Source of the DNA: Mobula hypostoma
Taxonomy: Eukaryota
Assembly (NCBI RefSeq): GCF_963921235.1
Contig: NC_086108.1
Coordinates: 38,938,001 to 39,002,000 of the forward strand
DNA length: 64,000 nucleotides
Direction: 5' to 3'
The notes beneath the pieces were generated by a model that was given only the letters and a program-made list of their open reading frames with translations, was not told the origin of the DNA and searched no databases. Each line of letters opens with the position of its first letter. Position 1 is the first letter of the stretch. Below are positions 1 to 64,000 of the stretch, piece by piece. The translations under genes and the position numbers were made by a program.

Positions 1-837
1 AAGCACATAGTGTATAATTGAGCAAACATGCTCAATACAAAAGCAAAATAAAATAACTTTTCATTGCACCAGTTGCATTCAGAGTAATATATCACAAACA
101 CAGTTAAGAGCATGATAGAAGTTTATTTATTTGAGAACTTATTTCCCTGTGCAGAGTGGTCTATAAGTCAAAGTCATAGATTTAAGATGAGTAGAGAAAG
201 TTGAGAAGGGACTTGATTTTTTTTTTCCCTACTCACAAACAGATGAACTTCTAGCTCGTAAGAGTGGTGGCAGCAGAGACTCACAACATGTTTAAGAGAA
301 ACATTTGAACTGCTGCAAACTGCACTACTTATTTAACTATTTTATATATATATATATTTACTATAATTTACAGTATTATTATATATTGCATTGTGCTGCT
401 GCTACAAAGACAACAAATTTTATGATATGTGCCGCTGAGATTAAACTTCTGAAGAGTGCAGAGTGACAATTAGGAGGTGGGAGGTGACTTTTGCATTGTC
501 TGGCATAGAAATGATGGGCTGAATGGTTTCCTTCCCAGCCATCAATGTCCTTCCTCTCCCCGATGCAATGTTAGTCCAGATAGGTTTAGGTGGGAAAATT
601 TCTGAAAGGTTCTTAATGTGTTACGGGAATTTGTTTTTGGAAAATAAAGATAACAGTGGGTTTTCAGGTGATTAATCGTTGACCTAAAAATTACTGTTCT
701 GCTATTTATACCTAGTTGCTCTATCAAATTTCTGAGGATGTTATCATTCTGGCTCTGCTTTTCTGTCTCAGTATAATCAGCATTAGGCCAAAGTTATCAG
801 CAGAGAATACCTGAGACAGTTATAATACTATGTTAGG

Positions 838-1023
838 AACACACACACACAATGCTGGAGGAGCTCAGCAGCATCTATGGAAGGGAGTAAATATTCAACA
901 TCTTGGCCCAAAACATAGACTCTTTATTCCTTTCCGTACTGTAGATGCTGCCTAACCTACTGAGCTCCTCCAGCATTTTTGTATGTTACTCCGGATTTCC
1001 AGTACTTGCAGAATATCTTGTGT
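838..1023. repeat. Palindromic (hairpin) short element of the Penelope-end-derived family
   Basis: acacacaatgctggaggagctcagcagcatcta ... tagatgctgcctaacctactgagctcctccagcatttttgtatgt forms an inverted repeat; the same arm terminates the Penelope fragment at ~38030-38085. Confidence 0.7.
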
Positions 1024-1044
1024 ATTTTTCCCAAGTTGTGTTGG

Positions 1045-1527
1045 CTAGTTTGCCAGTGTGAGCTCACAAACTAGCAGTGTGAGTGTGTTAACCAATGATT
1101 CAAACAAAGCAACATCAGACATCACCATTGGGTAATCATCACATGCCTTTGGAGACAGACTCTTCGTGCTTCCAGTGTATTCATTTGGATTCTTTCTCTC
1201 CAGGAATCGACATACCTCACACACAAGACAATTTAATTCTAGGTTCTTGTTGATCTTGCATTCTTTCTTCCCCAATGTATTGAGTTCGCGATCAGGCAAA
1301 ATATTTGAGTAAAGTTGGCTGAGTGAGTTTTTTTTTAGTCAGGAGAATGAGTAGTAGTCTTAATCTTTCCATCAAATTACAGACATCAATCCGCACCAGG
1401 GAACTAGGCAGATGTCACTGTTTGGAATACTGTGTCTAATTAAGCTCCCCCTGTTTATGCTGGTGTATGACGCACACAAAATCCATGCTTGTGGCTCACA
1501 AGACCAGCAAACTGTGCTGCTGGACGC
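1045..1527 (-). pseudogene. Relic exon of the decayed minus-strand GREB1-family gene (most 3' piece seen with a clear acceptor)
   Basis: Acceptor ctgcactttcag|GC at 1527, phase 1, matching the phase-1 end of the 3668-3784 exon. Reads (G)VQQHSLLVL*ATSMDFVCVIHQHKQGELN*TQYSKQ*HLPSSLVRIDVCNLMERLRLLLILLTKKKLTQPTLLKYFA with stops, then shifts into ORF 1045-1299. May continue into ORF 542-727. Confidence 0.45.
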
Positions 1528-1759
1528 CTGAAAGTGCAGCACTCAGGCCCTGTTTCGCAGTAATATTAAGTCAGCCGGTTCTCTCGAAAGCCACCTCTTG
1601 AATGGGAAAGTGTATGTGACTGAGACCACTAAAGCTGACAACATGCTTAATCCTCCTCCTGACATCCCACTGCATTATTCCACCTCCTTTCCGATCACAC
1701 GCTGAGGATGTGTAAGCATGCCTCTCTCACTTTCACTCCGCAACCCTTCCCTTCTCACA

Positions 1760-3027
1760 GCAGGTCCATAGCAGATGCCATATTATTGGCTCTTCACTCA
1801 ATCCTGGAACATTGGGACAGCAAAGATGGACACATCAGGTCAGTTCAGCATTTGATGCCATCTTCCCGTCAAATATATCAATAAGCTTCAAGACCCTGGC
1901 CTCATACCTCCTTGGGCAATTGGATCCTCAATTTCCTCACTTGCAGACCCCAGTCAGTCTGGATTGACAACATCTCCTCCACGATCTCCATCAGCACAGA
2001 TGCTTCACAAAGCTGTGTGCTTAGACCCTGCTCTGCTCACTTTACACTTACGACTATGAGGCTAAGCACACAGCTACAATGCCAAGTTTAAGTTTGCTGA
2101 TGACACCACTGTCATAGGCTGGATCAAAATTATTGCTGAATGAGCATAAAAAAGGGGGACTGAAAATCTGGCTGAGAGATGCAACAACAACCTCTTGTTC
2201 TTGCTGACATTGAATGAGGAGATGATTACTGAATTCAGGAGGAGAAGCCAGAGGTCTATAAGCCTGTTCTTGCCTGGGAATCAGAGATGGAGACGGTCAG
2301 CAACTTTAAATTCCTCAGCGGATCTGCCCTGGGCCCAGCACTTAAGTGCAATTATGACCAAAGCCTGGCAGCATCTTCCTTAGAAGTTCACGAAGATTCG
2401 GCGTGACATCTAAAGCTTTGACAAACTTCTATAGATGTGTTTCAGGGAGTATATCGATTGGCTGCATCACAGCCTGGTATAGAAGTACCAATGCCCTTAA
2501 TCCTACAAAAAATATTGGATACAGCCCTGTCCATCACGGGTAAAGCCCTCCCCACTATTGAGCACATCTACACGAAGTGCTGTTACAGGAATGCAGCATC
2601 CATCATCAAGAACCTCCACCAACCAGGATATGCTCTCTTGTTGTTGCTGCCATCAGGAAGAAGATACAGGAGCCTTAGGACCCACACCACCAGGTTCAGG
2701 AACAGTTACTACCCCTCAACCATCAGGTTTTTGAACCAGAGGGGATAACTTCACTCGTCTCTTTACTCAACTGTTCCCACACCCTATGGACTCACTTTCA
2801 AGGAATCTTCATCTCATGTTCTCGATATATATTTATTTATTTATTCCTTTGTATTTGCATAGTTTGTTGATTTTGCACATTGGTTGTTTGTCCAGTTGGG
2901 TGTGGTCTTTCATCGATTCTATTATGTTTCTTGTATTTACTGTGTGTGCCCATAAGAAATTGAATCTCAGGGTTGTATGTGGTGACTTATATGTACCTTG
3001 ACAATAAATTTACTTTGAACTTTGAAC
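1760..3027 (+). mobile_element. Rex1/Babar-type LINE, degraded 3' portion
   Basis: RT remnant (aagtttgctgatgacacc = KFADDT); ORF 2437-2748 has the typical C-terminus (LLPSGRRYRSLRTHTTRFRNSYYPSTIRFLN); ends aataaatttactttgaactttgaact. Confidence 0.8.
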
Positions 3028-3667
3028 TAAATTGGCACTGTGAACGATCAAGCAATAGATGTAACATGGTTGCATTTTACAATCTTCAGTAACTGTACAT
3101 TGAAGCATGAATTTTTAATGCCACGTTTATGGTGGAAAAGTGAGTTCAGTCCTGGGAGTACACCTGGATTCTAATTACAATTATTCAGTCAGAGAAAGGG
3201 AATCCGGAGACTTATCCTACACATAAGAGAGAAACACTTGACTGATCTTGTGGTTGTTATTTCGCAGTAGCTTGCAGTCTAACCCACCTTCTGAGAGAGC
3301 TGGTGCTGAGTGGTCATGTGTCCTCTGGGAGCCCTTTCTGACAGGACACAAAATATTGCACAGCTTCCAATCAAATGTACTGCTGCAGTTACATTAAAGG
3401 GAGTAAAATAATCTGCTCAATGGTCAATAGAAATAAAATGAAAATGCAGGTAAGATAGTGTCCACACAGAGAATGGGGAAGGGAAGGGAAAACAGGACAT
3501 TGTAATGAATGGAATGTGTAACAGAAGCAAAGATGAAAGGCAAAACGGAATAGGCAAGGTATGCAGAATGAAGGGCAGTGGCTCACATGGGAGAGGAATG
3601 CATTTTGTGGAGAGTCACCTCTTGAGCTTTCTGGAGATTAAAATGATAATGATTTGATTATCATTAC

Positions 3668-3784
3668 CTGCAGAAACGAGCTCCAGACCTGCAGCTACAA
3701 GATAAGCATCACTGTGAGTTAACACACAGGTACAGGTGAGGTCTGGTGGGAGAGAATCATTTCAAGCCTTTAAGAGTTGTAAAT
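3668..3784 (-). pseudogene. Relic 117-nt exon of the GREB1-family pseudogene
   Basis: cttctag|AT...GCAG|gtaatg, phase 1 to 1. Translates LQLLKA*NDSLPPDLTCTCVLTHSDAYLVAAGLELVSA; the pattern SLPxxL-x12-LVxxxLE matches recalled GREB1 [28 protein letters not shown] without gaps; one in-frame stop. Confidence 0.6.
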
Positions 3785-3963
3785 CTAGAAGCAATTTTTT
3801 TTTATTTTCATGAAGGATTAGAGAACTAACAACTGCAACATCGAAAATAGGGTACTGTCAACTATTGGACAGCACTTTTAATGGTTTTTAATTTTCCAGA
3901 GTAAGTAAAGAGCTGAGTGAGTCTTTTTTTTAAAACAGTGCAGGACAGGGGTAAATTTACTAC

Positions 3964-4826
3964 CAACTCATGCAAATGAGGAAGTTTTTATCTGTCAGTT
4001 ACGTATAACTATAAATGTATTGTGACGCTCTTGTCCATAACAATTGATTTCATCATCCAGGTGTGTGTATGACATTCCTCTTCCATCCTGCCAGAATATT
4101 TTATTTGCAAGAATTTTTATATTTTATTGAAATGAAATTTATTTTGAGTTTTTCTCCTGTCTTCCTTTCCTGGTTGTTGTAAATTTACATGTAGACATAA
4201 AAGTTAGATCACATGGATCAGTCTTTCAAAGAGACATCAAAGGGCTTTATACTGGGAGTTCTGATTTTATGAAATATCTGCTACATGTTTAACTTCATAC
4301 TGTGAGAATTTCAGAAAACAATTGTCATGGTGACTAGGTTAGGAAGATGCATTTAGTTTTTGAAAATTAGCTTGGACTCTCCAACAGTGGCATCCTCTCC
4401 GTGACCATTGCTCATTCAAACAGTTTGCTCAGCCTTAAGTCTCACATCAGTAAGAAATTTTACCAACCAGTATTGGTCATTGTGGTCATTTTGCTCCTCA
4501 AACCAGTCAACAGATCCAAATTCCGTCCTGTCCTTTACCGCCTTTTCAGACTGACCTGACATTTAATAACCTTGGTGTTTGACATAGACATTAAAACTTA
4601 CAACTTATCCTTTTTCCCATCCCTACAAAATTGCTTACTTAGCTCTACCCCAAACTCAGCTGGTGGCACCTTCGTTGGTCTCATTTGTCACCTCCAGCAT
4701 CAACAGCCCGCAAAGTCAAGTTTTTGTCCATTTTTCTCAATTGCAGAAGGAATTCTGCTCCTTATATTATTCCAAGCAGTCTGATCGGGTTTCATTCCCA
4801 AGAACTACTTATAAACTGAACTGTTC
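3964..4826 (-). pseudogene. Large relic exon of the GREB1-family pseudogene
   Basis: Acceptor ttatttccaacttag|GA at 4826, donor G|gtagta at 3964 (phase 1). Long near-open stretches such as EFGSVDWFEEQNDHNDQYWLVKFLTDVRLK and GRGMSYTHLDDEINCYGQERHNTFIVIRN, broken by stops and frameshifts. Confidence 0.5.
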
Positions 4827-4879
4827 CTAAGTTGGAAATAAACAGTGTGTGGGAAGGGATCACAGAAAAGGCTGTGATG

Positions 4880-5200
4880 AGGGGGAGTGGACAGGTGCGG
4901 GAGGAGTAGCCCCCAGCTGGCCTCATTGTCTCAGTAAGCTGCTTACTGCTTACTCTGCTCAGCTCGACTCGACCCCCGATTGTTGTGACTCTGCGGAGGG
5001 GGGCGGGGGTAGGAAGTAAAGGCTTCCAGAAATGCCCATTCCTCCCCTGCAGCATCCAGAAAATCCATCCCAATCCATTCCATTGACCTCCTGTGCGGGT
5101 GTCAGTAAGTCAGGTGTTTGTAACCTGGGGGTGGGGAGGGGGTGGAATCTGGAGAGGCAAAAATGAATAGGTATCCAGATCAACACCTGACGTGGCACTA
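4880..5200 (+). promoter_or_regulatory. Candidate promoter / non-coding first exon of the CRB3-like gene
   Basis: Non-repeat GC-rich patch with CpGs: GC box ggggcgggg (~5000-5008), ETS-like aggaagt (5011-5017), E-boxes CAGGTG (4892-4897, 5111-5116) and CACCTG (5184-5189), and a consensus donor gtaagt at 5105. Confidence 0.4.
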
Positions 5201-5305
5201 GAGCCACTGCAATCACCCAATTAGAGGCTACCTGTACAAATCAAGCTGGCCTCAAATGCTGACAGTTTGCCCACTGCTAGGTTCTATACACAATCAACAC
5301 CGTGT

Positions 5306-8300
5306 TGGGGTGGAGTTTGTTAGGTGTGTTCAGGAAGGTTTCCTGACACAATATGTAGATAAATCTACAGGAGGTGAGGCTGTACTCGATCTGGTATTAG
5401 GAGATGAACCTGGTCAGGTGTCAGGTCTCTCAGTGGGAGAGTATTTTGGAGATAGTGATCACAATTCTATCTCCTTTACCACAGCATTGGAGAGGGATAG
5501 GAACAGACAAGTTAGGAAAGCGTTCAATTGGAGTAAGGGGAAATATGAAGCTATTAGACAGGAATTTGAAGCATTAATTGGGAACAGATGTTCTCAGGGA
5601 AATGTATGGCAGAAATGTGGCAAATGTTCAGGGGACATTTGTGTGGCATTGTGCATATGTATGTTCCAACGAGACAGGGAAAGGATGGTAGAGTACAGGA
5701 ACCATAGTTTACAAAGGCTGTTGAAAATCTAGTCAAGAAGAAAAGAAAAGCTCGTGAGAAGTTCAAAAACTAGGTAATGGTAGAGATCTATCTAGAAGAT
5801 TATAAGGCTGGCAGGAAGGAGTTTAAGAATGAAATTAGGAGAGCCAGAAGGAGCCATGAGAAGGCCTTGGCGAACAGGATTAAGGAAAACCCCAAGGCAT
5901 TTTACAAATATGTGAAGAGCAAGAGGATAAGACATGAGAGAATAGGAACAACCAAGTATGACAGTCATAAAGTGTGTATGGAACCAGAGGAGACAGCGAA
6001 GGTACTTAATGAATGCTTTGCTTCAGTATTCACTACGGAAAAAGACCTTGGTGATTGTAGGGATAAATTACAGTGGACTGGAAAGCTTGAGCATATAGAC
6101 AATAAGAAAGAGGATGTGCTGGTGCTTTTAGAAAGCATCAAGTTGGATAAGTCACCGGGACTGGACGAGATAAACCCAGGCTACTGTAGGAGGTAAGGGA
6201 AGAGATTGCTGAGCCTCTGGCAATGATCTTTACATCATCAATGGGGCCGGGAGAGGTTCTGGAGGATTGGAGGGTTGCAGATGTTGTTCCCTTATTCAAG
6301 AAGGGAGTAGAGATAGCCCAGGAAATTATAGACCAGTGAATCTTACTTCAATGGTTTGTAAGGTGATGGAGAAGATCCTGAGAGGAGAGGAAGGACTTAT
6401 GAACATTTGGGGAGGCATAATAGGATTAGTGTAGCCCCCCGGCCAACCTCAGGGGCGCTCGGCTCGCTGTCGTCTAGGGAAACAGCACTCGGCCCTGCGA
6501 AACTGGGTAATAGTTTGTGTGGATGCTGTGTGATGTACCCCACCCCGCCCAAACAACAGACAATACACCAGATATGATTAAATGATTTACAGTTTATAGA
6601 TATTACTGGAACTATATAATTAATAGAGAATAAAATATAACAGGAAAATAAAAGTTGCCACACTTATCAAAGTTCAATCTCTTCGTGCACAAACAGTTGG
6701 AGCTCAGGACCCTTCTTCTTCACCCTGCGACCCCTCAGACCACCACGACCGGCCGCCTGGGACCAACAATGGTGGTCGACTAGACGCTCCACACAAGTCC
6801 GTCTCCGTCTCCTCTCCTCGCCGAACGCCCTGCTTGGGGTCCGACCCTGTTCGCGGACTCACAGCACCTAGTCCATCCTCTGTCTCTCTCTCCCGCCTTC
6901 TGCCCAAAAACCCACGCATACATATCTTACAGACACACCAAAAGCATAACAACCAACCCAATTGGTTCATTCATCCTCTTATCAATAGATAATCCAAAAC
7001 AATCTGCTAGTGGGAGGACTTTCTCAGCAGTTAACATAACAAAGAAGCCCTTTCAATTATAACATAACAAAGAAGCCATTTTAATTAGACTACGTAGTGA
7101 CATATAAAAAAGAAACCCTCACATTAGGAATAGTCAGTATGGCTTTGTCAAAGGCAAGTCATGCCTTATGAGCCTGATTGAATTTTTTGAGGATGTGACT
7201 AAGCACATTGATGAAGGTAGAGCCGTAGATGTAGTGTATATGGATTTCAGCAAGGTGTTTGACAAGGTACCCCATGCAAGGCTTATTGAGAAAGTAAGGA
7301 GGCACGGGATCCAAGGGGACTTTGCTTTGTGGATTCAGAATTGACTTGCTCACAGAAGGCAAAATGGTAGATGGGTCATATTCTGCATTGAGGTCAGTAA
7401 CCAGTGGTGTGTCTCAGGGACCTGTTCTGGGATCTCTTCTCTTCGTAATTTTTATAAGTGACCTTAATGAGGAAGTGGAGGGGTGGGTTAGTAAATTTGC
7501 TGATGACACAAAGGTTGGGGGTGTTGTGGATAGTGTAGAGGGCTGTCAGAGGTTACAGGGGGACATCAATAGGATGCAAAACTGGGCTGAGAAGTGGCAG
7601 ATGGAGTTCAACCCAGATAAGTGTGAGGTGATTCATCTTGGTAGGTCAAATATGATGGCAGAATATAGTATTAATGGTAAGACTCTTGGCAGTGTGGAGG
7701 ATCACAGGGATCTTGGGATCCGAGTCTGTAGGACACTCAAAGCTGCTGCTCAGGTTGACTCTGTGGTTAAGAAGGCATACGATGCATTGGCCTTCATCAA
7801 CCGTGGGATTGAGTTTAAGAGCCGAGAGATAATGTTGTAGCTATATATGACCCTGGTCAGACGCCACTTGGAGTACTGTGCTCGGTTCTGGTCACCTCAC
7901 CACAGTAAGGATGTGGAATCTATAGAAAGGATGCAGAGGAGATTTACAAGGATGTTGCCTGGATTGGGGAGCATGCCTTATTAGAATAGGCTGAGTGAAC
8001 TCGGCCTTTTCTCCTTGGAGCGGCAGAGGATGAGAGATGACCTGATAGAGATGTATAAGATGATGAGAGGCATTGATCGTGTGGACAGTCAGAGGCTTTT
8101 TCCCAGGGCTGAAATGGCTAACATGAGAGGGCACAGTTTTAAGGTGCTTGGAAGCAGGAACAGAGGAGATGTCAGGGATAAATTTTTTATGTAGGGAGTG
8201 GTGAGTGTGTGGAATGGGCTGCCAGCAATGGTGGTGGAGGTGGATACGATAAGGTCTTTTAAGAGACTCCTGGATAGATACATGGAGCTTAGAAAAATAG

Positions 8301-8400
8301 AGGCCTATGGGTATCTCTAGGTAATTTCTAAAGTAAGTACATGTTCAACACAGCATTGTGGGCCGAAGGGCCTGTATTATGCTGTAGGTTTTCTATGTTG
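5306..8400 (+). mobile_element. CR1 LINE, 5'-truncated ORF2 (APE/RT), interrupted by a solo LTR
   Basis: ORFs 5256-5732, 5777-6196 and 7322-7840 give LDLVL/SDHN, KENPKAFYKYVK, QGPVLG, SKFADDTK; CR1 3' tail gggccgaagggcctgt...tttctatg; multiple stops. Confidence 0.92.
6430..7123. mobile_element. Solo LTR (Gypsy-like) inserted in CR1
   Basis: TG...CA termini (tgtagcc...cctcaca), 694 bp, with 4-bp TSD TTAG (6426-6429, 7124-7127). Removing it restores the CR1 sequence gattaggaatagtcag, seen uninterrupted at ~35035. Confidence 0.85.
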
Positions 8401-8609
8401 CAGAAAAACACACAAAATACAAAGCCTTTTAAGGACCAGCTGGTGGGCATATAAAATATCCTGTAATTAGTGGAACGCAGAACCTGGAAGGGCATTCATG
8501 CTGAAGGTAGTTTCCCATTAACACCATGAGATGTTGCTCAACCATCACTCTGCACCCCTCCACTGGTACTTGACCTCCTCGTTTCACATTACCAGTCATT
8601 AATAATAAT

Positions 8610-10590
8610 AATAATAACTTTATTTAATTGACACCTCTTATACATTAAGATGCAAGCTCAAACTGCTTTACATAGATAGTAAAAATAAATCAATATAGTC
8701 TTAAAATACAAAATTAAAAAATCATAAATAATGTCAAATATTATATAGAATAAAATGTAATTGAATGTACCAAATTATATAATCAATTTCAACAGGCATT
8801 AGATAATCCTGTAAGAAGACCAAATTTAAAAATGTAGGTTTTTAGAAGTGTTTTGAAACATTCCACAGTACTATCTTGCTGTATCTCATTTGGTAGAGTA
8901 CAGTATTCCAGAGTTTTGGTGCATAAGAGCAAAAAACCACATTGCCAGTTCTTATATGATTGGCTCTAGGAACACTAGGCAAACTAGTATTCGCAGATCT
9001 AAGATTGCAATTGGGATTGCATGGACATAGACACTCCAAAATATAGGGAGGAGCAAGATTATTCAGGGCCTTATATTCAATTAAGAGCATTTTAAAGTTG
9101 ATCCTGAAGAACACAGGCAGCCAATGTAATGGTGCCAAAACCGATGAAATGTACTCAGATTTTCTTCTCTCCTTTTTTAGTTAAGATTCTTGCTGCTGCA
9201 TTTTGAACAGGCTGCAGCCAATTTATACCTTTCCGAGACAGTCCTGAAAAGAGTTCATTTCAGTAGTCTTAATTGGCTAAAAAGCAAAAGTGTATATCTA
9301 TCTTTCTGCATCTTGAGATGTTATAAGAAATTGAACTCTTGCAATGTTCCTTAAATGAAAGAATACAGTCATAACAATATGGTTAATATGTGATTTGAAA
9401 TTTAGCTCAGAATCAATAATCAGAATCAGGTTTATTACCACTAACATGTGTTATGAAATTTATTAACTTAGCAGCAACAGGTCATTGCAATACATGACAA
9501 TAGAAGAAAGGAAAATAAATAAATAAATTGCAGTTATGTATGTATATATGTATATTGAATAGATTTAAAATAATGCTAAAACAGAATTTTTTTTTAAAGT
9601 GAGATACTGTTCATGGGTTCAATGACTATTTAGGAATCTAATGGCAGAGGGGAAGAAGCTGTTCCTGAATCGCTGAGTGTGTGCCTTCAGGCTTCTGTAC
9701 CTCCTACCTGATGGTAACAATGGGAAGAGGGCATGTCCTAGGTGATGGGGGTCCTTAGTAATGGACAAAGCTTTTCTGAGGCACTGCTCCTTGAAGCTGT
9801 CTTGGGTACTGCAAAGGCTGATAACCAGGATGGAGCTAACTAATTTTACAAATTTCTGTAGCTTCTTTCAGTCCTGTGCAGTAGCCGCACCCCTCCGCCC
9901 CTGTACCAGACAGTGATACAGCCTGTCAGAATGCTCTCCATGGTACATCTAGAGAAGTTTTCGAGTGTTTTAGTTGCCAAACCAAATTTGTTCAAACTCC
10001 TAATGGAATATAGCCACTGTCTTGTCATGTTCATGGCTGCATTGATATGTTGGGACCAGGTTAGATCCTCAGAGATTTTGATGCCCAGGAACTCACTCTC
10101 TCCACTTCTGATTCCTCTACACTCTATGCTCTATCCCTCTGCACCTAAATTCTTTACTTCTGGCTCAATCTCTAAGGCCAGGTGACCAAGTTTATTTCTA
10201 AGATTCACACATTTTTATTTCTACCAATAATCAAAATATTTGTTGTTTTCCTTATTTAATTTAAGAAGATTCAAACTCTTCCATTCTGTAATACTAGTAA
10301 AACAATGGACCAGAGGGTTTAGAGCCTTAGGGTCATCTGGCATAATCGTTGTGTGTTGACTGCATAGCTGTGGTAATTCACTTTGTGTTTTGAAATAATC
10401 TGACTTAATGGGAGCCTGTAAAGTGAGAGCAGCAACGGGCCGAGGATTGTTCCTTGCGGCACCGCAAACACTATATCATGGACTTCAGATGCACAATCAC
10501 CACAGAATTCTCTTCCTATTATACAAGACTGAAAGCAGTTTAAGACTGTACCAGAAAATCCCACCCATTGGTGTAAACTGAGACAATATC
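8610..10590 (-). mobile_element. L2-clade LINE remnant, split by a Rex1-type insertion
   Basis: ORF 8842-9138 PLHWLPVFFRINFKMLL..YKALNNLAPPY (L2 C-terminus) and ORF 10319-10564 VPQGTILGPLL..Y..PL...HSYA (RT). Confidence 0.8.
9410..10120 (-). mobile_element. Rex1/Babar-type LINE 3' fragment nested in L2
   Basis: ORF 9846-10034 QWLYSIRSLNKFGLATKTLENFSRCTMESILTGCITVWY; tail-like aatcagaatcagg at ~9418. Confidence 0.75.
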
Positions 10591-12222
10591 ATTGGAGCTT
10601 GGTCCTTGGTTAAGTTGCTCCAACGCAGGGATCATGAGATTATTTCAGGAGATCAATTATTGCCTGTTATGTTTGTCTATAATAAACTAATACCAATACC
10701 AACGACTTGTCCCATTTCAGCTGTTTGAATAAGCCTACATCTGGTGTTAGTCAGAAATTTATTCTGACTCCTTTGCGTTACAGCCCCTTACCATGGAGTC
10801 AACCCAAAATGATGATTACTATAGAATTGCATTTGGTTGGGGTTAACCTCACATATACTCAAGAAGGCCCCCTTCTTCATTCTTCCAACTGCCTTATACT
10901 GCAGGTCCATCTGATTAAGATAAGACCCAATGGTGGCTTGACTCTGAGACTGAGACAGAGACAGAGATTAAAAAAAACTTGCAAAAACTTTGGATGTTTT
11001 TGATTTGGAAAATGCACCTTAAAACAATCTGCAATCAAGAAAAGGTGCCTGACGTATAAACATTCTGAAGAATACACAATGTGGTGGCACCAGACTGAAA
11101 AAAAGCTATCCCATATCTTATTTGAGTGCTGGAAACTAGCATGTCTACAGAATTACCTGGGCCAGTCCCTGCTTTTGTATTGATGTCAGGCCAAAAGTAT
11201 TGCGTTGCCTTTCTTCCCTTTGGGCTGGAAATCCTCATCCAAATAACCAGACATATGAATTCTGCACCAGGATTCAAGAGTAAAATCACAAATAAGCTTC
11301 TGCACTTTGTGACGAGAATACACATAAAATTAAGATGTTTGCTGGCCTGGGTTAGCATCAGTGACATTAGCAAATGGTCTGCCACCTGCCCTCAGGGGAA
11401 GGAGAGATAAAGAACAATGGAGCAGAGTCTGGAGCAGCTCCCCCTTTGAACCCTGAACTGTTTGAAGTGGTGGACAGGTGATGCCCCAGCAGGGGGATAA
11501 AAAGGGACCGGTTTGCTAGGACACACGCCACCCGAGGTAACGAGACCCTGGAAGCGGTACGCTTCTCACGAGTCGGTGAGAAGTACCAGACAACGGCCAG
11601 GGTGGAAAGGTACGATCAGCGTGAACCCGGTGTGTGTCCGCCCTTGCCTGGGTGCCGGGTTCACTGCAGAGGATCGACCGCATCTGGAGGAGGGGTCACA
11701 GTCGGTGACCTCAGGTGACATCACCAAGGACCCGCCCAAAAGTTGCTTGTGAGCCATCTCGCCGGTCTGTGAGTGAAGCCGTTCTGAATGATCAGTTGTT
11801 CCTGTTCTATCTTTCTCTTCCCCCACGTTGTCCATCGCCATGGCAACGATTACTGCGAACTGAATTACTAAACTGGACTGAACTTTGAGTCACTTTGAAA
11901 TTTGGTCATTTACCCCTAGACAACGATAGAGCTTGATTGATGCTGTTATCTTAATTCTGTGCACATGTGTGTTTATCATCGCTGAACTGTTGCATTTATT
12001 ATCCTTTCGATTACTGTGTTGCTTGTTTCTTTAATAAAACTTTCTTAGTTCTAGTACTCCAGACTCCAACTGAGTAATCCATTTCTGCTGGTTTGGCAAC
12101 CCAGTTACGGGGTATGTAACAACTTCCATTAGCATTCCTGGGGAGCCCATGGTGGGGTATACAGCGGAAATCACCAATGGAGCTCAGAGTTGTTCGAGTT
12201 CCACATACGTCTTGAGAAATGC
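10590..12222 (-). pseudogene. Relic exon of the GREB1-family pseudogene, disrupted by a solo LTR
   Basis: Excising LTR 11308-12121 plus one TSD restores the frame: AFLKTYVELEQL*APLVISAVYPTMGSPGMLMEV/QKLICDFTLESWCRIHMSGYLDEDF... then KHPKFLQVF and, after a shift, ESSHHWVL. Compare recalled GREB1 PFQLAVAQKLLSHVC and QNPHTLFVLIHDHAHWDL, in the same order. Confidence 0.6.
11308..12121 (+). mobile_element. Solo LTR (Gypsy-like), 814 bp
   Basis: Starts tgtgacg, ends tgtaaca; 4-bp TSD ACTT (11304-11307, 12122-12125); internal TATA-like gataaaaa (~11496) and AATAAA (~12033). Confidence 0.88.
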
Positions 12223-13280
12223 CTAGGGAACCTAACAGAATCCTGCCACTATTTTCAATCAAGACTATGAATTGTCTGGTGTCTGCAAAGGTGTGCTACT
12301 TGGGTGGTGTGTGGCACCAAATCACCGGGCACACAATAGGTTCATTGAATTGGGGAATTGGTTGTCAATGGTAACAGCACCTCATGGGTCATGCTACATC
12401 ACAATCTAATGCTTGGGATCATTCAAGTAATTGAGTTGGGTGAGAGATGAATGTGGGATTCAGGTGGGAGATTGGAAAACTCAAGACAGAGTGGCAGTAG
12501 CTGTGACTGTGAGGGAGGAACACAAGGTCATTTTTGCAACTATGAAGTATTTTACTTGCAGGGAAGTATCAGAAGATGAGTTTCCAACATTAGGCTCCCA
12601 TGGTCTAGAATCTGCTCAACCATGTTTCCTTTAATTAACAGCATCCTTCCCATGTACTGTAAGGCTGTCCATGTACAGTTTCAAACAATATCAGACTGCT
12701 TGCAGGTCTGTGACTTGTCTTTACAAGTGACTTGTATTGGAGTTTGAGTTATGTAATGCACAAAGCCATTCTACCACACAATTCCATTGCTTGGCCATTT
12801 TCTGTACAGCCAATATATAAACACTTCCTCTACGCTAAACATTTGTGTTACCTATATCAGTCCCTTCAGAAGTCCCAAAGTGTTCCACAAAAAGCAAGTT
12901 ACTTTAGTCACACGAAGAACAGGCAGCTAAGTTGTTCATTGCAAGCTCTTAGAAATAGAATATGCTAATAGGTGAATTGCGATATTATTTGCTTTGTCGT
13001 AGTGTTGGCTGACATATGAATTTTGGTCAAGATACCGGGAAAACCTTTGCTGCTTTTATTCTTGATGTAATAATGCCTAGGGATCTTTTACAATTCCTTG
13101 TAAGGAATGCGAAGAGATCTCTTACAATCCTTTGAAGAGCAATCAGAGGCTTGATTTAATGTCTTATCGGAAAGACGGATGAGATTTGAATAAGTTGCAA
13201 GTTCAGATGTGTTTATCTACTCATCAAAAGGTACAGTCAGTTAATACTTTATGTACTACACTACTTCCCATGGTACTTAC

Positions 13281-13789
13281 CTGAGCTTGGAAAATTCACT
13301 GAGGGATGACGATTACACAATCAGTTCATTATCATATTGACAAGCATAATTGATTAACATACTCAGGGAGACACTTTAACCTAAAACGATGCTGCTCTTT
13401 GAACTGGAAAAGAAACAATCTCCAGAGTTTATTGGGATTAAAATTTAAGATTGTTTTTAAGGCCAGCTAAAGACAGCAAAGAGGTCCTGACAATTACAAA
13501 GTACACCACAGGCTACAACTTTAGCTGCAGGGTTCAGGTGTGGCTGTAACCTGACACCTGAGCAAGGTTCCGAGTAGGATCTGACAGAAATTGCTGGTTT
13601 TCAAAAGGTAGAGGCAGAAATTACATGAAAACTGGAAGCTGGGATGCAGAAAGAAGGGATATTTTTGAAATCATCCTATTATTTTGAAAATCAACCACAC
13701 AGCATAAGAACCGAAGATCAGTAAGCTGTAAGGGGACAGGCAACTCGTAGAGCTGTTTTGCAAGGTTCTTAAGTTCCTGCGATCGATCA
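13281..13789 (-). pseudogene. Relic exon of the GREB1-family pseudogene
   Basis: Strong donor CAG|gtaagt at 13281. Translation SQELKNLAKQLYELPVPLQLTDLRFLCC...LLSASQLPVFM*FLPLPFENQQFLSDPTRNLAQVSGYSHT*TLQLKL*PVVYFVIV; the pattern QLP-x22-LA-x13-KL-x4-YxVI has the same spacing as recalled GREB1 SAQLPWLASLAASSCNDSVHVIECAYSLAEGLSEMFRLLVEGKLAKTNYVVII. 5' boundary uncertain. Confidence 0.6.
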
Positions 13790-13853
13790 CTTCAGAATTA
13801 AAACTCTAAAATTTGGAAGTGGTTTTCGAGCCACACAGCTATGGACTCGTAGA

Positions 13854-13935
13854 ATGGAAGAACAACTGCTGCCTTGCCTTGGCTGGTTGCTGACCACAAT
13901 ACTTGTACTAAAGGAAGGATTTTTTCTCACACAAG
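13854..13935 (+). CDS. CRB3-like short Crumbs gene, coding exon 1 (signal peptide)
   Basis: agaATGG Kozak context; MEEQLLPCLGWLLTTILVLKEGFFLTQ hydrophobic leader; phase-1 donor CAAG|gtaatg; candidate acceptor cacttcag| at 13795. Joins in frame (G+CA = Ala) to 24813. Confidence 0.7.
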
Positions 13936-14479
13936 GTAATGATCTGTTTGCTAAAAGTAAGGGGAGCTGTAGAAGTAGAAATATGCTTTTTCCAGATGAA
14001 ACTGGATTGGATACTGACATGGCAAAGTCATATAACAGGAAAGCAGGCCTTTCAGCCCACAATGGTTTCTGCTGAATAAACGTACCAAGTTATATTCATT
14101 CCTTTTTCCACCAATTGGCTTCTAACCTTCTATGAGATGCTGTTTTAAGTGCTCATCTAAGTACTTCTCCAGTGTTCTGAAAGGGCCTGCTTCCAAATTA
14201 CAAACATCCTCGGGGTAAATAAATATCTTCCTTAAATCTTAGACCCCTGCATTAAACCTGTGCCCTTGGTTGGGGAGACATTTCTGCCAAGGGGTAAATT
14301 TTCTCACTAATTCTCCCTGAAACACCTTGTATAATACTATTTCCCTCAATCAGGGTGCCCCACAGCCTTACCCACATGGAAAACAAACCCAGGCTGTGTA
14401 GTGTTTCCCCTGGCTGAAATCTTCCATCTCAGGCAACAGGTAGAGGATGAGCAATAAGTTTGGTCCTGACCACGGAAGC

Positions 14480-14705
14480 TGTCCGTGTAGAGTCTGCACG
14501 TTTTTCCATTGACTGCACGAGACTCCTCTGCTACATCACAATTGCATTCTGCTTCACAGGTTAATTGGTAGTTGTAAATTATCCTTTGTGTAGGTAGGTG
14601 GGGAGTTGAGGAGCATGAGAGATAAATGAGGGAATGAGATTTACAAGATGGTCCTGAGAGCAAGCACAGATTCAATGGGCTGAATGGCTTTTCTCCGTGT
14701 CCTCT
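14480..14705 (+). repeat. Degraded SINE (HE1-like, with CR1-type tail)
   Basis: gtctgcacgttttcc...ggttaattggt..tgtaaatt..gtgtaggtaggtg...gggctgaatggc, similar to the copy at ~58500-58800. Confidence 0.45.
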
Positions 14706-17700
14706 GCACCTCTGCACCGTTTCCAATTAAATCTCATCTTTGTACTGTAGACCAATTGAGCACAGTATTCCAGCTGCAGCCTAAATGATTATACACTCGT
14801 CGTAACTTCTCTACTCCCAGACCATCATGATGGATAATTTGTACTATCTTGGAAAAAGGGAATTTTTATGAATGAAATATCAAGTAGGTTTGATTGCTAA
14901 AAGATTGGGTTGAGGTTAAGACTTTACTATTGGCGGGTATGTTTTTATTTGTGCATAATGTACGAGTCATTATATGAAATAAAATGTAGTATGTTTGCAG
15001 AAAGGAAATAGCTTTAGTATAAACACACAAAGCAACAGACATATTTACAAGTTTTAGTAGATACAGTTTTCAAATGAAAAGGAAAGTGCTATTGTTTTCT
15101 TTGGTATCCCAATACAATCAAATTATTATAATTTTCTTTAAAGAAGCATGAACTTGGAGATAAATTTTTTGCTGATTTTGTATTTAACACATTGATAACA
15201 CTTGGGAATTTATAAATATTATGATATTTAATGTGAGATTAATGAAATAAGGCAGTAATTACACAAGAGATTTGTAGTGGGGAAAGAAATTTCAAACATG
15301 TCATGCATTATCTTTTTTCCTCATAAAACAATTGAAAGTAATTCTTGTAGTTCCAGAGGTGTACAAAGCATACTCAACCACAGCTGTCAGATTATTTTAT
15401 GGTGCACTAGAACCAAAACATTACTGGGGTTTAAACTTGTTTCAGGGCATTGTTTAGTTCTCACGGTTAATCTTAGATCTAAGCGATTTTTTTTTCCACA
15501 TTTATATAAGATAATTGAATAAGTAAGTATTCCAATTCCCAAAGCAAGTAAGTAATTTGCCCTGACTCACTATACATAGCAGTTTCATTTTCCAAACTGA
15601 ATATACAGTATAATGATGCTCATGACCAGAGCAAACAACCAGTAATATCAGTTCTCTGCCCAAACACATCACAATGCCAGTTCTGCATCTGAATGTATTA
15701 ACTCAGATTCCAAAGGTAGTTTCACCGTATAAATGATTTTAGATAGTGACTTATATATACTGGTTACTAATACAATGTATAAGTCACCAAAACTATAATT
15801 TTGAGGTGCATTCCATATGCAATATCCAAGGACCTGGATATCAATTCACTGACCCTATCCTCCACCTTCAAACAACATCACTTTTCAAATCACAAATTAA
15901 TTCTTCTGGTCCTTTTCACTCAGATCTATAGTTTGCCAGTGTTTTAATTTATTACCCTAAAGGTTGCTCTATTAAATTTAATTCCTTGCTGCTCGATATC
16001 CTCAAGAATTCCATGCTACCCATTCCTATCACACTGAATCCATGTGAACCTGGATTTTCAATTGATTTACTCTACATTCCAGAACTATATAGCCAACCCA
16101 GCCCTAAATCCTGGAAAAAATATATAAAAATGATCAGTTTTCAGAGATAACTTGAACTATTCAGTGTCATTCTCACTGGGCCCAAAGCTTAACACCTCAT
16201 TCTGTCTAATTCCCCTTGTACTGTATGCTGTGACCAGCCAGTCATTTGAGTAAACATTTTTCAGCTGGAGAGACACCTTCCTTTCATCTCCATTTTTCCT
16301 AAGACCTGGCTGGATCCTCACAAGATACACCACTGGCCACAGGCTTCCAATCATAAAAACAATCTCCAGCCTTCATCCTCTTCATCCTATCACATAGTCA
16401 CTTTCAGACCCAATTTTCTGAATTACCCTGGGCTTTTACCTCTTGGACCTGTCTCCTTTGTGGGATATTGTCATAGACTTTACTGAAGTCCATGTTGACT
16501 GTATCAGCTGCAATATTCCCATCAATGTGCTTAGTTATCTTATCAAAAAGACTCAATCAAATAAATACTTAACATCATCGTCAATGTAAGTATAGTTAAA
16601 ATGCTAAATTTCAAAAATTAAAATATATAGCATAATGCAAAATATTTCATCAAAGTGCACATTAGGAAACCACAGTTAATTAAAAATGACCATGAAAATA
16701 CCATATTACAATAAATATGATTTACAAATGTCCTTCAATGATGGAAATTTGCTATCTTGCTTGACTTGGCCTATATGTGACCGAGCTATCGACAGGATAT
16801 TGGCCCTTCCCTACCCTCCGAAGTGGGATGCTAAGCACACCATTGCCATTTTGAGATGGTGGCCTTGTTAGCACATCCACAGCCTGTTAACACATTAAAA
16901 TAAATTAAGTAGAAACACCAGGCTTCACAAAAATGCTCAAACCACTTTTATCCAATTTCTTAGATCTAGAAAGGTACTTCGTTTTATAATCCATGGCCAA
17001 ATATGCAGAACAACTTAAAAATAAAACTGTGGAGGACTAGATATCTGCACTCATATTAAAACAGGACTGATGCAAGTAGTACATTAATGACCATATATTA
17101 TCTGTCAACATGGCTCTTAATGTATTGAAAATTATATTAATTGAAAATAAGGCCCTCCTTGAGATATCCTGGGACTTTTTATCTTTTATATTGATTATTC
17201 AAATTACCAAATAAATTGGAAGCGTGCTCTGGCAGGATGCCTGCAACTTAAAGTGTCCCGAGTTCCTATATTCAGTTCTTCCCTTGCTGACTTTTGTTGG
17301 CTTCATTTCTCTGTCCCTCTGTAGTGCATGAAGAGGCATTCTGACAGAAAAGACATTTTGCCAGTTTAACTGCGGTGAGAGATTTGAGAATCTATTACAT
17401 GCATCTCTCCTGCTATAGCGTATGCTGAAGCAATCTGATACAGCCAATGGCAATGTAGTTCACCCTGCCTTCACTCAGTCAGATCCTGCTTAGATTGTAA
17501 TTCAAAGGAAGACCAGAAAGGTTTAACTTCTGTCTCCCTGAAAAAAATATTTAATTGTTGGAGTAAACAAATTTCAAACATGGAAATTGCTGCTCTACGC
17601 TGAATTAATTCATTACCCATACTGCCAATAATGGCTATTTATCTGAAGTCCTAAAACAAACTGGGCTTCAGCCCTAAAAAAAAGGTTGTGTAATTACCAA

Positions 17701-17980
17701 AAATAATTTTTGAAATACAATTAAATGGAGCCAAGCACAGAAGTTCCTAAACGAGAATACTAAGGCTCATTTAGTTGGCCTGACCCTGTCATTGTCACGT
17801 GATACAAGACAGGTGTTGTCTATACCATCGATGAGTGCTCATAGCAAAATGGAAATTGATAGATTTAACACAGCCTTATATTAATATAGACTATGATTTT
17901 AGCCTAATTCAGCTGTTTTAAGGTTCTGTTCACAAAGGACTTAGATTTTAAAAAACTGTTTCTGTAGCGTTGTACACATT

Positions 17981-20900
17981 CATAGAACATAGAACAGTGC
18001 AGCTCAGGAGGGGGCCCTGTGCCCCACAATGTTGTGCCAAACCAGCTAAAAAGCAAATCCAAAACATCCAAACACCAATCCCTCCAACCTACACAATATC
18101 TATATCACTCCGTCTTCCTCACATTCATGGGCCCATCTGAACGTCTCTTCAAAGCCTTTAATGTATTTGCCTATACCACCATACCAGGCAGCGCATTCCC
18201 AGGCATCCACCATCTCGGAGTGAAAAAAAACTTACCCCTCACATCCCCTTGAACCTACCCCCTCCCACCTTCAATGCATGCCCTCTGGTATTAGACATTT
18301 CAACCATGGGAAACAGATACTCCCTGTCTACTCTATCTATGCCTCTCATAATCTTGTAAACCTCTTATCAGATCTCCCCTCAGTCTCCAATGCTCCAGAG
18401 AAAACTATCCAAGTTTGGCCAGCCTTACATGATAGCTCATGTCCTCTAAACTAGGCAGCATCCAGAAAAATATCTTCTACACCCTCTCCAAAGTCTCAAC
18501 ATCATTCCTATAGGGGCAACCAGAACTGAATGCAATACTCCAGATGTAGCCTAACTTATAAAGTGGCAGGGAGATGGGAACCAGAGTACCAGAACAGTTA
18601 GTGGACAGGTTGTGGAGACAGATATTGGTAAGACCTCAGAAAAAGTCAGGAATCAGAAGGTTGAGCATGGTGTAACTAGTGCCCTGAGCTGCATATATTT
18701 CAATACAAGAAGTGTCATCATAGGAAAGGTGGACAACCTCAGGGCTTGGATCAACACCTGGAATTTTGTTATTGTAGCTAATAGTGTGACTTGATTGCAG
18801 GAGGGGCAGGACTGGCAGCTCAATATTCCTGGGATCCGTTGTTTTAGATGTGACAGAGTGAGAGGGATTAAAGGAGGAGGGGTGGTGTTACTAGTCAGGG
18901 AAAATGTCATGGCTGTGCTCTGTCACAATAAGCTGGAGAACTCATCTGGTGATGCATTATGGGTGGAAATAGGAAATGAGACCGTGTTAATGGGGCTATA
19001 TCACAGACCACCCAACGGTCCTAGGGACTTAGAGGAACAAATTTTTAAAGGTATCACAGACTGTTGTAACAAATGTAAGGTTGTTATAGTAGGTGATTTT
19101 AACTTTTCACATATTGACTGGGAATCCCATGCAGTAAAAGGACTAGATGGGATAGAATTTGTCAAATGTGTTCAAGTAAAGTTTCCTTCATCACTTCATA
19201 GAAGTCCAACAAGAGAGCATGTGATACTTGATTTGCTGTCAGAGAATGAGACAGGGTAGGTAACAGAAGTTTTTGTAAGGGAACACTTTGCATCTAGTGA
19301 CCACAATGCCATTAGTTTCAAACAAAATATGTAAAATGATAGGTCTGGTCTGCAGACTGAGGTTCTAAATTGGAGTAAGGCCAAATTTGATGATATCAGA
19401 AATAATCTGGCAAGTATTGATTGGGACAGGCTGTTCTCTGGCAAAAGGTGTACTTACTAATTAGGAGGCCTTCAAAAGTGAAATGTTGAGAGTAAAAAGC
19501 TTGTATGTCCTTGTCAGAATAAAAAGTAAAGACAATAAATGTAGGGAACCTTGATTTTCAAGGGATATTGAGACCCTGCTTAAGAGAAAAAAACAGAGGT
19601 GCAGAGCAGGTATGGGCAGGTAGGAACAACTGAGGTGCTTACGGAGTATAAGAAATGCCAGAGAACACAAGAAAGAAACCAGGAAGGCTAAAAGAAGGCA
19701 CGGAGCTCCTCTAGCAGACAAGGTGAAGGAGAGTCCCGAGGGATTCTACAGATATGGTAAGAGCAAAAGGATTGCAAGGGACAAATTGGCCCTCTGGAAG
19801 ACCAAAATGGTAATCCATGTGCGGAGCCAAAATAGATGAGAGAGAACTTAAATTTCTTTTTTTGCATCTGTATTTACTCAGGAGATGACACAAAGTCCAT
19901 AAGAGTGAGGCAAAGTGGCAGCAACTTTATGGACCCTACACAGATTACAGAGGAGGAGGTGTTTGCTATCCTGAGGCAAATCAGGGTGGATAAATCCTCG
20001 GGGCCTGACAAAGTATCCCCATGGACCCTATGGGAGTCAAGTGCAGAAATTGCCAGGGCTCTAGCAGAGATATTTATATCATCCTTAGTGACAGGATAAG
20101 TACCAGAGGATTTGAGGATAGCCAGTGTTGTTCCACTGTTTATAAAAGGCTTTAAATGTAAACCAGGAAAGTATAGGCCAGTGAGTCGGATGTGGATGTA
20201 GGAAAGTTATTGGAAGTATTCTAAGGGATCAGAGATATTAGTATTTGGATAGACAAGGACTGATTAAGGATGGTCAGCACAACTCCATGCGTGGTAGGTC
20301 ATGTCTAACCAATCTTATAGAGTTTTTTGAGGAAGTTACCATGAAAGTGGATGAAGGCAAGGCAGGGGATGTTATCTACATGAACTTCAGCAAGACATTT
20401 CCTAAGGTCCCACATGGGAAGTTGGTCAAAAAGGTTCAGTCGCTTGGCATGCAAGATGAGGTAGTAAATTGGATCAGGTATTGGCTTTGTGGAAGAAGGC
20501 AGAGAGTGGTTGTAGATGGTTGCCTCACTGAATGGAGGCCTGTGACTAGTGTAGCTTTGCAGGAATCGGTGCTGAGTCCTTTGTGTGTCATCTGAATCAA
20601 TGATATGGATGATAATGTGGTTAACTGGATCAGCAAATTTGTGGATGACACCAAGATTGGGGGTGTAGTGGACAGCAAGGAAGGCTATCATGGCTTGCAG
20701 AGGGATCTGCATCATCTGAAAAAATGGGCTTAAAAATGGCAGATGGAATTTAATGCAGACAAATGTGAGGTTTTGCACTTCGGTAGGACCAGCCAGGGTA
20801 GGTCTTACACTGCGAACGGTAGGGCACTGAGGAGTGTGGTAGAACTAAGGATTCTGGGAATACAGGTACATAATTTGTTAAAAGTGGCATCACAGGTAGA

Positions 20901-23398
20901 TAAGGTCGTAAAGAAAGCTTTTGGCACATTGGCCTTCATAAATCAATGCACTGAGTACAGGAGATGGGATGTTTGGTTGAAGTTGTATAAGACATTGGTG
21001 AGGCCTAATTTGGAGTATTGTGTGCGGTTTTGGTCACCTATCTACAGGAAAGATGTAAACAAGGTTGAAAGAATACAGAGAAAATTTACAAGGATATTCC
21101 TGAGTCTGGAAGACTTGAGTTATAAGGAAAGATAGAATATGTTAGAACTTTATTCCCCAGAACATAGAAGATTGAGCGGAGATTTGAGAGAGGTAAGAGG
21201 CAAGCACATTTTTTCCACTGAGGTTGGGTGGGACTAGAACCAGAAGCCACAGGTTAAGGGTGAAAGGTGCAAAGTTGAAGGGGAATATGAGGGGACCCTC
21301 CTCACTCAGAGAGTCACGAGAGTGTGGAATAAGATGCCAGCTCAAGTGGTGCATGCAAGCTCGATTCCGAAATTTAAGAGAAGCTTGGATGGGTACATGG
21401 ATGGTAGGGGTATGGAGGGCTATGGTGTTGCTGCAGGTTGATGGGAATAGGCAGTTTAAATGGTTTTGGCCTGGACTAGATGGGCAGAAGGGCCTCTTTC
21501 TATGATGTACTCTGTGACTCTATGACAAATCTATGCAACATAACCTCTGGACTTTTGAACTCAATGCATTGAATAATAAAAACAAGCTTTCAAAATGCCT
21601 TCTTCACCATCTTATTGGCCTGTGTAGCCACCTTCAAGGAGCTATGAACCTGGATTCCAAGATCTCTCTGCTCAGCAACACTATTAGGGATCTTGCCCTT
21701 AACAGTCTACTGTCTCCTTGTACGTGACCTACTTTTACCAGATAGAAGTGCAACACCTCACACTTATTTGTGTTAAACTCCATCTGCCTTTTCTATGCCC
21801 ACATCTGCAAATGATGTATGTTATACTGTATTCTTTGCCAGTCTTCTACACTATCCACAACTCCACAATCTTGGTATCATCCACAAACTTACTAACCCAC
21901 CAATCTATATTTTCATCCAAGTCATTTATATACAAGCAGCACGGATCCCTGTGGAACACCACTAATTATAGACCTCCAGCTCGATAAGTCCCTTCAACCA
22001 CAACCCTCTGTCTTCCATGCGCAAGCCAGTTCTGAATCCAAGCAGCCAATTCACCACCTTTCCCCATGCATCTTAATTTTCTGGTTTAGCCTCCCATTAG
22101 GGATTTTATCAAATGCCTTACTAAAGTCCATGTAGACACCATCCACTGCCCTACCTTCATCAATCTCTCTCGTCACCTTGTCAAAAAACTCAGTCAAGTT
22201 GGTAAGACATGACCTGCCCCATGCAAAGCCAAGCTGGCTCTCCCTAATTAGGCCATGGATTTCCAAATGCTCATGTATCCTATCCCTAAGAATTTTCTCT
22301 AGCAATTTCTCTACAACTGACGTGAGACTCACTGGTCTATAGTTCCCAGGATTTTCTCTTGTTCTTCTTCTTAAACAGAGGTACAACATTAGCCACTCGC
22401 CTGTCCCCAGGACGTTGCCTGTGCCTGGAGAGGAGACAAAGATACGGGTCAAGGGCCCTGCATTCTTGTTTCTTGCCTCCGTCAATAACCTGGAGCAAAA
22501 CCCATCAAACCTTGGGGGAGTTATCCACCTTAATACTCATAAGGAGGCCCAATACTTCCTCCTCCTTGACATCTAAACGCTCTAATACGTTTATACACTC
22601 AGCATTGATCTCCTGGTCCTCCATCTCCTTTTCCTTGATAAAGTACCAAAGCAAAGTACTCATTAAGTACCTCATTCATATTCTCCGCATCCAAGAAAGT
22701 GTTCCCCCTTTTATCCTTGAGTGGTCCCGCTCTCTTTCTAAGGCATTGTATGTATAGAATGCCTTAGGATTCACCTTAATCCAACTTAACAAGGACTTTG
22801 CATAGCCCCCCTTGGCTTTCCTAATTCTCTTCTTAGGTTCTTTTTTGTCTTCTTTCTACTCCACATGTGCTTCATTTGACCATAGCTTCTGAAGCTTTAC
22901 ATACTTTTCATTTTTCTTCTTGACTAAATTCATCACCTGTCTGGAGATCCAAGGTTCTCCTATCTTTCCATCCTCACCCTACCTTCCAACAGGAACATAT
23001 CTTTCCTGTATTCTGTGCAATTGATCTTTAAGCACTCTCCACATGTCCGATGTGGACTTGCCAGAAAAAAGGTGTTCCCAATTAACTCTTCATAGGTCCT
23101 TCCTAATGCCCTCATAATTTACCCTACTCCGGTTTGAAACTCTCCTGCAAGGACCATGCCTATCCTGAAAGTTAGGGAGTTCTGGTCACTATTCCCTAAC
23201 TATTCACACACTGAAAAGTCAGTCGTCCAACCAGGGTCATTACCCAGCACCAGATGCAGTACAGCCCCTCTTCACATTGGATCATCCACCTGTTGATTTA
23301 AGAAACCTTTTTGGACATACTTAACAAATTCTGCCCAGTCAAAATCCCTTCCACGAAGGAGGTCCCAGTTTATATAGGGAAGTTGAAATCTCCCCATA
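17981..23398 (-). mobile_element. CR1 LINE (minus), split by a nested plus-strand CR1
   Basis: 3' tail catagaacatagaacag at ~17981; the sequence breaks at ~18565 and resumes at ~21535 (gcaacataacctc...); ORF 22051-22485 NYRPVSLTSVVEKLLE...YMDFSKAFDK. Confidence 0.85.
18566..21525 (+). mobile_element. CR1 LINE (plus), degraded ORF2, nested in a minus-strand CR1
   Basis: ORFs 18612-19259 (APE: YFNTRS, GDFNF), 20245-20595 and 20743-21135 (RT and C-terminus LVRPNLEYC); tail gtgactctatgac. Confidence 0.9.
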
Positions 23399-23666
23399 CC
23401 TGGCTTGCTGAGTTCCTCCAGCATTTTGGATGGGGCATATTAAATATGGTCAATGTAACTCAACGGGCAGCTTAGACTTAATGGGAAGAAGCAGGCGTGA
23501 AAGCCATGAATTCCCACTGGCTATGAAACCTGTCACTGTTATTGAATATTCAAAGTTAAATAGAGTCTGTTAATCAATGAAAATAATTCTACAAAATTAG
23601 AAATCTTTAAACACACAGTATTTGAATCAACCTAATTAACAAATGAAAAAAAAAATCTGTACTTAC

Positions 23667-23890
23667 ATTAGTTCTGATAGGCTGACTGCGAGCATTTTGC
23701 GTGGCACTTGTATCAGTTTGAATGGGAAGATTTCCTGTTGTGAGAGCTGGAGGCTCATGGAAGTTAGTGCTGTGATGGTGGAATTGACCAGTAATCCCTG
23801 TGCACTGTGCAAGTGGACCAGGACCAGTGATATGCTGAGCAGAATTCTTCAGAACTGCCTCACTTAGGACTAGCCCAGTTATCTTTTCAT
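23667..23890 (-). pseudogene. Possible exon of the minus-strand relic gene (open frame, strong donor)
   Basis: Stop-free frame DEKITGLVLSEAVLKNSAQHITGPGPLAQCTG...ARSQPIRTN ending at AAT|gtaagt; acceptor weak; no recognisable motif. Confidence 0.35.
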
Positions 23891-24812
23891 CTGCCAGCAG
23901 ATTCAGACAAATTGTAACAGATCTGCCCAGTTATATTCCATTTTGGCTAATTTTAATACTGTGAATTTTTAATCAAGTCAGTATTTACACAAACATCCTC
24001 AAAGACTTCCTTGTTAGACTTGAAATACAGTGCGTAGTTTCAGTAGAATTTCAGTAGTTTGATTACGTATTAGATTTGGGCATTTTAATACCTGCATTCT
24101 GCACCTACTTACATCACAGAAAGTTATGTGGAAGTATGATTTGCTTATTATTAGTTATCAATAGTTATTTTGCAGTGTATTGCCCACAGATTTAGTCGGT
24201 ATCTCAACATAAATGCAAAGGTTACTCTTTGTAACATTGGTTTATACAGCTGTTATTCAACTAAGTCATATTTTTACAATCTGTGACATTCACACAGGTT
24301 GCCAGGAGTTAAAAATAAAACAGAATAGTTTGGAATTGCAAGAAGCAGTTTTTGTGCAGAGAGAAAAAGAGCTAACATTTCTGCTTCTTGACTCTCAACA
24401 AATGAAAGTTGAGGCCAGGGCTGTAAATGAGGGTTGCACTTCCCTCATCAGATCACTTTCAGATTTGTAATGTTAATAAAAAGAAGAAAACATGTGCAGT
24501 GACTTTCCCTCCGTATTAGAATTTCACCAGCGGCTCAGGTCAGCAGTCCAGTTTTCCACCCAGGTCACACATTTCCATTTTAAGAATAGGTGTCTGCAAC
24601 ACAGGCAAAATTCACTAAATGAGCTAAAACCTGTTTACTGAACAAGTACTTAAGATTCTTCACTTTGCAATCCATCACCTTGTCAAAGAAAGCCTGCAAT
24701 AAAAATACATTTGCATTACTGTTTTGTCAGTGGCAATTTCGGTTTAGATTATGTAGATTTCAATTTTCAACATTCCAGTAATGTCTTCATACTAGTATTG
24801 GTTCCTTTACAG

Positions 24813-24865
24813 CAGTGAATGTTACAGATTCTACACCATCAAGGAAGCCTGATAACTCATCATCT
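24813..24865 (+). CDS. CRB3-like gene, coding exon 2 (53-nt stalk exon)
   Basis: gttcctttacag|CA GTG AAT ... TCA TCT|gtaagt, phase 1 to 0. Encodes (A)VNVTDSTPSRKPDNSSS, Ser/Thr-rich with two N-glycosylation sequons (NVT, NSS). NAGNAG alternative acceptor at 24816. Confidence 0.75.
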
Positions 24866-25666
24866 GTAAGTTGATAGATTTAAGTTGACCTGACGTTGAT
24901 ATACACCATGGGTTTCAGTATAATTCAGCTTTTAAGGAACAATTCAGAAAGGATTTAGTTAAAAAAAACTGTTTCTGTAGCACTATACAGGTTTATCTTT
25001 GGAATGCCAATTGATCTTCCAATTATCACTAACAGGACACTATCAGGTTAATACCATGATCAACAATGCAGTTTTTAAAGAAGCCTTTACAATTGAAACG
25101 AACATAAATTAGTGCAATTATATGCATTATCCTTCTAATGCATTTATGTATAAATGCCACTTCAGAAAATCAGATTGCAGTCTCCAAGCCTTTCATGCTT
25201 TTGTTGTGGAAATATTCCTGATAGAGAAGGGCATGATATTAATAACAAGCATTGAATTAGATACAAAAAGTATGAATTTATTATGCATGAATTATTACAT
25301 CAGGGCTTAATGTTGAAGTAGTCTATTGTGCAATAAATGTTACCCAACAGTGGGAAGAAAACAAGCATAATGTAAATATAAAAACTGAAGCTGCAGCAGA
25401 TGAGTAACTCAGTTGCTGCTGGCTTGGACTCAGATTTGATCTTCAGTTCACCCCCAATCTCCAGGATCCCCAGTATAATCCGGAGTGCCGGGGAAGGGTC
25501 CGAACGCATACCAATCTTACCAGCTAGCAGGCAGTAGCTCATCCTAAAACTGGATGTTGGGCTGGTCTATGTCAGGTCATTATCTCACTGATCATCAAGA
25601 GCAGCGAAGGAAGGCAGTAGAAAAGCAGATGCAAGGAATGGGGAGGTTACATGTATTTCCAAAAGA

Positions 25667-28600
25667 TAGAACATAGCACATAGAATAGTACAGCACAGTA
25701 CAGGCCCTTTGGCCCTTAAACCCTGCCTCCCATATAAACCCCCACCTTAAATTCTTCCATATACCTGTCTAGTAGTCTCTTAAATTTCACTAGTGTATCT
25801 GCCTCCACCACTGACTCAGGCAGTGCATTCCACGCACCAACCACTCTCTGAGTAAAAAACCTTCCTCTAGTATCCCCCTTGAACTTCCCACCCATTACCT
25901 TAAAGCCATGTCCTCTTGTATTGAGCAGTGGTGCCCTGGGGAAGAGGCGCTGGCTGTCCACTCTATCTATTTCTCTTAATATATTGTGTACCTCTATCAT
26001 GTCTCCTGTCATCCTCCTTCTCTCCAAAGAGTAAAGCCCTAGCTCCCTTAATCTCTGATCATAATGCATACTCTCTAAACCAGGCAGCAGCCTGGTCAAT
26101 CTCCTCTGTACCCTTTCCAATGCTTCCACATCCTTCCTATAGTGAGGCAACTAGAACTGGACAGAGTACTCCAAGCGTGGCGTAACCAGAGTTTTATAGA
26201 GCTGCATCATTACATCGCGACTCTTAAACTCCATCCCTCAACTTATGAAAGCTAACACCCCATAAGCTTTCTTAACTGCCCTATCTACCTGTGAGGCAAC
26301 TTTCAGGGATCTGTGGACATGTACCCCCAGATCCCTCTGCTCCTCCACACTACCAAGTATCCTGCCATTTACTTTGTACTCTGCCTTGGAGTTTGTCCTT
26401 CCAAATTGTACCACCTCACACTTCTCCGGGTTGAAATCCATCTGCCACTTCTGCATCCCATCAATATCTCTTTGCAATCTTCGACAATCCTCTACACTAT
26501 CCACAACACCACCAACTTTAATGTCGTCTGCAAACTCGCAAACCCACCCCTCTACCCCCACATCCAGGTCATTAATAAAAATCATGAAAAGTAGAGGTCC
26601 CAGAACCGATCCTTGTAGGACACCACTAGTCACAATCCTCCAATCTGAATGTACTCCCTCCACCACGACCCTCTGCTTTCTGCAGGCAAGCCAATTCTGA
26701 ATCACCTGGCCAAACTTCCCTGGATCCCATGCCTTCTGACTTTCTGAATAAGCCTACCATGTGGAACCTTATCAAATGCCTTACTAAAATCTATGTAAAT
26801 CATATCCACTGCACTATCCTCATCTATATGCCTGGTCACCTCCTCAAAGAACTCTATCAGGCTTGTTAGACACGATCTGCCCTTCACAAAGCCATGCTGA
26901 CTGTCCCTGATCAGACCATGATTCTCTAAATGCCCATAGATTCTATCTTTAAGAATCTTTTCCAACAGCTTTCCTACCACAGACGTAAGGCTCACTGGTC
27001 TATAATCACCCAGACTATCCTTACTACCTTTTTTGAACAAGGGGACAATATTTGCCTCCCTCCAGTCCTCCGGTACCATTCCCGTGCACAACGAGGACAT
27101 AAAGATCCTATCCAGGGGCTCAGCAATCTCTTCCCTCGCCTCGTGGAGCAGCCTGGGGAATATTCCGTCAGGCCCCGGGGACTTATCCGTCCTAATGTAT
27201 TTTAACAACTCCAACACCTCCTCTCCCTTAATATCAGCATGCTCCAGAACATCAACCTCACTCATATTGTCCTCACCATCATCAAGTTCCCTCTCATTGG
27301 TGAATACCGAAGCGAAATATTCATCGAGGACCTCGCTCACTTCCACAGCCGCCAGGCATATCTTCCCACCTTTATCTCTAATCAGTCCTACATTTACTCC
27401 CGTCATCCTTTTGTTCTTCACATAACTGAAGAATGCCTTGGGGTTTTCCCTTACCCTACTCGCCAAGGCCTTTTCATGCCCCCTTCTTGCTCTCCTCAGC
27501 CCCTTCTTAAGCTGCTTTCTTGCTTCCCTATATTCTTCAATAGACCCATCTGATCCTTGCTTCCTGAACCTCATGTATGCTGCCTTCTTCCACCTAACTA
27601 GATTTTCCACCTCACTTGTCACCCATGGTTCCTTCACCCTACCATTCTTTATCTTCCTTACCGGGATAAATTTATCCCCAACATCCTGCAAGACATCCCT
27701 AAACATCGACCACATGTCCATAATACATTTCCCTGCAAAAACATCATCCCAATTCACACCCATAGGTTCTAGCCTTATAGCCTCATAATTTGCCCTTCCC
27801 CAATTAAAAATTTTCCTGTCCTCTCTGATTCTATCCTTTTCCATGATAATGCTAAAGGCCAGGGAGCAGTGGTCACTGTCCCCCAAATGCTCACCCACTG
27901 AGAGATCTGTGACCTGACCCAGTTCATTACCTAATACTAGATCTAGTATGGCATTCCCCCTGGTCGGCCTGTCCATGTACTGTGACAGGAATCCGTCCTG
28001 GACACACTTAACAAACTCTGCCCCGTCTAAACCATTGGAACTACTCAGGTGCCAATCAATATTAGGGAAGTTAAAGTCACCCATGATAACAACCCAGTTA
28101 TTTTTGCACCTTTCCAAAATCTGCCTCCCAATCTGCTCCTTGGCATCTCTGCTGCTACCAGGGGGCCTATAGAATACTCCCAACAGGGTAACTGCTCCCT
28201 TCCTGTTCCTGACTTCCACCCATGCTGACTCAAAAGAGTATCCTGCGACATTACCCACCCTTTCTATAGCTATAATAGTATCCCTGACCGGTAATGCCAC
28301 CCCTACTCCCCTTTTCCCCCCTCTCTATCCCTTTTAAAGCACTGAAATCCAGAAATATTGAGAATCCATTCCTGCCCTGGTGCCAGCCAAGTCTCTGTAA
28401 TGGCCACTACATCATAATTCCATGTATGTATCCAAGCTCTCAGTTCATCACCTTTGTTCCTGATGCTTCTTACATTGGAGTACATACACTTTAGCCCTTC
28501 TGCCTTACTACCTTTACACCGTTTATTCTGCTTCTCTTTCCTCAAAGCCTCTCTATATGTTAGATCTGGCTTTACTCCATTCACTTTCTTTCACTGTTCT

Positions 28601-29345
28601 ATCGCTCCGGGTCCCATCCCCCTCCCGAACCATGCTAGCAAACCTACCTGCAAGGATATTGCTCCCCCTCGAGTTCAGGTGCAACCTACCCAATCTGTAC
28701 AGGTCCCACCTTCCCCAGAAGAGATCCCAATGATCCAAAAATCTAAAACCCTGCTCCCTGCACCAACTCCTCAGCCATGCATTCAACTGCCATCTCCTCC
28801 AATTCTTACCATCACTGTCACGTAGCACTGGCAGCAATCCTGAGAACGCCAACCTTGAGGTCCTGTTCTTCAGCCTTCTGCCTAATTCCCAAAACTCACA
28901 CTTCAGGACCTCATCCCTCTTCCTGCCTATGTCGTTGGTACAAACATGTATCACGACTTCTGGCCGCTTTCCCTCTCGTACCAGGATGTCATGCACCCGG
29001 TCAGAGACATCCCAGATCCTGGCACCCAGGAGGCAACAAACCACGCGGGTGTCCTTCTCGCGTCCACAAAATCTCCTGAATGCTCCCCTGACTATAGAGT
29101 CTCCAATGACGACAGCTCTCCTCTTCTCCGTTCCACCCTTCTGAACCACAGGGTCAGACTCAGTGCCGGAGGCCCTGCCACCGTGGCTCACCCCTGGTCG
29201 GCCGTCCCCGCCAACAGTATCCAGGATGGTAAACTTATTATTTAGGGGAATGGCTACAGGGGTGATCTGCACTACCTGTCTGCTCACCTTCACTTTCCCC
29301 CCTCTGACTGTCACCCAACAACCTGCTTCTGGCAGCTTAGGTTTT
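25667..29345 (-). mobile_element. CR1 LINE, near full-length and relatively young (ORF1 esterase + ORF2 APE/RT)
   Basis: ORF 28553-29314 SGNH-like (VVIGDSIVRG, TNDIG, LHLN); ORFs 28303-28584, 26702-28300 (532 aa), 26238-26705 and 25716-26150 cover APE, RT and C-terminus with few disruptions. Confidence 0.95.
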
Positions 29346-29734
29346 TAGAAGTAAATGTGTATTAAAGTAAATGGAAACATTTCACCCGGAAATATTTTAA
29401 TCCCAGAATACAAGAAAGCATGGAAGACAAATACTTAGCTAATCACATCCATGCTTCATGTGTAAAAGAGTATTCCAATTAATCCTACCCCTCAAGCACC
29501 TCCTCCATTTCCTTGCAAATATTTCCTTTCCAGTCATTTACCAATTTTCTTTCAAAAATTTCATACGAGTCTGCTCCACTACTTGTTAAGGTAACACAAT
29601 CCAAATCAAACTTAAATATGCTTTTGAACAAAAGAAGCAAGTTTGGGCTTTTGATTTACAGGCCTAGTCTAGACGAATGTTTGTCCCATTTGTGCCAGTC
29701 TTTCTAATTATAAAAATATGGATTATTTTCACAG

Positions 29735-29956
29735 ACAACTTCGCCACCTAGCCAAGTAAACATAGCAGCCATTGTGGCTCCATGTGTCATTGTTGGGGTG
29801 ATAGTTCTTGCTACCATTCTGACTTTCCTAATCCTAAAACTGCGTGAGAAACGTAAGACTGAAGGGAACTACAGTCCAAGCAACCAGGAACAAACAGCAG
29901 CTCAAATGGAAATGAACAATGCTCTTAAACTACCACCAGAAGAGCGCCTGATTTGA
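29735..29956 (+). CDS. CRB3-like gene, terminal exon (TM + Crumbs cytoplasmic tail)
   Basis: gattattttcacag|ACA, phase 0; TTSPPSQVNIAAIVAPCVIVGVIVLATILTFLILKLREKRKTEGNYSPSNQEQTAAQMEMNNALKLPPEERLI*. KLREKRxTEGxY...LKLPPEERLI is the CRB3-type tail. Confidence 0.9.
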   Translation, partial: TTSPPSQVNIAAIVAPCVIVGVIVLATILTFLILKLREKRKTEGNYSPSNQEQTAAQMEMNNALKLPPEERLI

Positions 29957-30085
29957 TGTGCTGAAGCTTTGGGATACAATCTTGGGGGTTAATGGTGGAA
30001 GATGTCAACATACCCCAGGTATTCCCTATGCTACTCAACAATTGGAGTTAAAAAAAATCTGTCACAAAGCTGTGGAACTCAAAGA

Positions 30086-30112
30086 GTGTGTGTGTGCGCG
30101 CGCGTGCGTGCA
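30086..30112. repeat. (GT)n(GC)n alternating purine-pyrimidine tract
   Basis: gtgtgtgtgtgcgcgcgcgtgcgtgca between the two Crumbs terminal exons. Confidence 0.85.
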
Positions 30113-30194
30113 TTATTTCTTTAAACCAAGGCAGCTTCAAAGCTAATCCAGTGTGGGCTATCCCTAAGTGTTTAATTGTTTTCACTCTTGTCAG

Positions 30195-30407
30195 CAGGAA
30201 GCCTGGACCTCAGAGTTTCTTCTTTATACTGGGTTGGTCACCGTCGTGTTGTTGCTGATTTTCTTTCTAGTACTTGCTGCCACTATTATGACCCTGAATA
30301 AAAGAGCAACACATGGGGCCTACAGCCCAAGCCGGCAGGAGAAGGAGGGGTCACGAGTGGAGATGTGGAACATGGTGCAACCACCACAAATGGAAAGACT
30401 TATTTGA
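30195..30407 (+). CDS. CRB1: Crumbs homolog 1, last coding exon (TM + cytoplasmic tail)
   Basis: ttttcactcttgtcag|CAG (NAGNAG), phase 0; [70 protein letters not shown], closely matching the CRB1 tail [25 protein letters not shown]..PPxMERLI. The DENND1B neighbour fits known synteny. No EGF exon found in the window, so upstream exons lie outside it. Confidence 0.92.
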
Positions 30408-30587
30408 ATGAAGCTTGTTTCACTACATATTGTCATGTCACCTCTGCATGGATAGGCTGAGGACTATTCAATTCAACATCTTGCGAGAAATGCTTTGTTA
30501 GTATTAGATATTTTCTGTTACCCATTTGCGGGCATCACCAGCAAGGCCTATTTAATGCCAATCTCTAACTACCCATGAGATGGTACT

Positions 30588-30593
30588 AATAAA
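30588..30593 (+). terminator. Candidate polyadenylation signal for Crumbs transcripts
   Basis: First AATAAA after the CRB1 stop; further copies at ~31158, ~31182 and ~31318. Confidence 0.35.
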
Positions 30594-32039
30594 CTGCCGA
30601 CTTGAACTGTGGACAGTCAACATGAATGTACCTTCACAGTGTAATTAACTAGGTAATTCAACTTTAATCTGTCACTTGCTTGCCCCGATATTCAAATATG
30701 TTATTGAAAATTGCTCTTCCTCAAAATTTTCAACAGATAAGGGGTCTCGATGCTAATAAGTGATATTAAGAATACAAAATGTGCACAAATACAGAAAATT
30801 TGATGCAATTGGATGGTTCAGCCAAGATAATAAGCCGATGTACCAACAACTCTTAGGCGTTACTGTTAAGAACAAGGTGGTCAGAAACGGAGCATTAAAC
30901 TCCTTGTGATAGATGAAAATTGAACCACATGCATCTCAGCAGGGTGAAAATATTAAAATTCTTCTCTTTTATTTCATTGTAGTCATTCAAATTTTTTTTT
31001 TGTAATACAGCACCGTTTTTTACATTAATGTACTCAAGATCACCAAGACCCAGGCAAAGAATCACAGAATTACAAATTGTGGTCTGAGAAAATTGATCTT
31101 TTGAGTTGATTTAGAATTAAGATGGACAAAAACAGGTTATAGTTCTGTCAACAAGCAAATAAACAAGTGAAAACATGACAAAATAAAAATATTAGACACA
31201 ATTTATAATGGTTTTAACCATGTTGAAAACAGACACTTTATCACAGTGTAAATCTTTGTATAACAGTACTATAACAGTGTTACAAACCATACAGATACCC
31301 TACTTTTTTTCTGATGAAATAAACCTTTGTTACACATATTCAAATTAGTCACTAGTTTCAAGCGAGTTCTTTGAAGGAATCAAAGCTGGTTAATATTTCA
31401 TGGGTCAATTCTGCACCTAAAGAATAGCATCCACATAAGATGTTCCTTTAGTTCTTCCTTTTTTCAAGCATTTTTTATTTCTAGTATTTTCTTATTTCAG
31501 TTCTTTTTAACTCTGGAAAAATTGACATTTTTTACTTGTATTGAGACTCCTTTGAAGAACTGTTGAACGGAGAGAGGTTAATATTTACCAGATCATGCTT
31601 TAATCTCCATCTGCATTGAACAAACATTTTAAATGGAACGCACGTTCAAAGTAGCCTGGTAAATTGATTATTTTCAGTATCTGACTAACACACAGTATTT
31701 TATGGCAGAATTGGGCAAAATCAGCTGAAGGATGTTTATCAGATTTTGATGTTTTTCCTGATTTGGGAATGCTTTTATTACTATCCATATGGTGGGAGAT
31801 GTTAATTGCCAGAGTTCAAGGTCAAGCACCACACAAATGGTGTTAGCTCCAATCAGTGAGATTAAATACAAGGAACAGTAGCATAAGTTGCATGGGGTCA
31901 GTTTTAATATGTATATGCTAAGAATATCAAGGAACTTGCTTATAGTTATTGATTAATTGCAAAGATATGTGTTTGTTTAAAATAAGTGAGAAGGCTTTGA
32001 TGATGATGGTATAATAAAACTATCAAGACAAATTGGAGG

Positions 32040-35000
32040 ACAGGAAGCGCGTGGACATCAGCCAGTGAGAACAGCTAGAAGAATTTAAAAGAGAAAGAGT
32101 TTAAAGAGTTGAATTTCTGTATTTTATAGCTGTAGAAGATATATATTAATAAAAAGATTTAAAAATGAGTTTAAAGGGAGTCGGTTATTTCTTCAGCGGT
32201 TTGATCAAGGCACAACTGTGCAAGTGCGCGGACGTCAGCCAGTGTGAACAGCGAGAAGAGTTTAAAAGGAGACAGATTTATAGAGCAGGCGACAGAGTAA
32301 AGGGAGACAGTAGGAAGAGACAGAGTAGGAAGGCTTTGGCTCAACGGGGCTTTGGCGATAATGGTTCGAGGTGAGGTAGGTTAACTGTATAGAATACAGA
32401 CAGGAAGAATGTGTGTGAAGCCAGTGTTCTGTGCTCGGTGTCAGATGTGGGAAGTCTGGGAGACTCCCAGCCTCCTGGACGGCCACATCTGCACCAGGTG
32501 CGTCGAGGTGCAGCTCCTTAGGGACCGTGTTAGGGAACTAGAAATGCAGCTCGATGACCTTCGTCTGGTGAGGGAAAGTGAGGACATGATAGAGAGGTGC
32601 TATAGGCAGGTAGTCACACCAGGGCCTGGGGAGACAGATAAGTGGGTCACGGTCAGGAGAGGAAATGGCAGGAGTCAGAGGCTAGAGAGCACCCCTGTGA
32701 CTGTCCCTCTTGACAATAAGTACTCCTGCTTGAGTACTGTTAGGAGGGGGGACGGCTTACCTGGGGGAAGCAATAGTGGCCGTGCCTCTGGCACAGAGTC
32801 CGGCCCTGTGGCTCAGAAGATTAGGGAAAGGAAGAGGATGGCAACAGTGATAGGAGACTCAGACAGGCGATTCTGTGGACGCAGGAAAGAAACTTGGATG
32901 GTAGTTTGCTTCCCAGGTGCCAGGGTCTGAGATGTTTCTGATCACGTCCAAGACATCCTGAAGTGGGAAGGAGAACAGCCAGAGGTCATGGTACATATTG
33001 GTACCAAGGACATAGGCAGGAAAAAGGAGGAGGTTCTGAAAGCAGATTACAGGGAGTTAGGAAGGAAGTTGAGAAGCAGGACCACAGAAGGTGTCATCTC
33101 GAGATTAATGCCTGTGCCACGTGACAGTGAGTATGGGAATAGAGTGAGGTGGAGGATAAATGCGTGGCTGAGGGATTGGAGCAGGGGGCAGGGATTCAGA
33201 TTTCTGGATCATTGGGACCTCTTTTGGGGCAGGAATGACCTGTACAAAAAGGACAGGTTGAACTTGAATCCCAGGGGGACCAATATCCCAGCGGGGAGTT
33301 TTGCTAAAGCTACTGGGGAGTGTTTAAACTAGGATTGCTGGGGGTTGGGAACCAAGCTGAAGAGATGGACGAAGAGGTGGTTGGGTCACAAATAGAGAAA
33401 GCTTGGAGTCAATGCGAGTGGGAGGATAGACAGGTGATAGAGAAGAGAAGCGCTCAGATCGATCGTTTGAGATGTGTCTATTTTAATGCAAGGAGTATTA
33501 TGAACAAAGTGGATGAGCTTAGAGTGTGGATCAGTACTTGGATCTATGATGCTGTGGCCATTACAGAGATCGGGATGGCTCAGGGGTAGGAGTGGTTACT
33601 TTGAGTACCAGGCTTTAGATGTTTCAGAAAGGACAGGGAGGGAAGCAAAAGAGGTGGGGGCGTAGCCCTGTTGATCAGAGATAGTGTCATGGCTGTAGAA
33701 AAGGAGGAAGTCATGGAGGGATTGTCTATGGAGTCTCTGTGGGTGGAAGTTAGGAACAGGAAGGGTTCAATAACTCTACTGGGTATTTTTTTATAGGCCA
33801 CCTAATAGTAACAGGGACTAGAGTTGCAGATAGGGAGACAGATTCTGGAAAGGTGTAATAATAAAAGGGTTGTTGTGGTGGGAGATTTTAATTTCCCAAA
33901 TATCGATTGGCATGTCCCTAGAGCAAGGGGTTTAGATGGGGTGGAGTTTGTTAGGTGCGTTCAGGAAGGTTTCCTGACACAATATGTAGATAAGCCTACA
34001 AGAGGAGAGGCTGTACTTGATCTGGTATTGGAAAATGAACCTGGTCAGGTGTCAGATCTCTCAACGAGAGAGCATTTTGGAAATAGTGATCACAATTCTA
34101 TCTCCTTTACCATAGTATTGCAGAGGGATAGGAGCAGACTAGTTAGGGAAGCATTTAGTTGGAGTAAGGGGAAATATGAGACTATCAGGCAGGAGCTTGG
34201 AAGCATAAATTGGGGACTGCTGTTCTCAGGGAAATGTACAGAAGTAATGTGGCAAATGTTCAGGGTATACTTGTGTGGAGTTCTGCATAGGTACATTCCA
34301 ATGAGACAGGGAAAGGATGGTAGGGTACAGAACTGTGGTGTACAAAGGCTGTTGTCAATCTACTCAAGAAGAAAAGAAGAGACTACAAAAGGTTCAAAAA
34401 GCTACGTAATGATAGAGATCTAGAATATTGTAAGGCTAGCAGGAAGGAGCTTAAGAAAGAAACTAGGAGAGCCAGAAGGAGCCATGAGAAGGATTAAGGA
34501 AAACCCCAAGGCATTCTACAAGTATGTGAAGAGCAAGAGGATAAGACGTGAGAGAATAGGACCAATCAAGTGTGACAGTGGAAAAGTGTGTATGGAACCG
34601 GAGGAGATAGCAGAGGTACTTAATGAATACTTTGCTTCAATGTTCACTATGGAAAAGGATCTTGGTGATTGTAGGGATGACTTACAGCAGACTGAAAAGC
34701 TTGAGCATGTAGATATTAAGAAAGAGGATGTTCTGGAGCTTTTGGAAAGCATCAAGTTGGATAAGTCACGAGGACCAGACAAGATGTACCCCAGGCTACT
34801 GTGGGAGGTGAGGGAGGAGATTGCTGAGCTTCAGGTAATGATCTTTGCATCATCAATGGGGACAGGAGAGGTTCTGGAGGATTAGAGGGTTGCAGATGTT
34901 GTTCCATTATTCAAGAAAGGGAGTAGAGATAGCCCAGAAAATTATAGACCAGTGAGTCTTACTTCAGTGGTCAGTAAGTTGATGGAGAAGATCCTGAGAG

Positions 35001-36330
35001 GCAGGATTTATGAACATTTGGAGAGGCATAATATGATTAGGAATAGTCAGCATGGTTTTGTAAAAGGCAGGTCGTGCCTTACGAGCCTGATTGAATTTTT
35101 TGAGGATGTGACTAAACACATTGATGAAGGTAGAGCAGTAGATGTAGTGTATATAGATTTCAGCAAGGCATTTGACAAGGTACCCTGTGCAAGGCTTATT
35201 GAGAAAGTAATGAGGCATGGGATCCAAGGGGACATTGCTTTGTGGATCTAGAACTGGCTTGCCTACAGAAGGCAAAAAGTGGTTGTAGACAGGTCATATT
35301 CTGCATGGAGGTCAGTCACCAGTGGAGTGCATCAGGGATCTGTTCTGGGACCCCTATTCTTCATGATTTTTATAAATGACCTAGGTGAAGAAATGGAGGG
35401 ATGGGTTAGTAAATTTGCTAATGACACAAAGGTTGGAGGTGTTGTGGATAGTGTGGAGGTCTGTCAGAGGTTACAGTGGGACATTGATAGGATGCAAAAC
35501 TGGGATGAGAAATGGTAGATGGAGTTTAACCCAGATAAGTGTGAGGTAGTTCATTTTGGTGGGTCAAATATGATGGCAGAATATAGTATTAATGGTAAGA
35601 CACTTGGCAGTGTGGAGGATCAGAGGGATTTTGGGATCCGAATCCATAGGACACTCAAAGCTGCTGCGCAGATTGACTCTGTGGATAAGAAGGCATATGG
35701 TGCATTGGCCTTCATCAATCGTGGGATTGAGTTTAAGAGCCGAGAGGTAACGTTACAGCTACATGGGACCCTGGTCAGACCCCACTTAGAGTACTGTGCT
35801 CAGTTCTGGTCGCCTCACTACAGGAAGGATGTGGAAACCATAGAAAGCGTGCAGAGGAGATTTACAAGGATGTTACCTGGATTGGGGAGCATGCCTTATG
35901 AGAATAGGTTGAGTGAACTCAGCCTTTTCTCCTTGGAGCGACGGAGGATGAGATGTGACCAGACAGAGGTATATAAGATGATGAGAGGCAATGATCATGT
36001 GGATAGTCAGAGGCTTTTTCCCAGGGCTGAAATGGCTAACGCGAGAGGGCACAGTTTTAAGGTGCTTGGAAGTAGGTACAGAGGAGATGTCAGAGGTAAG
36101 TTTTTTTAAAAAAACGCAGAGAGTAGTGAGTGCGTGGAATGGGCTGCCGGCAACAGTGGTGGAGGTGGATACGATAGGGTCTTTTAAGAGACTCCTGGAC
36201 AGGTATATGGAGCTCAGAAAAATAGAGGGCCATGGGTAACCCTAGGTAATTTCTCAGGTAAGGACATGTTTGGCACATCTTTGTGGGCCAAAGCGCCTGT
36301 ATTGTGCTGTAGGTTTTCTATGTTTCTGTA
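32040..36330 (+). mobile_element. CR1 LINE, full-length but disabled
   Basis: Duplicated 5' UTR motif (~32044, ~32221); ORF1 Zn-finger/coiled coil (CARCQMW..HICTRC..LEMQL) plus esterase (VIGDS, VHIGT); ORF2 APE/RT pieces 33320-36109; tail tttctatgtttct. Confidence 0.95.
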
Positions 36331-37129
36331 TTTCCACGATTTTACACCCTGGTGACAATTCAGTCGAACAGATCCATATTGTAGTAAATGTCCCACACAA
36401 GCTTCATGAGTCTCACCGTGAACAACATGTCCTCTATTTTTTTCTTCTTTCATCTAACCTTATCATAAATACTATTCATTTCACTCACTCCATCTGGCAG
36501 CAAGTTCTTCGAAAAGTAAACTTTTTTTAAATAAAGACGTTTCTCTTGAACTCTTTGTTGTATTCCTTAGTAAATTCTTAAGTGAACGTTTTGGACTAGC
36601 TCAAAAGTGGAAATATTATTGATTATATTGAACACTTTAATAATTAGTCATCTCATCTCCTGCTCTTCCCTCGTCTTTCCTGACAGTGATATCCTCACAG
36701 TACTTTAGGCCAAATTGACTCAAAGAGACAGCCTGCCTGAGATTAGGGTAACATAGAAGAATGGTTAGATCTGCACAGATCCATAAATGCAGCAAGTGAA
36801 TAGGCAAGGGCAAAGGGTTTAGAGGAATTCCAGGTGGGAGAGAACTTTGTTCAAGGTTATGCACAGGGTACTCTGATATGAAGGTAGAATTACCTACCCA
36901 GAAACATGAGTGGAGGGATGAAGTAACAACATACAACCAATCCAGAGAGGAAGGAATGATATGTGGCACCAGCGTTCCTTTACCTGACCTAAGCGTGAGG
37001 GAAAGTGATTTCCTGATAAGATAAATGCAAAATAATTACTCTACAGAATCAAACAGTAGGTATTTGGGTGGATATAGAGGACAGTTATTTGCTGGATATG
37101 GATTCAAAAGGCAAACAAGAGAAAATCTA

Positions 37130-38088
37130 CAGGTGCCGTCTCCAATGGGATCTCACCACCCAGCACATCTTCCCCACGCACCCCCCCCCCCGCACTTCCT
37201 GCTTTCTGCAGGGATCGCTCCCTTAGTGGCTCCCTTGTCTATTCATTTCCCACATCCCACTAACCTCCTTCCTGGTACTTATCCTTACAAGCAGAACAAG
37301 TGCTACTCCTGCCCCTACGCCTTCCCCCTCACTACCATTCAGGGGGCACCAAAGTGTCCTTCCAGGTGAGATGACACTTCACCTGCGAGTTTGTTGGGGT
37401 CATCAACTGTATCCGGTGTTCCCGGTGTGGCCTCCCAGTATATTGGTGAGACCTGACATAGATTGGGAGACTGCTTCGTCGAGCATCTATGCTACATCCA
37501 CCAGAGAAAGCAGGATCTCCCAGTGCCCACCCATTTTAATTCTACTTCCCATTCCGACATGTCAGTCCATGGCCTCCTCTCCTGTCGCAATGAGACCACA
37601 CTCAGGTTGCAGGAGCAACACCTTATATTCTGTCTGGGTAGCCCGCAACCTGATGACATGAATGTTGATTTCTCAAACTTCTGGTTATGTCACCCGCTCC
37701 CCACCCCTGCACCATTCTCCGTTCCCATTTCCCTTTCTCACCTTATCTTCTTAACTGCCCATCACCTCATCACATCCCTCTGGTGCTCCTCCCCCTTCCC
37801 TTTCCTCCATGGCTTTCTGTTTTCTCCTCTCAGATTCCCCAGCCCTTTACCTCTTTCTCCAATCGACTTCCCAGCTCTTTGCGTTACCCCTCCCTGTCTT
37901 GGTTTCACCTATCACCTACTACCTTTATTTCTTCCTGTCCTCCCCGCACCTTCTTACTCTGACTTCTCGTCCTTTATCTCCAGTCCTGATGAAGGGTTTT
38001 GGCCTGAAGCATCGACTGTTTACTCTTTTCCATAGATGCTGCCTGGCCTACTGAGCTCCTCCAGCATTGTGTGTGTGTTGCTTGGATT
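37130..38088 (+). mobile_element. Penelope-like element 3' fragment (GIY-YIG endonuclease)
   Basis: Reads SFQVR*HFTCEFVGVINCIRCSRCG...YIGET*HRLGDCFVEHL...VPTHFNSTSH...EQHLIFCLG, followed by a pyrimidine-rich tail and the catagatgctgcctggcc...ccagcatt arm. Confidence 0.8.
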
Positions 38089-39099
38089 CAAAAGAATCTG
38101 ATGGCCTTCCTGGGACAAAAAAAAAGAATCTTATCTGTTGAACCAACTGATCATTACAACAGGATTTGCAACAACAATAAAATCAAACTACAATCATGCC
38201 ATCCATCATATCACAGGAAACTGTACTGTAAAATGTGTTAAGTTAAAAAAGAATTGTGGCCTTCTAAATATATTCAGAGATTAATTTTGGGAAGGACAGC
38301 ATTAGGACATAGTGCCTGACAAGCTGATCTGCATCATCTTATCACTTGTGGGAGGTGCCCCAATGGTAATGATACAGTACATAATGAGTATGAGCCAACA
38401 AGTAAAAATAATTTGGCCAATGGCTTATTGAGAATAGTGAAAACATACAGTAAGGTGCTTATGACACTTGATGTTAACAAGCAGCATCTAGGAGAGATGT
38501 GTCTTTAACAAACAACTCAATTATTTTAAGTTAAAATCAAATTATTTAATTGTAATCTAGAAAATTACATTTAAATATCTCTGAATTTTAGTGTTAGAAT
38601 AATAATTTCACTTCAAAAGCTTTCCAGGTTTGGTGGAAAACTAAGAAATTGGCTAGAATTCATTGGGTTGGTGCTATGGCACATACTAGATGGGGTGAAG
38701 GCCCAGTTTCTGTGCTCTATTGCTCTATAATTCCAATAGCTTTGCCTAATATTTTGAGCTAATTTTTTTTTACAAACTTATTAGTGAAAAAAATAGCTGT
38801 TGACTGGATTAACTCTTTATTGTACGGTGTTACAAGTCAGTGTTATCTTAACCCAGATCTACCTCCTGTGGGCACCCTTGGCAAAAGTTCCCTTCCAGCT
38901 TACATTCTTCAAAAATCCCAACACTTCGGCTATTAATTTGCTGCAAAATTTCTGAAGTTACTGACCTGCTCAACCAATCCCTCTTCTTTCATTGTTGAAA
39001 CTGAGATCTCACTGAAATGAGTGGAAGGGGCTCACAATCATCTTTTGAAGTGAATATTGAGACCATCTGGTCTACTGCTTCTCTTCCTGCACCTAACTC

Positions 39100-40380
39100 A
39101 CTTGGATAATCATCTGTTATTCCCTTTATCCTCAACTCCAAATGAGATTTTCCTCATTGTTACTTCTTTGAAATCACAAAATATTGAAATATTGAGACTC
39201 AATTTCTTCTCCCATGATGCACTATGCTACCAACCAGACAATTATCCTCTGTGATTTCTATTTATCTTAGTAACGGTGCCATGTCCCCTCAAAGCAGTCA
39301 TCATCACTCACCTATTTCATTCGCCTTCCTGTTCTTGCAAAATGCTATCCCATTTCCAATCTTCCCTTCCTCTCCAAAGTCTTTGATTGTGGTGTTGTTT
39401 CCCAGATACGTAGCCATCTTACCTGTAACTTTTTTTTAAATATATCTCCAGTCAGCAGTGATCAGTGTCATGATATGAATGTGACTCAAGTAATGTATTT
39501 GCCTTAGGCCTTGAAAACTACAATAGTCGACAACTTTCTTTCATCCAGTTCTATTCCAATTAATCATACCCAAACTATAGATATCAAGGTCTTCTCTTCC
39601 TGAGGTCAGTACAATATTTCTTGCATTTTCCCAAGGATCTAATCTAGTCCTTCTCCTCATTCTGTTCCATGCAATACCTCACATTTTTTGCAAACTCAAT
39701 GTCAGTTTCAATCCATGTGCAGATGACACGCGGGTTTCCTCTTACCCCACCTTTTCTGATCTCCCTCTTGCCTCTAAAGTGTAAAAATTTTTAAAGAAGA
39801 TGTAACATTTTCTACATTCAGCAGATATTTCTAACAATGGAAGGACCAAAGCTATTGCACTAGGCCTTCAAGACAAGACCTATTCCCTTGTCATTGCATT
39901 ATTCTTCTTAGAAACTGTCTAAATCCTGACTAAAAAGGTGTCATGTTTGATGCAAAGTTTTAGATCTCATATCCATACCATTTCTAAGACCCTTTATTTC
40001 CCATACAGTATGGTCTTAGGTCTTGCTTCCAACTGATCTGGAACCCGTAATGATCCTTTAGCATATTTAGACTGGATTAATCCAATGCAGTATCGACCAG
40101 GTTCCCTTGTCTAGACTCTGTAAACCCAAGGTCATTCATAGCTCTTCTGCCTCAGGTCCATCTCATACCAATCAGCTCTGTATTTGATGACTTAATCTTG
40201 GTGAAGTAGTGACTCTGTTTTACAATTCCCTGCTTTTTGGTTTCACCATTTTTCTTTCCTTCAATCGTGCTACTCTGTCCAAGTGTTTTGTGTTCTTCAA
40301 ATGCAGATTTGAGACACATCACCAATTTAAAATTAGCTTTCCCTCAGTTGCTGTGCCTTCACCTGCCAAGTCTAGAACTC
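39100..40380 (+). mobile_element. Highly degraded L2-like LINE remnant
   Basis: tgtgcagatgacac (xADD) at ~39716, aagaccaaagctattg-like and caatttaaaatt motifs; no ORF. Confidence 0.4.
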
Positions 40381-40437
40381 CGCAATTCTGACTACTTTGC
40401 CACACCCACCCCATACTTGCCTTTCTTTTTAAGGAAT

Positions 40438-40542
40438 GAAGGGTCCTGATAAAGGGTCTCGGCCCAAAACATCAACTATTTACTCTTTTCCATAGAAGCT
40501 GCCTGGCTTGCTGAGTTCCTCCAGTATTTTGTGTGTGTTGCT
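40438..40542 (+). repeat. Penelope-end-derived short element (single arm)
   Basis: gtcctgataaagggtctcggccc...gctgcctggcttgctgagttcctccagtattttgtgtgtgttg, matching 37980-38085. Confidence 0.7.
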
Positions 40543-42354
40543 CCTTTTTAAGATGCTCTTTAAACCGGCCAGTGTAGGCAACTAAAATCAAGATCAACTA
40601 TTACATTCAAATGGTGGACCTGCTATTTTAAAACTGACTTAGTTGATATGTTTTCCAACATTTATAAATCAGTCAGATTGAGCAATATCATTTTGATTTT
40701 AAGACCTGGCTCCTTAATATGCATTAATTAAATATTACTTTTGATTCAGAGATTTCAATCTCAAGATGTAATTTGAAGAAAATAAATAGTTTTGAGGCAG
40801 ATGGCTGAAGAAATAATGATAACATAAATACGTTATGAAGAGATTTGGTTTGGACAGTATTTATTCTCTGAAAGTTAACTGGTATTTGTGAATAATGATA
40901 AATTCAAAATTAAGCAGTTATTTCTGTAATACAGGTATTTACAAATCAGACACAATATGTATTATCTAGTACAGAAAATGGGAAAATGAAGAACAAATAT
41001 ATTTATCTGTTTATACCAACATCTTGGGATTCTTTTTTTCTATTTTACAGTGACTAGGTACTGTAGTTTTGTTTGAACAGCAGTGTCTTCCCTGGAATTA
41101 AAAAAAATGACCAGCACGAGCTATAAAATGCAAACTTGAAGTTTCAAGTTAATATAGTTAGGGTAAATTCCTTGAGTCACCTCATTTATTTTGGGAAAGA
41201 CTTTTATTTTTGTTAGAAAATACTCTATTATACAGTAATCCCAAAAAAGACATAATTCCAATCATTTTTCCTTTGTTGCTTCAAAGAATTACTATGAAGG
41301 AATATTCTGTGATATAATGTATGTAAATTTGAGTCTCACTTTACCTTATGAAATTGATAGAAAAAGTCACAGTTTATAAAATTGCACAGCTTGCATTACA
41401 CTAAAACCAACATCTATAGCAACCAAAACATTATTGCTTTCAGAATAGCTCTTTTCCTGTCCTGGTTTTGCATGTTTCCTTAAAGTATTTAACTGAATTA
41501 GGGGAAATATTATAGCACAAATGAAGCCTGCCTTTTCAACCCTACACTTCAAATTGAAATAGAAGTCAATTTCTTTAATATTTTACCTTAGGGTTAAATA
41601 TAAAATCCAATAAGTCTGTTTCTAAGATTTTTGAGTGCTGCTGTAATTGTGGGTCTACAGCTATCTTAAATTTTGTAAAAATAGTTTGAAAAACTCTGAT
41701 GTACATTGTGATCAATCAACATCACAAGGAAACCCAGATGTTTTGTTTCTCGAAGTGCCAATTTTCTTCAGATTTTTGTTTGTAATGTTTGTGCAATAAC
41801 TGTGCTGCAAAGTTACTGTACATTGCAAATATTAGAATGTTGTTTCAACCTCGTATTTGATTTTAAAAACAAAGTGTAGAAAATTGTCAATAAAGATATT
41901 TGATGTTTAGAGTAACTTAAATGACTGTACATAAATTGTGAAGCAGAATAAACTATCTTTCCCTAGTGAATAAATAATCATTTGTTATACACGGGTTTAT
42001 TTGCAAATATCTGTTACTACTTTACATTAAGAAAAACAGTTTGAACAGACTCACACTTTATCAGCTTAATAAAGCAATTGGTTAAAAACCTAAATCACAG
42101 TTTAGTTTTCACAAAAACATTTATGAAACTGTATATTATCTGGTGTTTGTTAATTTTATTTTTTTGAAGCATTTTCGGTAACAAACAGCATCTCCTGCTG
42201 AGTGCTGTGTGTACTTTATGCCTTTATGCAAGATTTGCGAGATGGAAGCTAAAGCCCAATTCCAGGTCCCTGTTCAGACAGAAGCTGAATTACACTGGCA
42301 ACTAAGTCATTCAGCTTCATCTAAATAAATGTACCCACCTACTGTACCCACCCC

Positions 42355-45300
42355 AACTTACTTCCAAGCACCTTAAAACTATGGCCCCTGAGTTAGCCAT
42401 TTCAGCACTGGGAAAAAGCATCTGGCTATCCACACAATCAATGACTCTCATCATCTTATACACCTCTGTCAGATCACCTCTCATCCTCTATCGCTCCAAG
42501 GAGAAAAGGATACGTTCATTCAACCTATTCTCATAAGGCATACTCTCCAATCCAGGCAACATCCTTATAAATTTCTTCTGCACTGTCTTTATAGTATCCA
42601 CATCCTGCCTATAGTGAGGTGACCAGAACTGAACACAGTACACCATGGGCTCTGACTAAGGTCTTATATAGCTGTAACATCACCTCATGGCTCTTGAATT
42701 CAGTCGCATGGTTGATGAAGGCCAACACCCTATACTCCTTCTTAACGACACTGTCAACCTGCACAGCAGCTTTGAGTGTCCTATGGGCATGGACCCCAAG
42801 ATCTCTCTGATCCTCCACACCGCCAAGAATCTTACCATAATATTATATTTTATCTTTAAATTTGAACAACCAGAATGAACCACCTCACACTCATCTGGGT
42901 TGAACTCTATCTGCAACTTCTCAGCCCAGTTCTGCATCCTATCGATATCCCGCTGTAACCTTTGACAACCCTCCAGACTATCCACAACACCCCCAACCTT
43001 TGTGTCATCAGCAAACTTACTAACCCACCCTCCCACTTCCTCATCCAGGTCATTTATAAAAATCACAAAGGTGGGAGGGGGGGGCGTTCTCCATGAGAAT
43101 ACAAACCATCTACAACTACCCATTGCCTTCTGTAGGCAAGACAATTCTGGATCCACAAAGCAAGGTCTCCTTGGATCCCCGGCCTCCTTACTTTCTGAAT
43201 GATCCTTCCCATGGCTCCTTCTTGTTCTCCTAATTTCACTCTTAAGCTCCTTCCTGGCAACCTTGTAATTTTCTAGAGCTCTAACAGCACCTAGTTTCTC
43301 GACCCTTTAATAAGCTTTTCTTTTCTTCTTAACTAGATTTTCTACATCCTTTGTATACCATGGTTCTTCTACCCTACCATCCTTTCCCTGCCTCAATGGA
43401 ACATACTTATTCTGAACGCCATGCAAATAATCCCTGAACATTTGCCACATTTCTGCCGTGAATTTCCCTGTGAACATCTGCTCCCAATTTATCCTCCCAA
43501 GTTTCTGCCTAATAGCATCATATTTCTCCCTACCCCAATTAAATGTTTTCCCAAATTGTCTGCAAATTGTCTCCAGCACGATGGTAAAGGAGATAGAGTT
43601 GTGCTCACTATCTCCAAAATGCTCTCCCACCAAGACCAGGTTCATTTCCCAATACCAGATCCAGTACAGCCTCTCCTGCAGTTGGCTTATCTACGTATTG
43701 CATCAGGAAACCTTCCTGAACACACCTAATAAGCTCCACCCCATCCAAACCCCTTGCTCTGAGGAGATGTCAGTCAATATTAGCAAAGTTAAAATCTCCC
43801 ATCACAACAACCCATTATTATTGCACCATTCCAGAATCTGCCTTCCTTTCTGCTCCTCGTTGTCTCTGTTACTCTTGGGGGGGGGGGGAGGAGGGTGTCT
43901 ATAAAAACACCCAGTTGAGCTATCGTTCCCTTCCTGTTTCTGATTTCCACCCACATGGACTCAGGAGACAATCCCTCCATGACTTCCTCCTTTTCAGCAG
44001 TCCTGACACTATCCCTGATTAGCAATGCCATGCCCCACCCCTTTTGCCTCCCTCCCTGTCTTTTTTGAAACATCTATAGCCTGGCACACTCAGCAGACAT
44101 TACTGCCTGAGACATCCAACACTCTGTAATGGTCATAATGTCACAGTTCCACGTATTGATCCATGCTCTAAGTTCATCCGCCTTGTTCATGATACTCCTT
44201 GCATTAAAATAGACACATTTCAAACCATCTGGCTGAGTGCATCTTTGCTCTATCATCTGCCTATCCTTCCACAGAAACTCCCTACGAGCTATCTCTACTT
44301 GTGTATCAACTGCCCCAGCCTCTGCCTCTTCACTTCAGTTCTCTCCCCACTGCAAATCTAATTTAAACCCCAATAGCATTAGCAAACCTCCCTCCCTCCC
44401 AGGATATGGGCTCCCCAACAGTTTAGGTGCAGCCCATCCCACTTGTAAAGGTCATCCCTTCCCCAGAAAAGGTTCCAATGATTCAAGAACTTGAAACCCT
44501 GCCCCATGTACCATCTCCTCAGCCACTCATTTGTCTGTGCTATCTTCCTGTTCTCACTTTCCCTAGCTCGTGGCACTGGAAGTAATCCAGAGATTACCAC
44601 CTTGGAGGTCCTGCTCTTCAGCCCCCTTCCTAACTCCCTAAACTAACTGCACAGGACCTTTACTGCTCTCCTGTCTATGTCATTGGTACCAATATGTATC
44701 ATGACCTCTGGACCCCAGCACCCAGGAGGCAACACACTATCCTGGTGTCGCTTTTGCTGCCACAGAATCTCCTATCTGTCCCCCTAACTATCGAGTCCCT
44801 TATGACTGTTGCTCCACCTGACTTCACCCTACCCTCTGAGGCTCAGAGCCAATCGCGGTGCTATTGGTCTGGCCGCTGCTGCCTTGCCCATATTGGTCAC
44901 CCCCCTCAGAAGTATCCAAAGGGGTGTACGTATTGCTTAGGGGAATGACCACAGGGGGATCCTGCACTGATTTCCTTCTCCCTTTACCTCTCTCGGTGTT
45001 CACCCATCTACTCCCTGAATTCTGCACTCTGGGTGTAATCTCCTGCTCAGATGTTGTATCTATCAATTGCTCTGCCTCCCAGATGATCCTTAGTTCATTC
45101 AACTCCACCTCCAGCTGCTTAATGTGGTAGTCATCAGGAAAGCCATTAGGTTCCTTCAATTCCCACATCCTACAGGAGGAGCCTTCCACTTCCATATATC
45201 TGCCATCTTGCCTGCACTGTACTATGGGCAACCAAGGCCAAATCAGCAATAACGAAAGGAAAAACCTACCCTTCTTTCCTGTTTATTTGGCTTTGGCCTC

Positions 45301-45660
45301 TTCTTGCTGAAGCCTTGAGTCAAAACCTCTAAATTACCACTCCAACGATGGCCACTCCAACAATGACCGCTCCACTAGACCATCTCTCTCTCTCTCTCTT
45401 ATGGTTTGAAAAATAAGAAAAATCCACACACAACAAGAAAAAGCTCACTGCATTTGGTGGTGCTCCGCCTGCCTTCCAATGCCGCCAATGCTTCTAATGC
45501 GTCCCACGCCTGCGCACTGGATACTGTTTTTAAGAAAACCCCCAACACAAGGAGAAGGAACTCACCACGTTTGATAGTGCTCCGCCTGCCTTCTGCTGCC
45601 ACTGATGCCTCTGATGCTTCCCACGCCTGCACATTGGCATCATATATACTTGCGCCTATA
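42355..45660 (-). mobile_element. CR1 LINE with internal deletion, including ORF1 and 5' UTR
   Basis: RT SKFADDTK (42680-43156), APE (YFNARSIMNK), ORF1 (44379-45249); RT N-terminal part missing near 43210; 5' end carries a ~115-bp tandem duplication (45404-45638). Confidence 0.88.
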
Positions 45661-48163
45661 TTCAAAAGCATTCCATGCTCCCTCTTTCAAGGCAAGCTAT
45701 CTTCTAGAAGCTGTGTTAGACAATAGAAGTAAGATATCAATATTGTTATAATTTCAATTGTGTGCACTTTTGTGTCACTATGCAAATTGGGCAGTGTGTA
45801 TATTGCCTTTTCCTTCTCCACACATAAAGGCACAAATTAGGAACAAGAGTAAACTGGAAATCTAAAATGTTCACTGTTTCTTTTTCCACAGGGCTGCCTG
45901 ACTTACTGAGCTTTTCTAGCATTTTCTGCTTTTATTACAAATTTCCAGCACCTGCAGTTTGTAAAAAGTTTTCACTGAGGTGGCTTGGAGCCTCAAGTCT
46001 GCTCCACCTATCAATGTATTGATATCTGATCCCACTGTAATCTCAAATCAACTCTACTTTCATTCCCTTGCTTAATAAATTTCGCTGGACTCTGCCTTTA
46101 AAGTATTCAGGAACTCTACTTCCACCACGCGAGGGTGGGACCTCCAAGGCCTCACTTTTTTGAAGCAGGGAGAATCTCTCCAACTGCAAATTTTAAAGGG
46201 ATCCGAAATGATTTTCACATTTGTTAAGGGTTGAATGTGAATGGAAAAGATATTAGACAATTGTGGATTTGAACTTCATGAATTTTATCATCCACGGCAT
46301 GATACAAACAGATCACGATTGCAGTTCTTAGCACCTGGCTCCTTCAAGATTCAAGTACGTTTATTATCAAATAACGTATAAATTACACAACCTTGGGATT
46401 TGCTTGCTCATGGGTAGCCACAAAGCAAGAAACCCGAAAGAACCTAATTTAAAGAAGAGAAAAAACAAAAAGACCAACACTCAATGTGTAAGAGAATGAA
46501 AAAAAAATTGCAAACAATTGAAGTGAACAACAGCATTCCAAACCAAAACTGAGCAACTGCGATACTTTCTAGTTTACATTTTATATGGGAGGTAACAGGC
46601 AATTTATCTCAACCTGAGCAAAAGCTGAGCATTCTAGACTTTACTGACAGTGGTGGACTTCCCTAGTAATTTCACTCTCCGGAATAGTCTTTACTCTTCC
46701 AAACATCCCCTTACTCCACGGCAGCAGTTGAAGGAGTGGGGGAGTGAGGGCTTTACAGTGGGGCATCAGGAGCTTGGGCTCTTCTCCTGAGAGGAGTAAC
46801 ATTCAAAATCACATAACATTTAGATGTTGCGAATAAAGAGAAGGCTTAGAAGCACAAAGATACAACAAGAGAGAGACGGGATTAAACAAAAGGCATTCGT
46901 TTTCATAGATATACAGCTTCAAATTATACCATACCTAAATGGTCATGTCCAGAACATGGATTAATCTCTTTCTTTTGTAAGTGATGTAGTTGAGAATCCA
47001 AATTCATTTTTTGATAAATGAGCTTTAGGAAAAAAAGCTTTCTCGTGCAATCAATAATATCGATCAAGAACACACAGCCTAGAAGTGTGACAGAAGTCAG
47101 GGCTTTCAAAAGCTATTTGTATAAGTATTACAAAGGAGAAAAATACATAGCTGCTGGAAAAATTAAAAAAAGCCAGGGAATTTAACTAACTGGATGTCCT
47201 TTACAAGAAGCTGGTTTGGGCTCAATATGTCAAATTATCTCTTTCTGTGCCATGGTTGTGATTGATTGAGACTGTTGTGAAGTGCTGGTGGTATAGTTAA
47301 TGGGGTAGTGTGCATGAGAATTAGAGATGTTTGCTAATGTGCTTACTGACCTTTACTATACAGGCAACATCAATGAAACCTTCTAGTGTAGCTTGCAGGG
47401 CATTGATGCTTCACCCCATGTTGACTAGGGTTGATGATGGATTTAGATGGATTTCTGTGGTCCTGGACATAGATGACTATTTCTCTCCCCTCCTATAAGC
47501 TAAGAAAGTTAGGATGGATTCTTGTCTGTGCTCCATCATGGCTTTCATGAACTCAAAGTTCAAAGTGAATTTATTATCACCAGATGCCACCATTAAATTC
47601 ATTATCTTGCAGGCATTCACAGTAGAACAAATAAGTACAATGGAATCAATGAAAAGTGACACACAGAGACTCACAAACTGCAAATATAGGAAACATGTAA
47701 TAAAAAATAAATAGATAGATAGATAAAACTGAGAATATGAGTTGTAGTGTTTGTGAAAGTGAGTCCATTGGTTGTGTTCAATGATTAGTACAATGTTGAA
47801 GCTAGTGAAGATGTCTGCGCTGGCTCTGGAGCCTGATGACTGACTGGTAATAACTGTTTCTGAATCTGCTCCTGTACCTCCTTCCTGATGGTAACAGCGA
47901 GAAGAGTGGGGGTCCTCAATAATGGATGCTTCTTTTTCATGGTAACTTGCTATGTAGATGTACTCAATGGTAGGGAGGGCTTTTCCTGTGATGAACTGGG
48001 CTATGTACATCACTTTTTGTAGGTTTTTCCATTCTTGGTCATTGCTGTTTTTATACCAGGCCATGATGCAACTAGTCAGGATACTTTCCATTGTGCATCT
48101 AAAGAACTTTGTCAAAGTTTTAGATGACATGCTGAATTGAGCAAACCACTGAGAAACTAGAGA

Positions 48164-48324
48164 GACACACAAAATGCTGGTGGAACACAGCAGGCCAGGC
48201 AGCATCTACTGGGCCCAAAACGTCGACTGTACCTCTTCCAATAGATGCTGCCTGACCTGTCACGTTCCACCAGCATTTTGTGTGTGTTGCTTGAATTTAC
48301 AGCATCTGCAGATTTCCTCGTGCT
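48164..48324. repeat. Palindromic Penelope-derived element with 14-bp target duplication
   Basis: acacacaaaatgctggtggaac...gcagcatcta / tagatgctgc...gttccaccagcattttgtgtgtgt; flanked by tgagaaactagaga (48150-48163, 48325-48338). Confidence 0.8.
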
Positions 48325-49235
48325 TGAGAAACTAGAGATACTGCCATGCTTTCTGTGAAATGTTATTTATGTGCTGGTCTCCGCATAGATCCTCTGATAT
48401 GAAAGTGCCCAGGACTCTACTGACCCTCTCCACCTTCAACCCTCTCATAAGCAATGGCTTATGGACCCCCAAATTCTTCCTCCTGTAGTCAATAATCAGC
48501 CCTTTGGTTTTGCTGACGTTGAGTGAGAGGCTGCTGTTGTGGCACTATTCAACCAGATTTACAATCTCACTCCTATATGCTGAGTTGTCACCACCTTTGA
48601 TTTGGTCAACGCCTCTGGTGCTGTCAGCAAACTTAAACTTGATGTTAGAGATCACAGTCATAAGCGTAAAGCATGTAGACCAAGGGGCTAAGCACTCAGC
48701 CTTGTGGTGCCCTTATGCTGACAGTAATTGTGGAGATACTGCTGCCAATCCATATTGACTGGGGTCTGCAAGTGAGGAAATCGAGGATCCAGTTACACAG
48801 GGAGGTATTGAAGCCAAAGTCTTGGATCTTATTGATTAATACTGAGGGGATGATAATGTGAAATGCTGAGCTGTAGTCAGGGAAGAGCATCCAGGCGTAT
48901 GTATCTCCACTGTTCAGATGTTCCAGAGCTGAGAGGAGAGCCAATGATATGGCATCTGCTGTTGACCTGATATGACAGTGGGCAGATTGGAGCTAATCCA
49001 AGTCGCTCCACAAGTAGCAGTTAATATGTTTCATGACCAACCTCTCAAAGCACTTCACCCCAGTGTATGCCTATAAAAAGTATTTACCCCATCCCCACCC
49101 CCAACAAGCGGTTTTCGTGTTTTATTGTTTTACCAGATTGAATCACAGTGGATTTAATTTGGCTTTTTCGACACTAATCAACAGAGAAGTCTTTTTCATG
49201 TCAAAATGGAAACAAATTTCGACAAATTGGTCCAA

Positions 49236-49500
49236 ATTTTTTTACTTTACTTTATACTTTATTGTCGCCAAACAATTGATATTAGAATGTACAATCATCA
49301 TCGCAATATTTGATTCTGCGCCTCCCATTCCCTGGATTACAAATCGACAGTAAATATTAAAAATTAAAATCATAAATTATAAATAGAAAATAGCAAAATG
49401 GAAAGTAAAGTAGTGCAAAAAAACCGAGAGGCAGGTCTGGATATTTGGAGGGTACGGCCCAGATCCGGGTCAGGATCCGTTCAGCAGTCATATAATTGTT
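49236..49500 (-). mobile_element. LINE 3'-end fragment inserted in the Tc1 TIR region
   Basis: Tail-like tttactttactttatactttatt followed by unrelated sequence that interrupts the symmetry of the Tc1 inverted repeat. Confidence 0.5.
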
Positions 49501-49930
49501 TAACATAAAATAATTGATTGCATAATTACTTACCCTCTTCAAGTCAGTATTTGATAGATGTGCCTTTGGCAGAAATTACAACCTCTAGTCTGGGTGGATA
49601 GGTCTCAATCAACTTTGCACATCTGGACACTGCAATTTTTCCCATTTTTTACAAAACTACTCAGACTTCATCAGGTTGCATGGGGATTGTGAGTGAACAG
49701 CCCTTTTCAAGTCCAGCCACAAATTCTCAATTGGATTGAATTCTGAAATCTGACTTGGCCACTCCAGGACATTAACTTTGTTGTTTTTAAACTATTCCAG
49801 TGTAGCTTTGGCTTTATGCTTGGGGGTCATTCTCCTGCTGGAAAACAAATCTTCTCCCAAGTCACAGTTCTCTTGCAGACTGCATCAGGTTTTCCTCCAG
49901 GATTTCCTTGTATTTTGCTGCATTCATTTT

Positions 49931-50540
49931 ATATATACCCAAAACGGCAGGAGGAGAGAGAGCAGTACACCGTGCCATTAAATAGGGGCTGTGGACAACT
50001 CTGATTTGATGGAGACAGACGTGAAAGCACAGAGGAACATCTGGAGAAATTTCTGAAATGCCAGTTCGCTGCTGTTGTTACTGCGTGGTCAGAAACCTTC
50101 CGGAGGGAAGGCCTCAAAATCCCCAGCTTTGCCTGCTGTTGGCGACCGAGATTGAGGTCGAATCGTTCGGACAGAGATGGTACTCAGTACTCGGTGTCGG
50201 AGAGCTGATCGGAGGCTCGAAGTTTTCGGATGACTCAGAGTAGGACTGTGGTCGGGCATGGCAGGGTGAGTTTTTCTTCCTTCTCCCGTCCGTGTGAGAT
50301 GTGGGACATTTGAGAGACTTTGAACTTTTTACTGTGCTCATGGAATTCTTCATCAAGTTATGGTATTATTGCACTGTTGTAACTATATGTTATAATTATA
50401 TGGTTTTGTTAGTTTTTTCAGTCTTGGTCTGTCCTGTGTTTTGTGATATCACACCGGAGGAAATATTGTATCATTTCTTAATGCATGCATTATTAAATGA
50501 CAATAAAAGAGGACTGCGCATCTTCATAATCTAATCTAAT
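49931..50540 (+). mobile_element. Non-autonomous retroposon (SINE-like) inserted in the Tc1 transposase
   Basis: CpG-rich 5' part, AATAAA then (ctaat)n tail; the flanks cattcatttta / cctctaccttca appear to rejoin as Tc1 sequence. Confidence 0.6.
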
Positions 50541-51949
50541 CCTCTACCTTCAGAAGCATTCCAGGACCTGCTGCAGTGATACATGCCTCATGGTAGGGGT
50601 GATGTGTTTTTGATGATGTGCAGTGTTCGGCTTACACCATACGTAGCATTTAGTCTGATGGCCAAAAGGCTCAATTTTGGTTTCATCAGACTACAGAACC
50701 TTCTTCCAGCTGACTTCAGAATGTCCCTCATACCTTCTGTTATCTCTAGCCAATTTTTTCCCAACAGTGGCTTTCTCTTTGCCACTCTTCCATCAAGCTG
50801 TGACCAGTGAAGCACCTCAGCAACAATTGTATGCACAGTCTCTCCCATCTCAGCCACTGAAGCTTGTAACTCCTCCAGAGTTGTCATAGGTCTCTGGGTG
50901 GCCTCCCTCACTGGACCCCTTCCTGCACGGTCACTCAGGTTTTGAGGAAGGCCTGCTCTAGGCAGATCTATGGGTGTGCCATATTCTTTCCATTGCTTGA
51001 TGATTGACTTAACTGTACTCCAAGGGATGTTCAGTGACTTGGAAATTTTCTTGTATCCATCCCCTGACTTGTGCTTTTCAATAACCTTTTCACAGAGTTG
51101 CTTGGAGTGTTCTTTTGTCTTTGTGGTGTAGTTTTTTCCAGAATACTGACACCAGCAGTTGGACCTTCCAGACACAGGTGTATTTTTACAACAATCAAAT
51201 GAAACACTTTGACTGCACACTGGTAATCTCTATTTAACTAATTATGTGAATTCTAAAACCAATTGGCTGCACCAGTGATGACTTGGTGTGTCATATTAAA
51301 GGAGGTGATTACTTACTCAGTCAATTATTTTGTGTTTTATATCTGTAATTAATTTAGATCATTTTGTAGAGATCTGTTTTCACTTTGAAACAAAAGTCTT
51401 TTTCTATTGATCTGTTTCAAAAAATCCAAATTAAATCTACTGTGATTCAATGTTGTAAAACAATAAAACATGAAAACTTCCAAGGGATGGGGTTGAGTAC
51501 TTTTTATAGGCAGTGTCAGTGCCTCTGGACAATAGTTATTGGGGCAGGTTATCGCTTTTTTCTTGAAGCAGATGGGTACCTCAGACGGCCGAAGTAAGAG
51601 TTTAAAGATGTCAGTAAACACTCCAGCCAGTTGATTAGCAAGGACTTCAGTATTCAACCAGATACACCATCTGAGCCAGATGCATTTTGTGGGTTCACCA
51701 TCCCGAAGGATGCTCTCACGCTGGCCTGAGACTAAAATCACAGGGTCATCGAAGTCTATGGGAGTTCATGAAGGTGCCTTCATGTTTTGTTGGTCAAAGC
51801 AAGCATAAAAGACATTGAGCTTGGTTTTGCACTGAAGGAGGCTATGTCATCCAAGCCCTGCCACAGCTGCTCAGCATTCTTCTGTGTTTTACGTCTGGTC
51901 AGGAATTGCCACCTCACATGTGAGATGGCTTTCCTGATCTCTGGGTTGC

Positions 51950-53400
51950 CAGGAAATTCCACTAATTCTATTTCCAGCAGCGGTTTGAGACAATAGTTAT
52001 CTCTCCATTTAGGAGGTGCAGGCACAGCTTCAGTCTGTGGTAGTAAGCTTTGACAAATGCTTGGCATCTGGGAACAAGTAGGAATGCCAAACTGGAGTCA
52101 CAACTTTCGCCAAGGAATATGCTTGACCTTGTGGAGGTCAATTTACCCAGCCCTGGGAAAATGTCCAAGCTGTATACTCTATAAGCTTCCTACCGTATTC
52201 AAATCAGATATGGGAATGTTTCCTCATGTCACCACTGTGACAATTCATGATAAGGGAGTGGGAATAATTTTGTATACAGGGTCGAGCGGTATCAGTCATT
52301 AGCACATTACATTTACACCACAGACATTTTATTCTTATACAATTTCTGCCCCATTGTTAATGTGAGTCCACAGTTATTAAGTAAGGGCATAACTCCCATT
52401 TCAAGCTGTACCATATCTGAAGGACCTTGTCCAGGATGTGGAATAATCTTTCAATGTAAGTGATGCAGCTGAATCTCCAAACTCACTTTATGATACAATG
52501 AGGCCTTCAGCAGAAAGGTGAATACATCTACGATGGAAAAGGTAAGAGAAAGTTACCTGGTGGAATTTGATGAGGAAAATGGGAGCTTCTGGTGTTCCAC
52601 AAAAAAAAAGCCCGCAAGAAGTGTCTGAGAGGAAAGCCCTTGCTTCTGCAATGTACTGTATATTCTTTATAATTGTCTGCTAATTTGGATTTCTTCATCA
52701 AACTACTGATAGCAAAATTATGAGAAGGTTTAAATTAAGGACTCAGAACTAATTGATGTATCTGTGTGATGATTCATATTAGAGATGAACATAGTCAACC
52801 TACAAATTAGAAGACACAAGAATCGACTCTGAGAGTTTCATGCATGGGAAGTTGCAATTTCTACCTTTGACACATTGGATCAAAGTTACACATTCCCTTC
52901 CCATTTTGAGGATTAAAGCTGCAATACAATTTTCTGCAAAGAGATACCTAGTTTACAATGGGAGTATTTTTCTGTACATAGATTGGCTCAAATTAATTTC
53001 TCCTGCAGTTCTACCTCTAAAGTTAAGCTGCTAAATTTGTCAAGAACCAAGATTTTGGTTTAATGTGCGCTTCAGCAGTCCTGCTTGCAAAATATTGTGG
53101 ATATTCTCTACAACTAATTGGTTGGAACTTTGGAACTACAAGTAACTCTATCACTCTTGCACTTAGGTTGAGGCCAGTTTGTACCAGCGCCTATGTGATG
53201 CAGTCTTGGCATGTGATCTTGCAAAGAAATGCCATCCTGACCCTCTTCCTCTAAATGTTTTGAGTCTTCTATCATAAACTGGGCCAATATCATTAAGTGC
53301 CAAGGTTGCTATTACAAATGCCAGGTCTTTGAGATATTCTCACAGGTACATTGGTGCCAATTCGTTCAAAAAGTGACAGTGTTTCCTCTGAGTACGTTTA
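51950..53400 (-). pseudogene. Possible further relic coding segments of the minus-strand gene
   Basis: Non-repeat DNA with coding-like stretches (YSEETLSLFERIGTNVPVRISQRPG; LWTHINNGQKLYKNKNVCG; LIPLDPVYKIIPTPL) broken by stops; no motif recognised. Confidence 0.3.
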
Positions 53401-54594
53401 CTACCTACTGTCTAATTAACAAGTGTGAGGTTCAACAAAATAACATGAAGACACCCCGTTTTATGTAAGCAATGATTGAGCATGCTACAAATACCTTATG
53501 CATTTCATGTCTCATTTGGAAGACAGTCTGAAGTGAATATAAACACAGGGGCCTGGTCTATCTGGTTGCCAGGAATTGCAGTCAAACATATATTGATGTT
53601 CCTGAAGAATGCCTCCCACAAAGATTTGGTTACATTTGCATGGCAATGTCCCCTTTTCCTTGTGCTCATTGCTATTGTGGATTCCCAAAATCTAGCAGCT
53701 GCTATGTCATCAAGCTAGCTGAGCAACCAATTACATCAGAGATTCTCACAAATAGCAAACTGGATGGGAAAGCACCATGTTTTAAGTAACCTTACAAGCA
53801 GTTTACAGACCAGTAAATAAAGATGTAATAATATAATAGATCAACTCAATACATTTCGAAATATTTATGAAATGTTAATTTGGATTTTGTCACCATACTA
53901 CTGATGATAAAATTAGCTGTTTTAGTGCCAGAAATAGTGTTAAGCAGTAGTTATGGCTTAGTGTTGTATTAAAACTGGGACTTCATACAACAAAGACTTT
54001 GTGTATTTTTGGTAAATATCTTAAGCTCATATTGATTTAAGTAATGTTCCTTGACTAGGTCAATGACAACAATTTTGTTGTATAGATACAAATATCCAGT
54101 AGTCTTACAGAAGCATGATATAATGAGTAGGCACCAGTCCCTATCAAAAAACAAGCTGCCAGATAAAAGAGGACTAAAGTTGATGGGTTAGAATTCACAG
54201 ACCATGGCATGACACCCACCTTTCTACTTACACAGTTATAGACCTCTTGAAGGCAACATGGTGGACAAAGAAATCTCAACAGCACCTGCGTGGTTGCTGT
54301 GCAAATCTTGCTACAAGGAGGAGTATCCTAAATAAGCTTTGAGCATGAAAATGCTGGAGAACGTCGAGAGGCGGCTAAATCACCTTTGATCTCCAGCTTC
54401 CTCGGCTTTCAAAAATATTGGACGCTACTAAGATTCAAGTACATTCCTAAATAATTAACAATATTCAGAACATGGAAATATTAATATAATGCGCTTAAAA
54501 ATTAAAAACATTCAAAATATTAGAATCATTCAAATGTATGTGAATTAATCTAAGCTTAACCGTGATGCCTCACAGGAAACGATATGCTATTCAC

Positions 54595-57500
54595 CTCCTA
54601 TGTAAGATCTTAACTGGTGCCGATTGTTAAATGATTCTGCACCTTTATGTTGGAGAATTACTACATCTTCACAGTTTGCTACAAGACACCCTCCAACTAA
54701 TAGTGCATAGTCAGAAGTTACCTGGTGTATAGCTATCAGGCAGGTTGGTACTTCTGTGTTGTACAAGCACATGAATCCTGAAGGTATTGGAAATGTGCGT
54801 GGAATTGCTAGTATTTCCTTGCAAGTCTGGCCAACATTTTAAACAGCAAGGTTCCCAATTTCATTTTCATCATAATAAGCAGAATAATACATTTTGTACA
54901 ATCAGATCTTTCTAATGACAGGGAGACAGTGAGAACAACTCATTAAATTAAATAATAGCATAGTCTCTGACTTCATCTTTCAGCTCTTCACATGAAGAAT
55001 TGACTCATCAAACCAATCAAAAGTGCATCATGAATCCATTCCTATTGTTCAATATTCTCAATAGACAATAGGTGGAGTAGGCCATTCGGCCCTTCGAGCC
55101 AGCACCGCCATTCACTGTGATCATGGCTGATCATCCACAATCAGTATCCAGTTCCTGCCTTATCCCCATAACCTTTGATTCCACTATCTTTAAGAGCTCT
55201 ATCCATCACTTTCTTGAAAGCATCCAGAGTACTTGGCCTCCACAGCCTTCTGGGGCAGAGCATTCCATATATCCACCACTCCCTGGGTGAAAAAGTTTTT
55301 CCTCAACTCCGTTCTAAATGGCCTACCCCTTATTCTTAAACTGTGGCCTCTGGTTCTGGACTCACCCATCAGCAGGAACATGCTTCCTGCCTGCAGCATG
55401 TCCAATCCCTTAATAATCTTATATGTTTCAATAAGATCCCATCTCAGCCTTCTAAATTCCAGAGTATACAAGCCCAGTCGCTCCAATCTTTTGACATATG
55501 ACAGTCCTGCCATCCCGGAAATTAACCTTGAGAGCCTACGCTGCACTCCCTCAATAGCAAGAATGTCCTTCCTCAAATTTGGAGACCAAAACTGCACACA
55601 GTACTCCAGGTGTGGTCTCACCAGGGCCCTGTACAGTTGCAGAAGGACCTCTTTGCTGTTATACTCAATTCCCCTTGTTATGAAGGCCAGCATGCCATTA
55701 GCTTTTTTCACTGCCTGCTGTACTTGCATGCTTGCTTTCAGTGACTGATGTACAAGAACACCTAGATCTCGTTGTACTTCTCCTTTTCCTAACTTGACTC
55801 CATGTAGATAATAATCTGCCTTCCCGTTCTTACCACCAAAGTGGATATCCTCACATTTATCCACATTAAACTGCATCTGCCCACTCACCCAGCCTGTCCA
55901 AGTCACCCTGCATTCTCATTTCATCCTCCTCCCATTTCACACTGCCACCCAGCTTTGTGTCATTGGCAAATTTGCTAATGTGACTTTTAATTCCCCCATC
56001 TACATCATTAATATATATTGTAAACAGCTGCGGTCCCAGCACTGAACCCTGCGGTACCCCAGTGGTCACCGCCTGCATTCTGAAAGGGACCCGTTAATCA
56101 CTACTCTTTGTTTTCTGTCAGCCAGCCAATTTTCAATCTACGTCAGAACTCTGCCCCCAATACCATGTGCCCTAATTTTGCCCACTAATCTCCTATGTGG
56201 GACTTTATCAAAGGCTTTCTGAAAGTCCAGGTACACTACATCCACTGGCTCTCCCTTGTCCATTTTCATAGTTACATCCTCAAAAAATTCCAGAAGATTA
56301 GTCAAGCACGATTTCACCTTTGTAAATCCATGCTGACTCGGACCAATCCTGTTACTGCTATCCAGATGTGTCGTAATTTCATCTCTTATAATTGACTCCA
56401 GCATCTTTCCCACCACCGACGTCAGGCTAAACCGTCTATAATTCCGTTTTCTCTCTTCCTCCCTTCTTGAAGAGAAGGAGAACATTAGCCACCCTCCAAT
56501 CCACAGGAACTGATCCTGAATCTATAGAAGATTGGAAAATGATTACCAATGCATCCACGATTTCTAAAGCCACCTCCTTAAGTACCCTGGGATGCAGACC
56601 ATCAGGTCCCGGGGACTTATCGGACTTCAGACCCAGCAGCCTATCCAACACCATTTCCTGCCTAATATAAATTTCCTTCAGTTCATCCACTACCCTAGGT
56701 CCTTTGGCCACTATTATATCTGGGAGATTGTTTGTGTCTTCCCTAGTGAAGACAGATCCAAAGTACCTGTTTAACTCGTCTGCCACTTCCTTGTTCCCCA
56801 TAATAAATTCACCCGCTTCTGTCTTCAAGGGCCCAATTTTGGTCTTAACTATTTTTTTCCTTTTCACATACCTAAAGAAGCTTTTACTATTCTCCTTTAT
56901 ATTCTTGGCTAGTTTACCTTCGTACCTCATTTTTTCTCCATGTATTGCCTTTTTAGTTACCTTCTGTTGCTCTTTAAGTTTCCCAGTCCTCCGGCTTCCC
57001 ACTCGTCTTTGCTATGTTATACTTCTTCTCTTTTATTTTTATACTGTCCATTACTTCCCTTGTCAGCCACGGCCTCCCCTTAGGATCTTTCTTCCTCTTT
57101 GGAATGAACTGATCCTGCACCTTCTGCATTATTCCCAGAAACACTTGCCGTTGCTGTTCCACTGTCATCCCTGCTATGGTATTGTTCCATTGAACTTTGG
57201 CCAGCTCCTCCTTCATTGCACCATAGTTCCCTTTGTTCAACTGTAATACTGATACTTCCGAGTTTTCCTTCTCCCTCTCAATTTGTAGATTAAAACTTAT
57301 CATATTATAGTCACTACCTCCTAATGGCTCCTTTACCTCGAGGTCCCTGATCAAATCAGGTTCATTGCACAACACTAAATCTAGAATTGCATTCTCTCTG
57401 GTAGGCTCCAGTACAAGCTGTTCTAAGAATCCATCTCGGAGGGACTCCACAAACTCCCTTTCTTGGGGTCGAGTACCAATCTGATTCCTCCAGTCTACCT

Positions 57501-58249
57501 GCATGTTGAAGTCCCCCATAACAAATGTAGTATTACCTCTGCGACATGCCAATTTTAACTCTTGATTCAACTTACACCCTACATCCTGACTACTGTTTGG
57601 GGGCCTGTAGATAACTCCCATTAGGGTCTTTCTACCCTTAGATTTTCTCAGTTCTATCCATACTGACTCTACGTCTCCTGATTCTATGTCCCCCCTCGCA
57701 AGGGACTGAATATCATTCCTCACCAACAGAGCCACCCCACCCCCTCTGCCCATCAGTCTGTCCTTTTGATAGGACGTATACTCTTGAATATTCATTTCCC
57801 AGGCCCTGTCCACTTGAAGCCATGTCTCTGTTATTCCCACAACATCGTACTTGCCAATTTCCAACTGTGCCTCAAGCCCATCTACTTTATTTCTTATACT
57901 CCGTGCATTCATATACAATACTTTTAATTCATTACTCCCCTCACCTCCCATATCAATTCCTATTTCACTTGGCCATACTGTACGATCCCTTCTTGAGCTT
58001 TCTGCTCTGTTGATTCTGCTATCGTTCTTAACTTTTCTTATTCTCACTTTCCCTTTATCTCCATCCTTATGTTTCCAGTTCGTCAGAAGCCGTGGCAACT
58101 ACATTGTCTGTTTAACAACAATCCCCTCCTTGCACAATTAATGGAAACTATTCGTGTTCAAATGAAGGTATATTTCAAAGGTATGTCCCCGATTGAGACA
58201 GAACGGCAGAATACATGATACTCTGAAGGTCAATTTTTGAACTGTTACC
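54595..58249 (-). pseudogene. N-terminal relic exon of the GREB1-family pseudogene, split by a CR1
   Basis: 58249-58083: GNSSKIDLQSIMYSAVLSQSGTYL*...; resumes at ~55060 and reads ...FPIPSGFMCLYNTEVPTCLIAIHQVTSDYALLVGGCLVANCEDVVILQHKGAESFNNRHQLRSYIG, donor G|gtgaat at 54595. Weakly resembles recalled GREB1 MGNS... and VPAGF...NALLGFSGNCVGC...TEFSNHINL. Confidence 0.45.
55060..58082 (-). mobile_element. CR1 LINE, 5'-truncated, near-complete ORF2
   Basis: ORFs 56974-58098 (APE: YMNARSIRNK, ITETW, GDFN), 56436-57002, 56138-56485, 55866-56078 (VPQGSVLGP, SKFAND) and 55199-55906. Confidence 0.95.
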
Positions 58250-58499
58250 CTAAACAATATTCTACTTAGTTTGTCTGTCTGTATCTCACCACCCTACCTC
58301 TGTAGTTAACATTTTATGAGCAAGATCTATATTCAATAGAACTTGATTATATAATTAAATTATTGCTAAAACAGTGCTAAGTACATAGCGTTATTCTGAG
58401 TATTTGGGTAGAACCATAAGCTAAATTCCTTTAGCTTTTCCAAAAGACAACAAAAAAAGGCAATTAGTTTTCTAACTGGTACACATCTTAGCTCGAAGC

Positions 58500-58800
58500 A
58501 GCAGAGTGGTTCAGCAGGTAAAGCTGTGTTCATACAGCTTCAGTAAGCAAGATTCAGCTGTGCCCTTTGGTGCTTGCTGCTTTTTGAGTTTGCATTCTTT
58601 CACATTCCAGCGATGTGTCTTTCGGCTGGTTAAATGGCCGTGATAAATTGCCCCTGGTGTGTAAGTGAGTGGTAGCTGCTGGGGAAGATTAATGGGAATG
58701 TGGAAATAATAGGTTATGAAACAAAACTAGTTGAAGGACAGAAGTGCTGGGTAAGCTGGCAAAGACTTGGGCCAGAATGGCTCTTCTGATGTTGTAAGGA
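58500..58800 (+). repeat. Degraded tRNA-headed SINE (HE1-like)
   Basis: gtggttcagcaggtaaagctg head, gagtttgcattct, ggttaaatggcc..taaattgcccc..gtgtgtaagtgagtgg, CR1-like tail. Confidence 0.5.
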
Positions 58801-59031
58801 AATATGGACATGTAGATCTTCTCATGTACTGTGGTGGGGTCGAAGGAATTAACGCATACCAGGCAAACTCATCATATCTTAAGATGTATACTAGTCTGTA
58901 GAGCGTAGGAGAAAGAAGAAGGATGACAAATGTAGAGGCCATTGCCTATAAAGTGTGTACCTACAAATGACAGACATTGCAAAAAATCAGATCTTGCAGC
59001 ACATGGTCATTAGTGTTTTAAGCTGAATATA

Positions 59032-59570
59032 TACTCAATGGCCACTTTATTAGGTGCATCTGTACACATGTCTGTTAATGCAATTATCTAATCAGCCAAT
59101 CATGTGGCAGAATCTCAATGCAGACATGGTCAAGAGGTTCAGTCATTGTTCAGAGCAAATATCACAATGTGGAAAAAATGTGATCTCAGTGACTTTGACC
59201 TTGGAATGATTGTTGGTGCCAGAAGGGGTGGTTTGAGTATCTCGGAAATTACTTATCTCTTGGGATTTTCACACACAACAGAGAATAGTGTGAAAACCAA
59301 AAAAAATCTAGTGAGCAGCAGTTCTGTGGGCGAAACGTCTTATTAATCAGCAAGGTCAGAGGAGAATGGCCAGACTAGTTCAAGCTGACAGGAAAGTGAC
59401 AACAACTCAGATAACCACACATTACAACAGTGGTGTGCAGAAGAGCATCTCTGAACGCACAACATGTTGAACTTCGAGGTGGACAGGCTACAGCAGCAGA
59501 AGACCACAGACATACACTCAGTGGCTGATTTGTAGATACAGGAGGTACCTACTGAAGTGGCCACTGAGTA
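59032..59570 (+). mobile_element. Tc1-derived MITE
   Basis: TIRs tactcaatggccactttattaggt / acctactgaagtggccactgagta flanked by TA; internal HTH remnant KKCDLSDFDLGMIVGARRGGLSISE. Confidence 0.85.
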
Positions 59571-59756
59571 TATGATTTTTTGCTCTGTTTGCTGGAACCT
59601 TTCATAATTGTACTCATTTCCTGAGCTTCTATTTGACCCTTTGATAAGATCACATGATCTGAATCCACAGAGTAGGTTCTTCTGACTTCAAACTCAGGAT
59701 CACAAGGCTTTAAAGAGAAATAGGTTGAACAAAACATTTGAATGTAAAATTGAAAT

Positions 59757-62700
59757 TTTATTGTTTGCAAAAGCAAAGCACAGCTCTGCAAAGTCGCAAG
59801 AATAACTTTATTCAGCCAATTTTGCATTATTCTCCTCAACATTATACAGCAGCTTGGACAACCATCAGAAAACAGATCAACCAAAGACATCAAGTTTCCA
59901 CATGACTGTACATACTGGCTCTGATGAAATGTTATTGGTTTTCAGTTTAGACATCACCTGAATTAGAAATGAATGCATATAAATATCCAAAAATGTTTAT
60001 TCTAAAGAAATTATTATATTCTGCCTCAGTATATAAAAAGAGCAGACAGCTGGAACATCAAGACCAATTTGAATATGGCTGGAGACCGCACATCTATGAA
60101 TGTAATTTTCTTCCATTTTAATTTTTCAATCATAGAAAAGATACTGTAGAAAACAGCCTTCACCATGTTAACCTGGATAAAAATGGATGGTCCGTACAAA
60201 TCAGCTCTGCTAAAGGGACACTCTCATTGCAATGGGTACAAACGGCAGTTGTACAGATCATTAGTTCAAAGTTTATGAGCCAAATGTCTGGATTTTCCAA
60301 TAGACTCATGCACAACTATTTTGATAAAAACCTAGGCTCATCTGAGATATACAATTAAATGGCATTACTGTCGAATAGAACTTAAGTAATAGGCCAGGTG
60401 GTATTTACAAGCACTTGACATATTAATCTAACAACTGAAATGGATAGTTTTGTGTGACTCATTATTAATTATGTTTTTGACAGATGTTTAAATGAGCAAT
60501 AATACAAACAACTGCATAAATTACACTTGTAAGTAATTTACATGATGAACATCATGTGCACATTATAGGACTCAGACAGCCATAACAGTGGTGGACACTT
60601 ACTTTTATAGATGAACAGATAAATACAAGACAGTTTAACAAAATATTGCATATTTAAAAAATGCACTCCAATTTGCGTATGTGATACAAGCTATGCAACA
60701 CGTTTGGAGCATTTGTCAGAAGATGATGGATTATTAATCGAATAAGATACTGAAGTCTGGGGTTGGAAATTAAAAAACCTCAATTAATGATAATTCAGCA
60801 ATGATCCTTATTCACTAAAGACCTCTTGACTTATTCCTTGACTCTGTAGTTGACAATGGGGCAAGATTTAATGTTTACTCAAACTATATGCTGCTTCTGT
60901 GTTCAACTTTATTATTAAAAAGTCATTGTATAAAAATCTAACTTAAGAACCACATCTGAAATACAAACCATTGGTAAATAGGATTCATATTGCACAAAAT
61001 TATTATAAAAAGGATATTACGCCTTCTGGACTAAGGAATAGACAGTATTTAAATTATTTTCAATATATAAACTAAAGATAATAGCATGCTTGATTAAGAG
61101 AGCATTAAAAATAAAAACTCAGATTGATTTGAGTTTTTGGGAAGTCTGAGGTATATCAATTAGGATTATCATGCTGACTTTCTGTTTTGATATAAAACCT
61201 ATGTAGCATGGAAATAACATTGCACCTTGAAACGTCAGTGCACATGACATCTTCTGATACACATTATATTCTCATTTTTTGCTCAAAAATTGTTCCAGTT
61301 TCCAAAGTAAAATTCAGTACCATCATTCATGTTTTCATTAAGGCACCTATTCCAGACTTTGCTGCAGTGAAGTACCAGGTATTTTAAAAAATTATATTTG
61401 TATCTCTGAAAAATTAACAATTGGATTCTGTTAACAACATCCAATTAAAAAGAAAATTAGAACAGAGCAACAGAGGGCCAAAGTTTATCACTTGGCCCCA
61501 GTAACAAAGAGTGCAAGGCAATATTTATCATAATAAAGTAACTGAGTGAATCTAAATATTTAAAAGTATTAAACATTAGTGTAGCACAAGTTACAAGAAT
61601 CATTGGATTTAATATGCTGTCAACTATCCTAATACTTATTTTCCCTGTTTGTACCTATAGAAGTACCATTGTGAAACAAGGGTGTTAACAGGTTCTTCTT
61701 TTCCCTTAGATACCAGTGTTGGTTGTCACTTACACAGACCAGCTCTATCACAGCACATTCTACGACACAACAATATTTCACCATTAACACCTAAAGCATT
61801 TGTGCACAATTGTTCAATACAAAATTGAAATACTTTACACCAAGATTATATTAAGAAAATTGATAACACTCAAAACCTTAACAAAGTGTTAACACCTGTA
61901 TTTTAACACAAGCCAGAATTCCTAAATGAGGTCTCAAAATAACCAATTGAATGTCCTGAAAATTTGTTTTCTACTGAGTATATCACTCCGAGGTTCAAAT
62001 GAGCCAACATTAAAGACGCTGGGGTGGGTGAGAAACAAATCAACTCGTTTCAGGAAGTCATGGATTGAAAACTCATTGGTAAAAACCTAATTGATTGCTA
62101 ATGTTATAAAATACAGCATTATCTCCACAGGAGTTTTGTTTTAATTTCTCCCTTAACTAACCACAGTTACATTGCCATCCCTAGTAATTATTGCTTAATG
62201 GGTTGATTTCAAGCATATTCAGGTTTATACCATTTAAGTACCATATGACTTGAGAAAGATGCTACAAGAAGATCGAGGATTTCTGTATTTTTAAGGCAGG
62301 ACCTTGGGTTATTTGGCATTAATTTACTGCATATTTCATCATTAGCATAGGTAAAGCATAGATAATGGAAGAATAGACAAAATACAAACGGACTGTTTAA
62401 ATAATTCAGCATATCCAGCTTATAGATATATTAAAATAGCACAGAATGGGCTGAGGAGGGTTTAGGTGAAAGGAATTGCAAACAGCGATGACTACCGTTC
62501 CCCCCACATTTGCGACTGAGATCTGGTGAATCTATTGCTGACTCCACTGTACTAGGTAAGGTATGTAGATTTCATATAACCTTTCCAAGAATTTAAAGTT
62601 CACTATATTCCTCTAAACCTTTCTTATCTATGTGCCTGTCCGTATGTCTTGTAAAGTGTTTCTACTGCCAACTCCTCTGGCAGTTTATTTCACATATCTA

Positions 62701-63336
62701 CTATTCCATGTGTGAAAACTTGCCCGTTCATTATGGAGGCAGGTACAGTTGGACAGGTGTATGAATAGGAAAGGCTTAGAGTGTTATGGGTCAAACTCAG
62801 ACAAATGGAATCTGTATAGATCGGCAACATGGATGAGTTGACCAAAGGATTTACTTCTATTCTGTGTGACTCTGTGAATCTATACGACATTTGACTGGAA
62901 AGTCTGAATCGGTTGGAATAACGTGAAGAATTTTCACCAACTATGAAAGGAAATCACAACCTCCTATCTCAAGGGAGAAATGTAAGTCTGTTCTTTTGGT
63001 ACTTGGAGTTAATGTTAATTCTTTCGCTTCCAATAGGACTTGATTGAAATGGAAACTACTGTGCACAAGACTAAAGGACTGTTGACTTACCAATATATTA
63101 CATCCACCTAAGCAATAACCTGTAGCCAATTGTTTAGCCCAAGTCTATAAATCAGAAGTGATCTTAATAGTCATTTGAGAAATGTATGCTAAATGTTTAA
63201 AACTGTAAGACAATCTGTATTTCATCTTGCATAACTCAGTGAGGCAGTGCAGATTTTTCCCCCTTTCTGCAGTCTAACAAACACTTAAATAGTTACCTAA
63301 ATCTACCCCAGCTTAAAACACTGCTGCACTTTCACA
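59757..63336 (-). other. DENND1B: Probable DENND1B 3' UTR
   Basis: AT-rich, repeat-poor DNA after the stop codon; minus-strand AATAAA candidates at 59757-59762, 59807-59812 and 59996-60001. True end unknown. Confidence 0.4.
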
Positions 63337-63873
63337 CTAGGTGTTGGTGGTGGAAGCACCTACACTAGAAGTGGTGTGACCAGTTTGAATTCTGGAACAT
63401 AAACAGTCAATCTCCTTAAGTAGGTCTATTTCACTCGTGGGTTCCAAAAGTTCAGCCTCAACATCATCTTTTTCCCAAGGGATTAAAGCGGATGGGTTTT
63501 TTGGTGTATTTTCACACTGCTGTTTGTCTTCACTAGTTAGTGTTCGTTTTGGTTCCTGTTTAGCTGAAACTTTGACCTCCTGGCTCATTCCTTTGCAAGA
63601 GGAATGAGTTCCCAGTGAATCTTTACATGATGAGTCATTATGCAGTTTCGGAAAGTCTGTCAACTCCTCTACAAACACAGTGGAGCTTTCACAAGGCGTT
63701 GCTTCAAAAGTGATTGGATCTTCAGAACAGTTATAAAAAGATTTCCTTGGAGATGGTGGAAGGGGTTTTCTGTGGACAATAGTATCATCTTGTCCCAGGT
63801 GCCAACTCAGATGATCATTGCACTGCCCACCAAGTTCAGCCAGGTTTCCCTCGCTTGGAGTATTGGACTTGTT
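63337..63873 (-). CDS. DENND1B: DENN domain-containing 1B (connecdenn 2), last coding exon, 178 aa
   Basis: tcttttcattttcttag|AAC, phase 0; NKSNTPSEGNLAEL...WHLGQDDTIVHRKPLPPSPRK...ALIPWEKD...IDLLKEIDCLC...*, matching recalled DENND1B motifs WNLGQDD, LPPSPRK, VPWEKE, LLHEVVSLC; convergent with CRB1 as in mammals. Confidence 0.88.
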   Translation of the reverse strand, partial: NKSNTPSEGNLAELGGQCNDHLSWHLGQDDTIVHRKPLPPSPRKSFYNCSEDPITFEATPCESSTVFVEELTDFPKLHNDSSCKDSLGTHSSCKGMSQEVKVSAKQEPKRTLTSEDKQQCENTPKNPSALIPWEKDDVEAELLEPTSEIDLLKEIDCLCSRIQTGHTTSSVGASTTNT

Positions 63874-64000
63874 CTAAGAAAATGAAAAGAAAAATCAGAT
63901 TTAGAGACAAAAAACGGACAAAAATAAAACAAACAGTTGTCAGATATGGAAGCCCAACCCAAATCTCTTACACAAAATGACTATTCCTTTATCACTTTTG

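Follow-up and report, generated by a model that had tools for sequence, protein, structure and literature searches.

The 64,000-nucleotide window of Mobula hypostoma DNA (the whole stretch that was analysed) in all likelihood contains a real, conserved transcription unit for a short Crumbs protein, which consists of three exons and is embedded in a compound CRB1 locus. The three exons join into 357 nt that encode 118 amino acids followed by one terminal stop, as the initial annotation had it: its exons, splice sites, phases and stop-free frame are exact to the nucleotide. The gene model is already in RefSeq, where the product is found letter for letter (P0001, XP_062919932.1, "protein crumbs homolog 3-like isoform X1" of Mobula hypostoma), and the value of the finding therefore lies in the architecture of the locus rather than in a new protein. 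In window coordinates, the locus comprises the following features.

13527-13853, plus strand: candidate 5' UTR of the short unit, from contigs joined to exon 3
13854-13935, plus strand: short-unit exon 1, 82 nt (27 codons plus 1 nt), beginning with ATG; donor GTAATG, phase 1
24813-24865, plus strand: short-unit exon 2, 53 nt; acceptor ...tttacag, donor GTAAGT
29735-29956, plus strand: short-unit exon 3, here called 12a, 222 nt; acceptor ...ttttcacag, phase 0; stop TGA
29957-30194, plus strand: spacer between 12a and 12b, 238 nt
30195-30407, plus strand: 12b, CRB1-type transmembrane and tail exon; acceptor at 30195 or 30198, phase 0; ERLI end, then stop
30408-32140, plus strand: candidate 3' UTR, a shared downstream stretch, from contigs joined to exon 1
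63337-63873, minus strand: open frame of 178 aa, candidate C-terminal exon of DENND1B

Exon 1 contains the start codon, with an in-frame stop 84 nt upstream of it, and a hydrophobic, signal-peptide-like segment whose core spans residues 9 to 19 (best 11-residue window, Kyte-Doolittle 2.27). A motif of ..LTQA followed by V was read by eye, and both the motif and the segment are kept in seven elasmobranch orthologues. Exon 2 encodes a stalk rich in serine, threonine and proline with an NVT sequon; an alternative acceptor at 24816 gives a product of 117 aa, the length of RefSeq isoform X2 (P0126). Exon 12a, the last coding exon of the unit, encodes the transmembrane segment and an a-type cytoplasmic tail (...REKRKTEGNYSPS...LKLPPEERLI, then the stop). 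The ectodomain of the product is about 26 residues long, of which 58% are S/T/P, carries sequons at N30 and N42 and is devoid of EGF and laminin-G domains, and the best 19-residue hydrophobicity window for the transmembrane segment (2.86) starts at residue 55. A Pfam search of the 118-aa product returned no family above the cut-off. The tail aligns with that of Drosophila Crumbs in PDB entries 4wsi (with a PALS1/Stardust-type PDZ-SH3-GK) and 4yl8 (with moesin FERM) at an E value of 1.7e-8, and the 38-residue alignment keeps G.YSPS and PPEERLI; the whole Drosophila protein exceeds 2000 aa and has EGF and laminin-G domains.

The unit is conserved in other chondrichthyans. Models of 118 to 121 aa with the same layout are present in eight cartilaginous-fish species (Mobula, Hypanus, Narcine, Mustelus, Carcharodon, Hemiscyllium, Rhincodon, and Callorhinchus). 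These rays, sharks and chimaera preserve the 118-aa frame with exon 2 and its NVT/NIT sequon, along with residues of exons 1 and 2. G.Y.PS and PPEERLI are invariant across the orthologues (alignment A3).

Exons 1 and 2 of the short unit sit within the last intron of CRB1, which is 38 kb long. The long CRB1 exons occupy C50:38846332-38929372, beyond which 12a is the first further match. On the same strand, the penultimate CRB1 exon stops 8.6 kb short of the window, at C50:38929366, with ...CEFD followed by GTAAGC, a phase-0 donor that is compatible with the phase-0 acceptor at 29735. Because the phase-0 acceptors of both 12a and 12b fit this donor, 12a can serve as the last exon both of the 118-aa protein and of full-length CRB1. 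The CRB1-type tail (KRATHG...EMW...MERLI) is encoded by 12b, which matches the C-termini of five shark CRB1 models ending with that exon type (Scyliorhinus canicula X2, Cetorhinus X2, Chiloscyllium plagiosum X2, C. punctatum X2, and Hemiscyllium); the tail of 12a is of the a type and lacks the CRB1-type signature. With the penultimate CRB1 exon upstream and a CRB1-type last exon at 30195-30407, the proposal of a CRB3-like short Crumbs inside the CRB1 locus was borne out. The notion of a self-contained nested gene was not, as the transmembrane and tail exon is also the last coding exon of long CRB1 models in seven other shark species (Scyliorhinus canicula, S. torazame, Cetorhinus, two species of Chiloscyllium, Heptranchias, and Pristiophorus). 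These species supply the 12 models, all automatic predictions, that end in the orthologous 12a; the remainder of the 26 long CRB1 RefSeq models end in 12b (5), end in a CRB1-B read-through (1), or are truncated (8). Long isoforms with 12a and with 12b are annotated side by side in four species. Because full-length CRB1 models of other sharks also end in 12a, the locus is regarded here as compound and not as the host of a fully separate nested gene, and the long CRB1 of Mobula hypostoma presumably uses 12a as well. The spacer between 12a and 12b contains a GT/GC-rich simple repeat near 30077-30122 and, in its 238 nt, no AATAAA; assembled contigs traverse it without a break, and the AATAAA/ATTAAA sites downstream of 12b include those at 30588, 32013, and 32148.

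A second short Crumbs gene is present in the same genome (P0153, 104 aa, C81:7267817-7281617); 36 kb downstream of it, the opposite strand carries a DENND1 paralogue. This is the separate CRB3 beside a third DENND1 that was looked for, and it makes the CRB1-locus unit an extra short Crumbs paralogue, as originally claimed. The coding exons measure 70, 50 and 195 nt in P0153 and 82, 53 and 222 nt in the 118-aa unit, the intron phases are 1 and then 0 in both, and over 91 aa the two products share 55% identity. Mammalian CRB3 probably follows this phase pattern too. The 118-aa product resembles vertebrate CRB3 (CRB3A, with its ERLI end) and P0153, which are 104 to 120 aa long, in its three coding exons, predicted signal peptide, short stalk with glycosylation sites, single transmembrane segment and tail of about 40 residues ending in LKLPPEERLI. 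Counterparts of P0153 are named "crumbs homolog 3a" in related species, and both short types are annotated in seven species. The place of a CRB3 orthologue, beside the DENND1C-side paralogue in tail-to-tail orientation and without long Crumbs exons upstream, is occupied by the C81 gene, whereas the CRB1-locus unit lies inside CRB1, near the DENND1B-side paralogue, and shares its last exon with long CRB1 models. The DENN-domain exons of this convergent DENND1 gene are at C50:39089776 and 39103503 on the minus strand; a Pfam search of the 178-aa minus-strand frame gave no match, and the letters A, B and C of the DENND1 copies are presumptive, assigned from their Crumbs partners. The tails differ as well, with YSPSNQEQ..MEMNN in the ray unit, YRPSSEEQ in bony-vertebrate CRB3 and YNPSQQEQ..TQINH in chondrichthyan crb3a.

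The a-type signature (K/R)RQ(T/S)EG.Y is common to 12a, CRB2 and CRB3, and 12b retains the invertebrate-like KRATHG.YSPSRQE found in the Crumbs proteins of nemerteans, echinoderms, brachiopods and amphioxus. In a tree of the tails, 12b groups with the rows from invertebrates, and 12a joins CRB2/CRB3 (83/83). Over the 64 columns of this tree, 12a, CRB2, chondrichthyan crb3a and bony CRB3 form an open polytomy, and 12a nests within neither CRB3 clade. On the CRB2 strand, 1.9 kb past the stop of that gene, there is a 12b-like relic that reads QENEGARIEMWSIVKPPQI up to a stop. Its tblastn match has an E value of 1.3e-6, whereas none of 200 shuffled queries reached E<=1e-3; the genome contains the relic part only once, and its DNA identity is about 75% over about 60 nt.

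These observations can tentatively be read as the remains of an ancient compound gene. The single Crumbs gene that existed before the vertebrate genome duplications would already have had an internal short-form promoter and tandem a-type and b-type tail exons; CRB3 would then have kept only the short unit with the a-type exon, CRB2 the long unit with the a-type exon and tetrapod CRB1 the long unit with the b-type exon, and cartilaginous-fish CRB1 would keep all of the parts. The exon plan, phases and sequence identity shared with the C81 gene argue for such an origin, as do the division of the two signatures between 12a/CRB2/CRB3 and 12b, the matching division in the tree, the unique relic behind CRB2, and the presence of a short CRB3 in hagfish. 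The polytomy among the a-type tails speaks against it, and the relic, at about 75% identity, looks too well kept for more than 450 My unless it is constrained or younger. In addition, searches found no short-unit exons in the last intron of CRB2, no relic of the b type in the 40 kb that follow the C81 gene and no verified short form in invertebrates, where an 84-aa Ciona model is a candidate. The suggestion of the initial annotation that the locus carried both a long and a short unit before duplication is thus plausible but unproven: equal phases, the relic and the a-type signature favour it, and the 64-column tree stops at a polytomy.

It is also possible, if somewhat doubtful, that a copy of the three-exon CRB3 made after the duplications landed in the last CRB1 intron of an ancestral jawed vertebrate; the second step, in which long CRB1 captured the inserted tail exon as an alternative last exon, is doubtful to the same degree. 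An exon plan and phases equal to those of the C81 gene are consistent with such a copy, and so is a 12a tail that is of the a type, like that of CRB3. The transmembrane stretch IAAIVAPCVIGGV is identical in the shark 12a and crb3a rows; however, this type of motif is present too in CRB2, cyclostome and invertebrate rows and is therefore ancestral rather than specific to CRB3. A copy would also need to have been inserted in the correct orientation just upstream of the last CRB1 exon, 12a falls outside both CRB3 clades, and the relic after CRB2 suggests that the order of a-type and then b-type exon predates CRB1.

Evidence for transcription comes from assembled contigs of four public runs (X1 to X4, presumed RNA), with a 19-kb stretch of the locus covered. 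Contigs of X2, X3 and X4 join exon 1 directly to exon 3 (13935>29735) with GT..AG ends and 0 mismatches. Exon 2 is thus skipped in an assembled contig of three of the four runs, and the open reading frame of the skipped form is 32 aa long, with no other ATG leading into the frame of ERLI. At the 5' side, contigs with the join to exon 3 extend back to 13527 (X4), 13551 (X3), and 13596 (X2), an X1 contig spans 13586-13892, and contigs joined to exon 1 run on to 30960 (X2), 32140 (X3), and 32074 (X4); contigs of this kind cannot fix the transcription start, and one contig does not prove a single transcript. Of the splicing first predicted, a spliced link between exons 1 and 3 was found, and the two joints of exon 2 (13935>24813 and 24865>29735) are absent among the 15 of 75 joint rows listed. 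Record 7 of X1 has 83 extra letters 5' of 29735 at a depth of 15.8, and the bin values of X1 are reproduced if exon 2 accounts for 53 nt of these letters and exon 1 for the other 30 (15.8 x 55/634 = 1.37; 3.20 + 0.70 = 3.89). The full three-exon form fits X1, where only depth arithmetic points to the exon-2 joints.

Because contigs of three of the four runs skip exon 2 and leave a 32-aa open reading frame, much of the transcript pool may be non-productive. It is improbable, however, that the usual form skips exon 2 and encodes at most 32 aa, with the 118-aa model a minor or nonfunctional product, given that the frame with exon 2 and its sequon is kept in eight species and that the X1 depth values fit a form containing exon 2; contigs drop the rarer variant and hence give no isoform ratios. 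That the unit is the only CRB3 of the species, moved by rearrangement or misassembly, is virtually out of the question: nothing in the data spoke for it, with P0153 on C81 beside a DENND1 paralogue, both short types annotated in seven species, and 12a joined to CRB1 exons in the models of seven others.

In the compound CRB1 locus, an internal promoter in the last intron would drive the two small exons, which would encode a signal peptide and then a short glycosylated stalk and would splice to 12a, about 240 nt upstream of 12b. Exon 12a would terminate the 118-aa protein or, in the way that the annotation of several sharks shows, full-length CRB1. Judged by its motifs only, the 118-aa product would act like CRB3A, as a type I apical membrane protein with a 40-residue tail whose juxtamembrane FERM-binding motif and C-terminal ERLI PDZ ligand would recruit PALS1/PATJ and PAR6; the promoter, the cleavage of the signal peptide, the binding partners and the function of the unit are predictions. 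The arrangement is like that of CRB1 isoforms A and B, in which alternative promoters and 3' ends of one locus give differing transmembrane and intracellular parts (Ray et al. 2020, PMC7335077, in its available part). That part of the paper describes no ERLI-bearing second tail exon or CRB3-sized product, whereas the alternative tail of the ray retains both polarity motifs and its short form lacks EGF and laminin-G domains. A CRB1-B type C-terminus is present in the ray as well, as a read-through of the penultimate exon (RMDDEPAVEWA, compared with the mouse antigen RMNDEPVVEWGAQENY).

Teleost crb3b is, like the ray unit, a second short Crumbs alongside crb3a. A tarpon model (P0154), which ranks fourth among the representatives (99 bits), consists of a short unit with a 12a-like exon fused to a 12b tail. 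Mudskipper "Crumbs homolog 3b" (P0243) has a hybrid tail, with a 12a-like transmembrane segment and KLREKRRTEG followed by a CRB1-type end, and falls beside 12b in the tail tree (91/96). These sequences, two only, suggest that teleost crb3b may descend from the CRB1-locus short unit, with a tail that, unlike ray 12a, is hybrid or decayed (ERLL). The literature, in its available parts, treats crb3a and crb3b as duplicates of crb3 and reports expression of zebrafish crb3b in the digestive system (PMC5676222), and a literature search did not find the genomic position of crb3b relative to crb1.

One conceivable history, offered with reserve, is that the vertebrate Crumbs family stems from one compound gene with an internal short-form promoter and two tandem alternative transmembrane/tail exons, a state kept in cartilaginous-fish CRB1. 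CRB3 would then be the short unit that survived from one of the duplicates, teleost crb3b would be the CRB1-locus short unit and not a fish-specific copy of crb3, and the relic beside CRB2 would be a trace of the same gene. CRB1 is among the major genes for inherited blindness, and the complexity of its isoforms (A, B, and C) became known only in 2020. The CRB1 locus of cartilaginous fishes bears, in addition, a second polarity-competent tail exon and yields a CRB3-sized product. Human CRB1 is not directly concerned unless traces of 12a turn up in tetrapods. The position of the locus hints at how the Crumbs family arose. It calls into question whether teleost crb3a and crb3b are simple duplicates, and it offers a concrete, testable route by which CRB3 may have originated from a long Crumbs gene.

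The initial annotation had joined three exons on the forward strand, with canonical splice sites, into a 118-aa frame, and this gene model was confirmed.

Features of the short unit and its surroundings (window coordinates)
13854-13935, + strand: exon 1, 82 nt, beginning with an ATG start and followed by GTAATG
24813-24865, + strand: exon 2, 53 nt, flanked by ...tttacag and GTAAGT
26702-28324, - strand: example of the LINE-like frames, longest frame 540 aa
29735-29956, + strand: exon 3 (12a, transmembrane segment and tail), 222 nt, preceded by ...ttttcacag and with TGA at its end
30195 or 30198 to 30407, + strand: 12b, second transmembrane and tail frame, with a phase-0 acceptor and a CRB1-type ending

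Spliced in silico, exons 1 to 3 make up 357 nt and encode 118 aa, the only stop being the terminal one; the protein is the same, residue for residue, as P0001 (XP_062919932.1, "protein crumbs homolog 3-like isoform X1 [Mobula hypostoma]"). Use of an alternative exon 2 acceptor at 24816 (+3 nt) yields 117 aa, equal in length to RefSeq isoform X2 (P0126), so that the two isoforms (118 versus 117 aa) are accounted for by the tandem cag/cag acceptor of exon 2 (24810-24816). A tandem acceptor of the same kind precedes 12b (30192-30198).

Models of 118 to 121 aa with a like layout are present in eight species (Mobula, Hypanus, Narcine, Mustelus, Carcharodon, Hemiscyllium, Rhincodon, and Callorhinchus), a degree of conservation far above the expectation for a chance frame. 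In an alignment of the short Crumbs proteins (A3), conservation extends to the parts contributed by exons 1 and 2, with an NVT/NIT sequon among the conserved features, and the transmembrane segment and tail are nearly invariant. P0001 has a hydrophobic N-terminal segment, a stalk of 26 residues that is 58% S/T/P and contains two sequons, one strong transmembrane segment, and a tail that retains G.YSPS and PPEERLI. The ray 12a tail aligns (E 1.7e-8) with the Drosophila Crumbs tail that has been solved in complex with a PALS1-type PDZ-SH3-GK module (4wsi) and with the moesin FERM domain (4yl8). Judging from this alignment, we infer that the 118-aa product would play a CRB3A-like role, anchoring an apical scaffold.

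The same annotation had described the unit as a complete gene nested in the CRB1 locus, and its position within that locus was upheld. The shark CRB1 protein P0009 aligns with successive exons over C50:38846332-38929372 (C50 being the contig of the window), and its next match is 12a itself (C50:38967732-38967953). The penultimate CRB1 exon ends with ...CEFD, followed by GTAAGC, in phase 0 at C50:38929366, 8.6 kb upstream of the window, which places the first two exons of the short unit in the 38-kb last CRB1 intron. A cysteine-pattern scan found no EGF exons in the window, the CRB1 exons lying upstream of it, and 12b starts ~240 nt past the 12a stop.

The description of a self-contained gene did not hold, since predicted long CRB1 models share 12a. 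In a search for longer proteins, 4 of 89 candidates were long CRB1 models ending in 12a, and reading the clusters of those four models gathered 26 long CRB1 models in total, all of which are automatic predictions: 12 end in 12a, 5 in 12b, and 1 (Mustelus) in a read-through of the penultimate exon, and 8 are truncated. Those ending in 12a come from the catsharks (Scyliorhinus canicula X1, X3, X4, and X5; S. torazame X1) and from Cetorhinus (X1), Chiloscyllium plagiosum (X1), C. punctatum (X1 and X4), Heptranchias, and Pristiophorus, and the twelfth, an ab initio model, runs through the short exons as well. Isoforms with 12a and with 12b are both annotated in four species. Because predicted long CRB1 models also end in 12a, the "nested gene" would be better described as the short unit of a compound locus whose two tail exons are mutually exclusive. 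Full-text literature searches turned up no account of a CRB3-like unit or second ERLI tail exon at the CRB1 locus.

Two older ab initio shark annotations, P0127 and P0149, read straight from the penultimate CRB1 exon into exons 1 to 3 (...CEFD-QCTVR-MEKRPL...). These read-through models are probably artefacts; they display a matching exon order in Scyliorhinus and Chiloscyllium. Past the donor of the penultimate exon, at C50:38929367-38929477 (L004:567-677), read-through encodes VSDLSFFISVLLWQNIFQLLSYLILRMDDEPAVEWA up to a stop. The ray sequence matches the mouse antigen RMNDEPVVEWGAQENY from the CRB1-B C terminus (PMC7335077) as well as the C terminus of the Mustelus CRB1 model P0134, so a CRB1-B type ending is conserved in a ray. 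The isoforms described by Ray et al. 2020 (PMC7335077) are CRB1-A, -B, and -C.

Transcript evidence came from contigs of four public read runs (X1 to X4), presumed to be RNA, none being recorded as such. In contigs of X2, X3, and X4, with 0 mismatches, position 13935 is joined directly to 29735, 15.8 kb away, with GT..AG ends, a join that DNA would not yield. Exon 2 is skipped in these assembled contigs (three of the four runs), and the skipped form encodes 27 codons plus DNFAT before a stop (32 aa), with no other ATG leading into the ERLI frame. In one X1 contig, at a depth of 15.8, 83 letters stand 5' of 29735; we suppose that they comprise all 53 nt of exon 2 and 30 nt from exon 1, the joints themselves being absent among the 15 joints listed. 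Under that reading the X1 depth bins are reproduced exactly (15.8 x 55/634 = 1.37 for one and 6.6 x 307/634 + 15.8 x 28/634 = 3.89 for the second). The contigs span from 13527 at the earliest to ~32140, across the spacer and 12b; they do not establish where the RNA begins and ends, its strand, or its abundance, and a contig may not correspond to a single transcript. There is no AATAAA between the 12a stop and 12b. The spacer between the tail exons includes a GT/GC-rich simple repeat (30077-30122), at which reads are cut on alignment. Between exons 1 and 3, the intronic stretch 17700-29300 is packed with LINE-like reverse-transcriptase/endonuclease frames, over which summed contig depths run into the thousands; repeat families are therefore heavily represented in X1 to X4.

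A search of the ray genome with the 12a peptide identified two other places, on the CRB2 contig (C67) and on a contig carrying a second short Crumbs gene (C81).

Other matches to 12a in the ray genome, with associated exons
C67:5649907-5650098: CRB2-type tail, long CRB2 exons upstream
C81:7267817: first exon of P0153, 70 nt
~12.4 kb beyond the C81:7267817 exon: second exon of P0153, 50 nt
C81:7281423-7281617: tail exon of P0153

P0153 is a 104-aa RefSeq protein of Mobula hypostoma ("crumbs homolog 3-like"), whose signal-peptide exon was missed by blind scans and was placed using the protein. The claim that the window holds an extra short Crumbs is thereby borne out, and both short types are annotated in seven species. 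The possibility that the unit is the sole CRB3 of the species, misassembled or relocated to CRB1, is rejected by the separate P0153 on C81. No long Crumbs exon was mapped near the C81 gene (shark CRB1 mapping, a stricter first look). The genome also agrees with the proposed pairing of CRB and DENND1 genes: at all three Crumbs loci a DENN-domain exon lies downstream in the opposite orientation, and the three encoded peptides are ~90% alike. The DENN exons of the convergent DENND1 gene lie 88 to 101 kb past the window end. An S/P/E-rich open frame of 178 aa at 63337-63873 (- strand) may be a C-terminal exon of that gene. No Pfam family reached the cut-off for this frame, P0001, P0153, or the 12b exon.

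The two ray short genes agree in exon plan and in phases, with 55% identity across 91 aa. The motif (K/R)RQ(T/S)EG.Y is common to the 12a, CRB2, and CRB3 tails, and 12b retains the KRATHG.YSPSRQE of nemertean, crinoid, urchin, brachiopod, mollusc, and amphioxus Crumbs. In a tree of 56 transmembrane-plus-tail rows, 12b joins the invertebrate rows, and 12a joins CRB2 and CRB3 (83/83); 12a, CRB2, chondrichthyan crb3a, bony CRB3, and cyclostome CRB3 form a polytomy.

An exhaustive representative search gave 330 matches at E<=0.001, and among the best 150 of these, which were listed, a tarpon model (P0154) ranked fourth. P0154 is a two-transmembrane fusion, in which a short unit with a 12a-like transmembrane segment and a decayed ..ERLL end is fused to a 12b tail. 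The mudskipper "Crumbs homolog 3b" (P0243) has a hybrid tail, in which a CRB1-type end follows a 12a-like transmembrane segment and juxtamembrane stretch, and it groups beside 12b in the tail tree (91/96). Since both models combine a 12a-like transmembrane segment with a CRB1-type tail, these two sequences suggest that teleost crb3b may derive from the short unit of the CRB1 locus. Zebrafish crb3a and crb3b are treated as crb3 duplicates in PMC5676222 and PMC11129452, and full-text literature searches found no report tying crb3b to crb1/dennd1b.

A possible relic of a b-type tail lies beside CRB2. At C67:5652037-5652096 (L017:5337-5396), ~1.9 kb past the CRB2 stop and on the same strand, QENEGARIEMWSIVKPPQI runs up to a stop and shows 63% identity with the 12b tail (tblastn E 1.3e-6, with 0 of 200 shuffles reaching E<=1e-3). 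The part encoding it is single copy in the ray genome and directly follows a repeat end, and its DNA identity of ~75% over ~60 nt is surprisingly high for so old a relic. No 12b-like relic was found within 40 kb downstream of the C81 gene, and the 13 kb upstream of the last CRB2 exon contain no short-unit exons and no second ERLI frame. The initial interpretation is partly supported, in that an extra short Crumbs does lie at the CRB1 locus, though not as the nested gene that was described; its proposal that the locus before duplication carried both a long and a short Crumbs is a plausible hypothesis. The short-unit gene model is already public; what is new is the architecture of the locus and its implication for family history. 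The 12b-like sequence past the CRB2 stop suggests that the a-then-b order of tail exons may be older than the CRB1/CRB2 split.

Follow-up and report, generated by a model that had tools for sequence, protein, structure and literature searches.

A CRB3-type gene nested within the last CRB1 intron of the ray Mobula hypostoma, and a possible choice between two tandem Crumbs tails

Crumbs proteins set apical polarity, and their cytoplasmic tails carry two motifs, a juxtamembrane FERM-binding stretch and a C-terminal PDZ-binding ERLI. CRB3 isoforms with the endings ERLI or CLPI are named CRB3A and CRB3B; among our search matches, most CRB3 proteins ended in ERLI, and P0238 and P0252 in ...CLPI. CRB1 is a major gene for retinal dystrophy, and the diversity of its isoforms has been recognised only recently (PMC7335077). 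In that study, the mammalian isoforms CRB1-A and CRB1-B have different promoters, cell types and intracellular domains (Ray et al. 2020, PMC7335077); the CRB1-B tail is encoded by a 3′ exon that only this isoform uses, and it has neither the FERM- nor the PDZ-binding motif. For zebrafish crb2b, a long form and a short form made from a second, internal transcription start have been described (PMC11129452).

We analysed a 64,000-nucleotide stretch of the M. hypostoma genome (contig NC_086108.1; hereafter the window, with positions counted from its first letter) that contains two Crumbs terminal exons in tandem, one of CRB3 type and one of CRB1 type. In our preferred reading, to which we assign a probability of roughly 60%, a gene paralogous to CRB3 is nested in CRB1, its last exon and that of CRB1 serve as alternative acceptors of one terminal unit, and the long form can take either tail. 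The locus would then resemble CRB1-A and CRB1-B in placing one CRB1 ectodomain on different transmembrane and intracellular modules through alternative 3′ exons. Unlike the tail of CRB1-B, the alternative tail of the ray is a full CRB3-type tail with ERLI, and its exon also terminates a gene of its own, nested in CRB1. As with the ERLI and CLPI isoforms of CRB3, the cytoplasmic end would be altered through alternative 3′ splicing; in CRB3 this takes place within one gene and affects only the last tail residues, whereas the ray locus would exchange a whole transmembrane-plus-tail exon between paralogous modules. Like zebrafish crb2b, the locus yields a short product beside the long form, but crb2b-sf has a large ectodomain and the terminal exon of the long form, while in the ray the signal peptide, stalk and terminal exon all belong to the internal unit itself. 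Alternative CRB1 C-termini are already known in mammals. A literature search that covered sources outside the subscription journals found no published description of a CRB3-type gene or exon inside CRB1, nor of last exons of the two in tandem with a common mRNA end.

A short Crumbs gene in the last intron of CRB1

The features of the locus, with the evidence for each, are as follows.

13527..13935, + strand: exon 1 of the nested gene (RNA contigs, tblastn of P0121, sequence)
24813..24865, + strand: exon 2 of the nested gene, 53 nt (tblastn of P0121, sequence, frame arithmetic)
29735..29956, + strand: CRB3-type terminal coding exon (translation, 100% match to P0121, RNA use of the acceptor)
29957..30194, + strand: spacer of 238 nt, part of the short-gene 3′UTR and the final 238 nt of the canonical CRB1 intron
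30195..30407, + strand: CRB1-type terminal coding exon (translation, 97% identity to Hypanus sabinus CRB1, identical tail in P0130)
30408..32153, + strand: shared 3′UTR (RNA contigs to 32069-32140; AATAAA at 32148-32153)

The original prediction, made from the sequence alone, was that two Crumbs terminal exons lie 238 bp apart, both in phase 0 and with no AATAAA between them, and we recovered the same coordinates and frames. Each exon encodes a hydrophobic span followed by (E/N)KR(K/A)T(E/H)G(N/A)YSPS and the end ERLI, the features by which we recognised a Crumbs tail; there is no Pfam model for this tail, and the sole match was a borderline Syndecan with 25.3 bits against a cut-off of 25.2.

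The CRB3-type exon follows an acceptor AG at 29733-29734, encodes the end of the stalk, a transmembrane segment and a 37-residue cytoplasmic tail leading to ERLI (translation of 29735-29956: TTSPPSQVNIAAIV...KLREKRKTEGNYSPS...LKLPPEERLI), and stops at the TGA at 29954-29956. It matched the last 73 residues of the M. hypostoma 'protein crumbs homolog 3-like isoform X1' (P0121) with 100% identity. All five matches of a protein search with this exon were chondrichthyan CRB3 or CRB3-like proteins of 118-121 aa, and identity to the counterparts in two sharks, an electric ray and a chimaera was 77-86%. The CRB1-type exon follows an acceptor AG at 30193-30194 and encodes a transmembrane segment and a cytoplasmic tail ending in ...MERLI, with the stop TGA at 30405-30407. 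Its best match, at 97%, was the C-terminus of the 1439-aa CRB1 of Hypanus sabinus, and the search with it returned 129 of 197 candidate proteins at E ≤ 0.001, almost all of them CRB1 and drawn from nearly every vertebrate group. The tail of the M. hypostoma CRB1 model, P0130, was identical to the exon.

We located the remaining exons of the 118-aa protein by tblastn of P0121 on the window. The resulting nested gene has three coding exons, and its product consists of a signal peptide, a short stalk, a transmembrane segment and an ERLI tail. Exon 1 contains the 5′UTR, the ATG at 13854 and a signal peptide of 27 codons, and ends in phase 1 at the donor AAG|gtaatg. Exon 2 translates as AVNVTDSTPSRKPDNSSS and ends in phase 0. 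The acceptor of exon 2 is a NAGNAG (24810-24815), and the use of 24816 explains RefSeq isoform X2, which is one alanine shorter (P0127 against P0121). Exon 2 closes on a whole codon at 24865 and the spliced open reading frame is the 118-aa P0121, which sets the phase of the CRB3-type exon at 0. At about 120 aa, with a signal peptide, a short glycosylated stalk, neither EGF nor LamG domains, a transmembrane segment and a tail of the form ...KRxTEGxYxPS...LKLPPEERLI, the product has the make-up of classical vertebrate CRB3 and groups with it in the same clade of the tail tree described below; it differs from classical CRB3 in being a distinct paralogue that is physically embedded in CRB1.

When three full-length CRB1 proteins were compared with the window by tblastn, they matched the terminal exon only, all other matches having E values of 0.37-0.77, and no EGF or LamG exon was found in window positions 1-30177. 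Since these proteins have no further match there, the last CRB1 intron is longer than 30 kb and holds the whole of the short gene, in the same orientation. The expectation that a long CRB1 transcript must skip the three coding exons of the nested gene was thus borne out. The CRB1 and CRB3-like entries of M. hypostoma have consecutive RefSeq accession numbers and lie on the same 118,116,484-bp contig. The rest of the window consists of debris of LINE and Tc1-type transposons.

Relationships of the two terminal exons

With the 118-aa protein as query, a full HMMER scan yielded 197 relatives at E ≤ 0.001. A second chondrichthyan CRB3 gene was present in Callorhinchus ('3a') and Mustelus (ten relatives named), and it grouped with classical CRB3. 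In the coelacanth, crb3a and CRB1 lie on a single contig of 172 Mb. We computed a tree of 39 tails from an alignment of only 68 columns, in which the CRB1 tails formed one clade (support 100/99) and the CRB3-type tails another (97/91). Within the latter, the chondrichthyan nested genes came together with the CRB3-like halves of fused teleost models, with weak support (85/21), and this group was sister to classical CRB3 (94/89). The tails of CRB2 fell on the CRB3-type side (96/98). Membership of the CRB1 clade assigns the downstream exon to CRB1 rather than CRB2, the ectodomain exons of the gene lying outside the window.

Judged by its tail, the upstream exon is an ancient CRB3 paralogue rather than a recent duplicate of the CRB1 exon, since the tree sets the CRB3-type tails apart from those of CRB1. 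The two exons do share 46% identity over 48 residues, and an ATTnTTTTCAC stretch is common to both ahead of their acceptors, as might follow if the CRB1 terminal exon had been duplicated in tandem, recently and within one lineage, into mutually exclusive copies. Such an origin is extremely improbable for an exon that groups with CRB3 proteins and not with CRB1 tails (97/91 vs 100/99), that retains 77-86% identity to its shark and chimaera counterparts, and that is part of a gene with its own signal-peptide exon.

In teleost predictions, a CRB3-like transmembrane segment and tail directly precede the CRB1 transmembrane segment and tail (six plus three models, with P0316 and P0317 in addition), and these models point to an equivalent tandem arrangement in bony fishes. 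The nested arrangement explains a recurrent annotation error, which takes the form of 'hypothetical proteins' with two transmembrane segments in teleosts and of conjoined CRB1 models in rays and sharks. It also offers a testable route to the origin of CRB3, which has no Crumbs ectodomain. One doubtful but far-reaching idea is that the ray CRB1 locus preserves the ancestral architecture of vertebrate Crumbs: a long gene with an internal short unit and tandem terminal exons of A type (similar to CRB1 and invertebrate Crumbs) and B type (similar to CRB3). CRB3 would then be the surviving nested short unit of one whole-genome-duplication copy instead of a truncated full-length Crumbs, and CRB2 would be a long form in which the B-type tail became fixed. 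If this were true, the hybrid of the long form with the CRB3 tail in the ray and shark models would be a present-day equivalent of the CRB2 design.

RNA across the tandem exons and their common 3′ end

The RNA data came from four runs (X1 to X4), all from the same organism and the same study. These runs contained all sampled words of 29735-30650, and their contigs were mapped on 12500-32400. The runs are labelled 'RNA? (a guess)', and we took them as RNA because of a GT..AG joint. The contigs are assembled, each with a single mean depth, and may merge two overlapping transcripts.

The contigs demonstrate the nested gene and show that its donors use the upstream acceptor: the GT..AG joint 13935>29735 was present in three of the four runs (X2, X3 and X4). 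In these runs the contigs over exon 1 began at 13527-13596 and stopped at the joint at 13933/13935. As regards a promoter of its own, no joint or loose end was listed upstream of these starts, which, being contig starts, cannot show the true 5′ end; the models of M. birostris and S. torazame splice CRB1 sequence into exon 1 of the nested gene.

In the same three runs the assembled short-gene transcript skipped exon 2, which was bridged by the joint. With 53 nt, the exon cannot be skipped without breaking the frame and leaving an open reading frame of 32 aa, a consequence that the original prediction had missed. Much of the short-gene RNA may therefore be non-productive. Run X1 alone seems to include exon 2, to judge from 83 unplaced letters that precede 29735 in its contig (83 = 53 + 30) and from a depth of 1.3 in the exon 2 bin. 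Exon 2 was without contig cover in X2 and X4, an observation that we used only together with the bridging joint.

Transcription continues through the CRB1 exon. From 29735, the contigs crossed the stop codon, the spacer and the whole CRB1 exon unbroken and with no mismatch in all four runs, and no contig ended or forked at 29956 or 30195 in any of them. Starting at 29733/29735, the contigs of run X1 extended to 30688 and then over 30673-32137, and those of X2 to 30960 and then over 30989-32069; X3 (to 32140) and X4 (to 32074) each had a single contig that came from exon 1. The shared 3′UTR is thus covered to 32074-32140 by single contigs in X3 and X4 and, in X1 and X2, by a pair of contigs that overlap or adjoin, with the cleavage site itself predicted. 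The claim that the mRNA of the short gene carries the CRB1 exon as 3′UTR is supported by these contigs, which ran from 29735 to about 32140 in four of four runs, the same contig also carrying the exon 1 joint in three of them.

The signals for 3′-end formation are less simple than first described, as there is an AATAAA at 30297 inside the CRB1-type exon, in codons for N-K, which the earlier account had overlooked; further copies lie in the shared 3′UTR at 30588, 31158, 31182, 31318 and 32013. A contig that spans two genes demonstrates no single transcript, and the short mRNA might end inside or just past the CRB1 exon, at the AATAAA of 30297 or 30588, the distal 3′UTR belonging to CRB1 only and the two being merged in assembly. 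The contig breaks at 30673-30688 in X1 and at 30960-30989 in X2, where the depth halves from 11.7 to 5.1, would suit such a merger. We nevertheless consider it improbable, given single contigs without mismatch from exon 1 to 32140 in X3 and to 32074 in X4, the similar depths of the two X1 contigs (15.8 and 12.5), and the absence from the four runs of a fork or end at 30195, as expected if CRB1 mRNA contributed a large share of the distal reads. Even then, the short mRNA would include at least part of the CRB1 exon.

Scanned for 14 poly(A) hexamers, the spacer contained TTTAAA at 30120 as the sole occurrence, with neither AATAAA nor ATTAAA. The + strand of the window holds 111 copies of AATAAA or ATTAAA, so that 0.41 are expected per 238 nt and the probability of finding none is about 0.66. 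The hexamer-free spacer is not significant and by itself proves nothing, because at the hexamer density of the window about two in three stretches of this length would lack them. The spacer also contains a (GT)5(GC)n tract at 30086-30113.

In the preferred reading, the CRB3-type and CRB1-type exons would act as two alternative 3′ acceptors of a single terminal unit, with common cleavage and polyadenylation about 2 kb further on, near 32150. The donors of the short gene take the upstream acceptor, translation stops at 29956, and the CRB1 exon remains untranslated within a 3′UTR of about 2.2 kb. The 3′UTR of a broadly epithelial short gene, and any regulation based on it, would in this way be coupled to the coding sequence of a neural long gene.

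Candidate tail choice in the long form

For the long form, splicing of the penultimate CRB1 exon to 30195 would give the canonical CRB1 tail, and splicing to 29735 would place the long EGF/LamG ectodomain on the CRB3-type transmembrane segment and tail. The CRB1 pre-mRNA would pick between a weak upstream acceptor (45% pyrimidine at -23..-4) and a strong downstream one, a NAGNAG (30192-30197) with a pronounced polypyrimidine tract (75% pyrimidine). The swap would alter the membrane span and the linker and leave the set of motifs unchanged, since the juxtamembrane FERM-binding stretch and the PDZ-binding ERLI are retained in either tail.

The frames allow either choice. The CRB1-type exon is in phase 0, the only frame in which its conserved tail can be read. 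The penultimate CRB1 exon closes on a whole codon (...CEFD), the next GT being read as Val in the read-through model P0132 of M. birostris, where V-S follows ...CEFD as expected for a GTAAGT donor. Ending in phase 0, the penultimate exon would keep the reading frame with either acceptor. All four combinations of donor and acceptor are in frame, since both donors and both acceptors are in phase 0, and the combination of the short stalk with the CRB1 tail would give a protein of 115 aa.

The acceptor choice of CRB1 we infer from gene models of related species. We examined the C-terminal tails of eight CRB1-named proteins from two 90% clusters. Three of the eight had the CRB1 tail (P0001, P0130 and P0005, of Hypanus, M. 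hypostoma and Rhincodon), and for CRB1 of these species the canonical tail alone is annotated. Two were exact ...CEFD|TTSPP...ERLI hybrids, from Hemitrygon akajei (P0131, XP_072919604) and Stegostoma tigrinum (P0134, isoform X1, XP_059503772), in which the penultimate CRB1 exon is joined to the CRB3-type exon in frame and exactly at the boundaries. One model, P0132, reached the CRB3-type tail by way of exons 1-3 of the nested gene, and the remaining two (P0133 and P0135) ended otherwise. In a partial model from Scyliorhinus torazame (P0128), CRB1 EGF sequence is likewise fused to the nested gene. Both exact hybrids are computational predictions in RefSeq, and they come from species other than M. 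hypostoma.

In the RNA of a single organism, a switch would appear as one donor joined to both acceptors, and among the joints listed the only ones into these acceptors were those of nested-gene donors to 29735. No junction from a CRB1 ectodomain exon, which lies outside the window, into 29735 or 30195 was present among the joints listed. Of the tail swap foreseen for the long form, the models of H. akajei and S. tigrinum thus speak in favour, and the CRB1 tail of P0130 and the listed RNA joints against; we regard the swap as plausible but unproven in M. hypostoma.

It is possible, though to our mind rather unlikely, that the locus comprises two independent overlapping genes with one protein each and no functional tail switch, the hybrid joins being splicing noise or model artefacts created by abundant short-gene reads. 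The annotation here is error-prone, since P0132 and P0128 are plainly conjoined read-throughs, with a signal peptide buried in the interior of the protein, and teleost predictors too have produced implausible fusions with two transmembrane segments. Two separate genes would also agree with the CRB1 models of M. hypostoma, Hypanus and Rhincodon, which have the CRB1 tail only, and with the absence of the hybrid junction among the listed RNA joints (15 of 77). Against this reading, RefSeq models of both a ray and a shark have the join exactly at the exon boundaries and in frame, that of Stegostoma being its isoform X1, and the compatibility of phase has been maintained across the species examined. 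Every CRB1 pre-mRNA passes the upstream acceptor, so that some use of it is expected. Should the tandem exons be alternative acceptors, as we prefer to read them, the locus would provide a natural system in which one ectodomain may sit on two different Crumbs membrane-plus-tail modules.

The reciprocal form, a short stalk with the CRB1 tail, was likewise part of the original prediction but found no backing beyond its open frame. No RNA joint into 30195 occurred among the joints (15 of 77) and loose ends (24 of 954) listed. Of 28 short proteins that end in a CRB1 tail we inspected 16, and none of these was a clean hybrid at exon boundaries: 11 were intron run-on reading frames or fragments, three were eel-type fusions and two contained mid-exon jumps. 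The teleost proteins P0316 and P0317 were considered as such hybrids and rejected, as they jump in mid-exon at homologous positions and look like alignment artefacts. This form is unsupported.

Two candidate switch elements were also rejected. The spacer and downstream acceptor (29957-30230) showed no unusual RNA structure (z = -0.11, with 87 of 200 shuffles folding equally well), and the inverted repeats around the CRB3-type exon were short and imperfect, the best flanking pair being 15 nt at 80%.

RefSeq CRB1 proteins have the residues LN ahead of QEAW; codons for these two do not lie adjacent to 30195. A search of window positions 1-30200 for a micro-exon found no AG-(Leu-Asn)-GT/GC hexamer, and the LNQ codons at 30121-30129 are without canonical splice sites. 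With regard to these residues, the exact canonical CRB1 junction given here is provisional.

A further tail appears to be present in rays as well. The segment ...RMDDEPAVE in P0132 resembles the mouse peptide RMNDEPVVEWGAQENY, which suggests a CRB1-B-like tail; if present, it would bring the options at the CRB1 locus to three.

Exon 2 skipping and tandem acceptors

In three of the four runs taken as RNA on the strength of the GT..AG joint (X1–X4), the assembled transcript of the CRB3-like short gene joins 13935 directly to 29735, leaving out the 53-nt exon 2 (24813–24865); inclusion of this exon appears confined to run X1. Skipping shifts the frame, and the remaining ORF encodes only 32 amino acids, the signal peptide and DNFAT, before a stop. 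Exon 2 skipping may represent unproductive splicing that tunes the protein output of the short gene. We found NAGNAG tandem acceptors (CAGCAG) both at exon 2 (24810–24815) and at the CRB1 terminal exon (30192–30197), and the former accounts for the two RefSeq isoforms of the short gene, X1 and X2, of 118 and 117 amino acids.

The CRB1 junction and nearby signals

Across the last junction, the M. hypostoma and Hypanus CRB1 proteins in RefSeq have the sequence CEFD-LN-QEAW, CEFD being the end of the penultimate exon, which lies outside the window. Inspection of 30189–30197 revealed no coding sequence for the "LN" residues beside 30195, and no Leu-Asn hexamer with AG..GT flanks was present within positions 1–30200. 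LNQ codons are found at 30121–30129, 68 nt 5′ of the EAW codons, in a context lacking canonical splice sites. Comparison with the homologous exon starts of teleosts and amniotes places the beginning of the ancestral CRB1 terminal exon two codons further 5′.

Within the CRB1 coding exon, where the conserved NKRAT stretch is encoded, the codons for Asn and Lys form a canonical AATAAA (30297–30302), a candidate premature poly(A) signal that could serve either transcript, that of the short gene or of CRB1. In the spacer between the two terminal exons, positions 30086–30113 hold (GT)5 and, after it, a tract rich in GC/GT, 80–110 nt 5′ of the CRB1 acceptor; splicing repressors are known to bind UG repeats near acceptors.

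Transposable elements around the short gene

LINE fragments and a Sleeping-Beauty/Tc1-type transposase remnant were located at the following positions:

25719–29344, minus strand
32385–38032, plus strand
50591–51229, minus strand
56977–58098, minus strand

The LINE fragments encode GDSL-esterase ORF1, endonuclease and reverse transcriptase. One occupies most of an intron and stops approximately 390 bp 5′ of the 29735 acceptor, and another begins just 3′ of the mRNA end. These elements account for the RNA contigs showing a very high repeat depth.

Other vertebrates and a probable third CRB1 ending

In about 11 teleost species (P0002–P0004, P0006–P0008, P0293, P0298 and P0315–P0317), gene predictors have fused a CRB3-like TM and tail with those of CRB1, so that the models are either "hypothetical proteins" with two TMs or hybrids that switch in mid-exon. 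These models are a recurrent annotation artefact; as gene predictions, they indicate the same tandem order, CRB3-like then CRB1, in bony fishes. For both "crumbs homolog 3a" (P0140) and CRB1 (P0010) of Latimeria, the contig on record measures 172,207,807 bp, and the coelacanth CRB3-type gene may likewise be linked with CRB1 or lie nested inside it.

In the M. birostris CRB1 model P0132, the donor past CEFD is read through into a hydrophobic stretch and then ...RMDDEPAVE, the genomic source of which lies upstream, outside the window. This sequence resembles the CRB1-B-specific C-terminus given for mouse, RMNDEPVVEWGAQENY (PMC7335077), and by this likeness a CRB1-B-type tail is probably present in rays too, as a third alternative ending at the CRB1 locus.
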